Below are positions 1-64,000 of a DNA stretch of 64,000 nt, one piece after another (position 1 is the first letter of the stretch; every line of letters begins with the position of its first letter). The notes below the pieces were generated by a model. That model was not told where the DNA came from. It made no database searches and saw only the letters and a program-made list of their open reading frames with translations. The stretch comes from Escherichia phage vB_EcoS_VAH1. The stretch lies in the sequence record MK373792.1; one strand, written 5' to 3'. The position numbers and the translations under genes were made by a program.

Positions 1-820
1 TAGGTTTGAGGAGAAGTTGAGAGAGCGAGAAAAATTTGGGGAGCTAGAAGGATGTGGGGCAGGATTGGTGCGAAGCACCTGATTTGCGGGGATTTTGGGG
101 AAGAGTTGAGATAATTTGGGGAAATTTGAGATAGGTGCAGAAAAAAGTAAAATTTTATTAGCAAAATGGGGCAAAATAGCTTGACAAGTGAAAATTCTTG
201 TGGCTCTAAAAACTCAGGCAATCATGGGCCTTCGGCCCGAAAAATGCTGCTATTTTCAGGAGAGTAAGAGTTCCTAAAAACTTAGGCGTTTGTGCAAATC
301 CGACCATAAATTTCTAGAAATGCAGTGTGCAAATCCGACAGTAATTTCTGGAAATGTGTTTTCAAAAAATGTCTCCTAGAAATAACCGCCCTCCCTATAA
401 CCGCCCTGTATTAAACCGCCTAGTATATGTAACGTTGGAGAGAAACTGCCCTAGAATATGTGCAAATCCGATGATATTTTGTGCTTATCAATTTAGAATA
501 TGTGCAAATCCGATGAATATTTTTGTGTGATCTCTAGAATTTGTGCTTATCAATTTCCTAGAAACTTAGGAGTCTAGAAGAAAGTGTTGTGCCATCCTAG
601 CAGATGAGCGGCAACCGGTGTATCATCTTGAACACAGATATTGCCTTTAAATATTATAAGGTAAATTAAAAGTAAAGTAGCCCCCATTACATGTGTGCTT
701 ACTCGTGGGGCGCGTGATTAATTACGTAAGTCCTCGACTGTCATACCCCTGTTTGCTCGGTCGCAAAGAGTTAACGAAGTCTCGTGTAATAATCATCGCC
801 CCTAGAGTTCAAAACAAGAG
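1..820. repeat. Repeat-rich non-coding region: GTGCAAATCCGA x4, TTGTGCTTATCAATTT x2, AACCGCC x3, YTAGAAW x8, purine-rich GGGG/GAG repeats, GGGCC-TTCG-GGCCC hairpin near 230
   Basis: Direct reading; no ORF above 60 aa on the gene strand. Confidence 0.6.
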
Positions 821-887
821 TTGTTTTTAATCTATGTGATTATTATAACATGTGCCGCAATGAGTTGTCAAAAGATTTTGTTAACTT

Positions 888-1268
888 TTATTCCTCCTCT
901 TCGAGATTGGTATTGGGATCGTAAATTTTCTTGGCTCCTGTATTTAGGAATCGCTCTGCAAGTTGTGGGTGAATATCAAAGAACTCTGTGCATCCTTCGA
1001 ATCCCTTTAAATTACAGCGGTATTTCTTAAAGTAGATATGAGCAGCGGCTTCTAGATCTCTAGGATTATGGGTTTCATAAATCCCATACACGTATAAATC
1101 GTCAAAACCTCGATAGACTATCTTATCTAAGTTTAGTGTTTGAATCCTATTATGTGGATTCATACTGATACCGATCTTTGTTCTTTTAGGGATCTTCGTC
1201 AGATCCCTATTTGCAAGAATATATACTTTATATAGTGACATTCTTTCTAGCCTTGAGTTTGATACCAA
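888..1268 (-). CDS. T5orf172 (GIY-YIG-like) domain protein
   Basis: YKVYILANRD...KIGIS...GCTEFFDI pattern, shared with 14690..15301 and 46060..46731 C-termini. Confidence 0.5.
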   Translation of the reverse strand: MVSNSRLERMSLYKVYILANRDLTKIPKRTKIGISMNPHNRIQTLNLDKIVYRGFDDLYVYGIYETHNPRDLEAAAHIYFKKYRCNLKGFEGCTEFFDIHPQLAERFLNTGAKKIYDPNTNLEEEE

Positions 1269-1340
1269 GAGATGCGAAGTAGATATAAGTTGCTAAATAG
1301 GACATAGCAGATCCTGTCTCTTCGTAAGAGAGAGTTCCTT

Positions 1341-1946
1341 TCACGTACCTCTCTTATATTCTGGCTCTAGATTAATAATCGTAGTACTTGGCAATCCTAG
1401 CGAATTACATAATGATTTGAATGTTTCTTTATCTCTATGAATCGCATAGTGAATGGCTTTCTCCATTGGAGTTAACTCTAGATCTTTGGTAATGGCTACA
1501 TGCAAACTCGCTATAGTCATGCCAATCCCACGATACGTTTCTTCTTTATTAAGGGAAGGTCTCTGTTTTTCTAGCTCAGGAAGATGTGCAAATTCTCCCT
1601 TCTTTCTAGGAATCTTATCATCACTAAGTAATGCTGTTAAGAAATCTGTTTCTTCATAGGCTGGGAGCACTTCATCAATTAATACTAGAATAGAGCTAGC
1701 ATTGATACCTTTCGCACTAGGATCTAAAGATTTTAATGCTTTATTAGTTTCAACGTAGGAGCCTGCTAACACAACTTTTGAGCTATTCCGATCATATTTA
1801 ATTTTATTCGCTTCCCAACGCGCAGGACGATAATCAGATAGAAACATTACCGCATACTTTTGTTCATCTGTTAGCTCGGAGAAACATTTCTGGTTTGATT
1901 CTTTTGCTAGCGCAATAAGGTGCTTTAGTTTTTCTGCTTTATTCAT
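1341..1946 (-). CDS. hypothetical protein
   Basis: 201-aa ORF, balanced composition, in minus-strand gene string. Confidence 0.45.
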   Translation of the reverse strand: MNKAEKLKHLIALAKESNQKCFSELTDEQKYAVMFLSDYRPARWEANKIKYDRNSSKVVLAGSYVETNKALKSLDPSAKGINASSILVLIDEVLPAYEETDFLTALLSDDKIPRKKGEFAHLPELEKQRPSLNKEETYRGIGMTIASLHVAITKDLELTPMEKAIHYAIHRDKETFKSLCNSLGLPSTTIINLEPEYKRGT

Positions 1947-1948
1947 TG

Positions 1949-2338
1949 TTAGACCTCCTGAGCTTTATCTTCTGTATAGAAATCTTCGGTAGCTTGATAA
2001 TGTAATGTAAAGAATTCAAAAGACAGGCAATCTGATGCTGTATTTTGAATGTATCTTAATTCATTAATAAAGGATTCTTTGAAGATCTTACGGTTAGGTT
2101 TTAGTTCTATCAGTTGGTTAATAAGCTCATCGATTAATTCTATTGCATCATCTATATACTCATCCATAAATACTGGGGATTCATAGATTATTTCTTCAAC
2201 TCCGTTAGTAACTAAAGCGACTACAATTACCTCTCCCGTAGTTTCTTCAGGGTAAAGATAACCTGAATCTACTTTACGAACAGTAACGCGAGTTTGGCTA
2301 GTAATTTGACGATTTATAGCAATAATATAATGTAACAT
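1949..2338 (-). CDS. hypothetical acidic protein
   Basis: 129-aa ORF abutting the upstream gene. Confidence 0.45.
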   Translation of the reverse strand: MLHYIIAINRQITSQTRVTVRKVDSGYLYPEETTGEVIVVALVTNGVEEIIYESPVFMDEYIDDAIELIDELINQLIELKPNRKIFKESFINELRYIQNTASDCLSFEFFTLHYQATEDFYTEDKAQEV

Positions 2339-2412
2339 AAATTCTCCTAATATGCCTCTCCTATTAAAAGGTCTGGAGAGGCGTAGACCTATAAATTAGT
2401 TAACGATCTTTA

Positions 2413-3006
2413 TTAATCCTTTTTACTTTCGTTAATAACAGCTCCCAGTGCTTCCATAATTGTATCTTCTAGACTTCCATGTTTATCAGGATTGCTTAAG
2501 TGAATAGTATATGAGTTCCTAGAAACTCCAGAGTCCACAGGTGCTACGCTTTTCATGTCAGATTCAAAAGCTTCTTGAGTATGTTTCAACTGTGCAGAAG
2601 GTCCATAATCTTCACCAAACTTATATGACTGCGTACTACTTACCACACCCCCACAAGGAACATTGTGCAAATCCGATGATTTATTTAGCATTGAGATTGT
2701 CCCTGACTGCCACGGATCTCTAATAGTCACAGGAGTACTAGGACGGTTCACCTCAGTCTTCACGAGTTTATAGCCAGCATCTATTAATGCGTTAATAAGG
2801 TTATCAGCTGGAATGCGAGCCTTGCCAAAAATCTCACGAGCGTTGTTGAGCCTACCTTCAAAACCTTTACATGCTCTAATATTAGTGTGTGCAAAGGTTA
2901 GCTTCATAGATTTGAATTGTACAGTAGCAGTTAAATCTTTAAAGCTATAATCCCATGTGTTCAGTTCATGGTCTGGTACTACTTGAATAGGTTGTTGTGT
3001 AAACAT
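2413..3006 (-). CDS. hypothetical protein
   Basis: 197-aa ORF. Confidence 0.45.
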   Translation of the reverse strand: MFTQQPIQVVPDHELNTWDYSFKDLTATVQFKSMKLTFAHTNIRACKGFEGRLNNAREIFGKARIPADNLINALIDAGYKLVKTEVNRPSTPVTIRDPWQSGTISMLNKSSDLHNVPCGGVVSSTQSYKFGEDYGPSAQLKHTQEAFESDMKSVAPVDSGVSRNSYTIHLSNPDKHGSLEDTIMEALGAVINESKKD

Positions 3007-3191
3007 TATTTATTCTCCAGTTTGTCTAACAGTTTATGGGCTGCTAGATTATATTGTTTGAGTTCACGATTAAGGATTTGGTTCTCACACTTTAGTTCTA
3101 TGTTCTCCTTATTAAGAATACTACAGATTAATAGGAGTGCTAATATAACTACTAACGAACCTACGAGCATTAAAAGAAAAAGAGTTTCCAT
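3006..3191 (-). CDS. small membrane protein
   Basis: Single hydrophobic helix, start overlaps upstream stop. Confidence 0.35.
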   Translation of the reverse strand: METLFLLMLVGSLVVILALLLICSILNKENIELKCENQILNRELKQYNLAAHKLLDKLENK

Positions 3192-3424
3192 TATTTAATT
3201 CCCATATAGCGTTTGAGATACGTGATGAAGTCTTCCGCTGTATGCGCTACGCTACCTTGAGCTACAAATACTTTTAAGGTCGCTCGCTGTAGTTTAAGGG
3301 TAGCCAACTCACCACGTAATTTTGTTATATCTTCAGCTAGTTCTCTAGCTCTGCGCATAATAGCAAATGATACAAATGTTACAATAAATAACATAACTGC
3401 TAAAATAATTACTATGATCTCCAT
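3191..3424 (-). CDS. small membrane/coiled-coil protein
   Basis: N-terminal TM helix. Confidence 0.35.
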   Translation of the reverse strand: MEIIVIILAVMLFIVTFVSFAIMRRARELAEDITKLRGELATLKLQRATLKVFVAQGSVAHTAEDFITYLKRYMGIK

Positions 3425-3702
3425 ATTAACATCCAGCTCTTATCGTATATTTGGGCATGTTCTACTAATTCATTTATCGATGTAGAATTATCGTAGATAC
3501 CCTCTAGTAAACGTTTTCTGTCAAATTTATCAACCAAGTACTCTGTGCCATTTATCACTACCCTATACAGCTCTGGAACTAAGGGGTGTTTGTTTGGTAT
3601 TGGACGACTACCTAAGTCTATTTCATTATACCCCCACGTTGTTTTAAATAGTTTATTACTAAGTGCTGCTAGTGGGTTTGACCATACAATATAGCTACTC
3701 AC
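3412..3702 (-). CDS. hypothetical protein
   Basis: 96-aa ORF. Confidence 0.4.
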   Translation of the reverse strand: MSSYIVWSNPLAALSNKLFKTTWGYNEIDLGSRPIPNKHPLVPELYRVVINGTEYLVDKFDRKRLLEGIYDNSTSINELVEHAQIYDKSWMLIWRS

Positions 3703-4243
3703 TACTTATCTCCATTCTTAACTTTGAAAACTTATTATACCAAACTATGTGATTATCGTCAATTACAAATTTATGGTAACATGCTGGTACGGTATAAGTT
3801 CCATAATCCGTGACACGCTGCACAACCTTGTGTGCACACAGTCGACACCCATGCCCTTCTAAATGAGATCTAGCAGTTTGCCAGTAATAACCATCATGAT
3901 CTGGACAATAGATCTCGACTTGCTGTTGCATTGTCTTATAATTTACACGCTCATACCCGAAGAAAGCTCCATGAGCTGCAATGGCTTTCTTGATAAATAT
4001 AAGGTTTAGTGCTTCTTGTTGAAAGTCGGGGTGTAGTTGCTTAATCTTAGTTCTATTAATAGACCCATCCGATTTGATGAACCTATTTATTGGGAAGTTG
4101 TTAGCTTCCTCGATTAATAATTCATTTACTTTCTCTCTCATATTATATACTCTCACAACTAAGGTGGAAACATTCGTAAGCATCCCCAGTAAACTCTTTA
4201 TCTTGTAATAAGCACTTAGCCTGGTCTTCCGGTACTCCAGCAT
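3695..4243 (-). CDS. hypothetical Cys/His-rich protein
   Basis: CPDHDGYYW...GHGCRLCAHK possible metal-binding cluster. Confidence 0.4.
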   Translation of the reverse strand: MLEYRKTRLSAYYKIKSLLGMLTNVSTLVVRVYNMREKVNELLIEEANNFPINRFIKSDGSINRTKIKQLHPDFQQEALNLIFIKKAIAAHGAFFGYERVNYKTMQQQVEIYCPDHDGYYWQTARSHLEGHGCRLCAHKVVQRVTDYGTYTVPACYHKFVIDDNHIVWYNKFSKLRMEISSE

Positions 4244-4402
4244 CTAATAATTGTTGTTTACTTGGCTTTTCAGCGAATACTTTTACAAAGTACTCACCAT
4301 CTTGATTATACTCATTTATATCTCTAGTAAGGACATATACTTGCATTTGAAGTTCCTTAAAAACATAAAAGGCCAGAACAACTAAGTCCTGGCCTCCTAA
4401 AA

Positions 4403-4840
4403 TTAATGAAGCTGTTTACCACTTCTTAACATAGTGGCCGTTTCCATAAGACCTAGCGTAGCATCACGCTTATTGATCTGTTTACCAAGTTCATCAGTAC
4501 GTTTACTGATGTAAGCATTAATAGCCATATTCATAGCTGTAGCGAGATCTTCTTTGGTTATCTCTTCATCGTCTAAAGCTAATTTAGCCAAAGAATCAAA
4601 TGTGCTAGAGAGTCCTATAAGATCTGAGGTTTCTCCCGCCAAAATAAGATTAATATTATCTACTGTTACTTCTAGCATGGAGTTGACAATATCTTCACCG
4701 TCTATTAGACCAGTTTCAATATTACTCTCCCACTCCTTCATCTGCTCCAATAATGGATTTTTCTTTTCTGTCATGGTAGAGGTTTCCTGTGTCAGTCGGT
4801 AAGAATGATGATTGCGTTTTAGGTGGGTGTTGTTTAGCAA
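4403..4840 (-). CDS. hypothetical acidic protein (true start probably internal)
   Basis: Track ORF overlaps 4722..5183; internal Met likely. Confidence 0.35.
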   Translation of the reverse strand: MLNNTHLKRNHHSYRLTQETSTMTEKKNPLLEQMKEWESNIETGLIDGEDIVNSMLEVTVDNINLILAGETSDLIGLSSTFDSLAKLALDDEEITKEDLATAMNMAINAYISKRTDELGKQINKRDATLGLMETATMLRSGKQLH

Positions 4841-5183
4841 TCCAGTTAAGAATCAGCACGCGACTAGGAACAATATCGGTATTATACCAAAAATCGTGAA
4901 CCCATTGACGAGCATCTTCAAACTTACCAAATTTATATGCTTTCTTAAACAATTCAAATCCAAAACAATCTGGTGTAAAATCTACTTCGCGATATTGAAT
5001 TACTTTAGAACCAGTTAGGTCTTGTATCGCTGCATTAATTTCTGTATGTGAGAATTTTGTTTCATGAAACTTATTAAAGAATCGGTAGTTGAAGCGTCCG
5101 TTCGTTTCGACAAACAACTGGATGAAAAGATCGTTAAATTGGTTATCAAACCAGTAATTCTGTAGTTGTTGTAGTGCTGTCAT
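4722..5183 (-). CDS. hypothetical protein
   Basis: 153-aa ORF. Confidence 0.45.
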   Translation of the reverse strand: MTALQQLQNYWFDNQFNDLFIQLFVETNGRFNYRFFNKFHETKFSHTEINAAIQDLTGSKVIQYREVDFTPDCFGFELFKKAYKFGKFEDARQWVHDFWYNTDIVPSRVLILNWIAKQHPPKTQSSFLPTDTGNLYHDRKEKSIIGADEGVGE

Positions 5184-5380
5184 TTACGAACCCCGTTAAT
5201 CGCCATAATGATGCCTTCATACATAAAAGGAAGTAACCCAGAAGTATAGAATATATTTTCTGTTATTCCTAGATGTCGAAAAAGTATATTAAATAATGCT
5301 GTTAGAAATACAATCTGAGGCAGTAATACAAAATACTCAGTTACAATCTTTGGTGCCTGATAAACAAGACGTTTTACCAT
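5180..5380 (-). CDS. small membrane protein
   Basis: Two hydrophobic segments. Confidence 0.35.
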   Translation of the reverse strand: MVKRLVYQAPKIVTEYFVLLPQIVFLTALFNILFRHLGITENIFYTSGLLPFMYEGIIMAINGVRK

Positions 5381-5479
5381 TGTTTTTAAGTCTCCTTATT
5401 ACTTTGGCCTGCTCCACAATAATGAAAACTGCGAGCACTAATAGTGCTATTAGCCCCGCAGTAATTGGTACTAAATCAA

Positions 5480-5806
5480 TCATGGGAGACGCCATACATA
5501 ATTAGCTGTCTGTAGAACCTTAGGTGTGTCATCATGGTACATTACTACAGACTTTGGTGAATAACTATCAGCTAGTTCTTTACGAATCATCTTACATTCT
5601 TCACCAGTATCGATATTTTTAACTATCACTTTCATATTAAGAGGTGTTAATACAGAAAGCGGTTTCCAGGAGTCCTCAATCTCAATTCCTACCTTTTTCT
5701 CGATTACCGTGAGAACTTCTAGTGTATCATCTGGAATACTAATATTATTATTCACAAACTGTAATATCTCATGTAAGGTATTTAATTCATTAAAATTAAG
5801 CTTCAT
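5480..5806 (-). CDS. hypothetical protein
   Basis: 108-aa ORF. Confidence 0.4.
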   Translation of the reverse strand: MKLNFNELNTLHEILQFVNNNISIPDDTLEVLTVIEKKVGIEIEDSWKPLSVLTPLNMKVIVKNIDTGEECKMIRKELADSYSPKSVVMYHDDTPKVLQTANYVWRLP

Positions 5807-6041
5807 CTTTAAGAATATCCTCTACCATATCACAGGACTGTTGCAATTCGTCAGCAATACGTTTAATATCGGTTTTTGTTACTTTACCAACTAACATCAC
5901 CAGTAACATAGAAAAGATAATAAGTGGAACTGGAATAACAAATAAAGCTACCTTAACAACATTCTTTGGCGTCCATGTGTGGTACTTGGTAACCAGTACA
6001 CCAACCACAATCAAATAAAACGCTAGAATAAACATCATCAT
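5796..6041 (-). CDS. small membrane protein
   Basis: Two TM helices. Confidence 0.4.
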   Translation of the reverse strand: MMMFILAFYLIVVGVLVTKYHTWTPKNVVKVALFVIPVPLIIFSMLLVMLVGKVTKTDIKRIADELQQSCDMVEDILKDEA

Positions 6042-6319
6042 TTTTTAATCTCCGTAATTATCTGAGCACGCATCACTTTATTAGGTAATTTTGTATTCCC
6101 AGCTATTGCTTCAATATTGTTTAGTTTTTCTTTTAGAATATCTGAGCGTCTCTGTGCTAGTTCAATATCTTGTTCTTGTTCTATTAAGCGGCAGTGAAGT
6201 CCATCATTAGTAATAAGCATACTTTCCATGTTTTTTCGTGCGTTTACAATCCCAATAACTCCACCAATCGCTACTAGTGTAGTAAGAACTAGTAACCCAA
6301 TAAGAATTTCTGTAATCAT
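6038..6319 (-). CDS. membrane-anchored coiled-coil protein
   Basis: N-terminal TM then heptad-like region. Confidence 0.4.
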   Translation of the reverse strand: MITEILIGLLVLTTLVAIGGVIGIVNARKNMESMLITNDGLHCRLIEQEQDIELAQRRSDILKEKLNNIEAIAGNTKLPNKVMRAQIITEIKK

Positions 6320-6852
6320 TTATTTAATTCCTCTAAAGTAGGTAAGGGTTTTGTATGATCAAAAGTTTCTATAACAGCGTTAGGCCCATGTAGTTCTAAA
6401 CGTAGTTCATTAGCTCTTTGAACTGCCAACTCTAAATCTAGATACCTAAAGTAGCCTCCGTGTACTGTAATGCTTTCGGCGCTTCTGGCCTGGACTCTCC
6501 ATTGTTGTCGATCTTTTTTCCAGGTAACTCCTAAGTATCCCGAATTAGATTGAGCGATTCTGCTACGATTATTCTCTTGGGACGTACAATCTTTTAAATT
6601 ACACCATCTATTATCTTTTCTTATATTATTTAAGTGGTGTACTAGATTTGGAATATACCCCTCCATGTACAAAAAAGCTAACCTATGGGCTGCATATCTT
6701 TTTCTATTTATTCCAATAAATATATAACCATCCTTATCAGGACTACCAGCAATACTACCTGCTTTACCTCGCCCTCTACTGACTTTCCTTATAAATTCGC
6801 CCGTTTCCGGGCGGTATTCAAATAGCTCTTTTAATCTTTCTTGTGTTATCAT
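6316..6852 (-). CDS. HNH homing endonuclease (HNH_3/AP2-type)
   Basis: MITQERLKEL N-terminus, HRLAFLYMEGYIP...VHHLNN...N..NL motif; paralog of 10167..10706 and 62736..63269. Confidence 0.75.
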   Translation of the reverse strand: MITQERLKELFEYRPETGEFIRKVSRGRGKAGSIAGSPDKDGYIFIGINRKRYAAHRLAFLYMEGYIPNLVHHLNNIRKDNRWCNLKDCTSQENNRSRIAQSNSGYLGVTWKKDRQQWRVQARSAESITVHGGYFRYLDLELAVQRANELRLELHGPNAVIETFDHTKPLPTLEELNK

Positions 6853-7115
6853 TTTTTCTTTAATTGCTTAACTTCACGCTCAAAGCTAGCCGCTCGTCGT
6901 TCTGCCACTGCTTGATGCTCCTTAGCAAAGCGTGCCTCTTGTTTTGCTAAGTTAAAGGCCATAGCGTTCTTGTTAAGAGAATCGTACATCTTCTTCATCG
7001 CCGGAATAGACATTTTCATCAGTTGCCCCTCAAATCCTTGCATATCGAGGAGAATTGCCAGAACGTTAGCCATTTCATTTTTAGTCATGTTTTCCATTAG
7101 AATTTCCTCTCTCAT
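6849..7115 (-). CDS. hypothetical protein
   Basis: 88-aa ORF. Confidence 0.4.
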   Translation of the reverse strand: MREEILMENMTKNEMANVLAILLDMQGFEGQLMKMSIPAMKKMYDSLNKNAMAFNLAKQEARFAKEHQAVAERRAASFEREVKQLKKK

Positions 7116-7175
7116 TAATTTATGAACTTATTATACAGAATTTTAAGGCTTAAAGCAACTGAATTTTTTAATTAC

Positions 7176-7607
7176 TTACCAATCGTTAACAACACCAGAG
7201 AACTCAGAAGCAAAAACTTTTTCAAATTTTTCTGCAATTTCAGGATGATCTTTGCAGATCAGCTCAATGCATGCTTCTGGAGTCATTCCTTCATCTTCAG
7301 GATCACCATAGTATTTATCCCAAAGATCATCGGGAATGATATGCTCTGCCAAATCTTGGAAAGAGATTAACTGATAACGTTCTGCCTCCTCAGCGATAAG
7401 AATTTCGCACAGATCTTTATCTATATCGCTACGATAATCCGCAATTAATAAGGCATTGCAAGCATGACATTCCCAGACCATCAAACGTTCAGAGATAGGA
7501 TTAGACTTATCCTGAACGTAAGACTGGAACAAGGTTCGGAAAGTTGCCTTAACTTGTTCAAACTTATCTGCTGCTGCGAAAACTAGAGCTTTATCAACTT
7601 TGTTCAT
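7176..7607 (-). CDS. hypothetical acidic protein
   Basis: 143-aa ORF downstream of promoter cassette at ~7620-7680. Confidence 0.45.
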   Translation of the reverse strand: MNKVDKALVFAAADKFEQVKATFRTLFQSYVQDKSNPISERLMVWECHACNALLIADYRSDIDKDLCEILIAEEAERYQLISFQDLAEHIIPDDLWDKYYGDPEDEGMTPEACIELICKDHPEIAEKFEKVFASEFSGVVNDW

Positions 7608-7774
7608 TTTGATTCCTTCTCATCAATTTATAAAGTAATTATACAGAAACTTAAGCATTTTAGCAAATAAAACTTTCAATTAAAATGCCTAATCCTGTGC
7701 CAATAGCAATACAAATGATTATAAGTATTGCTATCGCTTGTATGCTTCGTTTAATAATAGCCTCAGCTATATAC

Positions 7775-8368
7775 TTAGACATTTATATCGCCACGTAATA
7801 CAGCAGCTACATCTTCCCCTATTTGTAATACTTCGCCAGTAGTACAATTAACTACTCTATCATAGCTAGTAAACTTACCAGACACAATATCCTCTAGTGG
7901 AATTGGAGTTTTACTCATTTCAAATGAGACATTAATATAACGTGGATCACGTAAAGAAGTAGTATGTACATGTCCGTGAATATTTAGTTTGCCACGAAGT
8001 TCATTAGGGTGCAAAGGGCAGTGAGATAGCCAAAACTTTTTGCCACCTCCAGTCTGTTTGCCTAGAGCTTGAATATCGTCATAAACTTCCGCTAAGTCCC
8101 TAATACTCAGTCCTTGACGCTCCGCATCATGATTACCCATAATGAGTTGATTAGGGACATTGTGGATAACCGACTTTAATTTGGCCAGACCTTCACGACC
8201 TACTGCAATATCTCCTAGCAAAATAAGTTTTGTTCGTTTACCAATATGCTTGGATAAAGTATCTAGAATATACTCATCGTGCTCTTTCATGTTCTTAAAC
8301 CACGGACGGAAACGTAGTGCTCCGGGGTGGTCTAAGTGCAAGTCTGACCAGAATTTAACCTTCATCAC
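7775..8368 (-). CDS. calcineurin-like metallophosphoesterase
   Basis: DLHLDHP, GDIAVGR, GNHD, GHVH motifs. Confidence 0.65.
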   Translation of the reverse strand: MMKVKFWSDLHLDHPGALRFRPWFKNMKEHDEYILDTLSKHIGKRTKLILLGDIAVGREGLAKLKSVIHNVPNQLIMGNHDAERQGLSIRDLAEVYDDIQALGKQTGGGKKFWLSHCPLHPNELRGKLNIHGHVHTTSLRDPRYINVSFEMSKTPIPLEDIVSGKFTSYDRVVNCTTGEVLQIGEDVAAVLRGDINV

Positions 8369-8653
8369 TTACTCCTTTTTTTGTATTAAATTATCAACCC
8401 AGGTAGTTAATACTCTAGTTTTAAACTCCTCGGGAGTCTCTCCTTCCTTAAGGTCTACCTCATTAAGGTAGGTAGTAAGCCTTGTTTCTATCTCTATTTC
8501 AGCAGGAGAATTAAAACAAAAATTGACTGCTATTCCAGAATATATTACTCCGGTATCTCCTTTGACGAAAGCATTAACTAATGCTCTCCAACGAAGGGCA
8601 TCAATACGCATTGCTCGTAATTCTTCTTGTACTTCTTTCATTCTATCATTCAT
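8369..8653 (-). CDS. hypothetical protein
   Basis: 94-aa ORF. Confidence 0.4.
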   Translation of the reverse strand: MNDRMKEVQEELRAMRIDALRWRALVNAFVKGDTGVIYSGIAVNFCFNSPAEIEIETRLTTYLNEVDLKEGETPEEFKTRVLTTWVDNLIQKKE

Positions 8654-9480
8654 TAAAGAATCCTCTGTACACCACAGCTATCTTCTCGAAGCGTGGTAAA
8701 TGTTGTGATTTTCCCAGTTTCATCATTAACTTGCGCAACCGTCAACTGCCCGTTGAAAACACCGCCAGTATCAAGATAAACACGGTTCTGGTATAAAATC
8801 GGGTAAGGTACTCCAGTATGCCCGTGAAACACGAAATCTACCCCTTTAACTTCTGGCACTTCTACCATGTATTTCTCTTTAAACCCTGCATAACGCTGGA
8901 AATATGAGTGTTCTTCACCATTTTTAGATAAGTGAAAACCTATTTCTTGGATTACATCTCGATCCCATAAGTATGGTTCAACATGGTATCCAGGATGGTC
9001 ATGTGGGTCTTCCTTAGATGCTTCTACTTGTGCAATAAGGTTATCCCATACTGGGGTTTCTACTTCGTTACCACATTCTTTGTACGTAAAAGGTACACCA
9101 CCATGAACAACACCATACTTTTTACCACGATGCAATACAGTCAGAAATACTGGCATTTTTTCAGCCATGTCTTCAGCAATATTTTTAATGGTATCTGCAT
9201 CTAGTTCATTCATAGCCCACATACCACCATTATACATCCAGTTAGCCCAATCTCCCACAATCATAAATTGGTCATGATTACCTCGGACACTGATAAAGCG
9301 TGGATTATACAGGAATTTGGCTAAAACTTGTAGGTTCTGCGTGCCTCGATCAATTAAATCTCCCACGCATACAACACAATCTTTCTTGCCGTTATAGCCA
9401 GCTAATTGTAGTGCATCTTCTAGTAAATCGTTACATCCATGAATATCACCAACGAAAAACAAGTTGGCGTCATCCGGCAC
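8653..9480 (-). CDS. serine/threonine protein phosphatase (PPP family, lambda-PPase-like)
   Basis: GDIHG, GDLIDRG, RGNHD, GH motifs; GTG start. Confidence 0.8.
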   Translation of the reverse strand: MPDDANLFFVGDIHGCNDLLEDALQLAGYNGKKDCVVCVGDLIDRGTQNLQVLAKFLYNPRFISVRGNHDQFMIVGDWANWMYNGGMWAMNELDADTIKNIAEDMAEKMPVFLTVLHRGKKYGVVHGGVPFTYKECGNEVETPVWDNLIAQVEASKEDPHDHPGYHVEPYLWDRDVIQEIGFHLSKNGEEHSYFQRYAGFKEKYMVEVPEVKGVDFVFHGHTGVPYPILYQNRVYLDTGGVFNGQLTVAQVNDETGKITTFTTLREDSCGVQRIL

Positions 9481-9519
9481 TACTAGAGTTTTATGTACAT
9501 TAAATTCTTTTTTTCATAA

Positions 9520-9765
9520 TTATTCCCAAATAACAGTTAAAATAGTTGTGCCATAATCATTAGATAGCTGGAGAGTATAACCCTCTTTATAGAGGGCTTT
9601 TATAGCTTCATAACTAATTTCATCACGATTAAACTGTACAAAAGAACCCCCAATCTCCACAGAAGAAACTATTCTCTTTTTAACATACTTATATGGTTTC
9701 TTTCTGCTCTTGAGAAGAGCAGCTCTATTAACTCTAGCTAAATGTTTTGCTTGCTCTGCTAACAT
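9520..9765 (-). CDS. hypothetical protein
   Basis: 81-aa ORF. Confidence 0.4.
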   Translation of the reverse strand: MLAEQAKHLARVNRAALLKSRKKPYKYVKKRIVSSVEIGGSFVQFNRDEISYEAIKALYKEGYTLQLSNDYGTTILTVIWE

Positions 9766-9862
9766 TTAATCCTCCTATCAATCTATATAAATAGTATACC
9801 AAAATTTTTAGCAAAAAGCAAGTAAAATAAAAGCCTGATCCGCTAAGATCAGGCTTGGTTTA

Positions 9863-10159
9863 TTAATCCTCTGGATTATCGTCTAGGAAATTTTTAATAG
9901 CTTCGTGCATAGTTTCTTTACGAAGCTGACGTCCAACCAAAATATGATTAGCTTCTACTCGACCATTAGGTAAGCGATCCGCTAGAACTACTACAGGAAC
10001 AGCTCTTACTCCGAACTTCTGCATTAATTCTGTATTATCAGTCTCTTTGTGGACTTCCAAATTATAGTCATTGACTACTTTATCAAATACTGGCTCGAAA
10101 AGAGCACAAGGACGACACGTGGAACCTTTTAATAAATAAATAACTTTGCTCATATACAC
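9863..10159 (-). CDS. thioredoxin/glutaredoxin-like protein
   Basis: CRPC (CxxC) near N-terminus, ~98 aa. Confidence 0.5.
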   Translation of the reverse strand: MYMSKVIYLLKGSTCRPCALFEPVFDKVVNDYNLEVHKETDNTELMQKFGVRAVPVVVLADRLPNGRVEANHILVGRQLRKETMHEAIKNFLDDNPED

Positions 10160-10166
10160 TCCTATT

Positions 10167-10706
10167 TTACTTGTTAAGCTCTTCTAAATCTGGTATATAT
10201 CCAAGAAACTCCTCAATTAAAGCGTACTCCCCAGCAATCTCCTGTCTAGACTTATTCGCTAAGTCTACTGCCAGAGCTAAGTCTTCATAATTGAAGATTC
10301 CTTTCATACGTTTTCGGCCTGTTTCATCCGTAATTTGAACTCTCCATTTCTGCCTATCTTTAGCCCACATAACATTTGCATATCCGGATTTGGACTTTTT
10401 ATGCTTTTTATTACGACAATTTTGTGGTTTAGATGCAGAACGTAAATTTTTCCATCGGTTATTTTGTGGATTTCTATCTATGTGATCCACAAATTCAGGT
10501 ATATATCCTTCCATATATAGGAAGGCCCATCTATGGGCTCCCTGCCTCTCCCCTTCCACCATTATCATTATGTAATCATTGTTGTACAGGGTTCCAGCTT
10601 CCATTCCCCTCTTTACATACTGATTATTACCATCTATCTTCCAGGTAAACACACCCGTTTCCGGGTTATAATCTAGTAATTCCTTTAATCTTTCTTGTGT
10701 TATCAC
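10167..10706 (-). CDS. HNH homing endonuclease (HNH_3/AP2-type)
   Basis: Paralog of 6316..6852; GTG start. Confidence 0.75.
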   Translation of the reverse strand: MITQERLKELLDYNPETGVFTWKIDGNNQYVKRGMEAGTLYNNDYIMIMVEGERQGAHRWAFLYMEGYIPEFVDHIDRNPQNNRWKNLRSASKPQNCRNKKHKKSKSGYANVMWAKDRQKWRVQITDETGRKRMKGIFNYEDLALAVDLANKSRQEIAGEYALIEEFLGYIPDLEELNK

Positions 10707-11107
10707 AATTTATTAATGGCCTCCAAGAAGTTTTTCATGCACCTAACAGTTGCAGTGCTGAGATCTAGAGTAGTTCCTAAACATTCTGTTAATGCTGCCT
10801 GGTAAGGCGCTTTTAAACGCCCTTCAGGGACTTCTACCTTTTTGTAGGTTTTATTCTTTACTTTATCCAACATAGCTTCAAGAACATTGAGAGGCAATTT
10901 CGCACCCTCAATATTCACACCAAGCATTTCGGTCAGCATGTTATTAAGATCAATACGAGTAAGTTTCTTGCCTTTAGACATAGTAGTTCCTGCCCTCTTC
11001 TCAAGTTTTTTACGCTCTGGTGAATCGAGGTCACGTAATGCGATGTTCAACTCATATGGAGCCATGTTATAATGTTCCGCCATTTGAGTGTAGAAACGAT
11101 CAGACAT
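10703..11107 (-). CDS. hypothetical protein
   Basis: 134-aa ORF. Confidence 0.4.
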   Translation of the reverse strand: MSDRFYTQMAEHYNMAPYELNIALRDLDSPERKKLEKRAGTTMSKGKKLTRIDLNNMLTEMLGVNIEGAKLPLNVLEAMLDKVKNKTYKKVEVPEGRLKAPYQAALTECLGTTLDLSTATVRCMKNFLEAINKL

Positions 11108-11182
11108 AATATATACCTCTCTTAACTAATTTATGTATATATTATATAATAACTAGGGCTAAAAGTCAACTACTTTTTTATC

Positions 11183-11599
11183 TTAATCTACTACATGTAT
11201 AAATCTTTTTCTAACTAGATACATAGTTATTGGGTAAATTGAGTACATAAGTATCGGGGAGAAAAGGGTGAAATACGCTGTAACTCCCCCAGCTAACATC
11301 AAAGGTATTAATGCTAGAGTAAGGGCCATAAGAATCATACCGAATGAAACAGCCAAAGCTATGGATATAGGATTCTCTAGTTCCATCCATAACCAACAAT
11401 ATTTCGTATCTCTATGGCAATTGCATTTACAAACGCCGAATGAACCCATAATTATATACTCTAGTCCGTGAATAACCTTTATTAATAAGCTATTTCGGGT
11501 AGTTAATGCAATGATAGTAAAGACTATCATTAAAACGAATACTACTAGACTTATTTTCCAGATACCTAGCAGCATCATAGTGAATAGTTCTGCAAACAT
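11183..11599 (-). CDS. multi-pass membrane protein (holin candidate)
   Basis: 3-4 hydrophobic helices, immediately downstream of endolysin. Confidence 0.4.
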   Translation of the reverse strand: MFAELFTMMLLGIWKISLVVFVLMIVFTIIALTTRNSLLIKVIHGLEYIIMGSFGVCKCNCHRDTKYCWLWMELENPISIALAVSFGMILMALTLALIPLMLAGGVTAYFTLFSPILMYSIYPITMYLVRKRFIHVVD

Positions 11600-11676
11600 G
11601 GCTTTCTCCTATCTTCAAAAATTATTAAAGCCCCCTTTGCCTAAAAAGGCGGGAATATTCCCGCCTAAGTTATTAA

Positions 11677-12090
11677 TTAAACTAGTTCGACATGACCGCC
11701 ATCATAGGTACCACGTTTTATTTCATCGTGATAGTCTCCCGAAGCATTCCAATCAGCACCAAAACGAAGTTTAATGCCTAGCTCTTTACCAGCTTGTTCA
11801 AAAGCCTTTTTAACTGCCCAAAATGCTTCTAAGTCATTCCAGTCAATTTTGCCATTAATATATGGAGCAAAATCGATAGCATCCCCAGTAATATGTTTGC
11901 TTTTACTAGGATCTTTTAGAAATGAAGTACCATTAGCAATGTTCTGGGCACTTTGTGCTACTGTACGAATACCTTGCACGATTGTGAAATCGTACGGAGA
12001 TAATTCTAAAGCCCTACGAGCTACTTTTTGTAGCTCGGGCTTAACGGTAGCTAATTGTTTTTCGCTATTTTTACCAAATTTAAAACTCAT
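11677..12090 (-). CDS. lys: endolysin, zinc L-alanyl-D-glutamate peptidase (M15 family)
   Basis: 137 aa; HITGDAIDF and DGGHVE zinc-ligand motifs as in T5-type endolysin. Confidence 0.8.
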   Translation of the reverse strand: MSFKFGKNSEKQLATVKPELQKVARRALELSPYDFTIVQGIRTVAQSAQNIANGTSFLKDPSKSKHITGDAIDFAPYINGKIDWNDLEAFWAVKKAFEQAGKELGIKLRFGADWNASGDYHDEIKRGTYDGGHVELV

Positions 12091-12392
12091 ATTGACCTAC
12101 CTAAAGATCTCTGTTGTGGGGAACAGAGCTTTGCTAAATATTCCTTGAACTGTTCAGAATCGGCTGTATCTACCGGATTATCTTTCCAAGCAATACCAAT
12201 GTACCCAGCATAGATATTTTTTAGATTGAAGTATGGACAAGTGTATATGTAATTAAAAGTAACGTTTTTAAACGCAGGTATATTTAACCCCATATATTTA
12301 TTTACTCTTACACTTAAATCCGATGCGTAGTTAAAGCCCTCTAAATGACGTCTGTATAATTCAGACGTTTTATTTACCGCTTTATCGGCCAA
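12087..12392 (-). CDS. hypothetical protein
   Basis: 101-aa ORF overlapping lys start. Confidence 0.4.
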   Translation of the reverse strand: MADKAVNKTSELYRRHLEGFNYASDLSVRVNKYMGLNIPAFKNVTFNYIYTCPYFNLKNIYAGYIGIAWKDNPVDTADSEQFKEYLAKLCSPQQRSLGRSI

Positions 12393-12472
12393 GTCAGCCC
12401 TATCTAATTGCGCATTACTTTCCCATGCAATAATATTGGAATAATCATTGATAGCATCTGGTTTATACTTGA

Positions 12473-12796
12473 CTACAAAACAGCATCTGCACCCGTCTGA
12501 GAGAAGAGAACCATGCTCTTTTCCCTCGCCACATTAGGGAAGTTATCTATCCTCTGGGTTTGTAAATCCTGTAAAACTGCAGACGTGGAAAAAGTCTTTA
12601 AGAATGACATCACTTCACTAGTATTACTAACAAATAAGAAAATAATGACAGCAACTAAGATAGTTAGCAGACGTTTAAGAAGCGATGCTGGGTCTTTCGC
12701 TTCTTGGAGCAGTACTGTTAATAATTGTAAGAACTTTTCCAATTTGTAACCTCCTCTAACCAGTACCATTATACTAATTTTGGAGGAAAATTTCAA
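12473..12796 (-). CDS. membrane protein (holin candidate)
   Basis: Single TM LLTILVAVIIFLFV, upstream of endolysin. Confidence 0.35.
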   Translation of the reverse strand: MKFSSKISIMVLVRGGYKLEKFLQLLTVLLQEAKDPASLLKRLLTILVAVIIFLFVSNTSEVMSFLKTFSTSAVLQDLQTQRIDNFPNVAREKSMVLFSQTGADAVL

Positions 12797-12898
12797 TGGG
12801 TTTTTAAATGTTACACTTGGAGCACAAAATTATGTCGTTGTCAAGAAGAATTTTAGATAAAAGAAAAGCCAGGGTACTTAACCCTGGCTTAAAATTAC

Positions 12899-13497
12899 TT
12901 ACTCTTCGTTGTGCTCCTCGGATTGAGGTAACTGCGTTTTATTATATTGCTCAGATCGATATTTTGCCAAGATTTCAATACGTTTATGGATTTCCTTGCT
13001 ATCTAGATAGATATTTTTGTTGTCTTTTACCATCTCGTCGATTTCATCTATTGAGAAGAACGGATAGTAGACATCTAGCATCATATCTTCTACGAACTTG
13101 TTGTAAGATTCATAGGCTTTCTTGATTTCTTGACCTTTCTCACAGAACCCACCAGAGAACGTATGTCCCATTAGCGTAGCATGTGGATGTACTACCCATC
13201 CATGACAAGATAGGAAAATTGTGCAGTAAGCAGAAGCACTAGGACCAATCAGGTGTCCTATAACTGTTCCACGGCAATTAGCAATTAAGTTAGATAACTG
13301 TGCAGCGGTATCAACATAGCCACCAGGGCCATTAATCATCAGATTAATTTCGTCGTCCTCATTTGCCTGCATAAGTACCATTGATAAATCACGGTATTCA
13401 TCCGGCGGACCAAGTTCTTCATCAAAGAAAAAGGTATACTCGTTAGATTGGCGAATGGAGTGAAACAGGTTAGTCTTTTCTTTTTTTTATTAGTCAT
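12899..13497 (-). CDS. ClpP-like serine peptidase (S14), reading frame interrupted at an A8 run
   Basis: INGPGGYVD, GPSASAYC, HPHATLMGHTFSGG resemble ClpP; ATG with AAGGA RBS at 13495-13497 is in a different frame from the domain (from 13486 down). Confidence 0.6.
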
Positions 13498-13509
13498 AGC
13501 GATCCTTGA

Positions 13510-14261
13510 TTATCCAACTAGTGGTTCTAGCTCTAAGTCACAGAAGTTATACACTTCTAGTTTAAGGTTATTGATACCATCGAATTTATTAACTAATTCG
13601 TGAGTAATATATTTTGCAGGAATACCACTTTCAGATGGATGATCTGATTTAATAGTGAACTTCTGCTCAGCGGGCACTACATTTACTAGTAAAGAATCCA
13701 TATCTAAATGGTTCGTTTCTCTGAGTAACTCTCCTTCATTGGGGAATCTCACATCTGTTATTACGGCGACATCTGGGTCGTCTTTAGCGATGGATTGCTC
13801 CAGAATTATGAGCCAAATGCGTTCATGTACCAGCTGCCTTCCTAGCTCTGTTCCTACGAGCTGTAACATTTTTCTCGGAGAAATAAATAAACTATAGAGT
13901 CCGTCTTCTTTATTCTCTGAGATAAGTTGTTGAGGATTAAGATATTTTTCCTCAAAAATCGGCCAAACGTACGAGAAGTCTTCAAACTTATCGATACCGT
14001 ATTTAAACCATACGTCTCTAGCTCGCTCCAATTGAGATTGTGTGACCGTAAACCATTGGTCAATCTCTTTCCCCTGCGCTCTCCTAGAAACTCTGGAGTT
14101 ACACCGAGGATTACGGATGCAAGTTCATAAACGGGCTTAGCAAAACTGTAACGACGGGGTAAACGCGTTGGATACGTGTCATTACACCAATCGATAATTA
14201 ATTTTGCAACAGTGTCTTTTCCAGAACCAGCCTCACCATGCAGACCTACTAATACTGACAT
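13510..14261 (-). CDS. deoxynucleoside monophosphate kinase, split into two overlapping frames
   Basis: N-part (track 13854..14261) has Walker A GEAGSGKDT; C-part (track 13510..14031) has ITDVRFPNE and SDHPSESGIP as in T4 gp1. Confidence 0.6.
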
Positions 14262-14614
14262 TAATCTTTCCTATTGTTAATGGGTGGATAGTAAACTAAG
14301 CAACGTTTTTCTTGTAAATCTTGGCGATAGAAGCAAACCATACTAGTCAGTCGTGAGATATATGAATATTCTGCCTCGCGGCATTTTGCTAACATATTCC
14401 AATCTTTATATGGTACAACAACTACTACGCCATCTTCGCCATTTGTAGCTAATTTCTTTTCGAATTTGAAATCAAAGCTACAAGGCTGAAGTCCTTTAGG
14501 CCAATCCACATGGGCTGTTGGTAGCTCATGTGTAGGTTCTGGCTTTATTTCTTGTGCACAGCCTGTGATTGTGATTGTGGCTGCGAGCAGTATTCCAAGT
14601 TTTATTTTGTGCAT
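14261..14614 (-). CDS. lipoprotein (lipobox ITGC), Pro-rich after the Cys
   Basis: MHKIKLGILLAATITITGC signal; possible o-spanin or exclusion lipoprotein. Confidence 0.55.
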   Translation of the reverse strand: MHKIKLGILLAATITITGCAQEIKPEPTHELPTAHVDWPKGLQPCSFDFKFEKKLATNGEDGVVVVVPYKDWNMLAKCREAEYSYISRLTSMVCFYRQDLQEKRCLVYYPPINNRKD

Positions 14615-14689
14615 CTACGCACCTCATAATGTGTTTCTATGTATTGTTCCACTTCTACTGGAGAAACATTGAAAAACTCTGTACTTCCA

Positions 14690-15301
14690 CTAAAACCCCA
14701 CATAACTGCATCTTTTATTTTTATAGATACTATGTAGGTCAGCTTCGATCTTAGCTGTTTCTTCCTTAGAACCCTTGCCACAAATATAGTAAGATGATAC
14801 TCTCAGGTCTTTAAAACCACTACAAGACTTAACTTCTAGAAGTCTTTTCTGCACATTCTTACTTATACCTATTTTTATGCCCTTATCGGAAACAAATATG
14901 TATAAAAATCCTTGTGTATCCCAAGCTGTTTTGGCACAATTTGGGCACCCACTATGGTGTAAAACGTGGTTAGTGGTTGTTTCCCACTGATGGGAACATG
15001 TATTACATAAAAACTTTAGCTTAGAAGTAGAATTAGTATATTCACTTAGTAATACGATTTTTCTAGGACTGAGGAGTGAGTTAATCCTGTCTTTGGTTAA
15101 CTTTTCATTGCCTGCACATTTTGGGCATCCTCTACCTTTATTTCTGACATTTGTAGGGGCTGTTAACCATGTATTAGAGCATATAAGACACTTAAATTGT
15201 GTCTTTGTCTTATTATGTTCATATTCCCCAACTAATCTTACTGTCCTACCTTGAGCTTCTAAGTCTTTATTAAAGATTTCTTTATTTATTTTTACGCTCA
15301 T
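14690..15301 (-). CDS. zinc-ribbon repeat + T5orf172 (GIY-YIG-like) protein
   Basis: Two CxxC...GCPxC ribbons then YIFVSDKGIKIGIS; same architecture as 46060..46731. Confidence 0.6.
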   Translation of the reverse strand: MSVKINKEIFNKDLEAQGRTVRLVGEYEHNKTKTQFKCLICSNTWLTAPTNVRNKGRGCPKCAGNEKLTKDRINSLLSPRKIVLLSEYTNSTSKLKFLCNTCSHQWETTTNHVLHHSGCPNCAKTAWDTQGFLYIFVSDKGIKIGISKNVQKRLLEVKSCSGFKDLRVSSYYICGKGSKEETAKIEADLHSIYKNKRCSYVGF

Positions 15302-15707
15302 CCCTACAGTACTCCAAGCTACCAGAAAGACATGCTAATCTTTCCTCGAACTCCTTACTCTGCTTTTTAGCAATTAATGTAACCAATCCAGGCTTTGCAG
15401 CTATAATATCTTGACGACTAAGTGCTTTATCAAGCTGGGAGATCTTCTTATCAAGATCTTGTTGAGAAATATTATGGAAAGTGAAATATTGATTCATACG
15501 TGTTTCACGTTGTTCACTTTCAACTTTAATCTTGTTTAAGGAGGTTTCTAGAGTAGAGATCTTATTAGTTGCTGCCGCGAGATCCCCTGCTAAAGTTTCC
15601 ACCTTATTTACTAGGTGATAAGCACCGAATCCGATGCCTATCGCCAAACCAGCTCCCAGGATATACCATTTACCTTGCCATAGAGAACTAATAAAGTTTT
15701 TTATCAT
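15282..15707 (-). CDS. N-terminal TM + coiled-coil protein (i-spanin-like)
   Basis: TM WYILGAGLAIGIGFGAY then heptad-rich region. Confidence 0.4.
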   Translation of the reverse strand: MIKNFISSLWQGKWYILGAGLAIGIGFGAYHLVNKVETLAGDLAAATNKISTLETSLNKIKVESEQRETRMNQYFTFHNISQQDLDKKISQLDKALSRQDIIAAKPGLVTLIAKKQSKEFEERLACLSGSLEYCRDERKNK

Positions 15708-16384
15708 CTTTTCATATTCCTGAATGACGTAACCGTATCAAATCCATGTGCTGCTAGGCGGTCTTTATCTGATACAGTAATCATATCAGGCTCACCAGTT
15801 CCTAGTACACCGAAGATATACTGTTCGAGAACTTGGTGCAAACGGTATAAGTTACTTTCAATTTCCTGCCACGGAATACCTGATAGGTGTAGACGCGGAT
15901 TAATTATAACCTTGAAGTATTTATTGTTATCTTTATCATTTGGAACTAATGAATCTAGAACTGCTAACGGTACTCTTAGCTCAGATAAGGCTTCTTTAGC
16001 CTTCGGGGTAACTTCTTCTTGCCACGATAAGATAGACTCTTTTGGCTTCCCTCTATTTATGTCTAGCAAAGAAAACCCTGTTGACCACCCATTCTCCTCT
16101 AAAATTTCTAACGCCTCGTCCAGGCTGAAGGTTTTTACTTGGGTATCTAGCACGTCAATGTGGTATAACCAGTAAATCTCTCCGGCTAGGAAGAAAGGCA
16201 AAATTTTAAAGTAGCCAATCTTTCCCTCGATACGAGCAATCCTACGTTCTTGCATGATCATATAGTTGCCATCATCTGGGGCTTTTATTGTTAGCTCTTC
16301 AGTTTTACGTTCCCAAACATGATCTGCATCGAATAAACTGTTCTGCAAATCATACACATCTGCAAATTTAGAAATGATTCTCAT
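15704..16384 (-). CDS. hypothetical protein
   Basis: 226-aa ORF. Confidence 0.45.
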   Translation of the reverse strand: MRIISKFADVYDLQNSLFDADHVWERKTEELTIKAPDDGNYMIMQERRIARIEGKIGYFKILPFFLAGEIYWLYHIDVLDTQVKTFSLDEALEILEENGWSTGFSLLDINRGKPKESILSWQEEVTPKAKEALSELRVPLAVLDSLVPNDKDNNKYFKVIINPRLHLSGIPWQEIESNLYRLHQVLEQYIFGVLGTGEPDMITVSDKDRLAAHGFDTVTSFRNMKR

Positions 16385-16538
16385 ATTTAATCCTCTTGCC
16401 TCAATCTATGAATATATTATACAAAAGTTTGGGCATCTATGCAACTAAAATTTTATTACAAAAATAGCCCAGTCGCAAAAGTGCAGGCTGGGCTTTGTCA
16501 TTATTTGCTTTTGCTAGTAAGTTGACTTAGTGTCAATC

Positions 16539-16919
16539 TTATGTAATATTAGTTTCTCTAGCTTTGCGTAGTACCCCTGCATTTCTCCATAACTTAATAT
16601 CGTCTACTGTTTCTTTATAAGGAGCTATGGTAAAACCTAGTGGGCCAGCACTAAATAATCCTAAGAATCCTATTGCACGCATATAGAATAAACATTCTTC
16701 GCCTGTCATTTCTTCAACTGCTTTTCTTTGTTTTTCGTTTTCAAACTCGTGATCCTTGTTGTCTATACGAAGGTGTTTAATGAACCATTCAGCAGAATAT
16801 TCATCTAAGTGTCTAAGTATGGCTACTGCATACCCAGCACCAATTAAAAACCAAGTGGTAACAAGAATTAATACTATAGTCATATCATCTCCAGTTAAGG
16901 TCAGCGACCAACTCACCAC
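16539..16919 (-). CDS. membrane protein
   Basis: Two TM helices. Confidence 0.4.
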   Translation of the reverse strand: MVSWSLTLTGDDMTIVLILVTTWFLIGAGYAVAILRHLDEYSAEWFIKHLRIDNKDHEFENEKQRKAVEEMTGEECLFYMRAIGFLGLFSAGPLGFTIAPYKETVDDIKLWRNAGVLRKARETNIT

Positions 16920-16993
16920 TTACCGCACTAAGGGGCACGACTCCCTTATCCGTAACAGTTGCAGGTGACGCAACTCGGTCCTACGCGAGTTCT

Positions 16994-17278
16994 TTAATTA
17001 TTCTGCATTTCTGCTTTAAATTTTTTCATATTACGGGTTTTTCGGTAATAGAAAAATACAGATGTTGGGCCTAAAAGAATGTCTATAATAAATATTGCAG
17101 ATCTAGCACACCTGAGCAACGTTTTATCATCAAGAGGTGCTAGGTCTGATGGACGTGTTTTATGTACAACATATAAGATCACATCTTTATTCTTGGAGAT
17201 GAATAAATCATCTATTAGACTATAAATAGCAACCACAGAGCCGATGACGAACCAAAGAGCAAATGGAGAAACAATCAT
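16994..17278 (-). CDS. membrane protein
   Basis: TM helices. Confidence 0.4.
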   Translation of the reverse strand: MIVSPFALWFVIGSVVAIYSLIDDLFISKNKDVILYVVHKTRPSDLAPLDDKTLLRCARSAIFIIDILLGPTSVFFYYRKTRNMKKFKAEMQNN

Positions 17279-17571
17279 TTCAGATCCTTTTCATTAATTA
17301 GAATATTAGTAAACAGAGGGGCAAATCCTAAACTCATAGTAGGTCCAAATGTTTTCATGGCTATCCATAACTGCATAGTAATCATGCCATCTTTAATTTC
17401 TGGATCTTTGTATTCCCCAATACGGGTTTTGGCGAAAGCCACTATATCTGGATTATTTTTATTTTCCTGAATATAGTCATGCCAAAATTGTGTATTCTCA
17501 CTACGTAGGAATGTTAAAATATCCTTAGTTGCTGGAATCTGCACTGTGCTATTGATGTTTAGCTTTTTCAC
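17275..17571 (-). CDS. hypothetical protein
   Basis: 98-aa ORF. Confidence 0.4.
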   Translation of the reverse strand: MKKLNINSTVQIPATKDILTFLRSENTQFWHDYIQENKNNPDIVAFAKTRIGEYKDPEIKDGMITMQLWIAMKTFGPTMSLGFAPLFTNILINEKDLK

Positions 17572-17968
17572 GTTCTTCTCTCCTACGTTTGCATTCTTTC
17601 ATCATATGGGCTGCTACAACTTCATGGTAGTAGTCATTAATGTTATCTTCTGGCAAGAAATGCTTAATAGTCTCTAGCTGACAAATAACTCGATGAAGAT
17701 GGTTATTTGGTAGGCATAATTTCATACCCGCAACAAACCCAGAGAAGCCTGGAATACTGAACATGGGTTGGGCTTCTACTCTACCTTCAGAGTTGATATT
17801 AAGCTCAATTGAGATACCCATTTTCATGTTATAAAGCTGGCAGTATTCCCCGTTACCGGACCTTGACCAAACAGTGAAGTCCTCATCAATTTGATCTTGG
17901 ATTTCTGTAATTGCAAATTTAATTCTAGGATCTAAATTATTCATCTTCACCTTCAAAGTCGCAATCAT
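17549..17968 (-). CDS. hypothetical protein
   Basis: 139-aa ORF. Confidence 0.4.
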   Translation of the reverse strand: MIATLKVKMNNLDPRIKFAITEIQDQIDEDFTVWSRSGNGEYCQLYNMKMGISIELNINSEGRVEAQPMFSIPGFSGFVAGMKLCLPNNHLHRVICQLETIKHFLPEDNINDYYHEVVAAHMMKECKRRREEREKAKHQ

Positions 17969-18347
17969 AACGACAAGTAAAAGAACTAGAGCTATTAGTA
18001 CGTTGAGTAGTTATCTCACCACGTTTGCTAACAGTAACAGCCGGAGTAGAGAAGTTTTTATTAGTATATATTTCTACTTTGCCGTTACGTTCCTTAACAT
18101 CACGCACTTTACCATATTCAGTAATGATGCCATTTTGTTGGACTTTAACATTCCCGTTTTTCATAAAAACTTTAGTAGATGCTAGAGAACTGAAACTAAC
18201 TGCCGAAACCATCAGTGCAATAATAAACTTATTCATCAGTATCTTCCTCACTACAGTCACGGCATACATCATAATCATTGAAGGAATGTTCATGAGCTTC
18301 ACACCACCAAGAACAAGAATCACAGAGGAATATTTCGGTTTTCTCAA
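17937..18347 (-). CDS. secreted protein (signal peptide; start probably internal MNKFIIAL)
   Basis: Hydrophobic signal-like segment ending ...SLAS. Confidence 0.4.
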   Translation of the reverse strand: MRKPKYSSVILVLGGVKLMNIPSMIMMYAVTVVRKILMNKFIIALMVSAVSFSSLASTKVFMKNGNVKVQQNGIITEYGKVRDVKERNGKVEIYTNKNFSTPAVTVSKRGEITTQRTNSSSSFTCRYDCDFEGEDE

Positions 18348-18510
18348 GTGCTTGGCCTAAAAGATCATCAGCTTCCTCAGCAGTAATCTTCAACCCACAT
18401 ACATCTGCCACACGTTCTTTAATTAAGCGACCTGCCTCATGATAAGACATACAGGTTCCAACAACACTATGCTCGACAACGTGAATAGCACAGTCTAGAC
18501 GAGTTTTCAT
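18229..18510 (-). CDS. Cys-rich hypothetical protein
   Basis: CDSCSWWC...CRDC; preceded by promoter cassette and GAGAGAGG RBS. Confidence 0.45.
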   Translation of the reverse strand: MKTRLDCAIHVVEHSVVGTCMSYHEAGRLIKERVADVCGLKITAEEADDLLGQALEKTEIFLCDSCSWWCEAHEHSFNDYDVCRDCSEEDTDE

Positions 18511-18540
18511 TTCAAACCTCTCTCATCAATTTATAAATAT

Positions 18541-18569
18541 ATTATAACAAGAAAAGAGAGGTTTAGCAA
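18541..18569 (-). promoter_or_regulatory. T5-type early promoter (one of ~20 minus-strand cassette copies)
   Basis: Minus strand TTGCTA - 17 nt - TATAAT, leader AUAAAUUGAUGAGAGAGG then ATG of 18229..18510. Confidence 0.6.
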
Positions 18570-18586
18570 ATGAATTATTTCAGAAA

Positions 18587-18934
18587 TTAGTCGTAGCACC
18601 ACCATAACCCACGCTTACGCATGTCATGATCGCGATTATAGTCGTAATTTTCTGGATCTTTCATCACGCGGTGGAGTTCTTGACGATTTCCTTGACGAAC
18701 CATTTTATTAGAGTGCCACTTAACATTCTTACTAACAGAATTCCAGCTATAACCATCCTTTTTCTCATTACGAATGGTTGCTTCTTCCATTTCCTGTTCT
18801 ACCTCATCCCAGGATTTAGCATAAGTAACACGAATGTAGTAGCCACTTGCTTTGAGGAAAGTATATCCCTGGGTGTAATTAGCTTTAGACTTCCACCACT
18901 GATCACCAGATTGTTTACGATAAGTACGGCTCAT
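18587..18934 (-). CDS. hypothetical basic/aromatic protein
   Basis: 115-aa ORF. Confidence 0.4.
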   Translation of the reverse strand: MSRTYRKQSGDQWWKSKANYTQGYTFLKASGYYIRVTYAKSWDEVEQEMEEATIRNEKKDGYSWNSVSKNVKWHSNKMVRQGNRQELHRVMKDPENYDYNRDHDMRKRGLWWCYD

Positions 18935-19055
18935 ATTACCTCCATTAAGTCTTTTGAATTAACCTAATGTGGGTGAATTTTATTATACATAAATTATTTA
19001 CCTGTATATAGAAAAACCCCAGACTACTTATTCAATAGCTGGGGTTTGTTATTAA

Positions 19056-19370
19056 TTACAGATCGGGGCGTTCATCTTCGAAACAGCCTGAGCTAATATC
19101 TTCTCCGAATCCTACGAAGCCATCAAATTCATCATTTGAAATACCCATAATCATTGCTTCCATTTTTCTAATCTCCGAAATTTTCATGCCTGCTTTACTA
19201 TTCTTAAAGTGTTTGCGAGGATTCCCGCACATCCAACAAGAACAGATACAAGGAGTAGTAGTGATAATACCTAACCGTTTAGGGCTTTCTTCATGTGGGA
19301 AGACTGTCCAGTATTTCTTGCGGTTGTTCTTCACACGTTGCCGGTGATGACGTCTTAATGCTCGATCCAC
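19056..19370 (-). CDS. Cys-rich hypothetical protein
   Basis: TPCICSCWMCGNP cluster. Confidence 0.4.
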   Translation of the reverse strand: MDRALRRHHRQRVKNNRKKYWTVFPHEESPKRLGIITTTPCICSCWMCGNPRKHFKNSKAGMKISEIRKMEAMIMGISNDEFDGFVGFGEDISSGCFEDERPDL

Positions 19371-19451
19371 ACATTTCTCCTAAAACTTGGGAGATAAATG
19401 GAGTTTGCTCGACTACCTCATGTAGTTCGGAGAAATCGTACCCAAACCCCA

Positions 19452-19821
19452 TTACATCGCCTGAGTAAATGTACGACTAATAACGTCGTTCTGTTGTTCA
19501 CGCGTCAGTGCGTTAAAACGTACAGCGTACCCTGAAACACGAATGGTTAACTGAGGGTATTTTTCAGGATGTTTCTGTGCATCCAAAAGCTGATCACGAC
19601 TTAACACATTGACATTTAGGTGTTGACCGCCTTCAATTTGAGGGGCGACTTCCACCTTGACTTCACGAAAGGATTCGGGGTCAAAATGGGGTGTAATACC
19701 TTCTAGATCTTCAACTAGAACTTTTTGTTTAAGTTCACCATCTTTAGAATATAATTGGATAATCTGATTATTATGAACAATATTAATTACGCCAGATTTA
19801 AGATTTTGGTACGCTTTCATT
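19452..19821 (-). CDS. autonomous glycyl radical cofactor (GrcA/YfiD-like)
   Basis: [11 protein letters not shown]...[21 protein letters not shown] matches E. coli GrcA including RVSGY; start moved to ATG ~19821 (AGGAG RBS) because track start overlaps a tRNA. Confidence 0.8.
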
Positions 19822-19834
19822 AGATCTCCTGTTT

Positions 19835-19910
19835 GGTAGTTAGTAGTGGATTTGAACCACTGTAGTCGCTCCGTATGAAGGAGGTGCATAACCACTCTGC
19901 CAACTAACTA
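19835..19910 (-). tRNA. tRNA-Met type (anticodon CAT)
   Basis: Acceptor AGTTAGT/ACTAACT, T-arm AGTGG-TTCAAAT-CCACT, loop TTCATAC, encoded CCA. Confidence 0.6.
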
Positions 19911-20005
19911 TTATGTTTTACTAGGCTAAGTAAGTATTCTTTATACTCTTTAGACCAACTAGCTTTTTTAAACTTTCCTGGACGCATAGTCTTAATTCCT
20001 AGATT

Positions 20006-20082
20006 TGGTGCTCCGGGAGGGATTTAAACCCCCGATCTCTCGGTTATCAGCCGAGTGCTTTAGATCGCTAAGCTACCGAAGC
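20006..20082 (-). tRNA. tRNA-Ile (anticodon GAT)
   Basis: Anticodon arm CTCGG-CTGATAA-CCGAG; T-loop TTTAAAT; CCA encoded. Confidence 0.6.
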
Positions 20083-20097
20083 ATTAAAATATTTACA

Positions 20098-20388
20098 TCA
20101 CATACTGTCTAGGTAAGAAGTATAATGGAATTTAGTTTCTCCAGTCTTATCTACTTCTACCTCAGTTCGTGGTACTTGACGAACCACACCATGAATTATC
20201 TTATAACGGATGCCTTTAGCTGGTTCATGATCTTTTGGAAATACTTGTTTAACCGTCACTACTTTATATTCTTCACGCGGTGTTAACACTACTACTTGAT
20301 CACCTTCTTTGATTTTCCAAGAAGATGGAAATTCATAGGTATACCTTTGGCCACCAGTTTGGAATACTACAGAAAGATAACGTTTCAT
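20098..20388 (-). CDS. hypothetical protein
   Basis: 96-aa ORF with promoter cassette at ~20395-20460. Confidence 0.4.
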   Translation of the reverse strand: MKRYLSVVFQTGGQRYTYEFPSSWKIKEGDQVVVLTPREEYKVVTVKQVFPKDHEPAKGIRYKIIHGVVRQVPRTEVEVDKTGETKFHYTSYLDSM

Positions 20389-20418
20389 TTGGTTTCCCTC
20401 TCATTAATTTATATAAAT

Positions 20419-20447
20419 ATTATAACAAGAAATAAGAGAGAATGCAA
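20419..20447 (-). promoter_or_regulatory. T5-type early promoter
   Basis: Minus strand TTGCAT - 17 nt - TATAAT before 20098..20388. Confidence 0.55.
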
Positions 20448-20463
20448 ATGAATTTTTAAATTT

Positions 20464-20537
20464 GGTGCTCCCACCAGGAATCGAACCCGGTTCAGATGCT
20501 TACAAGGCAACTGCATCGCCAGCAATGCTTTAGGAGC
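20464..20537 (-). tRNA. tRNA-Thr (anticodon TGT)
   Basis: Acceptor GCTCCTA/TGGGAGC, T-arm CCGGG-TTCGATT-CCTGG, loop CTTGTAA. Confidence 0.55.
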
Positions 20538-20704
20538 GATAATCCCGTTATTTCAACGGGATTTCTTTTTCAATAACAGGAGACTTATCAGTCATAACTG
20601 TCATAGCCAACTGCTGAAGAAACTCGAAAGTTAGCTTTAAGCGTTCTTCGCCTAATTCAACCTCAACGTATTTCTTTTGTTTGTCAACCCTTAATTTTAG
20701 GTTA

Positions 20705-20926
20705 TCAGCCATCTTCGGATTCTCGTTGCTCGGCTACTGCTAGCCAGTCTGGTAAAAGAAACTTAGTACGAAACTCTTCATACGTTTCTTCTGGATAAAA
20801 GCTAAAACCCCCTTTCTCATCATTCAAGATAACAGAGCCGTCAGTTTGTTCATATGCTCGATAGGTTTCCCCAATAACAATAACTCGTTTATCGGTACTT
20901 TTATTACGAAACTCAAAAACGTGCAT
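20705..20926 (-). CDS. hypothetical protein
   Basis: 73-aa ORF between tRNAs. Confidence 0.35.
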   Translation of the reverse strand: MHVFEFRNKSTDKRVIVIGETYRAYEQTDGSVILNDEKGGFSFYPEETYEEFRTKFLLPDWLAVAEQRESEDG

Positions 20927-20942
20927 AACGTTTCCTTAAAGT

Positions 20943-21018
20943 TGGAGCGGCTAGAGGGAATCGAACCCTACTCAGCGAGGCTTGGAAGGCCTGCGACACA
21001 ACCCGTGTGCTTAACCGC
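20943..21018 (-). tRNA. tRNA-Gly (anticodon TCC), tentative
   Basis: Acceptor GCGGTTA/TAGCCGC, T-loop TTCGATT, loop CTTCCAA. Confidence 0.5.
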
Positions 21019-21026
21019 TTATTGTT

Positions 21027-21104
21027 TGGCAGGGGATATTGGATTTGAACCAATGATCTCGACTTCAAAGGCCGAAGCTTTAGGCCAAGCTAAGCTAATC
21101 CCCA
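21027..21104 (-). tRNA. tRNA-Gln (anticodon TTG), tentative
   Basis: Anticodon arm TCGGC-CTTTGAA-GTCGA; T-loop TTCAAAT; 1-72 mismatch. Confidence 0.5.
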
Positions 21105-21110
21105 ATTGTT

Positions 21111-21186
21111 TGGCAGAAGGTAGTGGATTCGAACCACTGATCAGGATTTCAGAGACCCCAGCCTTAACCGACTTGGCTAACCTTCT
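21111..21186 (-). tRNA. tRNA-Gln (anticodon CTG), tentative
   Basis: Acceptor AGAAGGT/ACCTTCT, T-arm GTGG-TTCGAAT-CCAC, loop CTCTGAA. Confidence 0.45.
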
Positions 21187-21745
21187 TCTTAATACTTTTT
21201 GGATCTTTACCTGTTAAGGATTTATAGCGTTTACGTAGTCCGTTATCGGATAATCCTAACTCTTTTGATGCTTTAACCCATGAATAGTTTATTACCCAAT
21301 ATTCTATTTGCTCTGCTGTAATATCAGGGCTACTCTTTGGTTTACAATCAAAACAAGTTTTAGATGAAGAATTTATTTGTTTATTACAATTAGGGCATTT
21401 ATTACCGCCTATTGTATGCCCTCTTTCAACTGTAGTTTTTATTCTATGATCTTGCTTGGTCATGACTACTAGATTATCTAAGGAAAAATTCAATTTATTC
21501 CTATCTTTGTGATCCACTTCTAGCTCAGACTCTAGCGAAGGTAGATCTTTAAATACTCTAGCTAGTAATCTATGTAATACAATAGAGACATTCTTTCCCT
21601 GCTCATAGAATGTTACAAAAGGATACCCTGCACTACCTAAATGATGCGTAAGTAATTTATTACTCTTGGTAGAGTAAACTTCTCCATATGGAGAGATTAA
21701 GTATTCAGGGTATTCCGGAATTGCTTTGAAATTCTCTAATTTCAC
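21164..21745 (-). CDS. HNH homing endonuclease with C-terminal module shared with 28692..29375
   Basis: HRLLARVF...EVDHKDRNKLNFSLDNL HNH core; C-terminal ~45 aa near-identical to the 28692 ORF. Confidence 0.7.
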   Translation of the reverse strand: MKLENFKAIPEYPEYLISPYGEVYSTKSNKLLTHHLGSAGYPFVTFYEQGKNVSIVLHRLLARVFKDLPSLESELEVDHKDRNKLNFSLDNLVVMTKQDHRIKTTVERGHTIGGNKCPNCNKQINSSSKTCFDCKPKSSPDITAEQIEYWVINYSWVKASKELGLSDNGLRKRYKSLTGKDPKSIKKKVSQVG

Positions 21746-21746
21746 C

Positions 21747-21986
21747 TTAGTCTACAGCGTCTGGTTCTGCTGGCTGAGATACAGCAGGCTGTTCTAGTGT
21801 ATCTGGTGCTGATACAGAGAAAAGAGCTTGTAATGCTGCAATATCACGCTCGTAAGTATCAATACGAGTAGTAAGAGTATCTACCATCTGTTTATGATAG
21901 GCTAAGTTATTCTGAGATTCATCTCGAAGAGTTTGCAGTTCTGCAAGACGTGTTAACATAATTTCACTAATTAAAGCATTACTCAT
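21747..21986 (-). CDS. small coiled-coil protein
   Basis: 79-aa ORF. Confidence 0.35.
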   Translation of the reverse strand: MSNALISEIMLTRLAELQTLRDESQNNLAYHKQMVDTLTTRIDTYERDIAALQALFSVSAPDTLEQPAVSQPAEPDAVD

Positions 21987-22176
21987 TTGTTTCTCCTAAA
22001 TTTTCCGGTTCTTCTAAACGTTTGCCTTCATGATCTACTCGAATAACTCCGCATCCTTCGCAAATCACAACTGCACCATAACCTTCTTTGACTTCGGCTT
22101 CTGTAATCAAACCAGAAAGATCACCAGTATCTTTACCCCACATATCAATGGAGCATTGTTTGCAGAAATCAGCCAT
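21979..22176 (-). CDS. small zinc-ribbon-like protein
   Basis: CKQC...CEGC pairs. Confidence 0.35.
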   Translation of the reverse strand: MADFCKQCSIDMWGKDTGDLSGLITEAEVKEGYGAVVICEGCGVIRVDHEGKRLEEPENLGETNE

Positions 22177-22201
22177 ATTTTATTTCCTATTTAAGTTAAT
22201 T

Positions 22202-22278
22202 TGGGGTGGCTAGTGGAATTCGAATCCACATAGGCCTGATTCACAATCAGGATCATTAACCAATTATGATATAGCCAC
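22202..22278 (-). tRNA. tRNA-His (anticodon GTG)
   Basis: Acceptor GTGGCTA/TAGCCAC, T-arm GTGGA-TTCGAAT-TCCAC, arm CCTGA-TTGTGAA-TCAGG. Confidence 0.6.
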
Positions 22279-22515
22279 AATTGAAAACTCGCAGGGTTAG
22301 CGAAACCATCCTCAATTAGCATGTTCTATAATACTAATCAAGTTATCTCCTATTGCACGCAGCTCAAGACGAGTACGAATTTTCAATTGTGGCGGCTCTC
22401 AGAAACTCTTCTATTCTAGCCTCAGAAGCTTACCCCCGAACGCATGTCGGGAAAGTCTTTCCAAGCGCATCAAATAGCACCGTTACACTTTGAGCCATTG
22501 ATGTATCAAGGAATA

Positions 22516-22638
22516 GAAGGACTTGAACCTTCATGAGTTAGACCATATAACTCAACCGCTTTTAAGGTATATTTCTAGGAGTGAATGTTCCTAGTAAACC
22601 TATTCGGCAGTCCCGTCTACCAATTCCGGCATACTCCA
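22516..22638 (-). other. tRNA-Leu-like D-arm (GGAATTGGTAGAC) and T-arm (GAAGG-TTCAAGT-CCTTC) about 45 nt too far apart; disrupted or insert-containing tRNA
   Basis: Both motifs match E. coli tRNA-Leu but no acceptor pairing or normal anticodon arm could be built. Confidence 0.3.
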
Positions 22639-22645
22639 AGAATTT

Positions 22646-22819
22646 TTATAAACCAGCAGAAGCCTCATTTAAAGCATCAACAATAGCCTCACGCTGGGTC
22701 ATTCCATACCCGGTGGAGTCTAGGTGAGGCAAATAGGCTGCCCATCCATTATCTGTTTCATGAAGACATGCTTTAAATTTTTTACCATCCTTCATTGTTA
22801 CAGTAACTGTTTTGCTCAT
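22646..22819 (-). CDS. small protein (57 aa), possibly HicB/UPF0150-like; not in ORF track
   Basis: ATG with AAGGAAG RBS; MSKTVTVTMKDGKKFKACLHETDNGWAAYLPHLDSTGYGMTQREAIVDALNEASAGL. Confidence 0.35.
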   Translation of the reverse strand: MSKTVTVTMKDGKKFKACLHETDNGWAAYLPHLDSTGYGMTQREAIVDALNEASAGL

Positions 22820-22839
22820 AAGACTTCCTTATAGTTAAT

Positions 22840-22929
22840 TGGCAGAAGATAATGGAGTCGAACCATCACCGTATCACTACAGCGGGCTGGTTTTCAAGAC
22901 CAGTTACGTACCACTACGTCCTATCTTCT
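22840..22929 (-). tRNA. tRNA-Ser (anticodon TGA), type II
   Basis: Acceptor AGAAGAT/ATCTTCT, arm CTGGT-CTTGAAA-ACCAG, long variable arm, T-loop TTCGACT. Confidence 0.6.
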
Positions 22930-22942
22930 AGTATTTATTATA

Positions 22943-23290
22943 CTAATAGTCACTCGTACTAGTGAAATCTTCTACTTTTCCACAAATTTTACAAGTCCTA
23001 CGATGATAGTAGGTAATTTTTACTTTAGACCAGCCATCGTGATCATTACCTAGGTTTTCTGTTGCTCCCCAAGTATGGGAACACTCATTTTCAATTTGCT
23101 TAGTAAGAGCGTTATAGCGAGTATAAAACTCCTCCTGGGCAATAGCAAACTCTTTCTGTAGTTTATCACGAGCAATAATAGCACGTTCCAGATATGTTAA
23201 ATCGGGCATTCCAGCTTTTTCAGCAGCATCTATAATCTTATCTTCATCTAAAGATGCTAAAAACTCTAGAGCTTTATCTTTTGCTAACAT
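22943..23290 (-). CDS. hypothetical protein with C-terminal Cys pairs
   Basis: 115-aa ORF. Confidence 0.4.
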   Translation of the reverse strand: MLAKDKALEFLASLDEDKIIDAAEKAGMPDLTYLERAIIARDKLQKEFAIAQEEFYTRYNALTKQIENECSHTWGATENLGNDHDGWSKVKITYYHRRTCKICGKVEDFTSTSDY

Positions 23291-23310
23291 TATTATTACC
23301 TCAAGTGTTT

Positions 23311-23400
23311 GGCGGAAGAGGAGAGATTTGAACTCTCAAGCCGTTTTACCAGTCAGCCACTTTCCAAGCGGTTTTCGTCGCCAATTCGATTTGCTCTTCC
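23311..23400 (-). tRNA. tRNA-Ser (anticodon GGA), type II, tentative
   Basis: Acceptor GGAAGAG/CTCTTCC, T-loop TTCAAAT, loop TTGGAAA. Confidence 0.45.
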
Positions 23401-23434
23401 AATAATAAGATGATGCCTCTATCACACCAGGCAG

Positions 23435-23512
23435 TTACGCCTCACTGGGATTCGAACCCATTAAAACAGCTCAACCGAGATAGTAGGTTTAATTTACTCT
23501 GACCATCAAATT
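23435..23512 (-). tRNA. tRNA-like element, identity unresolved
   Basis: Canonical T-arm GGG-TTCGAAT-CCC at ~23446-23462, but acceptor pairing and CCA not found. Confidence 0.3.
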
Positions 23513-23589
23513 TGGTGCGTGACAAGGGATTCGAACCCTCAAAACCCGACTTCTAAGGACGGTATGTATGCCAATTCCATCAATCACGC
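23513..23589 (-). tRNA. tRNA, anticodon loop CTTAGAA (TAG) in a type-I frame; identity uncertain
   Basis: Acceptor GCGTGAT/GTCACGC, T-arm GAGGG-TTCGAAT-CCCTT, CCA encoded. Confidence 0.45.
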
Positions 23590-23594
23590 GTATT

Positions 23595-23668
23595 TGGTGG
23601 AGAAAGAGGGAGTTGAACCTTCGTCTTCTGCGTGCAAAGCAGATGTTCTACCATTAAACTATATCTCC
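23595..23668 (-). tRNA. tRNA-Ala (anticodon TGC)
   Basis: Arm TCTGC-TTTGCAC-GCAGA perfect; T-loop TTCAACT. Confidence 0.6.
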
Positions 23669-23960
23669 AAATTCTTTAGTTTACTAAGGCTATTAGCTCG
23701 GCGTAACTATAGCACCTTCGCTTCGAGCGGAAGGAACTACGTCATCTCGCAAACCCAATACACTATTCAGTTGCCGCTGAATCTAGTGGACTAATCTAGA
23801 ACCTCTCCTAAATAGTAGGGATCGTGCTTTTTGGCAGCCAGTCCTAGGTCGAGCTAATACCTTAGTGAACTATGATGAGGATTTCTCCTCATCAATTTAT
23901 ATAAATATTATAACAAGAAATTAAGCATTAAGCAACTGCGTTTTTGAAATTTCTTGGACT

Positions 23961-24034
23961 TGGTACTCGGTGATAGAATCTAACTATCGCAACCGCCGTG
24001 TAAAGACTGGGTTCTCCCATTAAACTAACCGAGC
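23961..24034 (-). tRNA. tRNA-like element with non-canonical T-loop (TTAGATT); possible pseudo-tRNA
   Basis: Good acceptor GCTCGGT/ACCGAGT and T-stem GATAG/CTATC, poor anticodon stem. Confidence 0.3.
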
Positions 24035-24041
24035 AAAAATT

Positions 24042-24119
24042 TGGTGGATTGCCTGGGATTCGAACCCAGAACTGACGGATTAAAGGTCCGCTACTCTTAT
24101 CCAGTTGAGCTAGCAATCC
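24042..24119 (-). tRNA. tRNA-Lys (anticodon TTT), tentative
   Basis: Perfect acceptor GGATTGC/GCAATCC, T-arm CTGGG-TTCGAAT-CCCAG, loop CCTTTAA. Confidence 0.5.
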
Positions 24120-24583
24120 AAATTCTCTACTAATAGTTTGAAAGCGTCTAACAGAGGTACTTCAAACCATTCTCCTGATACTTTGTAGTCTTTCAGAAGA
24201 TTATGTAATGCTTTTTCAGTTCTTCTCTTGTCCGAGGAGAATCTAAAATGGTATAACTTGTAATCACGATAGGGCGAATATGTTTGATAACTAGACAGTC
24301 TTTCATTTACGTCTACTGTCATACCTATCTTATAGAGTCCAGGCCATGCTGGGTTACCTATTACATATACAAACCCTTCTGTTATAGGGATTTTATGCTC
24401 CCTTTTATACTTCAGCAGGTTTAACGCTGCCATTCTATAACAGAACTTAAACTCTGAGGATTTTAGTTTACCTTCTTTACCAGATATTTCGTTATACTTC
24501 TCCATATACCTACGTATTAAGGAGTCAGTAATAGTAAAGTGCTTTGGAAGATCCAGGGCTTGAAGTACACTGTTAATAAGCAT
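24110..24583 (-). CDS. GIY-YIG-like (T5orf172/MUG113-type) domain protein
   Basis: GFVYVIGNPAWPGLYKIGMT...ERLSSYQTYSP...EWF; paralog of 26337..26855. Confidence 0.55.
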   Translation of the reverse strand: MLINSVLQALDLPKHFTITDSLIRRYMEKYNEISGKEGKLKSSEFKFCYRMAALNLLKYKREHKIPITEGFVYVIGNPAWPGLYKIGMTVDVNERLSSYQTYSPYRDYKLYHFRFSSDKRRTEKALHNLLKDYKVSGEWFEVPLLDAFKLLVENLDC

Positions 24584-24757
24584 AAACTTCCTTAATAGAA
24601 TGGACTTTTAAGTAAGAATGATTAATCCCAAACTCCGCCATTACTTCTTTTTCATCTTTTCCATAATGAGCAATTGATGATTTTGGGGTATTCTTACCTA
24701 AACGTTTGTCACTTACTACTAATCGAAATACTTTCATTTCGAAATCCTCTATTAAAA

Positions 24758-24835
24758 TGGAAGCGGGTGCAGGAATCGAACCTACCTCTTTCTAGCTTAT
24801 GAGACTAGCGATCTCTACCAGAGATCTAACCCGCA
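24758..24835 (-). tRNA. tRNA-Met type (anticodon CAT), 1-72 mismatch
   Basis: Arm CTAGT-CTCATAA-GCTAG, T-loop TTCGATT, CCA encoded. Confidence 0.55.
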
Positions 24836-24841
24836 ATTGTT

Positions 24842-24919
24842 TGGTCTCCGTGGGAGGATTTGAACCCCCGACCCTATCGCCCCAAACGAAACGCTCTGGC
24901 CAAACTGAGCTACACGGAG
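24842..24919 (-). tRNA. tRNA-Pro (anticodon TGG)
   Basis: Perfect acceptor CTCCGTG/CACGGAG, T-arm GGGGG-TTCAAAT-CCTCC, loop TTTGGGG. Confidence 0.55.
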
Positions 24920-25285
24920 AATATTATTTCTTCAACCACAACAAAGATAAGCCCAGCATACTAAAGCCGCTAACTAATCCGATACATTTTTCTTCTATAG
25001 TAAAAGTATCTAGATTAAATGCTGTTATAGCTACGGGCATACACCATAATGCCATAAAAACTTGAGCTATCTTATGTTTCATTTTGCTTTCCTTCTCTTC
25101 ACTTTATAAAATATATTATACAGATAATAAAGCAGAATAGCAAATGAATTTTTAATAAATTTACTTATTGTGTAGGCCACCTGGAGGCTACCAACCCCAC
25201 GGCTGACAAAGACGTTTGCGAGACCTCTCTTAAATGCCAGAATAAACCCGCCGATCTATCGGAACCTACATAATAAGTAAACTTT

Positions 25286-25415
25286 ATAGTGTCATTCTAG
25301 ACAGGACTCGAACCTGCTATCACTTGTGCGGACTTACGAGAACCATTCTTTCACTCGAATCGAACGAGCTTCTGCCCTCGCCAAGCTGGTTTCCCCATCA
25401 ACCACGCTAGAATGT
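25286..25415 (-). other. ~125-nt tRNA-like element with two T-loop-like motifs
   Basis: Terminal 7-bp pairing ATTCTAG/CTAGAAT; T-arm AGCAGG-TTCGAGT-CCTGT; second TTCGATT motif; D-like stem TGGT/ACCA. Confidence 0.3.
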
Positions 25416-25535
25416 TTGATTGTTTTCAGTGCAAGAGTCCGAGTCTTGGACACGACCGCTTCGCAAGTACATAGGCAGCTTATCATGAGTCAGCACTTCC
25501 GAATTGCTAGCTCCGTGTTCTGCACTGAAATTTTA

Positions 25536-25883
25536 TTAGTTTAACCGTAAAGTACTATCTACTTCACCATTAATTGTTCGGCATTCCTCTGGAATTGCTG
25601 GTGTGGCCTTGTATTCCCACCACTCAGCACCATCATATTCCCCACGTTCTAGCCAAGTTCCATCGGCAAACCATACATTACCATAAAGTAATTGTCCACC
25701 ATATCCAGAGTCATATTTAAAGTCTAGGTTATTAAGAAAATCCTCAATATCTTCTTCTGTGTAACCTAAAGGCAATACCCAAACTTTTTTATCTCCATAA
25801 TACCCGAATTCTATTTTAATACATTTAACTTCAGAATTAGTATTTTTTAAGGCAAGTAACAGCTCTTCTTTGGCATTACGCAT
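25536..25883 (-). CDS. hypothetical protein
   Basis: 115-aa ORF. Confidence 0.4.
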   Translation of the reverse strand: MRNAKEELLLALKNTNSEVKCIKIEFGYYGDKKVWVLPLGYTEEDIEDFLNNLDFKYDSGYGGQLLYGNVWFADGTWLERGEYDGAEWWEYKATPAIPEECRTINGEVDSTLRLN

Positions 25884-25908
25884 AGTATATTCTCATACTA
25901 AATTAATT

Positions 25909-25985
25909 TGGCGCGACCGATGGGATTTGAACCCACATTCCCTCCCGTGACAGGGGAGTACCATTACCAAGCCAGCCCCGGTCGC
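25909..25985 (-). tRNA. tRNA-Asp (anticodon GTC)
   Basis: Perfect acceptor GCGACCG/CGGTCGC, arm CTCCC-CTGTCAC-GGGAG, T-loop TTCAAAT. Confidence 0.65.
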
Positions 25986-25994
25986 ATAATTCAT

Positions 25995-26180
25995 TTACTC
26001 AGCTTTGAGTTTTTCAATAGCTGCATTAAGTTCTTTAAGAAACTCTTTTCGTACATTAAGACGATTGAGACTTACTAGTATATCGTGTTTAAGTTCTTCG
26101 ATGTATTTCTTTTCAACTTCAATATTGTTGATAGTGCTATCACGATGAACTTCTAGCTGCGCAATTACATTCTTGGACAT
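25995..26180 (-). CDS. small coiled-coil protein
   Basis: 61-aa ORF. Confidence 0.3.
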   Translation of the reverse strand: MSKNVIAQLEVHRDSTINNIEVEKKYIEELKHDILVSLNRLNVRKEFLKELNAAIEKLKAE

Positions 26181-26282
26181 GCTTGTTTCCTCAGTTATTA
26201 ATGAAAATGGTATCTGTGGCTGAATTCGATGTCAGCAATGATAGCTGGTTGGCTACCGGTTTACTTAACTCTACACAGAATT

Positions 26283-26360
26283 TGGCGGTTCCTGCTGGAT
26301 TTGAACCAGCAACCCTCAACTTAACAAGATGCCGCTCTAACCAATTAGAGCTAAGGAACC
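26283..26360 (-). tRNA. tRNA-Asn (anticodon GTT), tentative
   Basis: Perfect acceptor GGTTCCT/AGGAACC, D-arm GCTC...GAGC, loop TTGTTAA, weak anticodon stem. Confidence 0.5.
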
Positions 26361-26855
26361 ATATAAGTCAGAACTAGAGTTAATACGTTCTAGATATTTA
26401 CTAAGATCTCTAGAATTTATACTAAACCACTCATGCTCTTTTAAATCTTTGAAATACTGGTGAATTAGTTTTTCACCTTTTCGTTTGTCAAACCAAAAAG
26501 ACCAGTGCTCTAACTTATAATCCCTATAAGGGGAATAAGTCTGATATTGAGCTAATCTCTCTTTTGGATTTTGACTCATACCTATTTTATACTGATTTTT
26601 CCATGCAGGATTACTAATACAGTATACAAAACCTTCAGAAATAGGAAGTTTATTTTCCTGCTTAAACTTTATAAAGGAAAGTGCAGCAAGTTTTCTCGAA
26701 TACATAGTATTTGTATTCTTTTTGGTATTACCATTGGTTCCTGAAAGACTTATATATTCTTCCATAAATCTTTGGATTAGTTCTGCGGTTATATAGAAGG
26801 GCTCATTAGTAACAACGCCTTTCTTTACCAAACTATCAAAAACTTTTGTATGCAC
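26337..26855 (-). CDS. GIY-YIG-like (T5orf172/MUG113-type) domain protein
   Basis: GFVYCISNPAWKNQYKIGMS...ERLAQYQTYSP...EWF. Confidence 0.55.
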   Translation of the reverse strand: MHTKVFDSLVKKGVVTNEPFYITAELIQRFMEEYISLSGTNGNTKKNTNTMYSRKLAALSFIKFKQENKLPISEGFVYCISNPAWKNQYKIGMSQNPKERLAQYQTYSPYRDYKLEHWSFWFDKRKGEKLIHQYFKDLKEHEWFSINSRDLSKYLERINSSSDLYGSLALIG

Positions 26856-26876
26856 TACTTCTTTCCTTTAGTAATT

Positions 26877-26952
26877 TGGACGACCGCATGAGATTTGAAC
26901 TCACATAAAAAGGATTTGCAATCCTTCGCCTAAGCCATTCAGCCAACGGTCG
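26877..26952 (-). tRNA. tRNA-Cys (anticodon GCA)
   Basis: Arm AAGGA-TTGCAAA-TCCTT perfect; T-loop TTCAAAT; CCA encoded. Confidence 0.65.
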
Positions 26953-27130
26953 ATTTATCTTGTTTTTCGAGATCTTCAAATTCTAAATCATTGAAGTTCC
27001 CTAGAGTACGGGAGTAGAGCCCGTCTCCTGCGTCATAGCCTGATTTGCCACAATCACACATTTTAAGTTCACGAAGATGTGTAAAAACATGTTCAGAACC
27101 ACAACACTTAAATCTAACTAATCGTTTCAT
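26939..27130 (-). CDS. small Cys-rich protein
   Basis: FKCCGSEH...CDCGKSG. Confidence 0.3.
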   Translation of the reverse strand: MKRLVRFKCCGSEHVFTHLRELKMCDCGKSGYDAGDGLYSRTLGNFNDLEFEDLEKQDKSTVG

Positions 27131-27179
27131 TAGCTTCTCCAGTTCAATTTATGTAATTATTATATAGAACTTTTGGAAA

Positions 27180-27467
27180 CTAAGCAACTACATTTTTTAA
27201 GAATTTGATGCCTTTCTTTTTCTTCTTATATTTCCATGTTAATGGATTCTGTCGGTTATGAACGCTTGAGATCCTTGTCTCGTCAAAGTTCTTCAATATC
27301 ATGTAATCACAGGATAATTGTTCTAGTGGAATGTGATCACCGTCAAAAGCGTATACATAAGGCTGTTGACTAGCACGATAATGATAGACTTTGTTAATTC
27401 TACGTTTCAGCGACTTATCCGTGCAGTAAATAAAGAAGTTTTCAGGATGCATCAGCATCTCCTTCAA
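27180..27467 (-). CDS. hypothetical protein
   Basis: 95-aa ORF. Confidence 0.35.
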   Translation of the reverse strand: MKEMLMHPENFFIYCTDKSLKRRINKVYHYRASQQPYVYAFDGDHIPLEQLSCDYMILKNFDETRISSVHNRQNPLTWKYKKKKKGIKFLKNVVA

Positions 27468-27469
27468 TT

Positions 27470-27544
27470 TGGTGCACCCTGTTCGAATTGAACGAACCTC
27501 TCAAGCTCTTCAGGCAAGCGCTAATCCATCTCAGCTAAAGGTGC
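27470..27544 (-). tRNA. tRNA-Phe (anticodon GAA), tentative
   Basis: Acceptor GCACCTT/AGGGTGC, T-arm GTTCG-TTCAATT-CGAAC, loop CTGAAGA. Confidence 0.45.
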
Positions 27545-27550
27545 AAATTT

Positions 27551-27621
27551 TGGCAGGGGTAAAGGTATTCGAAACCTTTTCATGGGTTTTGGAGGCCCAT
27601 TTGCAACCTATGCGTACCCCA
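27551..27621 (-). tRNA. short tRNA-like element (~71 nt), identity unresolved
   Basis: T-arm AAGGT-TTCGAAT-ACCTT and CCA present; D and anticodon arms atypical. Confidence 0.3.
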
Positions 27622-27630
27622 ATTGTTAGT

Positions 27631-27704
27631 TGGCACACCCACGGAGAATTGAACTCCGATTCTCAGATTGAAATCCTGATGTCCTAGCCATTAGACGATA
27701 GGTG
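27631..27704 (-). tRNA. tRNA-Glu (anticodon TTC)
   Basis: Arm TCAGG-ATTTCAA-TCTGA, T-arm CGGAG-TTCAATT-CTCCG. Confidence 0.55.
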
Positions 27705-27713
27705 CATTAAATT

Positions 27714-27801
27714 TGGTGGGCGTTAATGGAGTCGAACCACTCGAGTCGCAATGACCAGGGATTTACAATCCCCTCCGCTACCACTTACGGAATAAACGCC
27801 C
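27714..27801 (-). tRNA. tRNA-Tyr (anticodon GTA), type II
   Basis: Perfect acceptor GGGCGTT/AACGCCC, arm GGGGA-TTGTAAA-TCCCT, long variable arm, T-loop TTCGACT. Confidence 0.6.
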
Positions 27802-27929
27802 ATATTTAGAAGCATTCAAATACTTGTTTAAACACTTTTAAATATGTTTCCAAATTAGATAACTATTATACCAGGTTTTAATGCACTGAGCAAGTCAAAT
27901 TTTGAAGAACTTGCTCAGTGCTGTATTAG

Positions 27930-28205
27930 TTAGTCGAACTTAGGAGTGACAGTTAAGGAGAACGGAAGTTCGAAAACTTCTTCGCCCTCATTACTAACGG
28001 TAACTACACGACCTTTAAGTTCAGACATTAAAATATCAATATCAGCTCTTGCATCTGGAGCCATGCCAGCTTCAATACATTTAGCTTTAACTTCCGGTAA
28101 AAGCTCTACGTTATAGAGATAGAGCCACTCAATCTCACCTTCCCAGTCTTCCCAGGATTTGCAGATTGCACTTTCAATACCAGTTGCTACAACACGATTT
28201 TGCAT
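27930..28205 (-). CDS. hypothetical acidic protein
   Basis: 91-aa ORF. Confidence 0.4.
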   Translation of the reverse strand: MQNRVVATGIESAICKSWEDWEGEIEWLYLYNVELLPEVKAKCIEAGMAPDARADIDILMSELKGRVVTVSNEGEEVFELPFSLTVTPKFD

Positions 28206-28295
28206 TAGTTAATTCCTTCATCAATTTATATAACTATTATATCAGAAATTTAAAGTAAAAGGCAAGTACATTTTTAAAAATTCTGTTTGGAGGAG

Positions 28296-28502
28296 CTAAA
28301 CTCCGGATTCTTCGGCCAAGTCTAGACTAATAAGAGTTATAGCCATAATTGCTGCACCGTGTTCTTTTTCTCCGGTGTTTTTAGCCGAGTCTATAATACC
28401 CTTAATCTGTTCGTAATAACTTTTTACTTCTTGTTCAATGCCTGCCTCAGCTATCATGCCTTTAGCCATGAATCGTTGCATGGTAATTTCAGGATTAGCC
28501 AT
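28296..28502 (-). CDS. hypothetical small protein
   Basis: 68-aa ORF. Confidence 0.35.
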   Translation of the reverse strand: MANPEITMQRFMAKGMIAEAGIEQEVKSYYEQIKGIIDSAKNTGEKEHGAAIMAITLISLDLAEESGV

Positions 28503-28691
28503 GTTGTTTCTCCAGTTTCATTTTTAATAGTTTACAGATGAAATCAACGTCTTCATCTGTGCCTAAGTCTCTATCCTCAAGAGTCGCCTTGAAGTTTTTC
28601 GTCAATTCCATGAGGATGACTTCCCTAGAACGACGTGTTGGCGGAGGTGGATGTCTATACATCTTATTTCCTTAATTTGGTAGGGATTATA

Positions 28692-29375
28692 TCATCTACT
28701 TTTCTTAATACTTTTAGGATCTTTCCCTGTTAGGGACTTATACCTTTTCCTTAATCCAGTATCAGATAATCCTAGTTCTTTGGAGGCACGAATCCAGGAA
28801 TATTTAGATACCCAGTACTCTATTTGCTCCACAGTAATATCTGGATTTATAGTTATCTCTTTAGGAGTACATGATTTACAGTGTGTTGCTCTTGAACTAA
28901 TTTCGCAGTGACAAATAGCACACGTATTTACAGCTCTTTCTGTATACCTGCCAATATTTTTGCCTGCATGAGTAGGTGTTAGTGCATGGCAATTTGGACA
29001 TAGGAGGGCTAAGTTATCCCATTCATTATTATAGTGATTTCCATCCTTGTGTTCGAGTTCTAAAGGAATTGGTTTGTCTAACCAACTTTCTAAGCCACAA
29101 CTCTCACACTTATGTGGTTTTAGCCCCTCGTTAAGAATTTTATTCTTTAGTTTATAGGAAGAAATAGGGCTGCCGTTATATAAATACTCTGTTGCAGACT
29201 TATATTTATTATCATACTGCCTATTCGCAGGAATAACTACTATTCCTAGTTTTCCTAAATATGCTTCCAAAGTGTTCGAGGAGCAGGATAGCATTCTTGC
29301 TATCTCTGCTTTAGATTTTCCCTGAGCTATCCACTGAGCTATTTCTTCCTTTCTATCTAGTATATCAGTTCTCAT
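28692..29375 (-). CDS. HNH homing endonuclease with N-terminal HTH and shared C-terminal module
   Basis: HKCESCG...LELEHKDGNHYNNEWDNLALLCPNCH; C-terminus near-identical to 21164..21745. Confidence 0.7.
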   Translation of the reverse strand: MRTDILDRKEEIAQWIAQGKSKAEIARMLSCSSNTLEAYLGKLGIVVIPANRQYDNKYKSATEYLYNGSPISSYKLKNKILNEGLKPHKCESCGLESWLDKPIPLELEHKDGNHYNNEWDNLALLCPNCHALTPTHAGKNIGRYTERAVNTCAICHCEISSRATHCKSCTPKEITINPDITVEQIEYWVSKYSWIRASKELGLSDTGLRKRYKSLTGKDPKSIKKSR

Positions 29376-29398
29376 AGTTTATGACTTTCTAATTAAGC

Positions 29399-29476
29399 TG
29401 GTGGCTCCCCGAGGATTCGAACCTACGTACCTTCCAGTTATGAGCTGGGTGCTCATACCATATGAGCTTGAGAACC
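29399..29476 (-). tRNA. tRNA-Met type (anticodon CAT); third CAT tRNA, could be the Ile2 (lysidine) species
   Basis: D-arm GCTC...GAGC, arm CCCAG-CTCATAA-CTGG, T-arm GTAGG-TTCGAAT-CCTCG. Confidence 0.55.
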
Positions 29477-29482
29477 AGAATT

Positions 29483-29571
29483 TGGCGGAAGAAGTGGGAA
29501 TCGAACCCACAAGGCTATATTTCAAACCGACAGATTAGCAATCTGCTGCAATACCGTTATGCTATTCTTCC
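29483..29571 (-). tRNA. tRNA-Ser (anticodon GCT), type II
   Basis: Perfect acceptor GGAAGAA/TTCTTCC, arm GCAGA-TTGCTAA-TCTGT, long variable arm. Confidence 0.6.
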
Positions 29572-29592
29572 GAATTTATAAGATATATTATA

Positions 29593-30162
29593 TTAGAAAT
29601 TTAGCTTCATGGCAAGAAAATTTTTCAAGTTTTCGGTAGACATCTCATCCACATCTATAGGAGAAACAAACCCATTTAATTGTCTAGCAAACTTTTCACC
29701 AGCAGGATCATTATCCCCAACAGCTACCAATTTAAAAGGTAGTAATTTCAATTGCTTTAACAATGCTTTTCCGGGGGAAGAACCCAACATTGCCAGGGCT
29801 GGATAACCAGCGTTATGTAACGCAACTGCCTTAAATACAGATTCAGCAATCAATACTACTTTTTCATCTCCATTGAGAGTTTCTAGTCCCCATACACACT
29901 GTGTAGTAGAATAAGTAAAATATCTAGCTTCAAGGGGGCACTTACCATGACCTTTTGGAGCAGAAGGATTATAAGTCTGATAGCCTCTCAACATCCCAGA
30001 GAAGTCATACAATGGGACTGTTAGCCATCCTTCCGGGCTTAACCAGCAATGATATTTATCTGTATCAAACCCTCTAGATAAGAGATGTTCTGTTAGTTCA
30101 TCAACAGTCATACTAGATTCCTCTCTCAAATTTATAAATATATTATACAGAGAATTTAGCAT
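29593..30162 (-). CDS. stand-alone Toprim-domain protein
   Basis: VVLIAESVFKAVALHNAGYPALAMLGS...KLVAVGDNDPAGEKFA matches DnaG-type Toprim; no zinc finger or helicase part. Confidence 0.5.
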   Translation of the reverse strand: MLNSLYNIFINLREESSMTVDELTEHLLSRGFDTDKYHCWLSPEGWLTVPLYDFSGMLRGYQTYNPSAPKGHGKCPLEARYFTYSTTQCVWGLETLNGDEKVVLIAESVFKAVALHNAGYPALAMLGSSPGKALLKQLKLLPFKLVAVGDNDPAGEKFARQLNGFVSPIDVDEMSTENLKNFLAMKLNF

Positions 30163-30280
30163 TCAAGCAATTGAATTTTTTAACTTTTTAGAGGAAAATC
30201 ACAGGATGCTTAAGGGTAGCAGGTAAGTGGTCAGGACCGAAATTTGTGACCCCACTAAAAATCTGGGGGCAATTTTTAAA

Positions 30281-30320
30281 GACCCCTTGACATTTTCGCT
30301 GGGGTAGTGTAAAGTATATG
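30281..30320 (+). promoter_or_regulatory. sigma70-like promoter for the plus-strand island
   Basis: TTGACA at ~30281, ~17-18 nt spacer, TGn + TAAAGT; AGGAGG RBS before ATG at 30368. Confidence 0.5.
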
Positions 30321-30367
30321 TTATGGATGAGTGATCAAAGAGACACACATTTTCTATATACTAGGAG

Positions 30368-31360
30368 GTGTCAAAAATGACAGAAGAAGTAGCTAAGAGT
30401 CCTGAGACCGTCGCTAGCGTTGCAGCAGAACTGCACCGTCACGAGGAATCAGATAAGAAAAAGTGGGAGAAGGTCAGAGCCTACGAAGAAAAACATCGTG
30501 AACACGATGATGAAGAAGATGACGATGAGCATTGTCATAAATATGGAAAACATAAAATGCAAGAACCAGTAAACGTATTTACTAGTGGCTTCCCTGGCCT
30601 ACTTGGTGGTTACCCAGCAAACGCAAGTGCTTTCGGTGGCGAAGGTATGGGACTATTCGGAGCTATCCTAATCGGTGCTCTATTAACAGGCGGGTTCGGT
30701 GGTTTCGGTGGATTCGGTGGACGTGGTGTAGTTGGTGATGGTACCGCAGTTGATGCAGTACTTCAGAACCAAGATACCGCTAGTATTCTAGCAGCTATTA
30801 ACACTACTCGTACAGAAGCTAACCAGGGTACTGGAGCTGTTTTAAGCGCAGTTAACAATGGTTTTAGCCAGACATCCCAAAACCAGAGCCGTGATACTCA
30901 GTCTGTACTAACTACGATCTATGGTACAGGTGCTAATCTGTCTAATCAGATCTGCCAGGAAACTCGCAACGTTATTCAGGGTCAGTTCGATCTTTCTCGC
31001 CAGATTGATCAATCTTTCGCAGCTAACCAGATAGCTCGTGCACAAGATAAGTTTGATTCTGCACAGATCGCTTTCCAGCAGACTTTACAAACTAATAACC
31101 AGTTTGCCGCTGTTCAGGCTCAGATGTGTGCTAACCAGAACTCTCTGGAACGTCAGATCGCTGAATGTTGCTGTGAACTTCAGACTGCGATCGCTGGTGT
31201 AACTACTGCGCGTATTCAGGATGAGTTAGATGCATGTCGCCTACGTGAAGCAATCGCTGCGGGTAACGGTGCTAACGGTCAGGTAATTAATCAAATCGCT
31301 GTAAGTCTTGGTGCTATCACTCAGACTCTGGCTGGTCTGCAGGCTAAACTGCCGGCTTAA
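30368..31360 (+). CDS. acidic/His-rich N-domain + glycine-zipper TM segment + Gln/Asn/Ala-rich helical C-domain protein; function unknown
   Basis: DDEEDDDEH; GLFGAILIGALLTGGFGGFGGFGG; Q/N/T-rich tail with CCC cluster; codon usage unlike neighbours. Confidence 0.55.
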   Translation: MSKMTEEVAKSPETVASVAAELHRHEESDKKKWEKVRAYEEKHREHDDEEDDDEHCHKYGKHKMQEPVNVFTSGFPGLLGGYPANASAFGGEGMGLFGAILIGALLTGGFGGFGGFGGRGVVGDGTAVDAVLQNQDTASILAAINTTRTEANQGTGAVLSAVNNGFSQTSQNQSRDTQSVLTTIYGTGANLSNQICQETRNVIQGQFDLSRQIDQSFAANQIARAQDKFDSAQIAFQQTLQTNNQFAAVQAQMCANQNSLERQIAECCCELQTAIAGVTTARIQDELDACRLREAIAAGNGANGQVINQIAVSLGAITQTLAGLQAKLPA

Positions 31361-31381
31361 TATTAAGGGGAGGAGCCCATT

Positions 31382-31798
31382 ATGAGTAAATATGGTTTTG
31401 TAAATAACGGACTTAATCAAAGTATGGGCTCCCAGCAGCCCATTCCGGGTCTGGATAACCCCTACTTACAACAATTGCAACAGCGTTTAGCAGAAGCGCA
31501 ACAGATGCAGCAACAACTCCAGCAAAACCCTGGAAGTGTGAGTCCTATGCAAATGATGCAGCAAATGAGCGGGCAGTCGCAAATGCCTCAACAAATGCAG
31601 CAACAGGTGCCGCAGCAGCAAGCTCAGCAGCAAACCCAACAACCGCAGGTTTCTGCGGAAGGACAGGCAGTACTAGCCCTTTTCGAAGACTTCGCAAAGA
31701 CAGAGGATGGTAAGCAGCTTGTATCACTTATGGGTAAGTTTAATAGCTTCTGCCAAAGCCAGGTTGCAAAAGCTCAAAATAGTGGTAATAACTCCTAA
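31382..31798 (+). CDS. Gln/Met-rich low-complexity (prion-like) protein
   Basis: QQLQQRLAEAQQMQQQLQQNP...MQMMQQMSGQSQMPQQMQQQVPQQQAQQQTQQ; GGAGG RBS. Confidence 0.5.
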   Translation: MSKYGFVNNGLNQSMGSQQPIPGLDNPYLQQLQQRLAEAQQMQQQLQQNPGSVSPMQMMQQMSGQSQMPQQMQQQVPQQQAQQQTQQPQVSAEGQAVLALFEDFAKTEDGKQLVSLMGKFNSFCQSQVAKAQNSGNNS

Positions 31799-31807
31799 GG
31801 AGGAATT

Positions 31808-32002
31808 ATGTGTTGCAGAAAATCTGTTTCGTGCTGCCCAATGCCTGTAGCACGTTGTTGCTCTCCAGCAATGTTTACGCAAATACCGGCGTTCAATCCG
31901 TTTGCCTTTAAGCCTACTCTTATCCTGCCCCCTAGAGTAGATTTTCAGTCAAGATTGGCCTCCCGTATGGGTGGTTGCTGTAATAAGAGTATATGGTTCT
32001 GA
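31808..32002 (+). CDS. small Cys-rich protein (CC pairs)
   Basis: MCCRKSVSCCPMPVARCCSP...GGCCNK; AGGAGG RBS. Confidence 0.35.
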   Translation: MCCRKSVSCCPMPVARCCSPAMFTQIPAFNPFAFKPTLILPPRVDFQSRLASRMGGCCNKSIWF

Positions 32003-32018
32003 AGAACCAAACAATAAA

Positions 32019-32053
32019 GCCCCTAAGTCTTTCGACTAGGGGCTTTTCTTTTA
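32019..32053 (+). terminator. rho-independent terminator closing the plus-strand island
   Basis: GCCCCTAAGTC...GACTAGGGGC hairpin followed by TTTTCTTTT. Confidence 0.6.
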
Positions 32054-32060
32054 TCTTAAA

Positions 32061-32097
32061 TACAGAAAAGCCCTGCGCTCTCCAGGAAACGCAGGGC
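32061..32097 (-). terminator. rho-independent terminator for the SPFH gene (convergent)
   Basis: GCCCTGCG...CGCAGGGC 8-bp stem with T-run on the minus strand. Confidence 0.6.
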
Positions 32098-32122
32098 TTA
32101 TTTCAGATGTTACATGCGGGTA

Positions 32123-33070
32123 TTATTTATTACGCATATCCATAATCATTTGGCCATCATAGCCAGTGCCAACCACAGTCTGCGGTACACCACCTTGGTA
32201 TTTCTGAGCACGAATCATTTCAACTTCCAGTTGCTTCCAGCGAATCATCTCAGGAGTAATGGTACGTTGCAACGCGGCGTTAGCTTCAGCTTCTTTCTTA
32301 GCTGCGTACAGTTTGGCATCTGCGTCACGCTCATTGGCAATAGCTTGGTTATTACGAGCTTCGCGATCTGCTTCTGCTTGTTTAACCTTCTGCTGTGCTT
32401 CTTGTTCAACACGAGCCAGTTCAGCTTTCGCAGCATTAACTTGCTCTTCACGAACTTTGGTATTCTGTACCTGTTCCATGATTACCGGTGGCAAAGTAAT
32501 ATCCTGAAGGAATACCTGCTTAACTGTATAACCATATGGGCGTGCATACTCTTCAACTTCCTGTTGAATTGCAGTTTGCAATTGAGCCTGAATTTTAGCA
32601 TCAAACAAATCTTGTGCTTTAGGTACAGACTTACCAAACTCACGAATAGTAGACAGTAATTTTTCAGTTACATATTTATCTAGTGCTTGATCCTGGGTGC
32701 CTGCGTTAATACGGTTAATCGGTGCCTTAGAACCATCAAATTGTAACATAACAGTCAGGTCAACAGTGGATTTAAACTTATCTTGGCTAGGAACCTGAAG
32801 TTTATCTAATTTTACAGCAATATCTTTTGTACTAAAAGTATCGAAAGATGCAAATGGGTTTACAAGATGGAAACCAGGTAATACTGGGTTAGGATCTACT
32901 TTACCTAGAAATGTTTGGGTTTTAACCGTACCATCAGAAACAATAGTATATGAATTAAAAGCTAGGATTAAACCTGCTAAACCAACTACAGCACCAATAC
33001 CCCAACGTTTAATAGTGCGAATTACTTTTTGCTCAGAAGTCAGTTCTTTCATATTTTTAGTATTAAACAT
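32123..33070 (-). CDS. SPFH/Band-7 (prohibitin/stomatin/HflKC-like) membrane protein
   Basis: N-terminal TM (WGIGAVVGLAGLILAF), SPFH-like core, long Ala/Glu/Gln coiled-coil tail. Confidence 0.7.
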   Translation of the reverse strand: MFNTKNMKELTSEQKVIRTIKRWGIGAVVGLAGLILAFNSYTIVSDGTVKTQTFLGKVDPNPVLPGFHLVNPFASFDTFSTKDIAVKLDKLQVPSQDKFKSTVDLTVMLQFDGSKAPINRINAGTQDQALDKYVTEKLLSTIREFGKSVPKAQDLFDAKIQAQLQTAIQQEVEEYARPYGYTVKQVFLQDITLPPVIMEQVQNTKVREEQVNAAKAELARVEQEAQQKVKQAEADREARNNQAIANERDADAKLYAAKKEAEANAALQRTITPEMIRWKQLEVEMIRAQKYQGGVPQTVVGTGYDGQMIMDMRNK

Positions 33071-33104
33071 ATATTTCCTTTGTTTTAGTTACAGTTAATA
33101 AAAT

Positions 33105-33179
33105 TGGCCGAGGTGACAGGATTCGAACCTGCATAAAGGAATTTAGAAGACTCCTGCCTCTCCCTTAGACTACACCCCG
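33105..33179 (-). tRNA. tRNA-Arg (anticodon TCT)
   Basis: Acceptor CGGGGTG/CACCTCG, arm GGAGT-CTTCTAA-ATTCC, T-arm GCAGG-TTCGAAT-CCTGT. Confidence 0.55.
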
Positions 33180-33669
33180 TTTAAGTATTTTTAAGAACTC
33201 TCGTAAAAACTCTTAAAAATACAGACGATACCGGGAGAGTCATAAGTCTCACTCATTAAGTATTTCAAGACAAAATACAGTAACGTCTATTATTTTCCAG
33301 TTTAAGTCAGGGTGACTTAGTGGTTATGTCCTGCGGTATATTGAGGACTCGGTTAGGCTTTGGGGTCATGACTTCCCGCCTTTTGCTGCTACTCAACAGG
33401 AGTTATCGCGAATTACCTGTGCTATTGTGCACCATTAGTGACATCTCTCATGTCAGCATTTCCCACTTTGTGGATAGCTTGAAAAACTACTCCGATATGG
33501 AGAAAGAACTTCACTATCCTAGAATACCTTCTAAAGTTCTTCTTTAGCCTGGACATAGTTAAATCGTAATAAAACTATTCAGCAGACTGGTTGGTTAGTC
33601 TGGAACCAACTACCGCGTGGTTTAGGCAGTGCGCAACTAACCTCGGAAGCTTTTACGTTAAAAGCATCA

Positions 33670-33745
33670 GTTATCCAGTTCTTACCGACCGTAGGATTCG
33701 AACCTACATCTTCCACCAGTTACGGCTTGATAATACCAATTATAC
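33670..33745 (-). tRNA. tRNA-like element, identity unresolved
   Basis: T-arm GTAGG-TTCGAAT-CCTAC; acceptor GCCGTCC/GGTCGGT with one mismatch; no clean anticodon arm; no CCA. Confidence 0.3.
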
Positions 33746-34029
33746 TAGGACGGCAGTGTTACTACATAAGTGATTTCCACACCCCACTATCAGTAAATTA
33801 GAGAAGAGTTTAGGGGAGAGGTTTCAGACGCCTCATTTTACACGTTCTAGCCACTAACCGGGATTGCCGCCCCCTGTGTACTAGTTTTACAACTAACCCA
33901 CCGACTCTATTCAACGAATCTTAGTGCTCGACGCATCTTACATTAAGACAAGTTCAGCGTAATCGGCTCGCTGTTCCCTAATTTATGAATATATTATACA
34001 GAATTTAAAGGCATTTAGCAAATAAATTT

Positions 34030-34473
34030 TTAATTAAATTCGCCAGCAATCTGAGCAGCAGTACCACCATCATAACGCCCAGGAAATTCTTCCTTAATCG
34101 CTTTCATCAGCATACCTTTTGTAATTCCAGGGTTTAGCTTAACTAATTCTGCAAAGTATTTACGAATCTCAGTATCAGATAACTGAGGAGGCAGATACTC
34201 CTGCAACCACTTATTTAGAATGTATTCATACTGAGCGGACTGCAAGCTATAACTATCAAGATCTTGACCATGAAGTTTAGCTTTCATCTGGTTAATGCTT
34301 TTTAGTTGAGCTTTGAGATAAGACACAAATTGTTCAGAAGTGATGAAATCTTTATCAATACGCTGAAGATCCCCGATTATGGTCTGATAGCTTTTAGCGA
34401 CTTCTTTATCAGAACCATTAAACTTAGAATCCTGCAAAGCTCTACGCAAAACATCTAAAATATTCTCTTCCAT
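34030..34473 (-). CDS. GatB/YqeY-domain protein
   Basis: LRRALQDSKFNG...ILNKWLQEYLPPQLSDTEIRKYFAELV...GITKGMLMKAIKEEFPGRYDG follows YqeY pattern. Confidence 0.55.
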   Translation of the reverse strand: MEENILDVLRRALQDSKFNGSDKEVAKSYQTIIGDLQRIDKDFITSEQFVSYLKAQLKSINQMKAKLHGQDLDSYSLQSAQYEYILNKWLQEYLPPQLSDTEIRKYFAELVKLNPGITKGMLMKAIKEEFPGRYDGGTAAQIAGEFN

Positions 34474-34711
34474 TATTTCATTCCTAACGCTTGGTTAAAA
34501 GATTGTTCCGTCATAACTGCTGAGACTTTGGCGAAATCAAACTTTTTAGGGTTCGTAGTGATCTCAGCAACGTTAGAAGTTTTAACAGTTTTCGTAGTAC
34601 GAATACCGCGAGTGTTAACACCAATAATTACAACTGATTTCATATTTCGCTTCCTCTCATTAATTTATGGAAGTATTATACGGAAATTTAAGTATTTAAG
34701 CAAGTAAATTT

Positions 34712-35179
34712 TTAAGTTTTAGTGACAACAGGTTTATAAAACGTATGTCCCTTAATCTTAGTTGTTTTCTTAAACTTCTTTGTCCAGTAAGGTTTATCTT
34801 TACCACTATGGAAGTATAGTGCTCCATATGTAGGATCTTGTGGTAAATCAACGTAGTATATCACTCTAGCTAAATTCTTAGCGGTTTGCCAAGCCTCATC
34901 AGTTTTATCAACTTTTGGTCTCTTAGATACCCAAGAGAACTGGTTAGACTGATATACTACTTTACAGTAGGAATCTGGGAATTTACCGGAGTTTACACGG
35001 TTTTTAGTAACGTGTGCAATCGCCGTCATTCCCTTTATGCCCTCACCACGACTTTCGAAATAGATATTTTTAGCAATGCAATCTATTTCTTTTGCATCGT
35101 GCGATGCCTGACTACTAAAGCTGAAGGTAAGGGCAGCTACTAAAAGCAAAGCTGCCTTCATTCTTTTTACTCCTGCCAA
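34712..35179 (-). CDS. secreted cell-wall hydrolase (SleB/Hydrolase_2-like)
   Basis: Signal peptide; IAKNIYFESRGEG...AIAHVTKNRVNSGKFPDSYCKVVYQSNQFSW. Confidence 0.6.
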   Translation of the reverse strand: MAGVKRMKAALLLVAALTFSFSSQASHDAKEIDCIAKNIYFESRGEGIKGMTAIAHVTKNRVNSGKFPDSYCKVVYQSNQFSWVSKRPKVDKTDEAWQTAKNLARVIYYVDLPQDPTYGALYFHSGKDKPYWTKKFKKTTKIKGHTFYKPVVTKT

Positions 35180-35484
35180 TCATATTCAACACGATTGGGA
35201 TTTTCTTTATACCCTAAGTCAAGCAAATCATTACGCATATTTTGCTTAGCTACTGGGTTCGAGGTTACTAGTACCACTTTCTTTGGTCTCTGCCCAAATT
35301 CTAAGAGTAAGCGAAGAATTTGATAACCTTCCATACCATCTACAGCCAAGTCATTATCCATATAAACGAAATGGCCTGTGGTATCAGTTTTATTCAGAAA
35401 CTCTACAGCGGCTTCTGGGGTTCGAATGATAATGTCCATTCCGTGAAGATTACGCACATCATCAATCAAAATATGAAAAGTCAT
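35167..35484 (-). CDS. hypothetical protein with receiver (CheY-like) fold features
   Basis: ILIDDV, YMDNDL...GMEGYQILRLL, VVLVTS pattern; weak. Confidence 0.3.
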   Translation of the reverse strand: MTFHILIDDVRNLHGMDIIIRTPEAAVEFLNKTDTTGHFVYMDNDLAVDGMEGYQILRLLLEFGQRPKKVVLVTSNPVAKQNMRNDLLDLGYKENPNRVEYDWQE

Positions 35485-35926
35485 AATAGCCTCGTTTCAT
35501 CAATTTAAAAATATATTATACAGATAACTTAGTAAATTAGCAAATACATTTTTAAATTGTGAAACTAGTAAACCGATAAACAGCCTAGAGGCGCCACAGG
35601 CCATATCTTACGAGCCATGTACCTTTGATCTAGGGTTTGAATCATCAACGAATACTTTGCATCTTTTAGCTTTAGAAGTTTAGAAGTTTGAGTTCTTTAA
35701 ACTTTTCAGCTTTCATACTTAAATGTTGATCTTTGAAGTTGTGTCGGTAATATCAACGACGCTTTGTTTTTACGTGTCAGATTAAGTGTCTGATGTAATA
35801 AACATAATCTCCAATAGATTATACTTTATAGTATGGTCAGCGGTCTTATTTAACCTCGTATTTCAACCGCTGCTGCGAGGTAAGATGCTTGGGCTTTCGT
35901 CTACCGATTTACTAGCTTTTAAATTA

Positions 35927-36565
35927 TTACTCTACTTCAATGAAGGTAGAGGCGTTAGACTCGGACAGAACAAAGTCAACATTTGTTGCAAAGTCCTGGT
36001 ATTCCTCGTCATGCTGCTTAATCAGCTTTTCCAGTTCCAGCGGATCAATCAAGAATGGAGTATTCTTGAGTTCCAGCAGGTTGAGCTGCATTTTAACTTC
36101 ATCTTCGGAAGTTTTCTTATCGCGGGTAGCCATGCTATCCTGCAAACGCTCATATTTAGCATCAAACTGTGCTTTCTGCGTATTAAACTTAACCGTAGCG
36201 GCATGGAACTGCTTACGCATGTTAGCCAGCAGTTGGGCTTTAAGTTCCATAGAACGCTTAGCTTCAATTGCTTCCGCAACAGTCATCTTACGAGAGCCAA
36301 TCTCAACGATTGTTTCAGCATTGCTTTTAATCAGAGCAGCTTTGATACGATCACGCTGGGACATCATATCCAGGAGAGATTGGAAATCTGCCTTAATACG
36401 AGCGGACAGATCGTCTACTTCGATTGCAGCGCCAACTACAACCTTATTTTTATCCTTACCTTCACCAACAGCGATCAGAAGCTGTTGTTCAGTAGCTTTA
36501 CGGATTTTAGCTTCCAGAGATTTGATAGTTGCCAGAGCGCGAGTTTTAGAAATACGAGTAGTCAT
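35927..36565 (-). CDS. hypothetical Lys/Glu-rich helical protein
   Basis: 212-aa ORF; antisense plus-strand ORFs here are low-complexity. Confidence 0.45.
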   Translation of the reverse strand: MTTRISKTRALATIKSLEAKIRKATEQQLLIAVGEGKDKNKVVVGAAIEVDDLSARIKADFQSLLDMMSQRDRIKAALIKSNAETIVEIGSRKMTVAEAIEAKRSMELKAQLLANMRKQFHAATVKFNTQKAQFDAKYERLQDSMATRDKKTSEDEVKMQLNLLELKNTPFLIDPLELEKLIKQHDEEYQDFATNVDFVLSESNASTFIEVE

Positions 36566-36618
36566 TATTTGCTTCCTTATATGAAGTTTGAGATTTGAAT
36601 TTGTTTAAACTTGGTTTA

Positions 36619-36801
36619 TTACAGACCAATTGCCAGCAGAGTGCGCAGAACAGTATCGTTACTGTTATCAATTTTAGGATTAGCACGATTTAGCAGATCA
36701 AAGATTTTCTGGACACCTGATTGACGTTCAGCCATACGACGGATACCCAGATTACGAGTAGCTTTCTTACCATTTTTACGAACATTTTTAGATACTGGCA
36801 T
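36619..36801 (-). CDS. small basic protein
   Basis: 60-aa ORF. Confidence 0.3.
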   Translation of the reverse strand: MPVSKNVRKNGKKATRNLGIRRMAERQSGVQKIFDLLNRANPKIDNSNDTVLRTLLAIGL

Positions 36802-36871
36802 ATTTGTTTTCCTTTTATTGTTTTCTCAAATTTATGAATATATTATACAGAATTTTGGGGCCGGAAGCAAA

Positions 36872-37573
36872 TCAAATTTTCATTTTTTCGATCATAGCTG
36901 CAACACAATAGCTTTCAACTAAGGCATCAAATGCAGGATCATGCTTAACCGGATAGATCCCATAACGAATAGTGTCCATCTTCTCCATTTTAGCTATTGC
37001 CCAGCTAATACCTTCGGTCTCTAGAGCCTTATAACTGTATCCAGCTTGCATCCAGAGATTACGAAGAGATCGAACATTACCCAAATTCCAGAATTTCCAC
37101 GGAACTACCTCTTCATTGGTTCCAGCATGGAACGTGTTTGCAGAGTAGATAGTCATATCAAACTCTGGACCATTGCCATAATACAAAGCATTTTCGCCTA
37201 GAGCCAACTCCATAATATTTTGAGCCATAGAGAAGGCAGCATAGTTAGAGCCGAGCTTATTAGTACAGTGATGTTTACCGTCTTGAAAAGCAATCAGCTT
37301 TGGATTGCATTCCCTCATAGCTTCCATAATATGTAGAGCTGATGGACTATTTTTAGCTTGATCCATCCAGAATGCTAGAGTAGATGCCGTAACTTTAGCT
37401 CCAGAATTAAGCTGATCTTGTACATCCAAAATAACAAACACTAGACCAGGATCTTTATCAATTCCGTGCATAGCCACAAAAGCGAAAGAAGGCATTACGA
37501 TATGAGTAGTACCACAATCTCCTGGAGTTCCTAAAGATTCAATATCTAGCATACCAAATGGTTTTACTTTCAT
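36872..37573 (-). CDS. DEDDh-family 3'-5' exonuclease (DnaQ/DexA-like)
   Basis: MLDIESLG (D-x-E) near N-terminus and YPVKHDPAFDAL (H-x4-D) near C-terminus. Confidence 0.55.
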   Translation of the reverse strand: MKVKPFGMLDIESLGTPGDCGTTHIVMPSFAFVAMHGIDKDPGLVFVILDVQDQLNSGAKVTASTLAFWMDQAKNSPSALHIMEAMRECNPKLIAFQDGKHHCTNKLGSNYAAFSMAQNIMELALGENALYYGNGPEFDMTIYSANTFHAGTNEEVVPWKFWNLGNVRSLRNLWMQAGYSYKALETEGISWAIAKMEKMDTIRYGIYPVKHDPAFDALVESYCVAAMIEKMKI

Positions 37574-37601
37574 AACTTATCCTTTATTGCGTAGAAAACT
37601 A

Positions 37602-37838
37602 TTAAAGAGCTGTCTCTTTAATAGACTCCCACTTCTTGGGGTCTTTAAAACCAGGAAGCATATCCTCACTGACATCCCAGTTCTCTTCCATAGAGAAGTC
37701 AGGCCATTCATTCCAGCTACCTTCCAATTCTTCATAACAGGTATCCATTACCTCATGACTAGAAAGTCGTGTATAATCTCTAGCGGACTTATGAGTGCTA
37801 GCACGGTTAAAATCATTCTTTGCTACAAAATTACGCAT
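37602..37838 (-). CDS. small acidic Trp-rich protein
   Basis: 78-aa ORF. Confidence 0.35.
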   Translation of the reverse strand: MRNFVAKNDFNRASTHKSARDYTRLSSHEVMDTCYEELEGSWNEWPDFSMEENWDVSEDMLPGFKDPKKWESIKETAL

Positions 37839-37879
37839 AGTTTCTCCAAACTAAGAGGGGCTTTCGCCCCTCTTATCTA

Positions 37880-38395
37880 TTACTTCGCTTTACATTTACG
37901 AGCTGGTTTAGCAGATTTATGAGCAGAATCGCCCGTGAATTTAATCCCTACACCGTAGCACAGAGCACGAACGTTATCTTTGCTATACTCTACACCGAAG
38001 ATATTTGGCTTAACAGAACCAAACTGTCCACGAGCATCACGCAGTACATCTGCCGTTGGTTTACGCTTCTGGTTAACTGCTTTCTCATAATCTTTCATGG
38101 CCATGCCATTACGAGAGAACAATTCAGCTCCAGCATTGAAACTCAGTGTTACTGGAACAGATTTGTGACCATAACCCTGTACATAGGTCACAAGGCGGGC
38201 TACAGAACGAGTAGCATTCTTAGCCTTCGGCTTTTGACGAATCGGAGCCGGACGATTCAGTGCCTGTGCAGCTTGAGCATCAGTAGGATGCTTGCGCAGG
38301 TGGCGTTCCAGACGAGCTTTGCGGTTAGCCTCAGTCTGCGGGAAAGTTTTAACTGTAGTAGCTGCTTGAGTTTTTGCGTTTTTCTGCTTAGCCAT
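37880..38395 (-). CDS. basic protein, possible nucleic-acid binding
   Basis: Lys/Arg/Ala-rich N-half. Confidence 0.4.
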   Translation of the reverse strand: MAKQKNAKTQAATTVKTFPQTEANRKARLERHLRKHPTDAQAAQALNRPAPIRQKPKAKNATRSVARLVTYVQGYGHKSVPVTLSFNAGAELFSRNGMAMKDYEKAVNQKRKPTADVLRDARGQFGSVKPNIFGVEYSKDNVRALCYGVGIKFTGDSAHKSAKPARKCKAK

Positions 38396-38478
38396 TATTT
38401 GTTTTCCTTTTTGTTTATCAATTTATGAAGTATATTATACGAGAATTTGAAGCGTTTAGCAAATGAATTTTTTAAAAA

Positions 38479-38757
38479 TTATCTGCCGACCATCTTAGCT
38501 TGTTCTTCATCAGAAACGTATTGATATGCACCCTTGTTATACGCCGGAGCAGTGCACATCTTCTTACGCTCAATCTCTTCTTGAGCTTTTCTTTCGCGTT
38601 CAGCTAATTCTTCGTCCAGATAAACTAAACGTTGTTCTGGAGGGGGTGGAAGACGTGTTTCTGGCTCACCAATATTAGCCTTTCTTATTTGACGGGGTGA
38701 TTGTGCACGTTTTCTCAACGGTTTAAATCCTAATGAATTTGAGTTATAAATTCGCAT
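38479..38757 (-). CDS. hypothetical protein
   Basis: 92-aa ORF. Confidence 0.35.
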   Translation of the reverse strand: MRIYNSNSLGFKPLRKRAQSPRQIRKANIGEPETRLPPPPEQRLVYLDEELAERERKAQEEIERKKMCTAPAYNKGAYQYVSDEEQAKMVGR

Positions 38758-38833
38758 AAAGCCCTCCTCACTTTCAATACGAATATTATACTAAATTAGG
38801 GGGCTTTAAGCAAGAAGATTTTTAATTTATTTA

Positions 38834-39322
38834 TTACATCTCAGCCATTTCAGCTTCAGTAATAACTGTGTTACACAATGCATCTACAGCTTCATTACCA
38901 CTAATACCAGAATGTCCTTTAACCTTAATAAAGGTAGGATTAGTATTGTGAAAGTTGATATACTGCTGTGTTAATTTAAATGCTTCCTGCCAAAGTTCTA
39001 GATTAAGAGGGACTTCACCATCTGCTTTCTTCCAGCCTTTCCTTTGCCAAGAAAACATCCAACTTTCCATACCATTTTTGCAATAAGCAGAGTCAGTATA
39101 GATAGCAATTGGTCTATTATCTTTTTTAACAGACCAACGTAGGGCTTCTACGATAGCTGTGAGTTCCATCTCATTATTTGTAGTTTTAGGATTATAACCA
39201 GATTTAGAACCTAAACGATCGTCGTTATCATCATAGACAATAAAACCCCAAGCACCTGGACCTGGATTAGACTTACAAGCACCATCTGTGTAAATGTGGA
39301 AAACCGACATTATACCTCCCAA
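38834..39322 (-). CDS. ribonuclease H
   Basis: IYTDGAC..NPGPGAWG, TNNEMELTA, YTDSAY, VKGHSGISGNEAVDALC. Confidence 0.8.
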   Translation of the reverse strand: MGGIMSVFHIYTDGACKSNPGPGAWGFIVYDDNDDRLGSKSGYNPKTTNNEMELTAIVEALRWSVKKDNRPIAIYTDSAYCKNGMESWMFSWQRKGWKKADGEVPLNLELWQEAFKLTQQYINFHNTNPTFIKVKGHSGISGNEAVDALCNTVITEAEMAEM

Positions 39323-39591
39323 CTAATTTTAAGACCCATGTCTACAAAGGCGGCTTCTCGGTAGTATTGTGAGAGATGATACCCCTTATCCGATAAGGTT
39401 TTTAGTACCGATTTAGCTGCTCCTGGCATTTCTCTAGGATTATATAGCCACCTAGCGTAAGGATTATCTCGAATAATTACTTCTGTATTTCCAGACTTAG
39501 CAGCTTCTACAATCTTTTCTTCTATAAACTTTAGAAATGCGGGTACTTCTGTTAATCCTGCAAGTTCTTGGGCTTCTTTGGCTGAAATCAT
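39310..39591 (-). CDS. hypothetical protein
   Basis: 93-aa ORF. Confidence 0.4.
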   Translation of the reverse strand: MISAKEAQELAGLTEVPAFLKFIEEKIVEAAKSGNTEVIIRDNPYARWLYNPREMPGAAKSVLKTLSDKGYHLSQYYREAAFVDMGLKISWEV

Positions 39592-39684
39592 TGTATACCT
39601 CCAATTTATAAAATATATTATAGTTAAATTTCACTAAATAAGCAAATGAAATTTAAATATAATAGCCCCGAAGGGCTATTTAAG

Positions 39685-40524
39685 TTAAGAGGACATTTTA
39701 GCTTTAAGAGCCGGATGCGGATCATATCCTTCAAGCTGGAAGGACCAAGCTGCCGTATTATTTTCTAATAAATCGTAAAGATCTACAAACTCTGGCATTA
39801 CTAGAGTTGGTAAAGAGCGAGGTTTACGTTTTACCTGTTCTTCTACCTGTTCCATATGGTCATTATAGATATGAGTGTCACCACCACTAAAGATAAGATA
39901 GCGAGGTTTTAATCCTGTCAGTTTTGCTAATATATGCGTTAATAAAGCATAACTAGCGATATTGAAAGGTAAACCGAGGAAACAATCTACAGAACGTTGT
40001 GTCCATTTAAGATCTAGGTATCCATCGTTACTTACATAGCACTGGAAGCCGTAGTGACAGGGTGGTAATGCCATCTTATCCAGTTCAGCAACGTTCCATG
40101 CAGATACTAGATGTCTGCGGCCATGGGGGTTATTCTTGAGTCCTTCAATAAGTTCTAGAATCTGATCTCGTCCACCAAAGTTACGCCACTGTTTACCATA
40201 TACTGGTCCTAGATTACCCTTATCATACCCCATACTTATAGCTTGGTCTTCATAATTTGGAGTCCAGATGGTCCACTGTCCTTCGTCACGACCAAATGTG
40301 AATACACGTAGATCATGAAGATTTGTGGAACCAGACAAGAACCATAAAAGTTCTCCTACTACTGATTTCCAGGCTAGGCGTTTAGTAGTTACAGCCGGGA
40401 ACCCTTCACGTAGATCGAATTTAGCATAGGAATCAAAAATTGAAACTGTGCCTGTTCCTGTACGGTCATTACGGGGTTCACCTAGTAAAATTACATCTGT
40501 CAAAATTTTTAAGTATTGTTGCAT
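39685..40524 (-). CDS. thyA: thymidylate synthase
   Basis: NDRTGTGT, LGPVYGKQWR, SAWNVAELDKMALPPCH, FLGLPFNIASYALL, GGDTHIY, EGYDPHP. Confidence 0.92.
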   Translation of the reverse strand: MQQYLKILTDVILLGEPRNDRTGTGTVSIFDSYAKFDLREGFPAVTTKRLAWKSVVGELLWFLSGSTNLHDLRVFTFGRDEGQWTIWTPNYEDQAISMGYDKGNLGPVYGKQWRNFGGRDQILELIEGLKNNPHGRRHLVSAWNVAELDKMALPPCHYGFQCYVSNDGYLDLKWTQRSVDCFLGLPFNIASYALLTHILAKLTGLKPRYLIFSGGDTHIYNDHMEQVEEQVKRKPRSLPTLVMPEFVDLYDLLENNTAAWSFQLEGYDPHPALKAKMSS

Positions 40525-41057
40525 TAATAAGTAACCAATTCCTGTACAAATCGCAGGCTGTTATCACTGTTTGCGCCAACTGCATAGACTAATCGAGTGG
40601 ATTCATAGTTATAATCCAGTATTATACTATCTAGGTGTATATCTGCCTCTAGCTTCTGTTCGCTAAAGATTGTAGATACAAAAGCACTTTCTATATGCCC
40701 ATGTTGGTACATTTCTAGAAGAAGATTAGCTCCGCCTAGAACTACTGTTTGCTGATCTTTTAGAAAGGTAGGTAATGTATCACCTATCATTGATATGGGA
40801 GTGTAAATATCATGTGTAATATCGTCTGGTAGTGGACGATCAGCACGAATAAATAGGTCAGAAGCTCCAATCATACGTTCCCTAACGGCATATGGAAGAG
40901 CTAAATAAGTACCTGCCCCAATAATAATATTATCAGGATTTAGTACATCTAATTGTGAATAAAAAGCATCTAGTTCTTCTTTAAAAGAACCCCAGGGAAG
41001 CTTACCTCGGAGGCCGAACTCCCCATTCGGCCCAACTGCATACATTGCTGTAATCAT
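40524..41057 (-). CDS. frd: dihydrofolate reductase
   Basis: FGLRGKLPW N-terminal motif, ~177 aa, directly upstream of thyA. Confidence 0.8.
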   Translation of the reverse strand: MITAMYAVGPNGEFGLRGKLPWGSFKEELDAFYSQLDVLNPDNIIIGAGTYLALPYAVRERMIGASDLFIRADRPLPDDITHDIYTPISMIGDTLPTFLKDQQTVVLGGANLLLEMYQHGHIESAFVSTIFSEQKLEADIHLDSIILDYNYESTRLVYAVGANSDNSLRFVQELVTY

Positions 41058-42199
41058 AGGAAATCTCCAAATTCATTGCCCAGATCTTTTAGAGTATCAG
41101 TAGAGGTCTCAGTTACCTGACCTACACGGTAGGCTGCACCAATCTGGATTTCTTGTGGAGCAGGCTGTAGAGAGGTAGTATCCAACCAGTTCATGATCCA
41201 CGGAATAGGGTTTTTAGTGATTACTGGTAAGTGACTAGGCCATTCTACGCCAATGTGCATAAACGCGTTGCGTCCCACAAAGTACAAGTATTCTTCTAGA
41301 AGTTCTGCATTCAAACCAATCAGACTACGACCTTTGAAGATGAAATGACCCCATTCAATTTCAGTTTTCAGAGTTTTCAGGAGCTGTGCTGGTGCTTTAG
41401 CCACTGCTTCATCTACCAGATCTTTGTCAAACTGCTGGAACATAATCTGGATGATTGTTTTAGACATCTGAGTATGTAGGGCTTCATCTTTAGCAATCAA
41501 TTGCAGATTTTTAGCAATACCTTGCAGAATATCGTTCTCTGCTAACGCAAAGGTACATGCAAAGGATGCGTAGAACTGCATTGCTTCCAGACCGTAGATT
41601 GCAAAATAAGCGTCTAATAACTTAGCCTGAGTTTCACGTTTAACTTCAGGAAACTCTGTTTCTGGGTAAGTATTATCACCACGATGATCGCGTACTGCGA
41701 TGAAATACTGACCTAACTGGTACAATTCATCGAACAGTTCAACAGAATCAGCGATACGTGCGAATGCTTCTTGGTTTTTAGTTACAGAATCAATAAATTC
41801 TGCCGGATCAGTCAGCACATTACGGATAATATTGCTATACGCACGACTATGCAGGTCTTCAAAATAGCTCCACTGCTTGAGCATACCTTCCAATTCTGGA
41901 CGACTTACAAGCGGCATAATAGCTGCTTCCGGGGCACGACTGATAAAGGAATCAGTTTGAGTCTGCCATGCTAAGTTCAGGAGTGTAATTTCCTGAATTT
42001 CACGTGGGAGATTAGGCCATTGTTTCTTATCTGCTTCCAGACTGATTTCAGTTTCAGTCCAAAATTGAGAGCGTTGCAGAAGTGCCAGACGTTCTAGTTC
42101 TGGATGTGCTACACGTACATAATCTGCGATACCGAGAGAATCTCCCAGGAAAAGGTCAGCGTTAGTATGATCCCAATTCAGGTTTAGTAAAGTAGTCAT
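41054..42199 (-). CDS. nrdB: ribonucleotide reductase class Ia small subunit
   Basis: Colinear with E. coli NrdB incl. RDEALH iron-ligand motif, SNPIPW, C-terminal tail. Confidence 0.9.
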   Translation of the reverse strand: MTTLLNLNWDHTNADLFLGDSLGIADYVRVAHPELERLALLQRSQFWTETEISLEADKKQWPNLPREIQEITLLNLAWQTQTDSFISRAPEAAIMPLVSRPELEGMLKQWSYFEDLHSRAYSNIIRNVLTDPAEFIDSVTKNQEAFARIADSVELFDELYQLGQYFIAVRDHRGDNTYPETEFPEVKRETQAKLLDAYFAIYGLEAMQFYASFACTFALAENDILQGIAKNLQLIAKDEALHTQMSKTIIQIMFQQFDKDLVDEAVAKAPAQLLKTLKTEIEWGHFIFKGRSLIGLNAELLEEYLYFVGRNAFMHIGVEWPSHLPVITKNPIPWIMNWLDTTSLQPAPQEIQIGAAYRVGQVTETSTDTLKDLGNEFGDFL

Positions 42200-42305
42200 T
42201 GATTTTCCTCTTTCTCACTATTTCAGGAATATTATAGCAAATCTGGTAGCGATTAGCAAGTAAAATTTCAAAGAAAAAGGAGACCCGAAGATCTCCTTGT
42301 TTTTA

Positions 42306-44636
42306 TTAAATAGTACAACCACCGGATGCACAACCGGCTGCTTCTTCTCCAGCACCTCCACCATTTGCGGTATTGAAGTTAGCATAATACCAAGTTTTCC
42401 ACCCATACTTAACAGCAGTCATGAAATCACGAACTACTACTGGGCCAGGAATTATTTCATTCTCAAACTTGGTGTAGTCATAGTACATATTCGTACTGAT
42501 AGACTGACTGAAGAATTTCTGCATAGTTGCTACCCACTTGATCCACTCGATACGATCTACATCATAAGCCAGTTTATAGCTCATTAACGTTTCCCAATCG
42601 GTTGCACCCGGAGCAATTGCAATTACTTTATTAACTGCACTACCCTTGATAGATACAATCTTACGAGGTGGTTCGATAGAGTTAGTAACGCCTAGCAGAA
42701 CAGAAGAGCTTTCTCCTGGCATCTGAGCAGTCAGAACAGAGTTCCGCATACCATATTTCAGAATATCTGCACGCAGAGACTCCCAATCCATTTCTAGACC
42801 TACGGATACCAGTTCATCAACAGTTTTCTTGTACGTGTCGATTACCAGAATTCCTTTAGATGGTTTAGTACGATCAAACCACTCACATGCACCCTGTTCT
42901 CTAGCTAGGCGTACAGAGGCTTTATGCAGGAAGTAGGACAGTTTTTCAGCCTCACGGTGAATCCAGTTACGGGCTTCAATACCTTCGTAAGCCAGACCTT
43001 CTGCTGCCATTGCACCTGCTGCGTTCATTAGGCCAATACCAACATTACGACGTTTCTTAGCTGTGTATTCCATAGTTGGGAACGGATAATCCTGAATTTC
43101 AATGATGGTATCAACGAATTTCAGAAGAATATAGCAAGTCTTTTCCCACTCAGCTAGAGATTCCATGCGTCCAAGTACAACACCACCTAAGTTACACAGA
43201 GATACTTCACCAATATCCTCCGGCTTCATTTGATCAAGCTGCTCTTTTGTCTTATACAGCTCTGTGATATGATGGAACGGGCGTGTAGGCTGAGTAATTT
43301 CAACACAAAGGTTTGTCATACGGATCGGATCAAGGAAATTACCATGACGATTAGATTCCCCAATGTGATGAGCATACATACGTCCTGTTTCCATTCGGAT
43401 ACGTAGCCAAGTATCTAGGATTTCTTTTGCAGAGACTTTAGGAGCTGCTGGAACTGTTTTTCCTTCGTGGTCGATCTTTGTAAGAGATGCCACACGTTTC
43501 TCCGCTGCCACATAGATTTCTTCAAATTTAGCCTCGTCATCACTATAAAACGCTTCATGAACTTCTGGAGCATAGAAGTATGACATTAGCGTAATATCTT
43601 CATTTTTCAGATAACGTTTTAACAAAAGATTGTTGAAGCTCAGAGAATAATCCATCTTATCGATTTTATTCTCATCTGTAGCACGTTGTTGCTTAACCTG
43701 CATCAATTGAATGATTTCAGGGTCAAAGTATGGATAAGACACTGTAGCAGAACCACCACGAGTTTGCTGAGTATTGGCCTTTACTGAGCGGTCAATGTGT
43801 CGATAATATGGCAGTTTTCCGGAATGCGGGAATGCCCCATTTCGCACCGGATCAGCAATTGATCTGCTTTCAAGATGATACCCGATTCCCGCTCTGGCTG
43901 CGACCATTTTGAAGACGATGTGCTCGGCGGTGTCGATTGAATCCAACGTGTCAGTGGAATCCACGAGGCAGCAACTAGCAAATCCACGGTCACTAGAGCG
44001 CAGGCCAACCAGTGGCGGCGTAGGAACGTTGATTTTGTGGAGTGACATTGCGTTGTAGAGGTCGATTGCATCTAGAATTGTCCAGTTAGGTTGAGATAGC
44101 ATCGCCATTGCCATACCCATGTAGGCAAACTGCGGAGTTTCATAAATTTCACCAGTGGCTATGTTACGCCGGGAATACTTATCAAAGAACTGCTTCAGTC
44201 CACCACTAGTAAAAAGACGGTCACGATCATGGTCGATAACCTGATTCAGAGCTTCAAATTGCTCATCGGTAATCCATGCACTCATGTCTTCCCATGCACC
44301 TACGCTAACCATATGGTCGTGGAAGAAGCGCAGAGAAGGCGGTTCGAAAGAGTCATAAAGGCGTTTACGCATTTGCGCAAGACGTAATTCCTTTGCTGGC
44401 ACATCGTATGCTGGGTTATCTTTGATAAGACTTTCAGCAGCTTTAATTAATGCGTCCATCAGAGTGTCGGAATCTACAACCCCTTTAGGTAGAGTTTTTT
44501 GAGCAGCCATAGTAATGGCTGACCAACTTACATCAACTGTTTTGCAACCATACTCTGCCCAACCATTGAGTTTTTCAGGAGCAAAGTCTTCTACAGTACC
44601 GTCACGTTTAATTACTTTTTCAATGCGATGGCTCAT
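42306..44636 (-). CDS. nrdA: ribonucleotide reductase class Ia large subunit (start trimmed to MSHRIEKV; track ORF extends to 44741)
   Basis: ATP-cone N-terminus; FEPPSLRFF, SSCCLVD, NLCVEI, C-terminal Cys pair; colinear with E. coli NrdA. Confidence 0.9.
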   Translation of the reverse strand: MSHRIEKVIKRDGTVEDFAPEKLNGWAEYGCKTVDVSWSAITMAAQKTLPKGVVDSDTLMDALIKAAESLIKDNPAYDVPAKELRLAQMRKRLYDSFEPPSLRFFHDHMVSVGAWEDMSAWITDEQFEALNQVIDHDRDRLFTSGGLKQFFDKYSRRNIATGEIYETPQFAYMGMAMAMLSQPNWTILDAIDLYNAMSLHKINVPTPPLVGLRSSDRGFASCCLVDSTDTLDSIDTAEHIVFKMVAARAGIGYHLESRSIADPVRNGAFPHSGKLPYYRHIDRSVKANTQQTRGGSATVSYPYFDPEIIQLMQVKQQRATDENKIDKMDYSLSFNNLLLKRYLKNEDITLMSYFYAPEVHEAFYSDDEAKFEEIYVAAEKRVASLTKIDHEGKTVPAAPKVSAKEILDTWLRIRMETGRMYAHHIGESNRHGNFLDPIRMTNLCVEITQPTRPFHHITELYKTKEQLDQMKPEDIGEVSLCNLGGVVLGRMESLAEWEKTCYILLKFVDTIIEIQDYPFPTMEYTAKKRRNVGIGLMNAAGAMAAEGLAYEGIEARNWIHREAEKLSYFLHKASVRLAREQGACEWFDRTKPSKGILVIDTYKKTVDELVSVGLEMDWESLRADILKYGMRNSVLTAQMPGESSSVLLGVTNSIEPPRKIVSIKGSAVNKVIAIAPGATDWETLMSYKLAYDVDRIEWIKWVATMQKFFSQSISTNMYYDYTKFENEIIPGPVVVRDFMTAVKYGWKTWYYANFNTANGGGAGEEAAGCASGGCTI

Positions 44637-44780
44637 TTGGCTTTCCTTTTTATAGTTATCAGGATTTAAGGAATATTCTACTTTATTATTGGTCATTAGG
44701 CAAATAAAATTTTCTGATAGAAAAGGCCCGAGTATTTTCATACCCAGGCCCTGTATATTACCAGTCTAGTTTTTGGCCAC

Positions 44781-44978
44781 TTAAGTTCTCAGCAGAATAT
44801 CTATTGAGGTACTTAGTTCATTATAATTGAAGGGCCGATTTGGATTTGAGGTTACAATTTTCCACGCTAGGGTAGTCTTAGGACTTTCTTCCCCTTCCTT
44901 ACGTGTAATCATATTAGCAGCACTCAGTGAAGTACGATGTATTTTAGTTTTACGGTGTAGATGTACGACGTTTCCCAT
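44781..44978 (-). CDS. small basic protein (start trimmed to MGNVVHL)
   Basis: GGAAGG RBS then ATG just after phoH stop. Confidence 0.3.
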   Translation of the reverse strand: MGNVVHLHRKTKIHRTSLSAANMITRKEGEESPKTTLAWKIVTSNPNRPFNYNELSTSIDILLRT

Positions 44979-44979
44979 A

Positions 44980-45741
44980 TTACACCTTCCCCATGTCTTT
45001 AAAAATATCGTAGAATGCTTTAGACTCAGCAGAACGAACGTTATCAATCAATTCGATCATTGAGAATGGAGCATTTTCATATTTCTCATAAACTTCCATA
45101 AGAAGTGCTAGACCTGAGTCACCTTTAATGTCTTTCTGAGCTATATCTCCGCAGATAATTAAACGGCAGTCTTGTCCTACACGAGTTAGGAGACAAACCA
45201 TTGCCTCAACGGAAATATTCTGAGCTTCATCGACAATTACATAGGAGTTGTTGAAAGTTCTGCCACGAGCATGTTCTATAGCCAAAAATTTAATTTTCTG
45301 ACGTTCGACATATCCCTTATATGCATGATCACCGATGGCCCATTTCATACCATCAGCTATTGGCTCTAACCAAGGCTCTAGCTTTTCTGCTAGATCACCA
45401 GGAAGCATACCAAGAGACTTACCTAGAGGTTCATTAGGACGTACGAGAATTACTTGCTCAATATCTGAGTGAATGTCTACGAGTTCCTGAGCTGCAAGAA
45501 CAGACGGGATAAAGGTTTTACCAGTACCTGGCTCTCCGATACCCACAGTCACTGTGTTGTTCTTGATCATATTGATATATGATTTTTGCTCGCGGTTTTT
45601 ACCTACTAGGGATTTAGCAACTGGATTAGCGTAATCATTAGAAAAATCAGCCTGAATTACGTTATTCTCATATTTGTTGCCACGCTTTCTTGAACCATTG
45701 CGGTTCTCTCTTTTTTGACGTGCTTTTCCCATAAATAACAC
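44980..45741 (-). CDS. phoH: PhoH-like ATPase
   Basis: Walker A GEPGTGKTF, Walker B VIVDEAQN, typical PhoH core. Confidence 0.85.
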   Translation of the reverse strand: MLFMGKARQKRENRNGSRKRGNKYENNVIQADFSNDYANPVAKSLVGKNREQKSYINMIKNNTVTVGIGEPGTGKTFIPSVLAAQELVDIHSDIEQVILVRPNEPLGKSLGMLPGDLAEKLEPWLEPIADGMKWAIGDHAYKGYVERQKIKFLAIEHARGRTFNNSYVIVDEAQNISVEAMVCLLTRVGQDCRLIICGDIAQKDIKGDSGLALLMEVYEKYENAPFSMIELIDNVRSAESKAFYDIFKDMGKV

Positions 45742-45945
45742 TCCTATAGTGTACTTCGCTTCTAACAGAGGATCAACAAAGAGATCTTGTTTATCAACTT
45801 ACAAATATATTATAACAAGGTTTACAGCAAAAAGCAAGTATAATTTTAAATAAACCTATGATATTGCTTTTAAGTAAAAAATTTACTTGCTTATAAAGGT
45901 AGAAATATGATACTAGATAATCATTTATTTATATGTAAAAATACT

Positions 45946-45959
45946 ATGCTGTATAGCAT
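45946..45959. promoter_or_regulatory. perfect 14-bp palindrome ATGCTGTATAGCAT in the divergent control region
   Basis: Self-complementary; lies between leftward and rightward promoters. Confidence 0.4.
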
Positions 45960-46009
45960 CAATAAAAATTGATAAAAATCAAAAGTCAAATAGTATTAGA
46001 AAAATGTAG

Positions 46010-46038
46010 TTGACGTATGGGGTGGAATTATGTATAAT
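46010..46038 (+). promoter_or_regulatory. sigma70 promoter for the rightward gene block
   Basis: TTGACG - 17 nt - TATAAT; GGGAG RBS before ATG at 46060. Confidence 0.55.
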
Positions 46039-46059
46039 ATGTGAATTAGGGAGAATTTA

Positions 46060-46731
46060 ATGGTAAGAAAGAAAATAACTACAGAAGATGTGAACTTAGC
46101 ACTTGCTCCCAGAGGAATAATTATGCTAAGCACGTATATATCAGCTAAATCCAATGCTATATTTAAGTGCTCTAATGGGCATAGTTGGGAGGCTAGAGTA
46201 GATAATGTAAAAGGTGGGAGAGGTTGCCCTTATTGTGCTAGTCGTACTTTAGATCTTAAAGAGGTAAATGAATCCTTAGCTGCTCGTGGAATAAAGATGG
46301 AAGGTAAATACATCAATTCTAAGAGTAAAATTATGTTCAGCTGTGAGAATAATCATAGGTGGGAGTCTACACTTGATAGTGTTAGAAACCATAGTTCTGG
46401 TTGTCCTATATGTTTATTAGAGAAGGATAATTATCCTACTAACGTATATATTTTAATAAGTAATGTGGGAACCAAAATAGGAGTGTCTAGCAGAACTAAA
46501 GATAGACTCAGAGATATTAAAACTTCTTCTAACATACATGATTTAAAAATATTTAAGGAATATAGCTTTTCAGATAGATCAAAAGCTATACGTATTGAAA
46601 GAGAGGTCCATTTACAGTTTAAGGAATATAATTGTCAGTACAAAGATTTTGATGGTGCTACAGAATTTTTTAATATTGAGCCAGAAGTAGTAGCAAGGTT
46701 TATTGAGGAAATAATTAATGACAGAGAATGA
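46060..46731 (+). CDS. zinc-ribbon repeat + T5orf172 (GIY-YIG-like) protein
   Basis: CSNGHSWE...GCPYCA and CENNHRWE...GCPIC ribbons; C-terminus matches 888..1268 and 14690..15301. Confidence 0.6.
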   Translation: MVRKKITTEDVNLALAPRGIIMLSTYISAKSNAIFKCSNGHSWEARVDNVKGGRGCPYCASRTLDLKEVNESLAARGIKMEGKYINSKSKIMFSCENNHRWESTLDSVRNHSSGCPICLLEKDNYPTNVYILISNVGTKIGVSSRTKDRLRDIKTSSNIHDLKIFKEYSFSDRSKAIRIEREVHLQFKEYNCQYKDFDGATEFFNIEPEVVARFIEEIINDRE

Positions 46732-48544
46732 ATTAATTGAGAATTGCAAAGGTCTGCTCACTCTAACTGCGGATAAGGACTTACAGCATAATAATGCTAA
46801 TAAGCCTAGTGAGATGTTCCATACTCAAAGAGACTTATTAGCTGGGGAAATTAACAAGTATTTAGTATCGCAAGAATTACCTAAACACCTGTTAGACGCA
46901 CATAATCTAGGTAAAATACACATTCATGACATGGACTACAGAGCACAAGGGTACACCAACTGTTGCTTAGTAGATCTAGGCGGTATGCTGAAAAATGGCA
47001 CTAAAATTGGTAACGCAAATATTGAAACTCCTAAATCCATAACTACTGCATGCGCGATTACTGCTCAGATTATTGCTCAAGTATCGGGTGCTCAGTATGG
47101 TGGCACTTCTATTGATCGTATCGATGAGGTTTTAGCCCCCTATGTCAGAAAGTCTTATGATAAGCACCTGGGTCGTGGTCTACGTTGGCTCAAGGATGAA
47201 AGGAAAGCTGCTGTATATGCTACTGAACTTACTGAAAAAGAGTGTTATGATGCATTCCAAGCCCTAGAGTATGAAACTAATTCATTATTTAACTCTAACG
47301 GACAGACTCCTTTTGTTACGCTTGGCTTTGGGCTAGGACAGGGGTGGGAGGAAAGGATGATTCAGAAAGCCATCCTCCAAAACCGTATTAAAGGTTTAGG
47401 TGCTGCTGAGTCAACCCCTATCTTCCCTAAACTAGTATTCTCAGTTAAAGAAGGGTTAAATAAAAATCCAGGCGATCCTAACTATGATATAAAACAGCTA
47501 GCACTTGAGTGTTCTGCTACCCGTATGTACCCGGACTATTTAAGTTACGAGAAAGTTGTAGCTGTTACTGGTGATTTTAAAGCACCTATGGGTTGTCGTA
47601 GTTTTTTATCCGCTATTCCTTCTGGGGAAACTGCCGGCCGTAATAATCTGGGTGTAGTGTCTATTAATCTACCTATGGTTGCTGCTGAGGCAGATGGGGT
47701 TTTTGAAGATTTCTGGGATATTCTGGACAAATATGTGGATGAGGCTTTTGAAGCTCATGATTTTTTCTTGGATAGACTTAAGAAAGTGAAGGCTAAACAA
47801 GCCCCTATTCTTTATATGCACGGTGGTTTTGGTGTGCGTTTAGATGGGGAAGAGTATGTATGGCCAATTTTTGAGGGTAGATCTTCTGTATCTCTTGGGT
47901 ATATTGGGGTCTATGAGATGTGCCAAATAATGTTTAGTTTACCGCAGACTCATAGGGACTGTATTGAATTTACAGAGGAAGTTCTTACTCACCTAAAAAA
48001 TCGTTGCGAAGTTAAAGCTAATGAGACTAATCTTGGGTTTAGCTTGTATGCTACTCCTAGTGAGTCTCTATGTAATCGCTTTAATAAACTACTGGAACGT
48101 AGGTTCCCTGAGTATTCTTGGCTAACAGATAAAGGCTATCTCACTAATAGTCATCATTTGGACGTAAGGGAGAAGGTAGCTCCGGATACTAAATTTGAGT
48201 ATGAAGCTCATTTCACCAAAATAGCTAATGGTGGTAATATATCGTTTGTGGAACTACCACAAATGAAAAAGTTCCATAAAGCTCTTGAATACGTAGTAGA
48301 TAAGGGATTAGAATGTAGCCATTATATTGGTGTTAATATACCAATTGATGAGTGCTTCAACTGTGGGTATATGGGTGAATCTGTTGCCTCTGAACGTGGG
48401 TTTGTATGTCCAAGTTGTGGGTCTGAAGAAATAGAGGTTACACGTAGGGTTTGCGGGTACCTGGGATCCCCGGGCAGTAGGCCTTTCAATTCTGGGAAAC
48501 AAAAAGAAGTGCTTGGTAGAGTAAAACACTTAAATCTTAAGTAA
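46718..48544 (+). CDS. nrdD: anaerobic ribonucleoside-triphosphate reductase (class III)
   Basis: C-terminal CFNCGY...CPSCGS zinc ribbon and RVCGY glycyl-radical motif. Confidence 0.88.
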   Translation: MTENELIENCKGLLTLTADKDLQHNNANKPSEMFHTQRDLLAGEINKYLVSQELPKHLLDAHNLGKIHIHDMDYRAQGYTNCCLVDLGGMLKNGTKIGNANIETPKSITTACAITAQIIAQVSGAQYGGTSIDRIDEVLAPYVRKSYDKHLGRGLRWLKDERKAAVYATELTEKECYDAFQALEYETNSLFNSNGQTPFVTLGFGLGQGWEERMIQKAILQNRIKGLGAAESTPIFPKLVFSVKEGLNKNPGDPNYDIKQLALECSATRMYPDYLSYEKVVAVTGDFKAPMGCRSFLSAIPSGETAGRNNLGVVSINLPMVAAEADGVFEDFWDILDKYVDEAFEAHDFFLDRLKKVKAKQAPILYMHGGFGVRLDGEEYVWPIFEGRSSVSLGYIGVYEMCQIMFSLPQTHRDCIEFTEEVLTHLKNRCEVKANETNLGFSLYATPSESLCNRFNKLLERRFPEYSWLTDKGYLTNSHHLDVREKVAPDTKFEYEAHFTKIANGGNISFVELPQMKKFHKALEYVVDKGLECSHYIGVNIPIDECFNCGYMGESVASERGFVCPSCGSEEIEVTRRVCGYLGSPGSRPFNSGKQKEVLGRVKHLNLK

Positions 48545-48550
48545 GCTAAT

Positions 48551-48590
48551 CAGCCGGGTTGCTAGTCGACCTGGCTTTTATTTTATTTGC
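48551..48590 (+). terminator. rho-independent terminator after nrdD
   Basis: AGCCGGG...CCTGGCT hairpin followed by TTTTATTTTATTT. Confidence 0.5.
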
Positions 48591-48615
48591 TTTCAGCCAA
48601 AAATTTATATATAAT
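48587..48615 (+). promoter_or_regulatory. T5-type early promoter (P_N25-like)
   Basis: TTGCTT - 17 nt - TATAAT, leader ...ATAAATTTGAGAGGAG before ATG 48644. Confidence 0.6.
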
Positions 48616-48643
48616 AGATTTATAAATTTGAGAGGAGAAAGCT

Positions 48644-48925
48644 ATGAGCGAATTGCTTCCTAAAGTAGATGTCTCCCATCTTGGGGAGCCTAGTGAAGAA
48701 CGTAAGGCTCTAGATTGGTTGGGCGGATTTGATTATCGTCGTGTTGTTGCAACATGGAATGATAAGAAAGTTAAGAAGTTTCGGGTACATTATGTAGGTA
48801 AAGACAAGTGGCTCTGGATTGATTATGAAGAATCGAAGGGGTCTACTAAGGCTGTGAAAATTTATCGTATGTATGGGTATTATTATGCTCACTGTGATAA
48901 GAATGAATTTACAGTACAGAACTAA
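48644..48925 (+). CDS. hypothetical protein
   Basis: 93-aa ORF behind promoter. Confidence 0.45.
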   Translation: MSELLPKVDVSHLGEPSEERKALDWLGGFDYRRVVATWNDKKVKKFRVHYVGKDKWLWIDYEESKGSTKAVKIYRMYGYYYAHCDKNEFTVQN

Positions 48926-48934
48926 GGAACAAGA

Positions 48935-49138
48935 ATGAAAAACGTAAAACATCTTAAATATCGCTTAATTTACAACGGACGTATGGAAACAGAAGATCTG
49001 GCCCAGTTAGCTATTAATTCTAATGAGGTTACAGTGCGTGCGCTGGCAATTGAAAAGTTGCGTGCCTCTTATGAAAATCGTGTTATGGAACTAGAGGAGA
49101 AACTTTATGGCATTCTCGAAGCCGATGCTACCAGATAA
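48935..49138 (+). CDS. hypothetical small protein
   Basis: 67-aa ORF. Confidence 0.35.
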   Translation: MKNVKHLKYRLIYNGRMETEDLAQLAINSNEVTVRALAIEKLRASYENRVMELEEKLYGILEADATR

Positions 49139-49328
49139 GGGTTTAAACGCCGCTTTGGAAAACGCATTAATGCAGCACTGGGAAACTGGCTATAAGGATG
49201 GTGTTGAATCCTGCGCTACTATGCTAGAAGTTATTGCTAATACCTTAATGGAGAAAGGCAATAAAGAATTAGCTGAGCTATTAGACAGTATTGGGCAAAA
49301 CTTCAGAGAACAGGTGAAAAATGCGTAG
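49107..49328 (+). CDS. hypothetical small protein
   Basis: 73-aa ORF. Confidence 0.35.
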   Translation: MAFSKPMLPDKGLNAALENALMQHWETGYKDGVESCATMLEVIANTLMEKGNKELAELLDSIGQNFREQVKNA

Positions 49329-50136
49329 ATTAATTGTTATTAGCGGTGCAGGTTTGAGTGTTGAAAGTGGTGTACGAGCTTTTCGTACTGATACTGCTAG
49401 TGGTAAAGCATTGTGGGATGATTATGACTTAGAAGAGGTATGTAATATTCATGCCTTTCGTGGTAATTTTTATCATAAAACCCACACGTTTTACAACAAA
49501 CGTCGTGAAGAGTTAGAAACTGTTGAACCCAATCTTGCACACTTGCGTATTGGTGAATGGTATAAGAAATATCCAGGTCAAGTAGTAAACTTGACTACCA
49601 ACGTTGATGACCTTATTGAGCGTGCTGGCGTTCCACATAGTGACATTCTGCACATTCATGGGTATTTAAAAGAGGTTGTTGTAGCTGATAGCTACAATAG
49701 TAGTAATAAACGAATTATTGATGTTGGGTATAGCTCTATTGACCCAGATGATTATAAATGGGTTAAACCTAATGTAATCTTCTTCGGGGAACATGCTCCA
49801 GCATATGCAGAAATGTACAATGTTTTTGATGGTATTACCAGTCAAGATATGATCATTGTGGTTGGTTGCTCTAACCAAGTAATTAACTTCTACTGGGAAT
49901 TATTTCCTGTTCTTAATCTGACTGCTGCAAAACTTATGGTAGTTAACTACTATGATAGTGCTCTAGCGGTGGAACCAGGCTATCAAGGTATGACTCGTAG
50001 TGAGATGTACCAGCTGGAAGAACGTGGTATCCCTTACTGGAGTAAAGGTGCGATAGATGCTTTCAATGATCCTGATTTTATTGCTCGTGTAGAAGCTCAT
50101 TTAGAGGGTAGACCTTATGTGTCGGGAAATAAGTAA
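49321..50136 (+). CDS. Sir2-family (sirtuin-like) NAD-dependent protein lacking the zinc-ribbon cysteines
   Basis: GAGLSVESGVRAFR, TTNVDDLIERAG, LHIHGYL, PNVIFFGE, IIVVGCSNQV in sirtuin order. Confidence 0.65.
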   Translation: MRRLIVISGAGLSVESGVRAFRTDTASGKALWDDYDLEEVCNIHAFRGNFYHKTHTFYNKRREELETVEPNLAHLRIGEWYKKYPGQVVNLTTNVDDLIERAGVPHSDILHIHGYLKEVVVADSYNSSNKRIIDVGYSSIDPDDYKWVKPNVIFFGEHAPAYAEMYNVFDGITSQDMIIVVGCSNQVINFYWELFPVLNLTAAKLMVVNYYDSALAVEPGYQGMTRSEMYQLEERGIPYWSKGAIDAFNDPDFIARVEAHLEGRPYVSGNK

Positions 50137-50629
50137 TACTCCAATTATTTTTCTAGATATTGATGGGGTGCTCAATTCGAGCATCTCCCACCATCATGCG
50201 CCTGATGATGAAAAGATTTTCTTTGGAAGTGACTGGGTTTTCAAACCGCTTCTCAAGGCTTTTCAGGACTTTATTCGTCCTTCTCCAATAATGATTGTTG
50301 GGGTATCTTCATGGTTCTCTGTCAGGAATGAGATGGAGAACGTTCAGATTATGACCGGATTAGATCTTATCGATCGTTTTCTAGGTACAACGGATTTTAC
50401 TGGTGGTGGGCTATCTAGGGGTAATTCTGTTCTTCGCTTCGTTGAAAAGCATAAGCTCAAACATTGGTGTGTGCTGGATGACGCTGGTGCTATGATGTAT
50501 CAGTATCCAACGGTTATAGTCAACGGTAGAACTGGAATAAATCTTCAAGATTTAAGAGCTGTTAGCTATATGTTAGAATTTAGTCCAGATCTTGAAATGT
50601 GTAAAGCCCTACAACAATTTAAGGTATAA
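50117..50629 (+). CDS. HAD-superfamily phosphatase-like protein
   Basis: IIFLDIDGVLN (DxDG motif I) near N-terminus. Confidence 0.5.
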   Translation: MCREISNTPIIFLDIDGVLNSSISHHHAPDDEKIFFGSDWVFKPLLKAFQDFIRPSPIMIVGVSSWFSVRNEMENVQIMTGLDLIDRFLGTTDFTGGGLSRGNSVLRFVEKHKLKHWCVLDDAGAMMYQYPTVIVNGRTGINLQDLRAVSYMLEFSPDLEMCKALQQFKV

Positions 50630-50631
50630 AT

Positions 50632-51060
50632 ATGTTCAATAATGTATTCTCTAAAGAAGCTAACCCAATATTGGTTAATTTTTGGCGTACTCTTCCAGCC
50701 AACCTGTACAATGAGGCTATTAATGCTCTGAAAATATGGTGTGAGAATAATGAAATCTCCTTTGCTTTTAAGGGTGAGATTGAAGAAGCTCCCTGTATTG
50801 GTTTAATTGTGCAGGTAGAGGATGGTCTGGAAGAGATTGTCGGCTGGAAAGAGTTGGATGAAATGGGGTTGGTTTTTGCATTAAACTATAAGCTATTTAT
50901 GCCCAATAAACACCGTATTGTTGTTAATTATAAAACCAGTGAATCTCCGGGCTTTCAAGTTAATGAACATTACGGTTGGTCTTACTCACCGGAAGAAGTA
51001 AATGATGGTATCCAGAAACTTCGTCGTTTTGGTTATCAAATTCCTGGTTTAACCGCCTAA
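50632..51060 (+). CDS. hypothetical protein, tandem paralog A
   Basis: Shares EEAPCIG...W.EL.EMGL..ALN..LF.P pattern with 51070..51462. Confidence 0.45.
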   Translation: MFNNVFSKEANPILVNFWRTLPANLYNEAINALKIWCENNEISFAFKGEIEEAPCIGLIVQVEDGLEEIVGWKELDEMGLVFALNYKLFMPNKHRIVVNYKTSESPGFQVNEHYGWSYSPEEVNDGIQKLRRFGYQIPGLTA

Positions 51061-51069
51061 GGGGGCACA

Positions 51070-51462
51070 ATGGAACAAGTATATTGGCGTCAGATTGATC
51101 CTAGTTTGGTGAAGCGTGCGGAGAAGCTGCTACAACGTTGGTTGGGGGTAAGACAAGCTTCCTTCACTTTTCCGGAGCAGCAAATAGACGATCCCTGTAT
51201 TGGTGTTTTCCTATCAGGCTACGCTAGGGAATGGGAACTGGATTGGAATGAATTGTCTGCTATGGGTTTAATTGTTGCACTAAATTTCTCTTTGTTCCAT
51301 CCACGTGGTTTTGCCATATGTTGTGTGCCTGATGATGGTTGTTCGCCCCATCTTTTACAGGTGGAAGATGATATTTGGGAGTACACTCCAGATATTCTCA
51401 AAGAAGCTAAAGAACAATTAAATCGTGTTGGGATTTATGTTCCAGGCCTGAATGATGAATGA
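51070..51462 (+). CDS. hypothetical protein, tandem paralog B
   Basis: DDPCIG...WNELSAMGLIVALNFSLFHP; paralog of previous gene. Confidence 0.45.
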   Translation: MEQVYWRQIDPSLVKRAEKLLQRWLGVRQASFTFPEQQIDDPCIGVFLSGYAREWELDWNELSAMGLIVALNFSLFHPRGFAICCVPDDGCSPHLLQVEDDIWEYTPDILKEAKEQLNRVGIYVPGLNDE

Positions 51463-51547
51463 TTTTTATTAGCTGAAGTTTGTAATCCGGGCTATTAGTG
51501 CTCGGATTATTACATAATCTTTCTAGTCGATTGACAGTCAAAATAAA

Positions 51548-52054
51548 TTGTCGTTGACAATTTGGATGGATTATGTAATAATATATGTATTGGAGGTGAG
51601 GATGTCATTCACACAGCAAGAACTTTTAGATAACTTCCGATATGAAGATGGTAAGTTATTTAGAACTACAGGAAGAAATGCAGGGAAAGAATGTTGTGTC
51701 TCTACTGGTAACGGATATTATCGTATATCTCTAGGGAATAGGACTATGCTTCGGCATAGAGCAATATTTTTAATGCATCATGGATACTTACCTGATTTAG
51801 TAGATCATGTGAATACTGTAAAAGGTGATGATCGTATTGAAAATCTTAGAGAGCAGACAGTATCCGGTAATCTAAGAAATATCAAATATAAGAAAGGAAT
51901 GCATGTTTACCCTTCTGGTAGTAATAACTGGCAAGTAGTATTTACTATTAACCGTAAACGTATAGTTAAAGGAACATATGACAACTATGAGGTTGCATGT
52001 TCTATGGCCAAGATGTTTAGAGGTCAACTATACGGTAGGGAATCAATCCAGTAA
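51548..52054 (+). CDS. HNH homing endonuclease (HNH_3/AP2-type)
   Basis: LRHRAIFLMHHGYLPDLVDHVN...N..NL; own promoter with two TTGACA elements. Confidence 0.7.
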   Translation: MSLTIWMDYVIIYVLEVRMSFTQQELLDNFRYEDGKLFRTTGRNAGKECCVSTGNGYYRISLGNRTMLRHRAIFLMHHGYLPDLVDHVNTVKGDDRIENLREQTVSGNLRNIKYKKGMHVYPSGSNNWQVVFTINRKRIVKGTYDNYEVACSMAKMFRGQLYGRESIQ

Positions 52055-52511
52055 AATTTCATTTGCAAGGGAGTATTATTTTATAGTATAATATTCCCAT
52101 AAATGAGAGACATTAGTAAAAATTGATTTTGCTAATTTTTCTTGTTTACAATCCGCGATACGGAACAGTTAGGCTGCCCCATTAAGGGTTGTTTTAACTG
52201 TTACGTGTTAGTTTTTAAACAAATAGTTAATAGAATACTTAGCGATCTGCGTCCCGTAGGAACCCTGGTAAGGCCTCGAAGCAACCTAGATAGAGGTGGT
52301 TGTGAAGTGAGACGGGAGGAGTGAAAAACTCCGAGACGTGATTCTGTAAGTTATATTGCATCTAGTATGAGCTAGTATATGAAGCATTAGGTGAGCAAAT
52401 CTGGCTTAGCGGCCATCCTCAAGGATTTGTGCGGTATAGCAAAGCAGCAGCGCAGCGTGAGAGTGGAAGTTGCCACCCCACTTCAGTATTTGAGATTAAT
52501 TTGTTGAGAAA

Positions 52512-55379
52512 TTGACAGTAACAGTTGTTCTATTCTTTCTGAATAGTCCTAAAGAAAACTTATTTCATTTCCAACACAGGAGTATTGTTGTGTTTTCAAT
52601 CCTACAAGGTCATGCAGGATTTCATCGCGATTTAGCCACGGGCAATTGGCGAGAAGTTAAAGCAGAAGACTATCTTTTTGCTAAAAGATTTTCCTCAAAG
52701 CATCCTGAAGGTAAACCAGCTTCAATGCCCTTCAAGTTTGATGTAATTGATGAAGTTGATCCTCAAACCCTAGTAGAAATGCTTCCTCTTATGAGACGTT
52801 TAACGTCTGACCCTCATATCGTTGCGGTACGAGGTCGATGTCTTGCACCTAAAAATAATGTGCGACGTAAGAAGGGCAACTTTAATGTATCTAACCCAAG
52901 TCATATAATTGCAATGGACGTGGATGGTATTGTAGATACAGGTGGTTGTAACAAGTTTGATCTTGTTGGCATGGCTCGACACATTATTAGAATGTTAAAT
53001 AGTATTAGTGAGGATATGTTTCCTCTTGATGCAGGGTTTATCGCTCATGCATCGTCTTCGGCTGGGCTAAAACCAGGTATCCGAATGCACTTAATACTAG
53101 AATCTAATGTTAAAGTAACTCAGGGTCAAATCAAGTTCTTATTTACATCTATCAATGAAAGTAGTAGACAAAAGTATGGCTTTGATATTGCCGACTTAGC
53201 TTATTACTCTTCCGTACAGCTCCATTACTTTGCAGATCCTTTATTTATTGATGGTATAGTCGATCCGTTTAAAGCGGAGGGTGCTTCACGTCTGGTATTT
53301 GTTAAAGGCTCAAAAGTAAATTTACCTAATAATCTAGTTGACTATGAAACAACTAGAGGAGAGTTTAAAGAGGAATTCTACTCTTTACTCGATCAAATTA
53401 AAGGTAAAAAAGCTGCCTCTGATAAAGTAGAAGAAACTATCAGCGAACTAGAAGAAGCTGAGGATGGAGTGTATCTACGTATTATTCCTAAACTCTATCA
53501 CAGGGCTTTAGAGGATGGTGTTGATTTTGCATGGCTAGAAAAAGAAATCCGTCCAGCCTTATCAGAATATATTGCAACTAAAGATAATAGTCGTAATATT
53601 CAAGACTACTTTAATAACGGTCGTAAACAGGCTCTAAAAGCGTTTGTTAATAATTCTAAGCGTGAGATCCCTGAAGTATTAAAAGGTATCCCCCTTAAAA
53701 AGCTAGAAACTAATTCACTAGAGACCGACAACTTCTTGAAATTAAATACTGTACCACCAGAAGGCTATATGACTTTTGTAAAAGCAAGTCTAGGCACAGG
53801 TAAAACCACGGCGGTTGTGCGTTGGTTAGATTCAGGGGTTATTAAAGGTAATTTCTTAGCAATTACCAATACTAGAGCACTGGTATCTTCAAATGCTAAG
53901 AAATTTAGTGCAGGACAATATGATAAGTCTGTAGATATGCTTAATTTTAAGCGTGGTGCTATTGACCGTATGTCCACAACTATTCACTCTTTGCATAAAT
54001 TCAAGAGTTTTATTGGTCAAATTGATGCAATCTTTATCGATGAATGTGATGCAGTAATGAATGACCTATTATTCGCCCCGGTTGTTAAGCAACGTCGTGA
54101 ATGTATTCAGGTTCTTCGGGATATTCTTGCAACTGCAAAAATCATTATATTATCTGATGGTGATATTAGTGCAGAAACAATTGAAGCATATGGTTCTTTG
54201 ATTGAGTTTGATAAACCGGTCGCATTTTATAATCATCATCGTAAGATGTTGTCAAAAGCTCATGCTTATGAGTTCCCTGATGAATCTAGTATTTGGGTTG
54301 CACTTCAAACATCACTAGAGATGGGTGAGAAATCTATTCTAGTATCTGATTGCGGCCCAGATGAGCTGAATGAGAAAGGTATGGCATTACGTCGTAATAC
54401 GGGTGCATTAGTTAAAGAAATCCATTCAAACTCTACATCTGATGTGGATATTAGACGTATTCTGGATTACACAACTAATGAGCTAATTGATCAACAAATT
54501 GATTGCTTATTATGTAGTCCATCCGTAACGAGTGGTGTTGACTTCAACTATTTTGATAACGTATTCGTTATTACTAGAACCAGTAACCAGGCGCCGAACA
54601 TGCGTTTTCAAGCAATCAGGCGCGACCGTGGTGCTCAGAATATCTATTATTTTATTGATAAATCCACTAGTGGATTCTCCGCAGGTTCTGAGCAATATAA
54701 CATTGATGAAGGTTGGCTCGAATTAGCACAGCAGTTATATGCACGTCGTAGGGAATTAGAGTCTAGGAACTATACTAGTACCTTACGCTATTACTTGCTT
54801 GATCAGGGAGCAACTATTGATATTTTCAGTGAAAGCTGGGGAACTATTGAAGGTGCTGGTAAAGAGTACACAGAAGAGCGAATCAAAGCTATTCTGCACT
54901 CAACTCCTGATTATTGTGCTCCACGTCATGCGGATGCGTATGAAGCTAAACTACTTCTTGTTCGCTATTATCATCTTGAGTCTATTAAAGATGTAACAGT
55001 TGAGCATGTTGAACAATATATCAAAGATAAGCCGAATGATCGAGCTGCATTCTTCCATAAGATGCACGAGATGTTCTGGGAAGATATTAAGAAGTGTTCA
55101 AATGTGACCATTAAACCATTCATAGAAGCTCTGAAAGGTAAGAAGAAGGACTTCTTCCTTAAAACAGGTCAGAGTGCTAACCCAAAATATGCTAGAATGT
55201 ATCTTGGTATGATGGGTATTGGTAAAGATATGAACACGGAGAATATCGTAGACTGGTACAGAACCTATTGTAAAATCGAATGTATGCCAATTCCTTTCAA
55301 ATTTATGACAGAGGAAGAGAAGGCTATGGCAGAAGAAGCAATGTCAGAGCTAGGTGCTAGAAATGACAGTGAAGAATAA
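52512..55379 (+). CDS. replication origin-binding-protein-like SF2 helicase (probable true start GTG ~52589 after AGGAG)
   Basis: Walker A ASLGTGKTT, Walker B IFIDECD, helicase motifs in C-half. Confidence 0.55.
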   Translation: MTVTVVLFFLNSPKENLFHFQHRSIVVFSILQGHAGFHRDLATGNWREVKAEDYLFAKRFSSKHPEGKPASMPFKFDVIDEVDPQTLVEMLPLMRRLTSDPHIVAVRGRCLAPKNNVRRKKGNFNVSNPSHIIAMDVDGIVDTGGCNKFDLVGMARHIIRMLNSISEDMFPLDAGFIAHASSSAGLKPGIRMHLILESNVKVTQGQIKFLFTSINESSRQKYGFDIADLAYYSSVQLHYFADPLFIDGIVDPFKAEGASRLVFVKGSKVNLPNNLVDYETTRGEFKEEFYSLLDQIKGKKAASDKVEETISELEEAEDGVYLRIIPKLYHRALEDGVDFAWLEKEIRPALSEYIATKDNSRNIQDYFNNGRKQALKAFVNNSKREIPEVLKGIPLKKLETNSLETDNFLKLNTVPPEGYMTFVKASLGTGKTTAVVRWLDSGVIKGNFLAITNTRALVSSNAKKFSAGQYDKSVDMLNFKRGAIDRMSTTIHSLHKFKSFIGQIDAIFIDECDAVMNDLLFAPVVKQRRECIQVLRDILATAKIIILSDGDISAETIEAYGSLIEFDKPVAFYNHHRKMLSKAHAYEFPDESSIWVALQTSLEMGEKSILVSDCGPDELNEKGMALRRNTGALVKEIHSNSTSDVDIRRILDYTTNELIDQQIDCLLCSPSVTSGVDFNYFDNVFVITRTSNQAPNMRFQAIRRDRGAQNIYYFIDKSTSGFSAGSEQYNIDEGWLELAQQLYARRRELESRNYTSTLRYYLLDQGATIDIFSESWGTIEGAGKEYTEERIKAILHSTPDYCAPRHADAYEAKLLLVRYYHLESIKDVTVEHVEQYIKDKPNDRAAFFHKMHEMFWEDIKKCSNVTIKPFIEALKGKKKDFFLKTGQSANPKYARMYLGMMGIGKDMNTENIVDWYRTYCKIECMPIPFKFMTEEEKAMAEEAMSELGARNDSEE

Positions 55380-55596
55380 AAAATGGGAAACAAGGAAGTT
55401 TCCAGTAAAAGAACGTAAAGTTCCTATTTATGATACTTCGGAAAAGCTATGTAGGGTGGTACCATCTAGATTAGCTGGCATCCCTAACATATCCGAGTGG
55501 TTACTTAAACAACGGAGGACTAGCGTATCCCTTCGCATAGGGTTTGAGTTAGATAAAGTATATGCTGAACTTTCTTCTTTGCTCAAGGAACAATAA
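55354..55596 (+). CDS. hypothetical small protein
   Basis: 80-aa ORF. Confidence 0.3.
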   Translation: MLEMTVKNKKWETRKFPVKERKVPIYDTSEKLCRVVPSRLAGIPNISEWLLKQRRTSVSLRIGFELDKVYAELSSLLKEQ

Positions 55597-56168
55597 TGTT
55601 TATAAGAATTCCCGAATTTCCTGACTATGCAGTGAATGAAAATGGAGAGGTGTACTCTTTTCTCTCCTACAAGTTTCTTACTCCAGGTCAAAATACTGCT
55701 GGGTACTTACAAGTTAATTTAATGAAGGACGGCACCCCTATAAATGTGAGGGTGCATAGGTTAGTAGCTTATTGTTTTGGGCTACTTCCTGGGTTAGAAT
55801 CAGAATTGGTAGTAGACCATATAAACGATGATAAGTTAGATCCTAGACTATCTAACTTGCAGGTATTAACCTACAGAGCTAATGCAATAAAATTTCATAA
55901 TAAAAATTGGAGAGAACATCCAGATTTCCTAGTAGAAATTAAGAAATTAGAAAGTATGGGCATAACTAAAGCAGCTGCATCTTATAGGCGCAGGGCTATG
56001 TTTAAATATATTGTGGCTGTTCCCTCTAGTGATACTCTAACCTTAGAATTAATAGAATCTACATATCAGAAAACCAATTCTTGGGGAAAAACTGCTAGGG
56101 CTCTAGGCTTTAACAGTGCTCCTGCTATTAGATACAGGTATAATAAGCTGAAAGCAGCTTCTTTATAA
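55596..56168 (+). CDS. HNH homing endonuclease (NUMOD4/HNH_3-type)
   Basis: IPEFPDYAVNENGEVYS...GYLQVNL...HRLVAYCF...VDHINDDKLD..SNLQVL. Confidence 0.7.
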   Translation: MFIRIPEFPDYAVNENGEVYSFLSYKFLTPGQNTAGYLQVNLMKDGTPINVRVHRLVAYCFGLLPGLESELVVDHINDDKLDPRLSNLQVLTYRANAIKFHNKNWREHPDFLVEIKKLESMGITKAAASYRRRAMFKYIVAVPSSDTLTLELIESTYQKTNSWGKTARALGFNSAPAIRYRYNKLKAASL

Positions 56169-56174
56169 ATTTTC

Positions 56175-56234
56175 TTGCTTTACGATGAATTTTTCTGTAT
56201 AATAGATTCATAAATTTGAGAGAGGAGTTTAAAT
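56175..56234 (+). promoter_or_regulatory. T5 P_N25-like early promoter and leader
   Basis: TTGCTT(56175-56180) - 17 nt - TATAAT(56198-56203), leader ATAAATTTGAGAGAGGAGTTTAAAT then ATG; matches the classic T5 N25 promoter as recalled. Confidence 0.8.
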
Positions 56235-56939
56235 ATGGCTGGTTCTCGCAGAAAGAAACATATCCATGAAATCCCGGATGAAGTCTTTAAAAAAGTTATA
56301 GAGCATCTGGAGAACGGTGGTACTAAGAAAGCAGCATGTGAAATGCTCGGCGTATCATCCAACCCAACTATGGAAAGGATGATAGAAGAGTGGCAAGACC
56401 GCCAGATCCAAGTTGCCGAGATGAAGAAAAAGAAACGTGGTACACTCATTGAAGGTATTGAGTTGGCCAACGTTATTGAACAGTATCTATCTGGTGATTC
56501 TTTTGAAGAGATTGCCGATCGTAATTACCGCTCTGTAGCAATGGTTAAATCTGTTCTGGAACGCTATGGTGCTCTGCTTCGTTTGAACGATATTGTAGAT
56601 CCATTGAATCCACCAATTATTCCTGATGATGCTGTAGCAGAAGAATTTGAGGTAGGTGAGCTTGTTTGGGTTCCTGGATACCAGTGTATCGGTGAAATCA
56701 AAAAAGCAATGGATAACCCTGTTGGTTGTTACCGTGTATGGCTTCTATCAGAAGGCAAACAACAGAATGTTCATTATATGAATTATGAATTAGCTTCTGT
56801 AAAGCATTTGGAAAAGCTAGGGGTAGACGTAAAATCTCTGGGGTATAAATGGTCCCGGGAAGAAGTTATCACACTGATTAACGAAGCTGTTAAGGCCGCC
56901 TTGAAACTTGATAAAGAAAAAGGAAAACGCCGTGAGTAG
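56235..56939 (+). CDS. early protein with HTH-like N-terminal region
   Basis: KKAACEMLGVSSNPTMERMIEEW helix-turn-helix-like; directly behind P_N25-like promoter. Confidence 0.5.
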   Translation: MAGSRRKKHIHEIPDEVFKKVIEHLENGGTKKAACEMLGVSSNPTMERMIEEWQDRQIQVAEMKKKKRGTLIEGIELANVIEQYLSGDSFEEIADRNYRSVAMVKSVLERYGALLRLNDIVDPLNPPIIPDDAVAEEFEVGELVWVPGYQCIGEIKKAMDNPVGCYRVWLLSEGKQQNVHYMNYELASVKHLEKLGVDVKSLGYKWSREEVITLINEAVKAALKLDKEKGKRRE

Positions 56940-57183
56940 ACTAACTGATTTACTTAAAGATGGGGAAGTAAAAACACTATATCGTAGAAGCTGGGATAAC
57001 GATAATAACGGCTTAGTGTTACTAACTTTAGATGCTGACTCAGATGTAGCTACTCAGCATACCTGGGTAGCCGGTAACTATCCATATAGCGAGGTTGTTT
57101 CATTAACAGTATGCGAAGCTATTGCAGACGATTGGGAGGTTGCCAGCATCGATGATATGCTTGCTGTTGGCCTGGTGGAGTAA
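56908..57183 (+). CDS. hypothetical protein
   Basis: 91-aa ORF. Confidence 0.4.
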   Translation: MIKKKENAVSRLTDLLKDGEVKTLYRRSWDNDNNGLVLLTLDADSDVATQHTWVAGNYPYSEVVSLTVCEAIADDWEVASIDDMLAVGLVE

Positions 57184-57286
57184 CTACTTAAAAATTTCAG
57201 TTGCTTAATCCTACAATTCTTGATATAATATTCTCATAGTTTGAAAGAACTATTCTGTTTAATTCTTAATTAAGGAAATATAAAAT

Positions 57287-57697
57287 ATGACTACTCCAAC
57301 TCAGTGGACTGATGAACTATTCGAAAAAATGTCTTCCGAATACGTTGCTCGTATGGAGCAATTCCCAGAGGATGAACGTCCGAATGTTAGCATGGAAATT
57401 GTTAGCGAAATTGCCCAGGAAAATGGTGTAACTCCGAACGGTTTTCGTATGAAGCTGACTAAAGCAGGTTTGTATATCAAGAAAGCTGCTGGCTCTGCTT
57501 CTAAATCTAGCGCATCTACTGGAGAAAAAGCTTCCGGTGGTTCTCGTACCTCCAAAGCTCAAGCCCATGCCGACCTTCGTTCAGCTTTCTCTGATGCTGG
57601 CTTAGCACCAGATTTTCTGGATGATGCAATTATCGACAAACTGACCGGTAAAGCGGCTGCTCATCTGGCAGAAGCAATCCGAGCTATCACTAAGTAA
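57287..57697 (+). CDS. hypothetical protein
   Basis: 136-aa ORF behind TTGCTT-17-TATAAT promoter at ~57203-57240. Confidence 0.45.
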   Translation: MTTPTQWTDELFEKMSSEYVARMEQFPEDERPNVSMEIVSEIAQENGVTPNGFRMKLTKAGLYIKKAAGSASKSSASTGEKASGGSRTSKAQAHADLRSAFSDAGLAPDFLDDAIIDKLTGKAAAHLAEAIRAITK

Positions 57698-57734
57698 TAT
57701 TTAGATAAATCCACCAACAAAAGGAACTATAGCT

Positions 57735-58031
57735 ATGACTAAAGCTGAAATTATTGCACAGTGCGAAAAATTTGGTGAGTTTTATCTTCATTACGAGAAA
57801 CTTCGTCAGAAAGGAACCACGTACCTTCAGGGTACAATGGAATTTGATCCGGCCCAAGATAAATATCTGGCTGAGCGTATTAAACGTGAACGTATTCGTA
57901 AAGCGAAAGATGATGAAATCCTTGTCTTCTCTCGTACTAATGATAGCTTCCGTTTTATTCCTGTCGAGAAAGTTCGTCGTGTGACTAGCCTCCAATCAGA
58001 GTTAGATCGTGCTTCTCCAGTAGGCCGATAA
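57735..58031 (+). CDS. hypothetical protein
   Basis: 98-aa ORF. Confidence 0.4.
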   Translation: MTKAEIIAQCEKFGEFYLHYEKLRQKGTTYLQGTMEFDPAQDKYLAERIKRERIRKAKDDEILVFSRTNDSFRFIPVEKVRRVTSLQSELDRASPVGR

Positions 58032-58042
58032 GAAAACAATTA

Positions 58043-58066
58043 GCCCCTATATGGGGCTTTTTGTGT
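58043..58066 (+). terminator. rho-independent terminator
   Basis: GCCCC-TATAT-GGGGC hairpin + TTTTTGTG. Confidence 0.6.
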
Positions 58067-58081
58067 ATTTGGGATATGTAA

Positions 58082-58390
58082 ATGAGCGAACAGGTAAATC
58101 AAAACTATGAAGGACACGTTGATGACCAGTCCATCATACTTTGGGAGAAGGAGGGAGAACAAGTAAGATTAACAGTATCTGAATTTCGTGGGAATCTATA
58201 CATGGGTATTCGTTACTGGCTTCTTGATATTAATGATGAATGGTTTCCAACGAAATCTGGCTTCTCTTTTCCTTACACCCTAGAAACAACATCACAGCTT
58301 TTCTATGCGTTTACACAGATTCTTAGCGAATCTGAGGTTTTACATGAAGTACAGAAACGAGCTGAAGAACTCAAAGCCAAGAATGCCTAG
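58082..58390 (+). CDS. hypothetical acidic protein
   Basis: 102-aa ORF. Confidence 0.4.
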   Translation: MSEQVNQNYEGHVDDQSIILWEKEGEQVRLTVSEFRGNLYMGIRYWLLDINDEWFPTKSGFSFPYTLETTSQLFYAFTQILSESEVLHEVQKRAEELKAKNA

Positions 58391-58477
58391 TTCTTGGCTT
58401 TTTCTTTATAAATGTATTTGCTTTCAACTCAGTTTTGTTATATAATATTTATATAAATTAATGAGAGATATAAATAA

Positions 58478-59303
58478 ATGACCAATGTAAAAGAATTTAT
58501 TAAACGCTGTCAAGAAGCATATTATCAAGGTATGTCTTTAATCTCTGATGAGGAATATGATTGCCTAGTAAAACGCTTCCCGTTAGAGGAAGAGATCGGG
58601 CCTAAGGGTGATATTCCACATCTGTATCGTATGTATTCTTTACAGAAAGTTTACTATAACCGTGGAGATAAACCACCATTCAATCCTTTAGGTCAGGTGG
58701 AAACCGATAAGTTAGATGGTTGTGCAATTTCTCTGCTATATATTTAATGGCGAATTTGTTCAAGCACTAACTCGTGGTAATGGTATTCTGGGGAATGATG
58801 TCACAAGCAACGTAAGATTGCTGAACATCCCTAAAAAGATTTCCCAAAAAGTACCTACTCAAATCACTGGTGAAGTTCTAATTACAAAAGAAGTAGAAAA
58901 TAAACGTAACTTTGCCTCTGGTGCTATTAACCTCAAAGATAGTGATGCTTTTGTACAACGTATCGGGGAAGGTGGTTTAATCTTCGTTGCATACGGTATC
59001 CAGTGTTCTGCTGAATCTGTAGGTATTACAGAAGCGTATTTAAAAGATATGCTTTGGCTAGAGAATGAGAACTTCTTAACAGTTGTTATGTGCGTTCCTC
59101 CTTTAAAATGGATTCCGACGGACGGTAAAGTTGTTCGTATTAATGACAACAACAAATTCTTCCGGGAAGGCTGGACTAATAAATTCCCTCGTGGGGCATT
59201 CGCTATTAAAGAGGATGAAGAAGGCGAGATTACAACTCTTACTAAAGTTGAATGGCAGGTAGGGGCTTCTGGTAAAGTTCCAGTTGGTTATTTCGAACCG
59301 TAA
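58478..59303 (+). CDS. lig: NAD-dependent DNA ligase, adenylation part, internally frameshifted (track ORFs 58478..58747 and 58716..59303)
   Basis: KLDG adenylation lysine in first ORF; TRGNGILGNDVTSN and onward in second ORF; junction at CTATATATTTAATGG. Confidence 0.75.
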
Positions 59304-59309
59304 TAATTG

Positions 59310-59453
59310 ATTGATGCCACAATTGTTAAAGCGACTCTTAATAACGTTGATTATATTAACTCTCTCGATCTAGAGATCGGTTGCCAGATTCGAGTGATTC
59401 GTGCTGGTGGTGTAATCCCGTGCATAGTAGAGCGAGTATACGATTATACATAA
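59310..59453 (+). pseudogene. ligase OB-fold remnant, in frame after tandem TAA TAA stops
   Basis: [44 protein letters not shown] matches the LigA OB domain (ATLHN...RAGDVIP) but has no conventional start. Confidence 0.5.
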
Positions 59454-59641
59454 CCCTTTGCTACCCATCTACCGTATCGGAATTATGGTTATTGACATTT
59501 CGCCGCTTAGGTATATATACTATTATCATTCAGTTGAGGGATAGAAAGTTATGGCGAGGGTAAGCAAAGTTAGTTAAAATTGTAGTTGCTAAATGCTTAA
59601 ATACTTGCTATAATATTTATATAAATTGATAAGGAAGAAAT

Positions 59642-60424
59642 TTGATGAAAATCGAAATTCCAACACAATGTCCCTCTTGTGGTTCTAAGCTAGATCTTGT
59701 CAACGGACAATTATTCTGTCGTAATAAGTCCAACTGTCCAGCGCAATCAAGTAAGTTAATTGAGAACTTCTGTACAAAAATGAAGTTAAAGGGCTTTGGC
59801 CCGAAAACTATTGAGAAGCTGGAGCTGACGAAGATTTCAGAACTATTTTACCTAACCGAAGAAGATTTGGTTAGAGCAGTGGGTAGCAAGGTTGCCGCTA
59901 AATTAATTAGCGAATTAAATACTAAAGTTCGCGGAGACATTGACTTTGGTTCAGTTCTCGGTTCTTTAGGAATCCCTCTAATTGGAGAGGTTGCAGCAAA
60001 GAAATTATCCCAAAATTGCACTAGCTTCCACGATGTGAAGGCTGACGGCAAGGCTGGAGAAAACTATAAAGCCTGGCTAAATTCCCCACAAGGCAAGGAT
60101 GTTATCGAATTACCGTGGAAATTCACAACTGGTGTTAAAGGTGCTAAAGCTGAGGTCATCATTACTGATGGTCTAGTAGCCCAACCAAACGGAATAACGG
60201 TATGTATTACCGGATCTTTGCAAGATTTTGCAAATAGAACGGATGCAACAAACTATCTAGAAGGTCTAGGGTATACTGTTAAAAAATCAGTTACCAAAGA
60301 CGTTAAATACCTAATCTGTGAGGATGAATCTAAGCGTTCTTCCTCATCTTATAAGAAAGCCGAAACGAATGGGATAGAAATCCTGTCGATTAAAGAACTA
60401 TTGGAGAAAAATAATAATGTCTAA
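59642..60424 (+). CDS. lig: NAD-dependent DNA ligase, C-terminal part (Zn finger-HhH-BRCT) as a separate ORF
   Basis: CPSCGS...C zinc finger then HhH and BRCT-like regions; own TTGCTA-TATAAT promoter at ~59605-59630. Confidence 0.75.
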   Translation: MMKIEIPTQCPSCGSKLDLVNGQLFCRNKSNCPAQSSKLIENFCTKMKLKGFGPKTIEKLELTKISELFYLTEEDLVRAVGSKVAAKLISELNTKVRGDIDFGSVLGSLGIPLIGEVAAKKLSQNCTSFHDVKADGKAGENYKAWLNSPQGKDVIELPWKFTTGVKGAKAEVIITDGLVAQPNGITVCITGSLQDFANRTDATNYLEGLGYTVKKSVTKDVKYLICEDESKRSSSSYKKAETNGIEILSIKELLEKNNNV

Positions 60425-61184
60425 ACTGAACTGGAACGTAGAAGGTGTAACCGAGTCTCTGAAAGCAAAAGCCACTGCTCTGGGTGTTGCTGTAATCTCT
60501 CAAGAACAAGTAGCTGCTATCGCTGCTGAACTGGCTGCTGAGACTGGCAAAGACGTTACCGCTCGCTCTGTTGGCTCTAAGCTGCGTAAAGAAGGTTTCG
60601 AAGTACAGAAAGCTAACGAAGTACAGAAATCTCCGTGGACTCCTGAGCAGGAAGCTGAACTGGTTGATTTCCTGAACGCTCATGCTGGTCAGTATACCTA
60701 TGCTGAAATCGCTGCTGCTGTAGCTGGTGGTCAGTTCGGTGCTAAACAGGTACAGGGTAAGATCCTGAGTCTGGAAATGACCGCTTCTGTTAAACCAACC
60801 GAAAAAGCTGCTGCTGTTCGTTCCTTCACTCCGGATGAAGAAACTGATTTTGTTAATCAGGTTGTTGCTGGGGCTACTATTGAAGCTATCGCTGCTCACT
60901 TCGGTCGTAATATCAAACAGATCCGTGGTAAAGCTCTGAGTCTGCTTCGTGAAGGTCGTATCGCTGCTATGCCGGTACAGGAAACTTCAAGTGCTAAAAC
61001 TCGTGAAGATCTGCTAGAAGGTCTGGATCTGGTTAACATGACCGTTGCTGAGATCGCTGAGAAAACTGGTAAATCTGAGCGCGGTGTTAAATCTATGCTG
61101 TCTCGTCGTGGTCTGGTTGCTAAGGACTATGATGGTGCCGCTAAGCGTGCTAAACTGGATGCAAAAGCTGCGGCTGCTGAATAA
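60417..61184 (+). CDS. Ala-rich internally repeated protein with strong codon bias, possible abundant DNA-binding protein
   Basis: Internal repeats, high-expression-type codon usage, terminator immediately downstream. Confidence 0.45.
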   Translation: MSKLNWNVEGVTESLKAKATALGVAVISQEQVAAIAAELAAETGKDVTARSVGSKLRKEGFEVQKANEVQKSPWTPEQEAELVDFLNAHAGQYTYAEIAAAVAGGQFGAKQVQGKILSLEMTASVKPTEKAAAVRSFTPDEETDFVNQVVAGATIEAIAAHFGRNIKQIRGKALSLLREGRIAAMPVQETSSAKTREDLLEGLDLVNMTVAEIAEKTGKSERGVKSMLSRRGLVAKDYDGAAKRAKLDAKAAAAE

Positions 61185-61202
61185 TCTGGTAAATTAAACC
61201 TA

Positions 61203-61236
61203 AGGGGAGGGGGCTATGCTCCTTCCCCTTTTTGCA
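61203..61236 (+). terminator. rho-independent terminator
   Basis: GGGGAGGGGG...CCTTCCCCT hairpin + TTTTTG. Confidence 0.6.
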
Positions 61237-62739
61237 TTTAGAAGGCACGAAAGCGTGCAAAGGAGAATGACCTTGTTTAACGTGCAAGCTGTAGTGTTGA
61301 AGATGCTTCTAGCTTCCGAACAGAAGCAAATAGCATTGGAAACATTCTCAAAACTGCATAAAGATCATTTTAATGACGCTTTCTCCTCAATTTACCAAGC
61401 CGTCCAGAATTATTATAAAAAATATAACACAATGCCGTCCATTGACGCACTTATGCTTGAAGCTAATAGGAACGCCCGCCTTTCTCAAGCTCTAGTCGTC
61501 TTAGCTAACACTCAAATTCCAGAAGTGAGCATGGAACAGGCACTTGAAGTCCTAGAGGCCGAATATACACAGGATTTATTCCTGAAGCTTCTAGAAACAG
61601 ACGTGCTTCAAGATTTAACAATGCTGGATCAGGGAGAAATTCTCAACCGAGTTGCCTCCCTTCACTTAAAATTAGAAGAGAAAGTAACGAATACTGGAAA
61701 AGTATTCAACGCAGATAACATGCGTATTTTCCAGAGAGAAGAAGATACCAAACTGAACTTAATCGCTCTTGGTATTTGTAATGAGTTCGACGCTCAAATC
61801 GGTTTAGCTCGCACAGAAACGTTACTGCTTGGTGGTTGGCGTGGTACTGGTAAATCCATTATCTGTTCAAACATACAGGTTCAGCAATATTTGAATGGGG
61901 ATATTGCTCCATACTTCTCAATTGAGATGAAAGAACATGAAGTATTTAGACGTAATCTAGCCATGTTAGCTGGTGTATCAGCATTAGCAATGCGTAATAA
62001 TACTCTAGAAGGTGCAGCTCTGTTGAGATTAGCCAGAACTAGAGCTAGAATGTTTAATGGTGGTGAAGAGCTTTTCGACAACTTCGTTAAACAGTATACA
62101 ATGGCTAAGATGAGTGATTTCTACGATATGGAGAGTAAGCTAATAGAGGGATATGAACTACATACTCCTATGATTATCGTTTATGACCCTGAACTGTCCA
62201 TTACAACAGTTGACGTAGAATTAAATAAATTAGTTGCTAGATATGGTGATAAAGTTACAGTAGCTCTACTTGACTATATTAACCAAACCCGACTTCCAGA
62301 CTCTAAAACCATTGATATGTATGACTGGAAAGAACAGATGGTTGTTAGCTCGTCTTTCAAATCTATCTGCCAGAAACATAACGTGGCTGGTGTAGCTCCT
62401 TACCAGATCGATCAAGATGGTAGAACACGTATGTCAAAGGGTATTCTTGATTCCGCAGATATGGCTGCTAATCTTAATGCTGCAAAAGCTGATAATGGTC
62501 AAGGTGCTATTATGTTTGACTTCGTTAAGACTCGTTCTTCTGATAGCGTGAAGTTTATGCCTAAAATGAACTGGGAAACCTTGCGGATGGATAACACTAC
62601 CAACCTAGCAATGGAAGATATATCTCAAATGGAAGCTGAGTTCATTATCCCTATTGAGAAGGATAAGCCGGCTCAACCTAAACGTGCTAAGAAAGACAAA
62701 ACTGAAAATTCAACAGGTGAACAGGCCAGCGATATATGA
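61216..62739 (+). CDS. DnaB-like replicative helicase (true start probably downstream of the terminator)
   Basis: Walker A GGWRGTGKS, Walker B IIVYDPELS, RecA-like C-domain. Confidence 0.55.
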   Translation: MLLPLFAFRRHESVQRRMTLFNVQAVVLKMLLASEQKQIALETFSKLHKDHFNDAFSSIYQAVQNYYKKYNTMPSIDALMLEANRNARLSQALVVLANTQIPEVSMEQALEVLEAEYTQDLFLKLLETDVLQDLTMLDQGEILNRVASLHLKLEEKVTNTGKVFNADNMRIFQREEDTKLNLIALGICNEFDAQIGLARTETLLLGGWRGTGKSIICSNIQVQQYLNGDIAPYFSIEMKEHEVFRRNLAMLAGVSALAMRNNTLEGAALLRLARTRARMFNGGEELFDNFVKQYTMAKMSDFYDMESKLIEGYELHTPMIIVYDPELSITTVDVELNKLVARYGDKVTVALLDYINQTRLPDSKTIDMYDWKEQMVVSSSFKSICQKHNVAGVAPYQIDQDGRTRMSKGILDSADMAANLNAAKADNGQGAIMFDFVKTRSSDSVKFMPKMNWETLRMDNTTNLAMEDISQMEAEFIIPIEKDKPAQPKRAKKDKTENSTGEQASDI

Positions 62740-63269
62740 TAACACAGGAAAGGCTAAAAGAGTTATTTGATTACTCCCCAGGAACTGGGGAGTTTACTAG
62801 AAAAGTATCTAGAGGTAATCAGAAAGCTGGTAGTATAGCTGGTTCTTTAAGAAAAGATGATTATATATGTATATGGGTAGATGGAAAGCCTTACTATGCG
62901 CATCAACTAGCTTTTCTCTATATGGAAGGTTATTTACCTGAAGAAGTAGACCATATAAACCGTATACGAAGTGATAATCGTTGGGTTAACCTTAAAGATT
63001 CTTCTCACCAAGAGAATAGCAGGAATAAAGCAGCTAAAAGTAAATCAGGGTATATAGGAGTTAGTTGGAATAAACAAAGGCAAAAATGGCAAGTTCAACT
63101 AAGAGATACCAATAAAAAGAAAATATTCGGTGGATATTTTGAGTACCAGAATTTAGAATCAGCCGTAGATAAGATTAATAAGCTACGATTACAATTTCAT
63201 GGGGAAAATGCTATTCAAGAAATATTCGACCCGTCTAATTATCCTGCATTAGAGGAGATAAATTCATGA
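62736..63269 (+). CDS. HNH homing endonuclease (HNH_3/AP2-type)
   Basis: MITQERLKELFDY... paralog of 6316..6852 and 10167..10706. Confidence 0.75.
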   Translation: MITQERLKELFDYSPGTGEFTRKVSRGNQKAGSIAGSLRKDDYICIWVDGKPYYAHQLAFLYMEGYLPEEVDHINRIRSDNRWVNLKDSSHQENSRNKAAKSKSGYIGVSWNKQRQKWQVQLRDTNKKKIFGGYFEYQNLESAVDKINKLRLQFHGENAIQEIFDPSNYPALEEINS

Positions 63270-64000
63270 GTAGAATAACAGAATTACTTGATCTTAAGGG
63301 AATTGAGTATAAAGATACTGGTGGAGATATTTTAATCTGTTGCTTAAATCCAGATCATGATGATAAACACCCAAGTTTGCGTATTGATCCTGAAACCGGG
63401 ATTATGCACTGCTTGAGTTGCGGGTTTGGCAAAGGTATACCTAGTATTTATCATTATTTTAATGAGACTCAATATAGACAATCTCCAAGACTATCCCAAG
63501 TACGTAAAAAGATTTCAGAGATTAGAAATGGATCTACGAATCTTGCAATCCCAGAATCTGCCTGCCTTTTCGAAGGTGATTTCCGAGGTATCAGTTCTAA
63601 GACCTTGAAGAAATATTTTGCTTTCCAACATCAAGAGAACTGGGAAGGCAGAATTGTATTCCCAATCACAGATGCTGTTGGACGCAATATCCTATTTTTG
63701 GGTCGTTCTATAAACAGTTCTGCCCCTCCTAAATACTTAGTAAAACCAAAACAAGTTTCACCACCGATTTTCCCTGTACGATATAATACTCCAGTTCTTG
63801 TTCTAGTTGAAGGTATCTTTGATATGCTGAACCTAGAGGATAATGGTATAGACTATGCTTCTTGCTGCTTTGGTACACATCAGTTTACCTCGGATAACAT
63901 TGCAGATAAGTTCAGTCCGTATATTATTGCTGGTGTTAAAGTTGTTGTTATCTTACTAGATAATGATGCTTCTGGTAATAAAGCCGCACAAGCACTGGCT
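63266..64000 (+). CDS. DnaG-like DNA primase, 5' part (runs off window end; not in ORF track)
   Basis: CHC2 zinc finger CLNPDHDDKHPSLRIDPETGIMHCLSCG and Toprim VLVLVEGIFDM...VVVILLDNDASG; ATG overlaps upstream stop (ATGA). Confidence 0.7.
   Translation, partial: MSRITELLDLKGIEYKDTGGDILICCLNPDHDDKHPSLRIDPETGIMHCLSCGFGKGIPSIYHYFNETQYRQSPRLSQVRKKISEIRNGSTNLAIPESACLFEGDFRGISSKTLKKYFAFQHQENWEGRIVFPITDAVGRNILFLGRSINSSAPPKYLVKPKQVSPPIFPVRYNTPVLVLVEGIFDMLNLEDNGIDYASCCFGTHQFTSDNIADKFSPYIIAGVKVVVILLDNDASGNKAAQALA

What the first reader, a model, noticed from the sequence alone, without database searches (positions are those of the whole stretch)
52055..52590. ~530-bp structured non-coding region in front of the replication module
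Between the HNH gene and the helicase-like gene there is no credible ORF, yet the region has GC-rich potential stems (e.g. GGGAGGAGTGAAAAACTCC) and promoter-like elements (TTGACAGTAACAG...). Its position directly upstream of the replication genes makes it a candidate origin, regulatory RNA or intron remnant.
Basis: inference. Interest (0 to 1): 0.45.

Follow-up and report, generated by a model that had tools for sequence, protein, structure and literature searches.

The report
Large structured RNA before replication gene
The "empty" 530 bp in front of this T5-like phage's replication-initiator gene encodes a roughly 430-nucleotide, intricately folded, pseudoknotted RNA that is conserved by shape across T5-like phages and matches no catalogued RNA family, so a classic model phage appears to carry an undescribed large RNA next to its replication machinery.

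Summary
Window 52055-52589 is non-coding and lies between an HNH endonuclease gene and the UL9-like "replication origin binding" (ORB) helicase gene of a T5-like phage.

It is the template of a large + strand structured RNA, 52133-52562. The RNA has at least 12 helices and a loop/internal-loop pseudoknot, and follows a T5-type early promoter (52063-52092).

The structure is supported by compensatory changes:
- Sequence-only alignments give 97-98% paired cells against about 40% for slid controls.
- 17 of 27 core pairs change on both sides, and 3 of 4 pseudoknot pairs do so.
- Ten lineages keep the same helices with different sequences: Tequintavirus, Epseptimavirus, and Klebsiella, Pectobacterium, Pantoea, Providencia and Proteus phages.

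No ORF is conserved. There is no Rfam hit in any lineage, no iterons or DnaA boxes, and no copy in E. coli genomes or plasmids.

Its "TTGACA promoter" is one strand of a long-range helix.

My best reading is a cis-acting structured leader of the ORB early mRNA, probably processed at its 40-50-bp closing duplex. A released trans-acting RNA or an origin-linked role remains open. An intron remnant is rejected. Function is untested.

The parts
52063..52092 (+). Sigma-70 T5-type early promoter (TTGCAA-N18-TATAAT), followed by the GAGAGA box typical of T5 early promoters. Predicted start near 52099.
   Evidence: Promoter scan. The same promoter sits about 95 nt before the 5' hairpin in T5, L028, L034 and L035. 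The T5 record annotates a terminator and then a promoter here.
52133..52143 (+). P0 5' strand (outermost helix), pairs with 52552-52562.
   Evidence: Inverted repeat I3. RNAalifold pairs columns 12-18 with 432-438. Only the inner 7 bp are robust, and they do not vary among type A and B.
52157..52183 (+). P1, the 5' hairpin GAU-ac-GG-aa-CAG / CUG-CC-cc-AUU. It is the most sequence-conserved part of the element.
   Evidence: Predicted by RNAalifold. Compensatory GG/CC to AG/CU (L040, L028) and CAG/CUG to CGG/CCG (L040). A DNA pattern for it occurs in IMG/VR only in T5-like contigs, plus chance hits in GC-rich coding sequence.
52185..52239 (+). P2a (52185-52188) and the 5' strand of the long closing duplex P2 (52195-52239).
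   Evidence: Duplex of 30-53 bp in 8 lineages with unrelated sequences, z = -4 to -7.4 against shuffles in 7 of 8. G-C to A-U compensatory change at 52200/52522. 11 G.U pairs in the window copy.
52247..52257 (+). P3 5' strand (52247-52251, CUGCG) and P4 5' strand (52252-52257).
   Evidence: P3 forms seen: CUGCG/CGCAG, CUACA/UGUAG, CUGUG/CACAG, CUGCA/UGCAG, CUGUA/UACAG, CUAGAA/UUCUAG. 3 of 5 pairs change on both sides. P4: 3 of 6 pairs.
52275..52317 (+). P4b (52275-78/52308-11), the P5 hairpin (52281-86/52298-303) with loop UAGAUAGAGGU, and the P4 3' strand (52312-17).
   Evidence: the count of structure pairs gives P4b 2 of 3 and P5 4 of 6 pairs with changes on both sides, 98-100% paired.
52293..52296 (+). 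Pseudoknot 5' strand (GAGG in the P5 loop), pairs with CCUC at 52417-52420.
   Evidence: 100% paired, 3 of 4 pairs changed on both sides on a sequence-only alignment. GAGG/CCUC, AAGG/CCUU and AGAG/CUCU are on that alignment; CAUG/CAUG and UAGG/CCUA come from the curated table.
52318..52340 (+).
   Evidence: Covaries in type-A-like lineages. Absent from the T5 type.
52396..52429 (+). P8 (52396-401/52424-29) enclosing the P9 hairpin (52403-05/52412-14). P9 has the invariant loop UUAGCG (52406-11). The 3' internal loop carries the pseudoknot 3' strand (52417-20).
   Evidence: RNAalifold. P8 has 3 of 6 pairs changed on both sides. The UUAGCG hairpin is present in every lineage, including Providencia and Proteus phages.
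52451..52455 (+). P3 3' strand (CGCAG). The P3-enclosed core is 206-216 nt in all 32 sequences examined.
52462..52482 (+). P10 hairpin AGUGG-AAGUUGCCACC-CCACU.
   Evidence: AGGGG/CCCCU in L003 and GUAUGA/UCAUAC against AUAUGA/UCAUAU in type B. AGGAGG/CUUCCU in L093 was read by eye from the sequence printed.
52485..52562 (+).
   Evidence: P11 covaries outside types A and B: CUUUCC/GGAAAG, AUACUAU/AUAGUAU, CUAUC/GAUAG.
52578..52592 (+). Shine-Dalgarno AGGAG (52578-82) and GTG start (52590) of the ORB gene (to 55379), 16 nt after the end of the structure.
   Evidence: ORB matches Pfam Herpes_ori_bp, PHROG 3712 and solved UL9 structures over residues 388-533.

Best explanation
**What it is (shown).** The region is the template of a roughly 430-nt + strand RNA that folds into a compact multi-helix domain. 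The domain has outer clamp helices P0, P2a and P2, a 5' hairpin P1, a core of P3-P10 and a covarying pseudoknot between the P5 loop and the internal loop beside the UUAGCG hairpin. Helices are kept by compensatory substitutions in every T5-like lineage examined.

**How it is made (inferred).**
- It is transcribed from the T5-type early promoter at 52063-52092.
- In T5-type phages no promoter or terminator separates it from the ORB start.
- It is therefore the 5' leader of the early mRNA for the UL9-like replication-initiator helicase.

**Most likely mechanism (inferred).** It acts in cis on ORB synthesis.
- The 5' and 3' flanks zip into a 40-50-bp duplex that ends 16 nt before an exposed Shine-Dalgarno.
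- That duplex is the kind of double-stranded RNA that host RNase III cuts. Processing would detach the folded core and give the ORB message a new 5' end, setting its stability and translation.
- The sequence-invariant P1 hairpin and the UUAGCG loop would be docking sites for a phage or host protein, possibly ORB itself, giving feedback on initiator level.
For: **Structure**
- Domain I on a MAFFT alignment: 97.2% paired, 11 of 18 pairs changed on both sides, 0 of 500 shuffles, slid controls 38-61%.
- Core plus pseudoknot on 10 sequences: 98.1% paired, 17 of 27 pairs changed on both sides.
- RNAalifold on a sequence-only alignment of 25 type A and B phages independently recovers P0, P1, outer P2, P3, P8, P9 and P11 (counts).
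- Curated table of 10 lineages: 354 of 357 cells canonical, 32 of 40 columns changed on both sides.
- P2 duplex z = -4 to -7.4 in 7 of 8 lineages.

**Strand**
- 19 G.U and 0 A.C in the curated helices, and 3-13 G.U per P2 duplex.

**Non-coding**
- No conserved ORF.

**Leader status**
- A conserved promoter lies about 95 nt before P1. The T5 record shows terminator, then promoter, then 470 nt, then ORB.
- No promoter or terminator lies between the structure and ORB in the window or in L030.
- The element is always directly upstream of ORB and co-oriented with it.

**Processing stalk**
- The P2 duplex is 30-53 bp. E. coli RNase III cleaves double-stranded RNA of about two helical turns or more (established knowledge).
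Against: - No transcript, processing or binding data were available.
- The SD and start codon are not part of any conserved helix. The local CAACA/UGUUG hairpin is not conserved, so there is no obvious occlusion mechanism.
- A fold of 12 or more helices with a pseudoknot is far more elaborate than known protein-binding translational operators.
- In Proteus phage Stubb, the homologous domain (assigned by eye) has its own perfect consensus promoter, and a second perfect promoter sits between it and ORB. There, ORB expression need not pass through the RNA.
- MFE z-scores alone are unimpressive and do not separate the strands. ssDNA parameters give a similar architecture.
Confidence: 0.45

Rival explanations
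1. It is a free-standing, trans-acting stable RNA. The folded core, about 300-390 nt, is released from the leader or made from its own promoter. It then works as a scaffold, a ribonucleoprotein partner or a ribozyme, for example with the ORB helicase at initiation (in the way phi29 pRNA serves a DNA motor) or against a host defence. Its position upstream of ORB serves co-expression only.
For: - The size, pseudoknot and conserved junction and loop nucleotides (UUAGCG, GAGAAGUG, UAG..AGGU) resemble large functional RNAs more than operators.
- The closing duplex looks like the rRNA-type stalks that excise mature RNAs.
- Proteus phage Stubb has separate perfect promoters for the RNA domain (1705-1733) and for ORB (2435-2464).
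- A second promoter-like site, TTGATT-N18-TACAAT (52123-52152), would start transcription right at P1.
Against: - No terminator follows the structure in any lineage scanned.
- The core changes quickly and even swaps sub-domains: P6 is absent from the T5 type, and domain I of type B is not found by a type-A model. That is unusual for a catalytic core.
- It has never been seen away from ORB.
Confidence: 0.3
2. It is an origin-linked element, working in one of two ways. (a) The transcript primes or opens the main T5 origin, as a persistent RNA-DNA hybrid in the manner of ColE1 RNA II or the T4 oriF/oriG transcripts. (b) The displaced + strand DNA adopts this fold and is recognised by the UL9-like ORB protein, as herpesvirus UL9 recognises the hairpin form OriS*.
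For: - It lies immediately upstream of the only UL9-like initiator gene.
- The equivalent T5 position (59.1-59.5 kb of 121.75 kb) is near the genome centre. From my memory, 1970s electron microscopy placed the first origin there; I did not check this.
- The flank at 52050-52150 is AT-rich, 23% GC.
- The + strand is G-rich, with skew up to +0.45.
- ssDNA parameters reproduce the architecture.
- Compensatory changes cannot tell RNA from same-strand ssDNA.
- The UUAGCG loop recalls the CS-6 loop of ssoA origins (from memory, a lead only).
Against: - No iterons, tandem repeats or DnaA boxes were found.
- About 20% G.U pairs in P2 and a loop-loop pseudoknot suit RNA better than DNA.
- An R-loop primer does not need a conserved 12-helix fold.
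- There is no sequencing-depth or origin-mapping data.
Confidence: 0.15
3. It is a metabolite- or tRNA-sensing riboswitch-like leader that adjusts ORB expression to a cellular signal such as nucleotide pools.
For: - It has a 5'-leader position with a complex pseudoknotted fold.
- Two alternative pairings are possible for the segment after P1: GGGUUGU with upstream ACAAUCC (found by RNAalifold) or with downstream UCCU (part of the duplex). The L034 and L040 equivalents were read by eye.
Against: - No match to any riboswitch or T-box model.
- Few invariant core nucleotides across lineages, with whole sub-domains replaced.
- No expression platform: there is no terminator, and the SD is not sequestered.
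Confidence: 0.05
4. It encodes small proteins, the 60-aa and 38-aa ORFs that some genome records annotate as hypothetical proteins.
For: ORFs at 52142-52324 and 52391-52507 exist. Some records annotate them.
Against: - The ORFs are truncated, lost or shifted even among 94-99% identical relatives.
- They have no cross-lineage peptide similarity.
- L024 has none of 25 aa or more on the + strand.
- Substitutions are paired across helices, not placed by codon position.
Confidence: 0.02
5. It is a degenerate group I (or other) intron associated with the adjacent HNH homing endonuclease.
For: Its size (300-400 nt) and its neighbourhood to an HNH gene.
Against: - It lies between genes, not inside one.
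- The HNH gene is outside the fold and absent from T5 and most relatives, which keep the RNA.
- No Intron_gpI or gpII hit even at E <= 10 on a 506-nt query.
Confidence: 0.01

Closest known systems
Structured leaders and translational operators of replication genes (ColIb-P9 repZ / IncB repA pseudoknot leaders; phage T4 gene 43 and gene 32 operators)
   Same: A cis RNA element directly upstream of a replication-initiation gene. The plasmid cases also have a pseudoknot, and protein or RNA feedback is expected.
   Different: Those elements are 20-150 nt and overlap or act on the ribosome-binding site. This one is about 430 nt with 12 or more helices, its SD is outside the conserved fold, and no antisense promoter was found.
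Large bacterial and phage structured RNAs of unknown or recently emerging function (ROOL, GOLLD, OLE, HEARO, raiA)
   Same: Several hundred nucleotides, many covarying helices and pseudoknots, some carried by phages, and found by comparative analysis before any function was known.
   Different: No sequence or structure match to any of them (Rfam 15). It is restricted to T5-like phages and is always fused to one specific downstream gene rather than sitting near tRNAs or free-standing.
RNase III processing stalks (rRNA precursor stems; T7 early mRNA R sites; lambda N leader)
   Same: A long duplex formed by sequences flanking a folded RNA or preceding a phage early gene. P2 is 30-53 bp in 8 lineages.
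   Different: Cleavage is untested. T7 sites are short local hairpins, not a 330-nt-span long-range clamp.
Origin transcripts and structured single-strand origins (ColE1 RNA II, T4 oriF/oriG R-loops, HSV OriS*, ssoA with its CS-6 loop)
   Same: A promoter-driven, folded, strand-specific element next to replication functions, with a hairpin loop UUAGCG reminiscent of CS-6 TAGCGT.
   Different: There is no evidence of origin activity and none of the defining sequence blocks of those systems. The pseudoknotted multi-junction fold has no counterpart in them.
phi29 pRNA
   Same: A phage-encoded structured RNA that is a working part of a nucleic-acid motor. This is a conceivable model for an RNA partner of the ORB helicase.
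   Different: There is no sequence or structural similarity. pRNA is 174 nt, has its own gene and acts in packaging. The partnership here is pure conjecture.

Membership tests
Any Rfam 15 family (4227 covariance models, including riboswitches, T-box, RNase P, tmRNA, 6S, ROOL, GOLLD, OLE, HEARO, group I/II introns) | Score at or near the family's gathering threshold | tested here: not met
   Only noise hits of 13-29 bits against thresholds of 34-114, in the window and in 11 loci covering the other lineages.
Group I intron | Interrupts a gene whose exons are joined by splicing | tested here: not met
   It lies between a stop codon (52054) and the ORB start (52590). The upstream neighbour differs among relatives.
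Group I intron | Conserved P3-P7 catalytic core with guanosine-binding site | tested here: not met
   No Intron_gpI match at E <= 10. The covariation-supported architecture is nested helices plus one loop/internal-loop pseudoknot.
Group I intron with homing endonuclease | Endonuclease ORF inside the intron and co-inherited with it | tested here: not met
   The HNH gene (51602-52054) is upstream of the promoter. T5 and most relatives lack it and keep the RNA.
tRNA / tmRNA | Cloverleaf or tRNA-like domain with tag ORF detectable by ARAGORN | tested here: not met
   The 21 tRNAs are all at 19834-33179. None lies in 52000-52600, and no tmRNA was found.
Bacterial RNase P RNA (lead from motif resemblance ACAGAAC..CGGCU and GGCUUAnCGG) | CR-I and CR-V blocks forming P4 | tested here: not met
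   No RNaseP model hit. By eye there is no GNAANNUCNGNG block, and the ACNNRA..G..UA spacing fails.
Iteron-type or DnaA-type duplex replication origin | Repeated initiator-binding sites, DnaA boxes, or tandem repeats next to an AT-rich unwinding element | tested here: not met
   Only two weak two-copy direct repeats were found, neither an iteron array and one copy lying at the end of the variable HNH cassette. There are no tandem repeats and no DnaA-box-like site in 52055-52590. An AT-rich stretch does exist at 52050-52150.
Replication origin (functional definition) | Replication starts here in vivo | not testable with these tools
   This needs marker-frequency sequencing, 2D gels or electron-microscopy mapping.
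ssoA-type single-strand origin | CS-6 (TAGCGT) in a terminal loop, plus the RSB element, on a rolling-circle replicon | tested here: inconclusive
   The terminal loop UUAGCG closed by GGC/GCC is invariant, a 5-of-6 match to my recalled CS-6. RSB was not searched. The host replicon is a linear dsDNA phage, not a rolling-circle plasmid.
RNase III processing stalk | Double-stranded RNA of about 20 bp or more formed by the flanks of the processed RNA | tested here: met
   P2 duplex of 30-53 bp in 8 lineages. Actual cleavage is not testable here.
Translational operator or SD-sequestering leader | A conserved structure includes the Shine-Dalgarno or start codon | tested here: not met
   The SD (52578-82) and GTG (52590) lie 16-28 nt beyond the last conserved helix. 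By eye on the alignment, the local CAACA/UGUUG pairing is present in types A and B but absent from L028 and L030.
Structured functional RNA (general criterion) | Helices maintained by compensatory substitutions beyond shuffled and slid controls | tested here: met
   In every test 0 of 500 shuffles reach the observed covariation score, against 37-61% pairing when partners are slid.

The most novel reading that the evidence does not exclude
T5-like phages carry a previously unrecognised class of large (about 300-430 nt) pseudoknotted RNA. It is cut out of the replication-initiator transcript and works as an RNA component of replication initiation: a partner of the UL9-like helicase, or the primer and opener of the long-sought primary T5 origin. 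On this reading it is not a mere expression leader.
Probability: 0.2. Interest if true: 0.85.

Novelty: new variant of a known kind. Interest (0 to 1): 0.68.

Why it matters
T5 has been a model phage for 70 years, yet its replication origin and initiation mechanism are undefined and no large non-coding RNA has been assigned to it.

- A shape-conserved, roughly 430-nt RNA fused to the initiator gene in every T5-like lineage gives a concrete, mutable handle on how initiator synthesis or initiation itself is controlled.
- It adds a new family to the short list of large structured RNAs in bacteria and phages.
- It explains why annotators keep placing doubtful "hypothetical proteins" in this gap.
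- The two interchangeable "alleles" of the RNA core, in otherwise near-identical phages, give a natural experiment on how a complex RNA fold evolves and recombines.

Tried and rejected
- **Rfam scans.** Three scans (window 2.5 kb, window 506 nt, 11 relatives) found nothing.
- **Single-sequence MFE.** It missed P3 and P8. z-scores were weak and did not separate the strands. Structure had to come from comparison.
- **Structure-aware MAFFT.** MAFFT-qinsi is not installed, so cross-lineage helices were aligned by hand from anchors and then re-tested on sequence-only MAFFT alignments.
- **Covariance model R1** (domain I, type-A-like). It found only its own seed lineages, not the T5 type, the Klebsiella type, Providencia, Proteus, Vibrio or Aeromonas. 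Homology of L030 and L036 therefore rests on manual helix-by-helix assignment.
- **IMG/VR pattern scan for P1.** It added only chance hits in GC-rich coding DNA.
- **Metagenome scan with ORB.** It gave 10 loci and one useful new relative, L093.
- **E. coli genomes and plasmids.** No match.
- **RNase P resemblance.** Considered and rejected.
- **Local alternative hairpin** 52160-52171/52195-52206. Not conserved in type B or L034, so it was not adopted as a switch.
- **Anti-SD idea** (P6 3' strand ACUCC against the SD). Dropped, because P6 covaries away from SD complementarity.
- **Literature.** Seven full-text searches and two papers searched for terms found no description of this element. Subscription-only literature was not searchable.
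- **RNA against same-strand ssDNA.** DNA-parameter folding could not separate the two.


Full report
**Setting.** The window is a T5-like phage. The query region matches 437-443 Tequintavirus and Epseptimavirus records at 80-99% identity. The finding lies between two genes:
- an HNH endonuclease gene, 51602-52054 (Pfam HNH_3);
- a 929-aa gene starting with GTG at 52590, with SD AGGAG at 52578-82.

The second gene is annotated "replication origin binding" (ORB) in relatives. Its only recognisable similarity is to the helicase part of herpesvirus UL9 (Pfam Herpes_ori_bp E = 3e-7; solved UL9 structures E = 2e-5; PHROG 3712).

**Observation check.**
- *No conserved ORF.* ORFs in the gap are at most 60 aa and are conserved only among near-identical genomes. 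They are truncated or lost within those, and no peptide similarity crosses lineages.
- *GC content.* It is higher in 52250-52500 (0.43-0.52) than in the flanks (0.23-0.35).
It reads ATAGTA in T5 and is one strand of a helix.

**Relatives.** I collected the ORB-upstream DNA from the following sources:
- 35 IMG/VR contigs;
- annotated phage records;
- 10 metagenome contigs.

The intergenic length (about 505 nt) is constant in Tequintavirus and Epseptimavirus. The flanks are 90-100% identical, but the central 260 nt or so falls into two equally long and barely alignable types: A (the window) and B (T5). More distant lineages share only short motifs, chiefly GCUUAGCGGC. These are the Klebsiella-type phages L028/29, L034, Pectobacterium My1 (L035), Pantoea AAS21 (L040) with its relative L093, Providencia-type L030/31 and Proteus Stubb (L036).

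**Structure.** Comparing lineages showed the same helices built from different sequences. Window coordinates were verified.

| Element | Window coordinates |
|---|---|
| P0 | 52133-43 / 52552-62 |
| P1 hairpin | 52157-83 |
| P2a | 52185-88 / 52547-50 |
| P2 long duplex | 52195-239 / 52485-527 |
| P3 | 52247-51 / 52451-55 |
| P4 | 52252-57 / 52312-17 |
| P4b | 52275-78 / 52308-11 |
| P5 | 52281-86 / 52298-303 |
| P6 | 52318-22 / 52328-32 |
| P8 | 52396-401 / 52424-29 |
| P9, loop UUAGCG | 52403-14 |
| P10 | 52462-82 |
| P11 | 52530-46 |
| Pseudoknot (P5 loop GAGG with CCUC) | 52293-96 / 52417-20 |

The stretches 52341-52395 and 52430-52450 are not resolved. The P3-enclosed core is 206-216 nt in all 32 sequences examined.

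**Tests on alignments made from sequence alone.**

| Alignment | Helices tested | Cells paired | Pairs changed on both sides | Shuffles reaching the covariation score | Slid controls |
|---|---|---|---|---|---|
| A5 (8 sequences) | Domain I | 97.2% | 11 of 18 | 0 of 500 | 38-61% |
| A7 (10 sequences) | P3, P4, P4b, P5, P6, pseudoknot | 98.1% | 17 of 27 | 0 of 500 | 37-57% |
| A6 (25 sequences, 22 distinct) | P0, P1, P2a, outer P2, P3, P8, P9, P11 | 97.0% | 9 of 53 | 0 of 500 | 32-51% |

- In A7 the pseudoknot is 100% paired, with 3 of 4 pairs changed on both sides.
- RNAalifold on A6, given no structure, recovered P0, P1, outer P2, P3, P8, P9 and P11. 18 of its 76 predicted pairs changed on both sides.
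- In the A6 count, P3 has 3 of 5 and P8 has 3 of 6 pairs changed on both sides.
- Closely related genomes show independent events: P3 CUGCG/CGCAG to CUACA/UGUAG, P4 G-C to A-U, P6 G-C to A-U (all) and P10 U-A to G-C.
- L040 against L093 gives P3 C-G to U-A and P5 C-G to U-A. A P8 A-U to G-C change and the L093 P10 changes were read by eye.
- A hand-curated table over 10 lineages gives 354 of 357 canonical cells and 32 of 40 columns changed on both sides. It is curated, so it is biased toward the model.
- The long P2 duplex exists in 8 lineages with unrelated sequences: 30-53 bp, z = -4 to -7.4 against shuffles in 7 of them.

**Strand and molecule.**
- The curated helices hold 19 G.U and no A.C pairs, and each P2 holds 3-13 G.U. 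The selected fold is therefore on the + strand.
- Thermodynamics alone does not help. MFE z-scores range from about 0 to -4.5 and are similar for both strands.
- DNA parameters give a similar architecture (against 90). Covariation cannot separate RNA from + strand ssDNA.
- RNA is favoured by the G.U content, by the pseudoknot and by the transcription signals described next.

**Transcription context.**
- A classic T5 early promoter, TTGCA(A/G)-N17/18-TATAAT followed by UUGAGAGA, lies about 95 nt before P1 in the window (52063-92), T5, L028, L034 and L035.
- The T5 record annotates a terminator (58952-76), a promoter (58999-59073) and then ORB at 59545.
- No promoter or terminator lies between the structure and ORB in the window or in L030. 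In these phages the RNA is the 5' leader of the ORB message, and it ends 16 nt before an unpaired SD.
- Proteus phage Stubb is the exception. The homologous domain, assigned by eye (P3 CUAACAG/CUGUUAG, P4 AGUAGG/CCUACU, P8 CCACG/CGUGG, P9 with the UUAGCG loop, pseudoknot AUCAGA/UCUGAU), has a perfect consensus promoter upstream. A second perfect promoter sits just before ORB.

**What it is not.**
- It matches no Rfam family in any lineage, and no tRNA or tmRNA.
- It is not an intron. It is intergenic, and the HNH gene lies outside the fold and is absent from most carriers.
- It has no iterons, tandem repeats or DnaA boxes.
- It is not present in E. coli genomes or plasmids.
- The P1 motif occurs in IMG/VR only in T5-like contigs, plus chance hits.
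- Resemblances to RNase P blocks and to the ssoA CS-6 loop came from memory. The first fails on inspection and the second remains a lead.

**Mechanism.**
- *Shown:* a conserved, pseudoknotted + strand fold, always immediately upstream of ORB and co-oriented with it, behind an early promoter.
- *Inferred (best, about 0.45):* a cis-acting leader. Its 40-50-bp clamp is a likely RNase III substrate, so processing would set the 5' end, stability and translation of the ORB message. The invariant P1 hairpin and UUAGCG loop would bind a protein for feedback.
- *Rivals:*
  - a released trans-acting RNA or ribonucleoprotein component (about 0.3, favoured by the complexity and by the Stubb promoter arrangement);
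  - an origin-linked primer RNA or an OriS*-like ssDNA fold recognised by the UL9-like protein (about 0.15);
  - a ligand-sensing leader (about 0.05);
  - small ORFs (about 0.02);
  - an intron remnant (about 0.01).

**Novelty.** I found no description in Rfam 15 or in seven full-text literature searches and two papers searched for terms. Subscription literature could not be searched. The kind of thing, a large structured leader or non-coding RNA, is known. This family, its architecture and its fixed association with a UL9-like initiator gene appear to be new.

Noticed in passing
window 51602-52106: The HNH endonuclease gene is an insertion found only in some relatives (window, L002, L013, L020; absent from T5). 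Homology to T5 resumes at TATAATATT (52087), so the cassette's 3' end supplies a new -35 and spacer for the ORB-leader promoter. It also forms a 48-nt hairpin (52059-52106) over the -10, which produced spurious 'mir-3938' Rfam hits.
   Followed up: partly
window 52056-52080 and 52562-52586: A 25-nt direct repeat (76% identity). The sequence right after the HNH stop codon resembles the ORB translation-initiation region, possibly a trace of how the HNH cassette was acquired.
   Followed up: no
window 52210-52470; L013-L027 and L033 equivalents: The central 260 nt or so of the RNA exists as two equal-length 'alleles' (type A, as here; type B, as in T5). The boundaries are sharp, inside phages whose flanks and ORB are 88% or more identical. 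The type A centre is 78% identical to the distant Pantoea phage AAS21, which suggests exchange of RNA modules by recombination.
   Followed up: partly
L011, L023, L032 (about 95 nt inserted at the equivalent of window 52143): A short insertion flanked by a duplicated TTTTTCTT sits in the 5' strand of the outermost helix P0. Its nature is unknown: possibly a small mobile element or an extra RNA module.
   Followed up: no
window 52147-52153 / 52186-52192 / 52547-52550: The segment just after P1 (GGGUUGU) can pair with an upstream partner (ACAAUCC, chosen by RNAalifold) or a far-downstream one (UCCU). Equivalent dual complementarity appears in L034 (CCUUUU with AAUAGG or AAAGG) and L040 (UAUG with CAUA or CAUAA). 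These may be alternative conformations.
   Followed up: partly
L036 (Proteus phage Stubb) 1705-1733 and 2435-2464: Two perfect sigma-70 consensus promoters (12 of 12 positions). One lies before the RNA domain and one lies between it and the ORB gene. The record's annotators placed doubtful small ORFs there and commented on an 'empty low gene density area'.
   Followed up: partly
L041 (Aeromonas phage TS3) 218-1809; L037 (Vibrio phage JSF12) 1-1041; L038, L039: More distant Demerecviridae also have large unannotated or dubiously annotated gaps upstream of ORB, up to 1.6 kb. Neither the UUAGCG hairpin nor the domain-I model was found there, so they may hold a different RNA.
   Followed up: no
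window 19834-33179 (- strand): A cluster of 21 tRNA genes, as expected for a T5-like genome.
   Followed up: no
window 50632-51060 and 51070-51462: The two ORFs upstream of the HNH gene (homologues of T5.106 and T5.107) carry the same VOG label in one annotated relative, so they may be tandem paralogues.
   Followed up: no
window 37630-37695 (- strand): A weak hit of the domain-I covariance model (14.8 bits, E = 0.35) with most of the model deleted. Probably chance.
   Followed up: no

Follow-up and report, generated by a model that had tools for sequence, protein, structure and literature searches.

The broken ligA gene of a T5-like Escherichia phage sequence: an ordinary two-gene DNA ligase locus with a probable patch of low-quality sequence

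The ligase locus in the 64,000-nucleotide stretch of Escherichia phage vB_EcoS_VAH1 (MK373792.1) that was analysed here, called the window, is a DNA ligase of the ordinary T5-like kind, encoded by two genes. Its first gene is orthologous to the T5-type ligA, yet the sequence as given does not encode subunit A. The lesions, chiefly indels, are private to this one sequence and lie close together; beneath them ligA is otherwise a normal gene under selection. We infer a technical origin for the lesions, that is, the three-way break of ligA is probably a patch of low-quality sequence that is not present in the phage. The initial annotation had described the ligase as being encoded by four or more separate pieces. 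The four ORFs (a–d) and the sequences quoted for them are indeed there, but as biology the description is not supported: the extra breaks are private and fall within a burst of ten indels in 772 bp.

The 2.1 kb around the locus matched 445 phage records, all of them Tequintavirus or other T5-like phages, with Escherichia phage Bf23 (97.5%) and then T5 (96.9%) as the best matches. One record with at least 99% identity was also reported, but it is absent among the full-coverage matches; most likely it aligns over a short stretch only. Judged by its sequence, the window is from a T5-like phage that is ca 97% identical to Bf23 and T5. In both of these phages the ligase is annotated as two genes, ligA and ligB (T5.116/T5.117, AAS77162/AAS77163 in T5; WLW40722/WLW40723 in Bf23), with promoters between them, and the same split is present in about 430 relatives. 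The gene order at the locus agrees with T5 and Bf23, the ligase lying between the D3 / PC4-like genes and D5 at ca 97% nucleotide identity, and so do the position of the split, between the OB fold and the Zn finger, and the two promoters in the spacer. The break between pieces c and d is thus the known, normal ligA/ligB split, and it is the only normal one among the breaks in the window. Both subunits appear in published work, for T5 in PMC3632103 and for phage Stitch in PMC4319617.

The two-gene arrangement is also found in a solved structure. The PDB entries 9hu3 and 9i5i contain a two-chain phage NAD+ ligase of the same two-subunit architecture, with a chain A of 339 aa, named DNA ligase (NAD(+)), and a chain B of 248 aa, named DNA ligase subunit B. 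The match between T5 LigA and chain A of 9hu3/9i5i spans the full length (E = 8e-104), and so does that between the window LigB and chain B of 9hu3 (E = 5e-80). The enzyme in these entries is a more distant homologue, with many substitutions and several short gaps, and its subunit A is one continuous chain. No paper describing these entries was found in the literature library searched. The E. coli LigA (PDB 2owo) has the same domain order and the KxDG motif, but it is a single polypeptide. Residues 214-320 of T5 LigA align to residues 284-390 of the E. coli enzyme, which is the OB fold, and residues 3-122 of the window LigB align to residues 402-529, that is, the Zn finger and HhH. These alignments place the natural split at the boundary between OB fold and Zn finger, near residue 400 of E. 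coli LigA; the N-terminal region of the phage enzyme is shorter. The LigA and LigB chains would assemble into one enzyme. The remark in the initial annotation that a two-gene ligase may be normal for T5-like phages is therefore well founded, being supported by the T5 and Bf23 annotation, the literature and the two-chain structure. Its further point, that the additional frameshift and the stop-interrupted OB fold go beyond this norm, is also correct.

We now turn to the individual parts of the locus, all of which are on the plus strand. An early promoter region upstream of ligA can be placed at 58398..58472 by homology to T5, whose annotated promoter (L002 1499-1573) aligns there with zero differences. 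Intact T5 LigA carries the adenylation domain and the OB fold on one chain (Pfam), and a gene for subunit A is expected to encode both, with the KxDG motif in the first, in a single ORF of some 323 codons. As written, ligA instead consists of ORFs of 89, 195 and 48 aa. Piece a (58478..58747) covers LigA codons 1-89 and ends in ...KLDGCAISLLYI*. Its 89 aa are 100% identical to residues 1-89 of Bf23 LigA and include motif I, K78-L-D-G, with the KxDG lysine K78; alone, the piece gives no Pfam match above threshold. The TAA at which it ends is made by the frameshift. As the initial annotation had noted, the junction between a and b is a one-base frame change; the alignment to the relatives identifies it as an inserted T (+1 T at 58745) relative to every one of them, which turns ATT AAT into ATT TAA T at 58743..58745.

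Piece b (58746..59303) continues in the +1 frame with LigA codons 90-275, comprising what remains of the adenylation domain and the first part of the OB fold. Formally the ORF is 58716..59303, opening at the ATG at 58716, and the ligase sequence picks up again at NGEFVQALTRGNGILGNDVT. It matches part of the Pfam DNA_ligase_aden family (E = 4.7e-16). Within it, a compensating pair of a lost A at 59089 and a gained A at 59108 (59089..59108) garbles six codons, NVRSFF becoming MCVPPL, and an in-frame deletion of three nucleotides (AAC, site 59278..59279, counted below as −3 at 59279) removes one Thr, GKVTPVG becoming GKVPVG.

At 59301..59312, GTA ATT ATT GAT, encoding V-I-I-D, has become TAA TAA TTG ATT by loss of a G at 59301, gain of a T at 59312 and a change of ATT to ATA. 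The resulting in-frame tandem TAA TAA was reported in the initial annotation; it is present, but at 59301-59306 and not at ca 59304-59309, a difference of 3 nt. The OB fold does continue beyond the stops in the same frame, as had been proposed: piece c (59307..59453, LigA codons 278-323) contains the rest of it and matches part of Pfam DNA_ligase_OB (E = 3.2e-11). A lost A at 59447, in the original stop codon, gives piece c a 2-aa extension, the end changing from YD* to YDYT*.

The ligA-ligB spacer follows at 59454..59644. In the relatives this spacer is ca 200 nt long and has annotated promoters, which in T5 are P-K28b and P-K28a; the window has two promoter-like sites, 59492-59521 and 59586-59614, matching these two, respectively. 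The spacer also has three private indels, −5 at 59487, −1 at 59501 and +2 at 59516. Piece d is then, as had been stated, a separate gene preceded by the two promoter-like sites: the ORF 59642..60424 contains the intact ligB of 259 aa (59645..60424, from the ATG at 59645), which encodes a separate subunit B with Zn finger, HhH and BRCT. The protein is 98.5% identical to Bf23 LigB, its gene has neither indels nor stops, and Pfam matches the BRCT and HHH domains. Subunit B would be transcribed from its own promoters. We also observed in ligB, at 60257-60331, a cluster of eight positions inside 75 nt that are substituted in comparison with both T5 and Bf23, with no indel; it is probably a small recombination patch common to other relatives.

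Compared with Bf23 and T5, there are thus ten small indels between 58745 and 59516. The seven in ligA (+1 T, −1 A, +1 A, −3, −1 G, +1 T, −1 A) divide the gene into three ORFs and scramble six codons, and three more are in the downstream spacer. Several of these lesions are additional to those in the initial annotation, namely the 59089/59108 pair, the deletion at 59279, the 59301/59312 origin of TAATAA, the loss at 59447 and the three spacer indels. They are very unevenly distributed. In a block of 6.6 kb (56167-62739) that is 97.6% identical to Bf23, all 10 indels are inside 772 bp (P = 3.8e-8), and the 5.8 kb surrounding the patch have zero. ligA is free of lesions over its first 267 nt; at the other end, the patch extends 65 nt beyond the stop of the gene and then ends abruptly. 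Private substitutions show a different pattern: a panel of 20 relatives gives only 3 in the patch (59305, 59318 and 59474), whereas the flanking 4.3 kb have 23 substitutions that are private with respect to T5 and Bf23, and 0 indels (Fisher P = 1e-4 compared to the patch).

Gains and losses alternate among the six single-base events in ligA, + − + − + − (P = 0.03), which keeps the gene close to its original length (net −3), and in two of the −1/+1 pairs the events are separated by just 11 and 19 nt. Length changes of short runs account for about 7 of the 10 indels. When the indels are removed, a ligA of 323 codons is obtained that is close to that of Bf23 and T5 apart from the TAATAA patch, the differences from the two being mostly synonymous. 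Of its changes that are private with respect to T5 and Bf23, 7 are synonymous and 2 non-synonymous (P = 6e-4 under neutrality), and this synonymous excess means that ligA has been under purifying selection until essentially now.

The lesions are confined to this one sequence. All 20 relatives that align over at least 1000 nt show the same ten gap openings relative to the window, one of them having 11. The two main lesions were also examined singly, by BLAST of 76-nt windows against 432-439 records of T5-like phages. The +1 T insertion occurs in 0 of 439 phage records, the best match (98.7%) amounting to one gap, and the TAATAA allele in 0 of 432, with a best match of 92.5%. Exact-pattern scans for these diagnostic alleles gave no match, for TAATAA in IMG/VR, JGI metagenomes and GTDB genomes and for the +1 T in IMG/VR and metagenomes. 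Exact protein look-ups of pieces a and b, LigB and the D6 helicase likewise turned up no independent copy. As a control, the wild-type pattern at the TAATAA site was found in 20 IMG/VR contigs, which demonstrates that such scans are able to detect ligA.

To see how the rest of the window behaves, 100 annotated Bf23 genes were translated and compared with it. About 80 of the orthologues are intact, and three conserved genes besides ligA are broken, all on the minus strand. The first is the holin gene (12090-12742), in which residues 1-88 and 84-218 are in separate frames and a run A5 is shortened to A4 at 12476-12481. In the gene of the Clp-like protease (12899-13497) the frame is lost after about codon 5, a C between T runs being deleted at 13482. 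The third is the dNMP kinase gene dnk (13510-14261), with residues 1-67 and 63-250 in separate frames and C5 shortened to C4 at 14070. A fourth one-base deletion, at 11616, is intergenic. All four deletions are missing from both Bf23 and T5, and at the holin and dnk sites the one-base gap persists even in the best of the full-length matches from 442 relatives (98.7%). A lytic phage with a frameshifted holin and a frameshifted dNMP kinase is unlikely as an isolate, which indicates that the sequence has base-count errors in at least one other place. The tRNA-Glu gene at 27631-27705 (minus strand) differs from Bf23 by −1, −1 and +2 bases, net zero, and ARAGORN still calls it as tRNA-Glu(ttc).

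Low-quality sequence accounts best for these observations. In this scenario, a base caller or assembler would have dropped and added single bases across 58745-59516. Several points speak in its favour. All ten indels are private, and 10 private indels compared to 3 private substitutions is an unnatural spectrum. The gene beneath them was under purifying selection until essentially now, and the alternation of gains and losses nearly preserves its length. The patch disregards gene boundaries, the private, indel-dominated differences clustering across the end of ligA into the spacer, and ligB has no lesion. Homopolymer-associated deletions, likewise private, also disrupt three further conserved genes of the window. 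It is important to point out that the errors are uneven along the window, most of the 64 kb being free of frameshifts. This counts against the explanation and means that it needs a special local cause, for example thin coverage, a stretch bridged by one read or a region that is hard to clone. The −3 and −5 deletions also count against it, as they do not have the form of typical homopolymer errors. Moreover, if the phage ligase were really lost, the host LigA might in principle compensate.

The main alternative is that the lesions are real. It is possible, but unlikely in our judgement, that the lineage very recently lost ligA by a frameshift and then acquired further slippage mutations. The accompanying proposal, that the orphan ligB was kept while the NAD+-dependent LigA of the host joins the Okazaki fragments and seals the nicks, we regard as equally doubtful. 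The host does have a ligase of the same class, the NAD+-dependent LigA, and the sequence as given is unable to encode the phage enzyme. Furthermore, no lesion precedes the first frameshift, which fits a gene released from selection, and the seven run-length changes are of the type made by replication slippage. However, the spectrum of indels and substitutions is the reverse of that of normal decay, and the substitutions that are present are overwhelmingly synonymous. In a gradually decaying pseudogene substitutions should outnumber indels and the synonymous excess should be lost; the opposite is found for both. It also counts against a real loss that ligB is without decay and that the patch runs on into the spacer and stops abruptly, and none of ca 435 relatives has any of the lesions tested. 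Finally, the frameshifts in holin and dNMP kinase are hard to square with a plaque-forming phage. The alignment to T5-like ligases that had been proposed as a check in the initial annotation thus points to an artefact and, with lower likelihood, to a very recent pseudogene.

Another option considered was that the DNA acquired the lesions while it was being cloned or propagated for sequencing, for example because inactivating mutations were selected in shotgun clones whose phage inserts were toxic or carried strong promoters, and that the phage itself lacks them. Holins are typically toxic when cloned, and a holin is among the broken genes. T5 early promoters are very strong and difficult to clone, and the patch adjoins the two promoters that match P-K28a and P-K28b of T5. 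One lesion is sufficient to inactivate a clone, however, and selection for inactivation does not predict ten of them in 772 bp. We consider this origin very improbable.

A working four-piece ligase, finally, is essentially excluded. Such an enzyme would have to be made either by a +1 frameshift at AUU UAA U together with read-through of UAA UAA, or by assembly of the fragments. The stop directly after a U-rich codon bears a loose likeness to the +1 site of prfB, and a TTG is found immediately after the tandem stops. However, the shift site is not conserved, all relatives having an unbroken ATT AAT GGC, and no Shine-Dalgarno-like stimulator was found upstream of it. None of the 21 tRNAs in the window is a suppressor reading UAA, so that both a conserved site and a decoding device are missing for programmed recoding. 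A tandem UAA UAA is a strong terminator, and its presence at 59301-59306 counts against read-through. As to separate fragments, a search for promoter-like sites before pieces b or c gave none, and translational coupling at the TAATG overlap between a and b was rejected, since the ATG there opens the wrong frame. In addition, the first break is 11 residues past the catalytic K78, within the nucleotidyltransferase core. Six later codons are scrambled as well.

We have also considered a mobile-element insertion as the cause of the breaks. The relatives SP15, DT571/2, HdH2 and others are ca 270 bp longer across the ligase locus. In SP15 (AP019559) the extra DNA (L026 378-650) corresponds to a hypothetical ORF of 90 aa that immediately precedes ligA and is not part of the ligA-ligB spacer; the insertion is outside the gene, and this candidate was rejected.

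Some further differences from Bf23 were observed elsewhere in the window. Between the D6 helicase and the primase, at 62736-63269 (plus strand), there is a 177-aa ORF with about 60% identity to the Bf23 HNH endonuclease HegE. Since the helicase and primase genes overlap directly in Bf23, this ORF looks like a homing-endonuclease insertion. More HegE-like matches are at 6319-6855 and 10170-10700, and a weaker one, possibly degenerate, at 51653-52120. A gap between the BLAST blocks at 29436-33693 corresponds to ca 4.2 kb without a Bf23 counterpart, with tRNA-Ser(gct) and tRNA-Arg(tct) inside. The anaerobic ribonucleotide reductase NrdD (46733-48541, plus strand) has 61% protein identity to Bf23 NrdD, compared to 95-99% for its neighbours, and this divergence at the sequence level suggests that a mosaic replacement of the allele may have taken place.

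The two-gene ligase is real, but it is already known from annotation, from the literature and from a solved structure. If the breaks in ligA are artefacts, their relevance is one of quality control only: the genome would have to be corrected at about 14 sites, and annotation pipelines should neither call three ligA fragments nor split the holin and dnk genes. If the lesions would instead be real, a T5-like phage would dispense with the catalytic subunit of its own ligase, which would be a modest result, and an unusual, indel-biased mutational process acting on a patch of 0.8 kb would be indicated.
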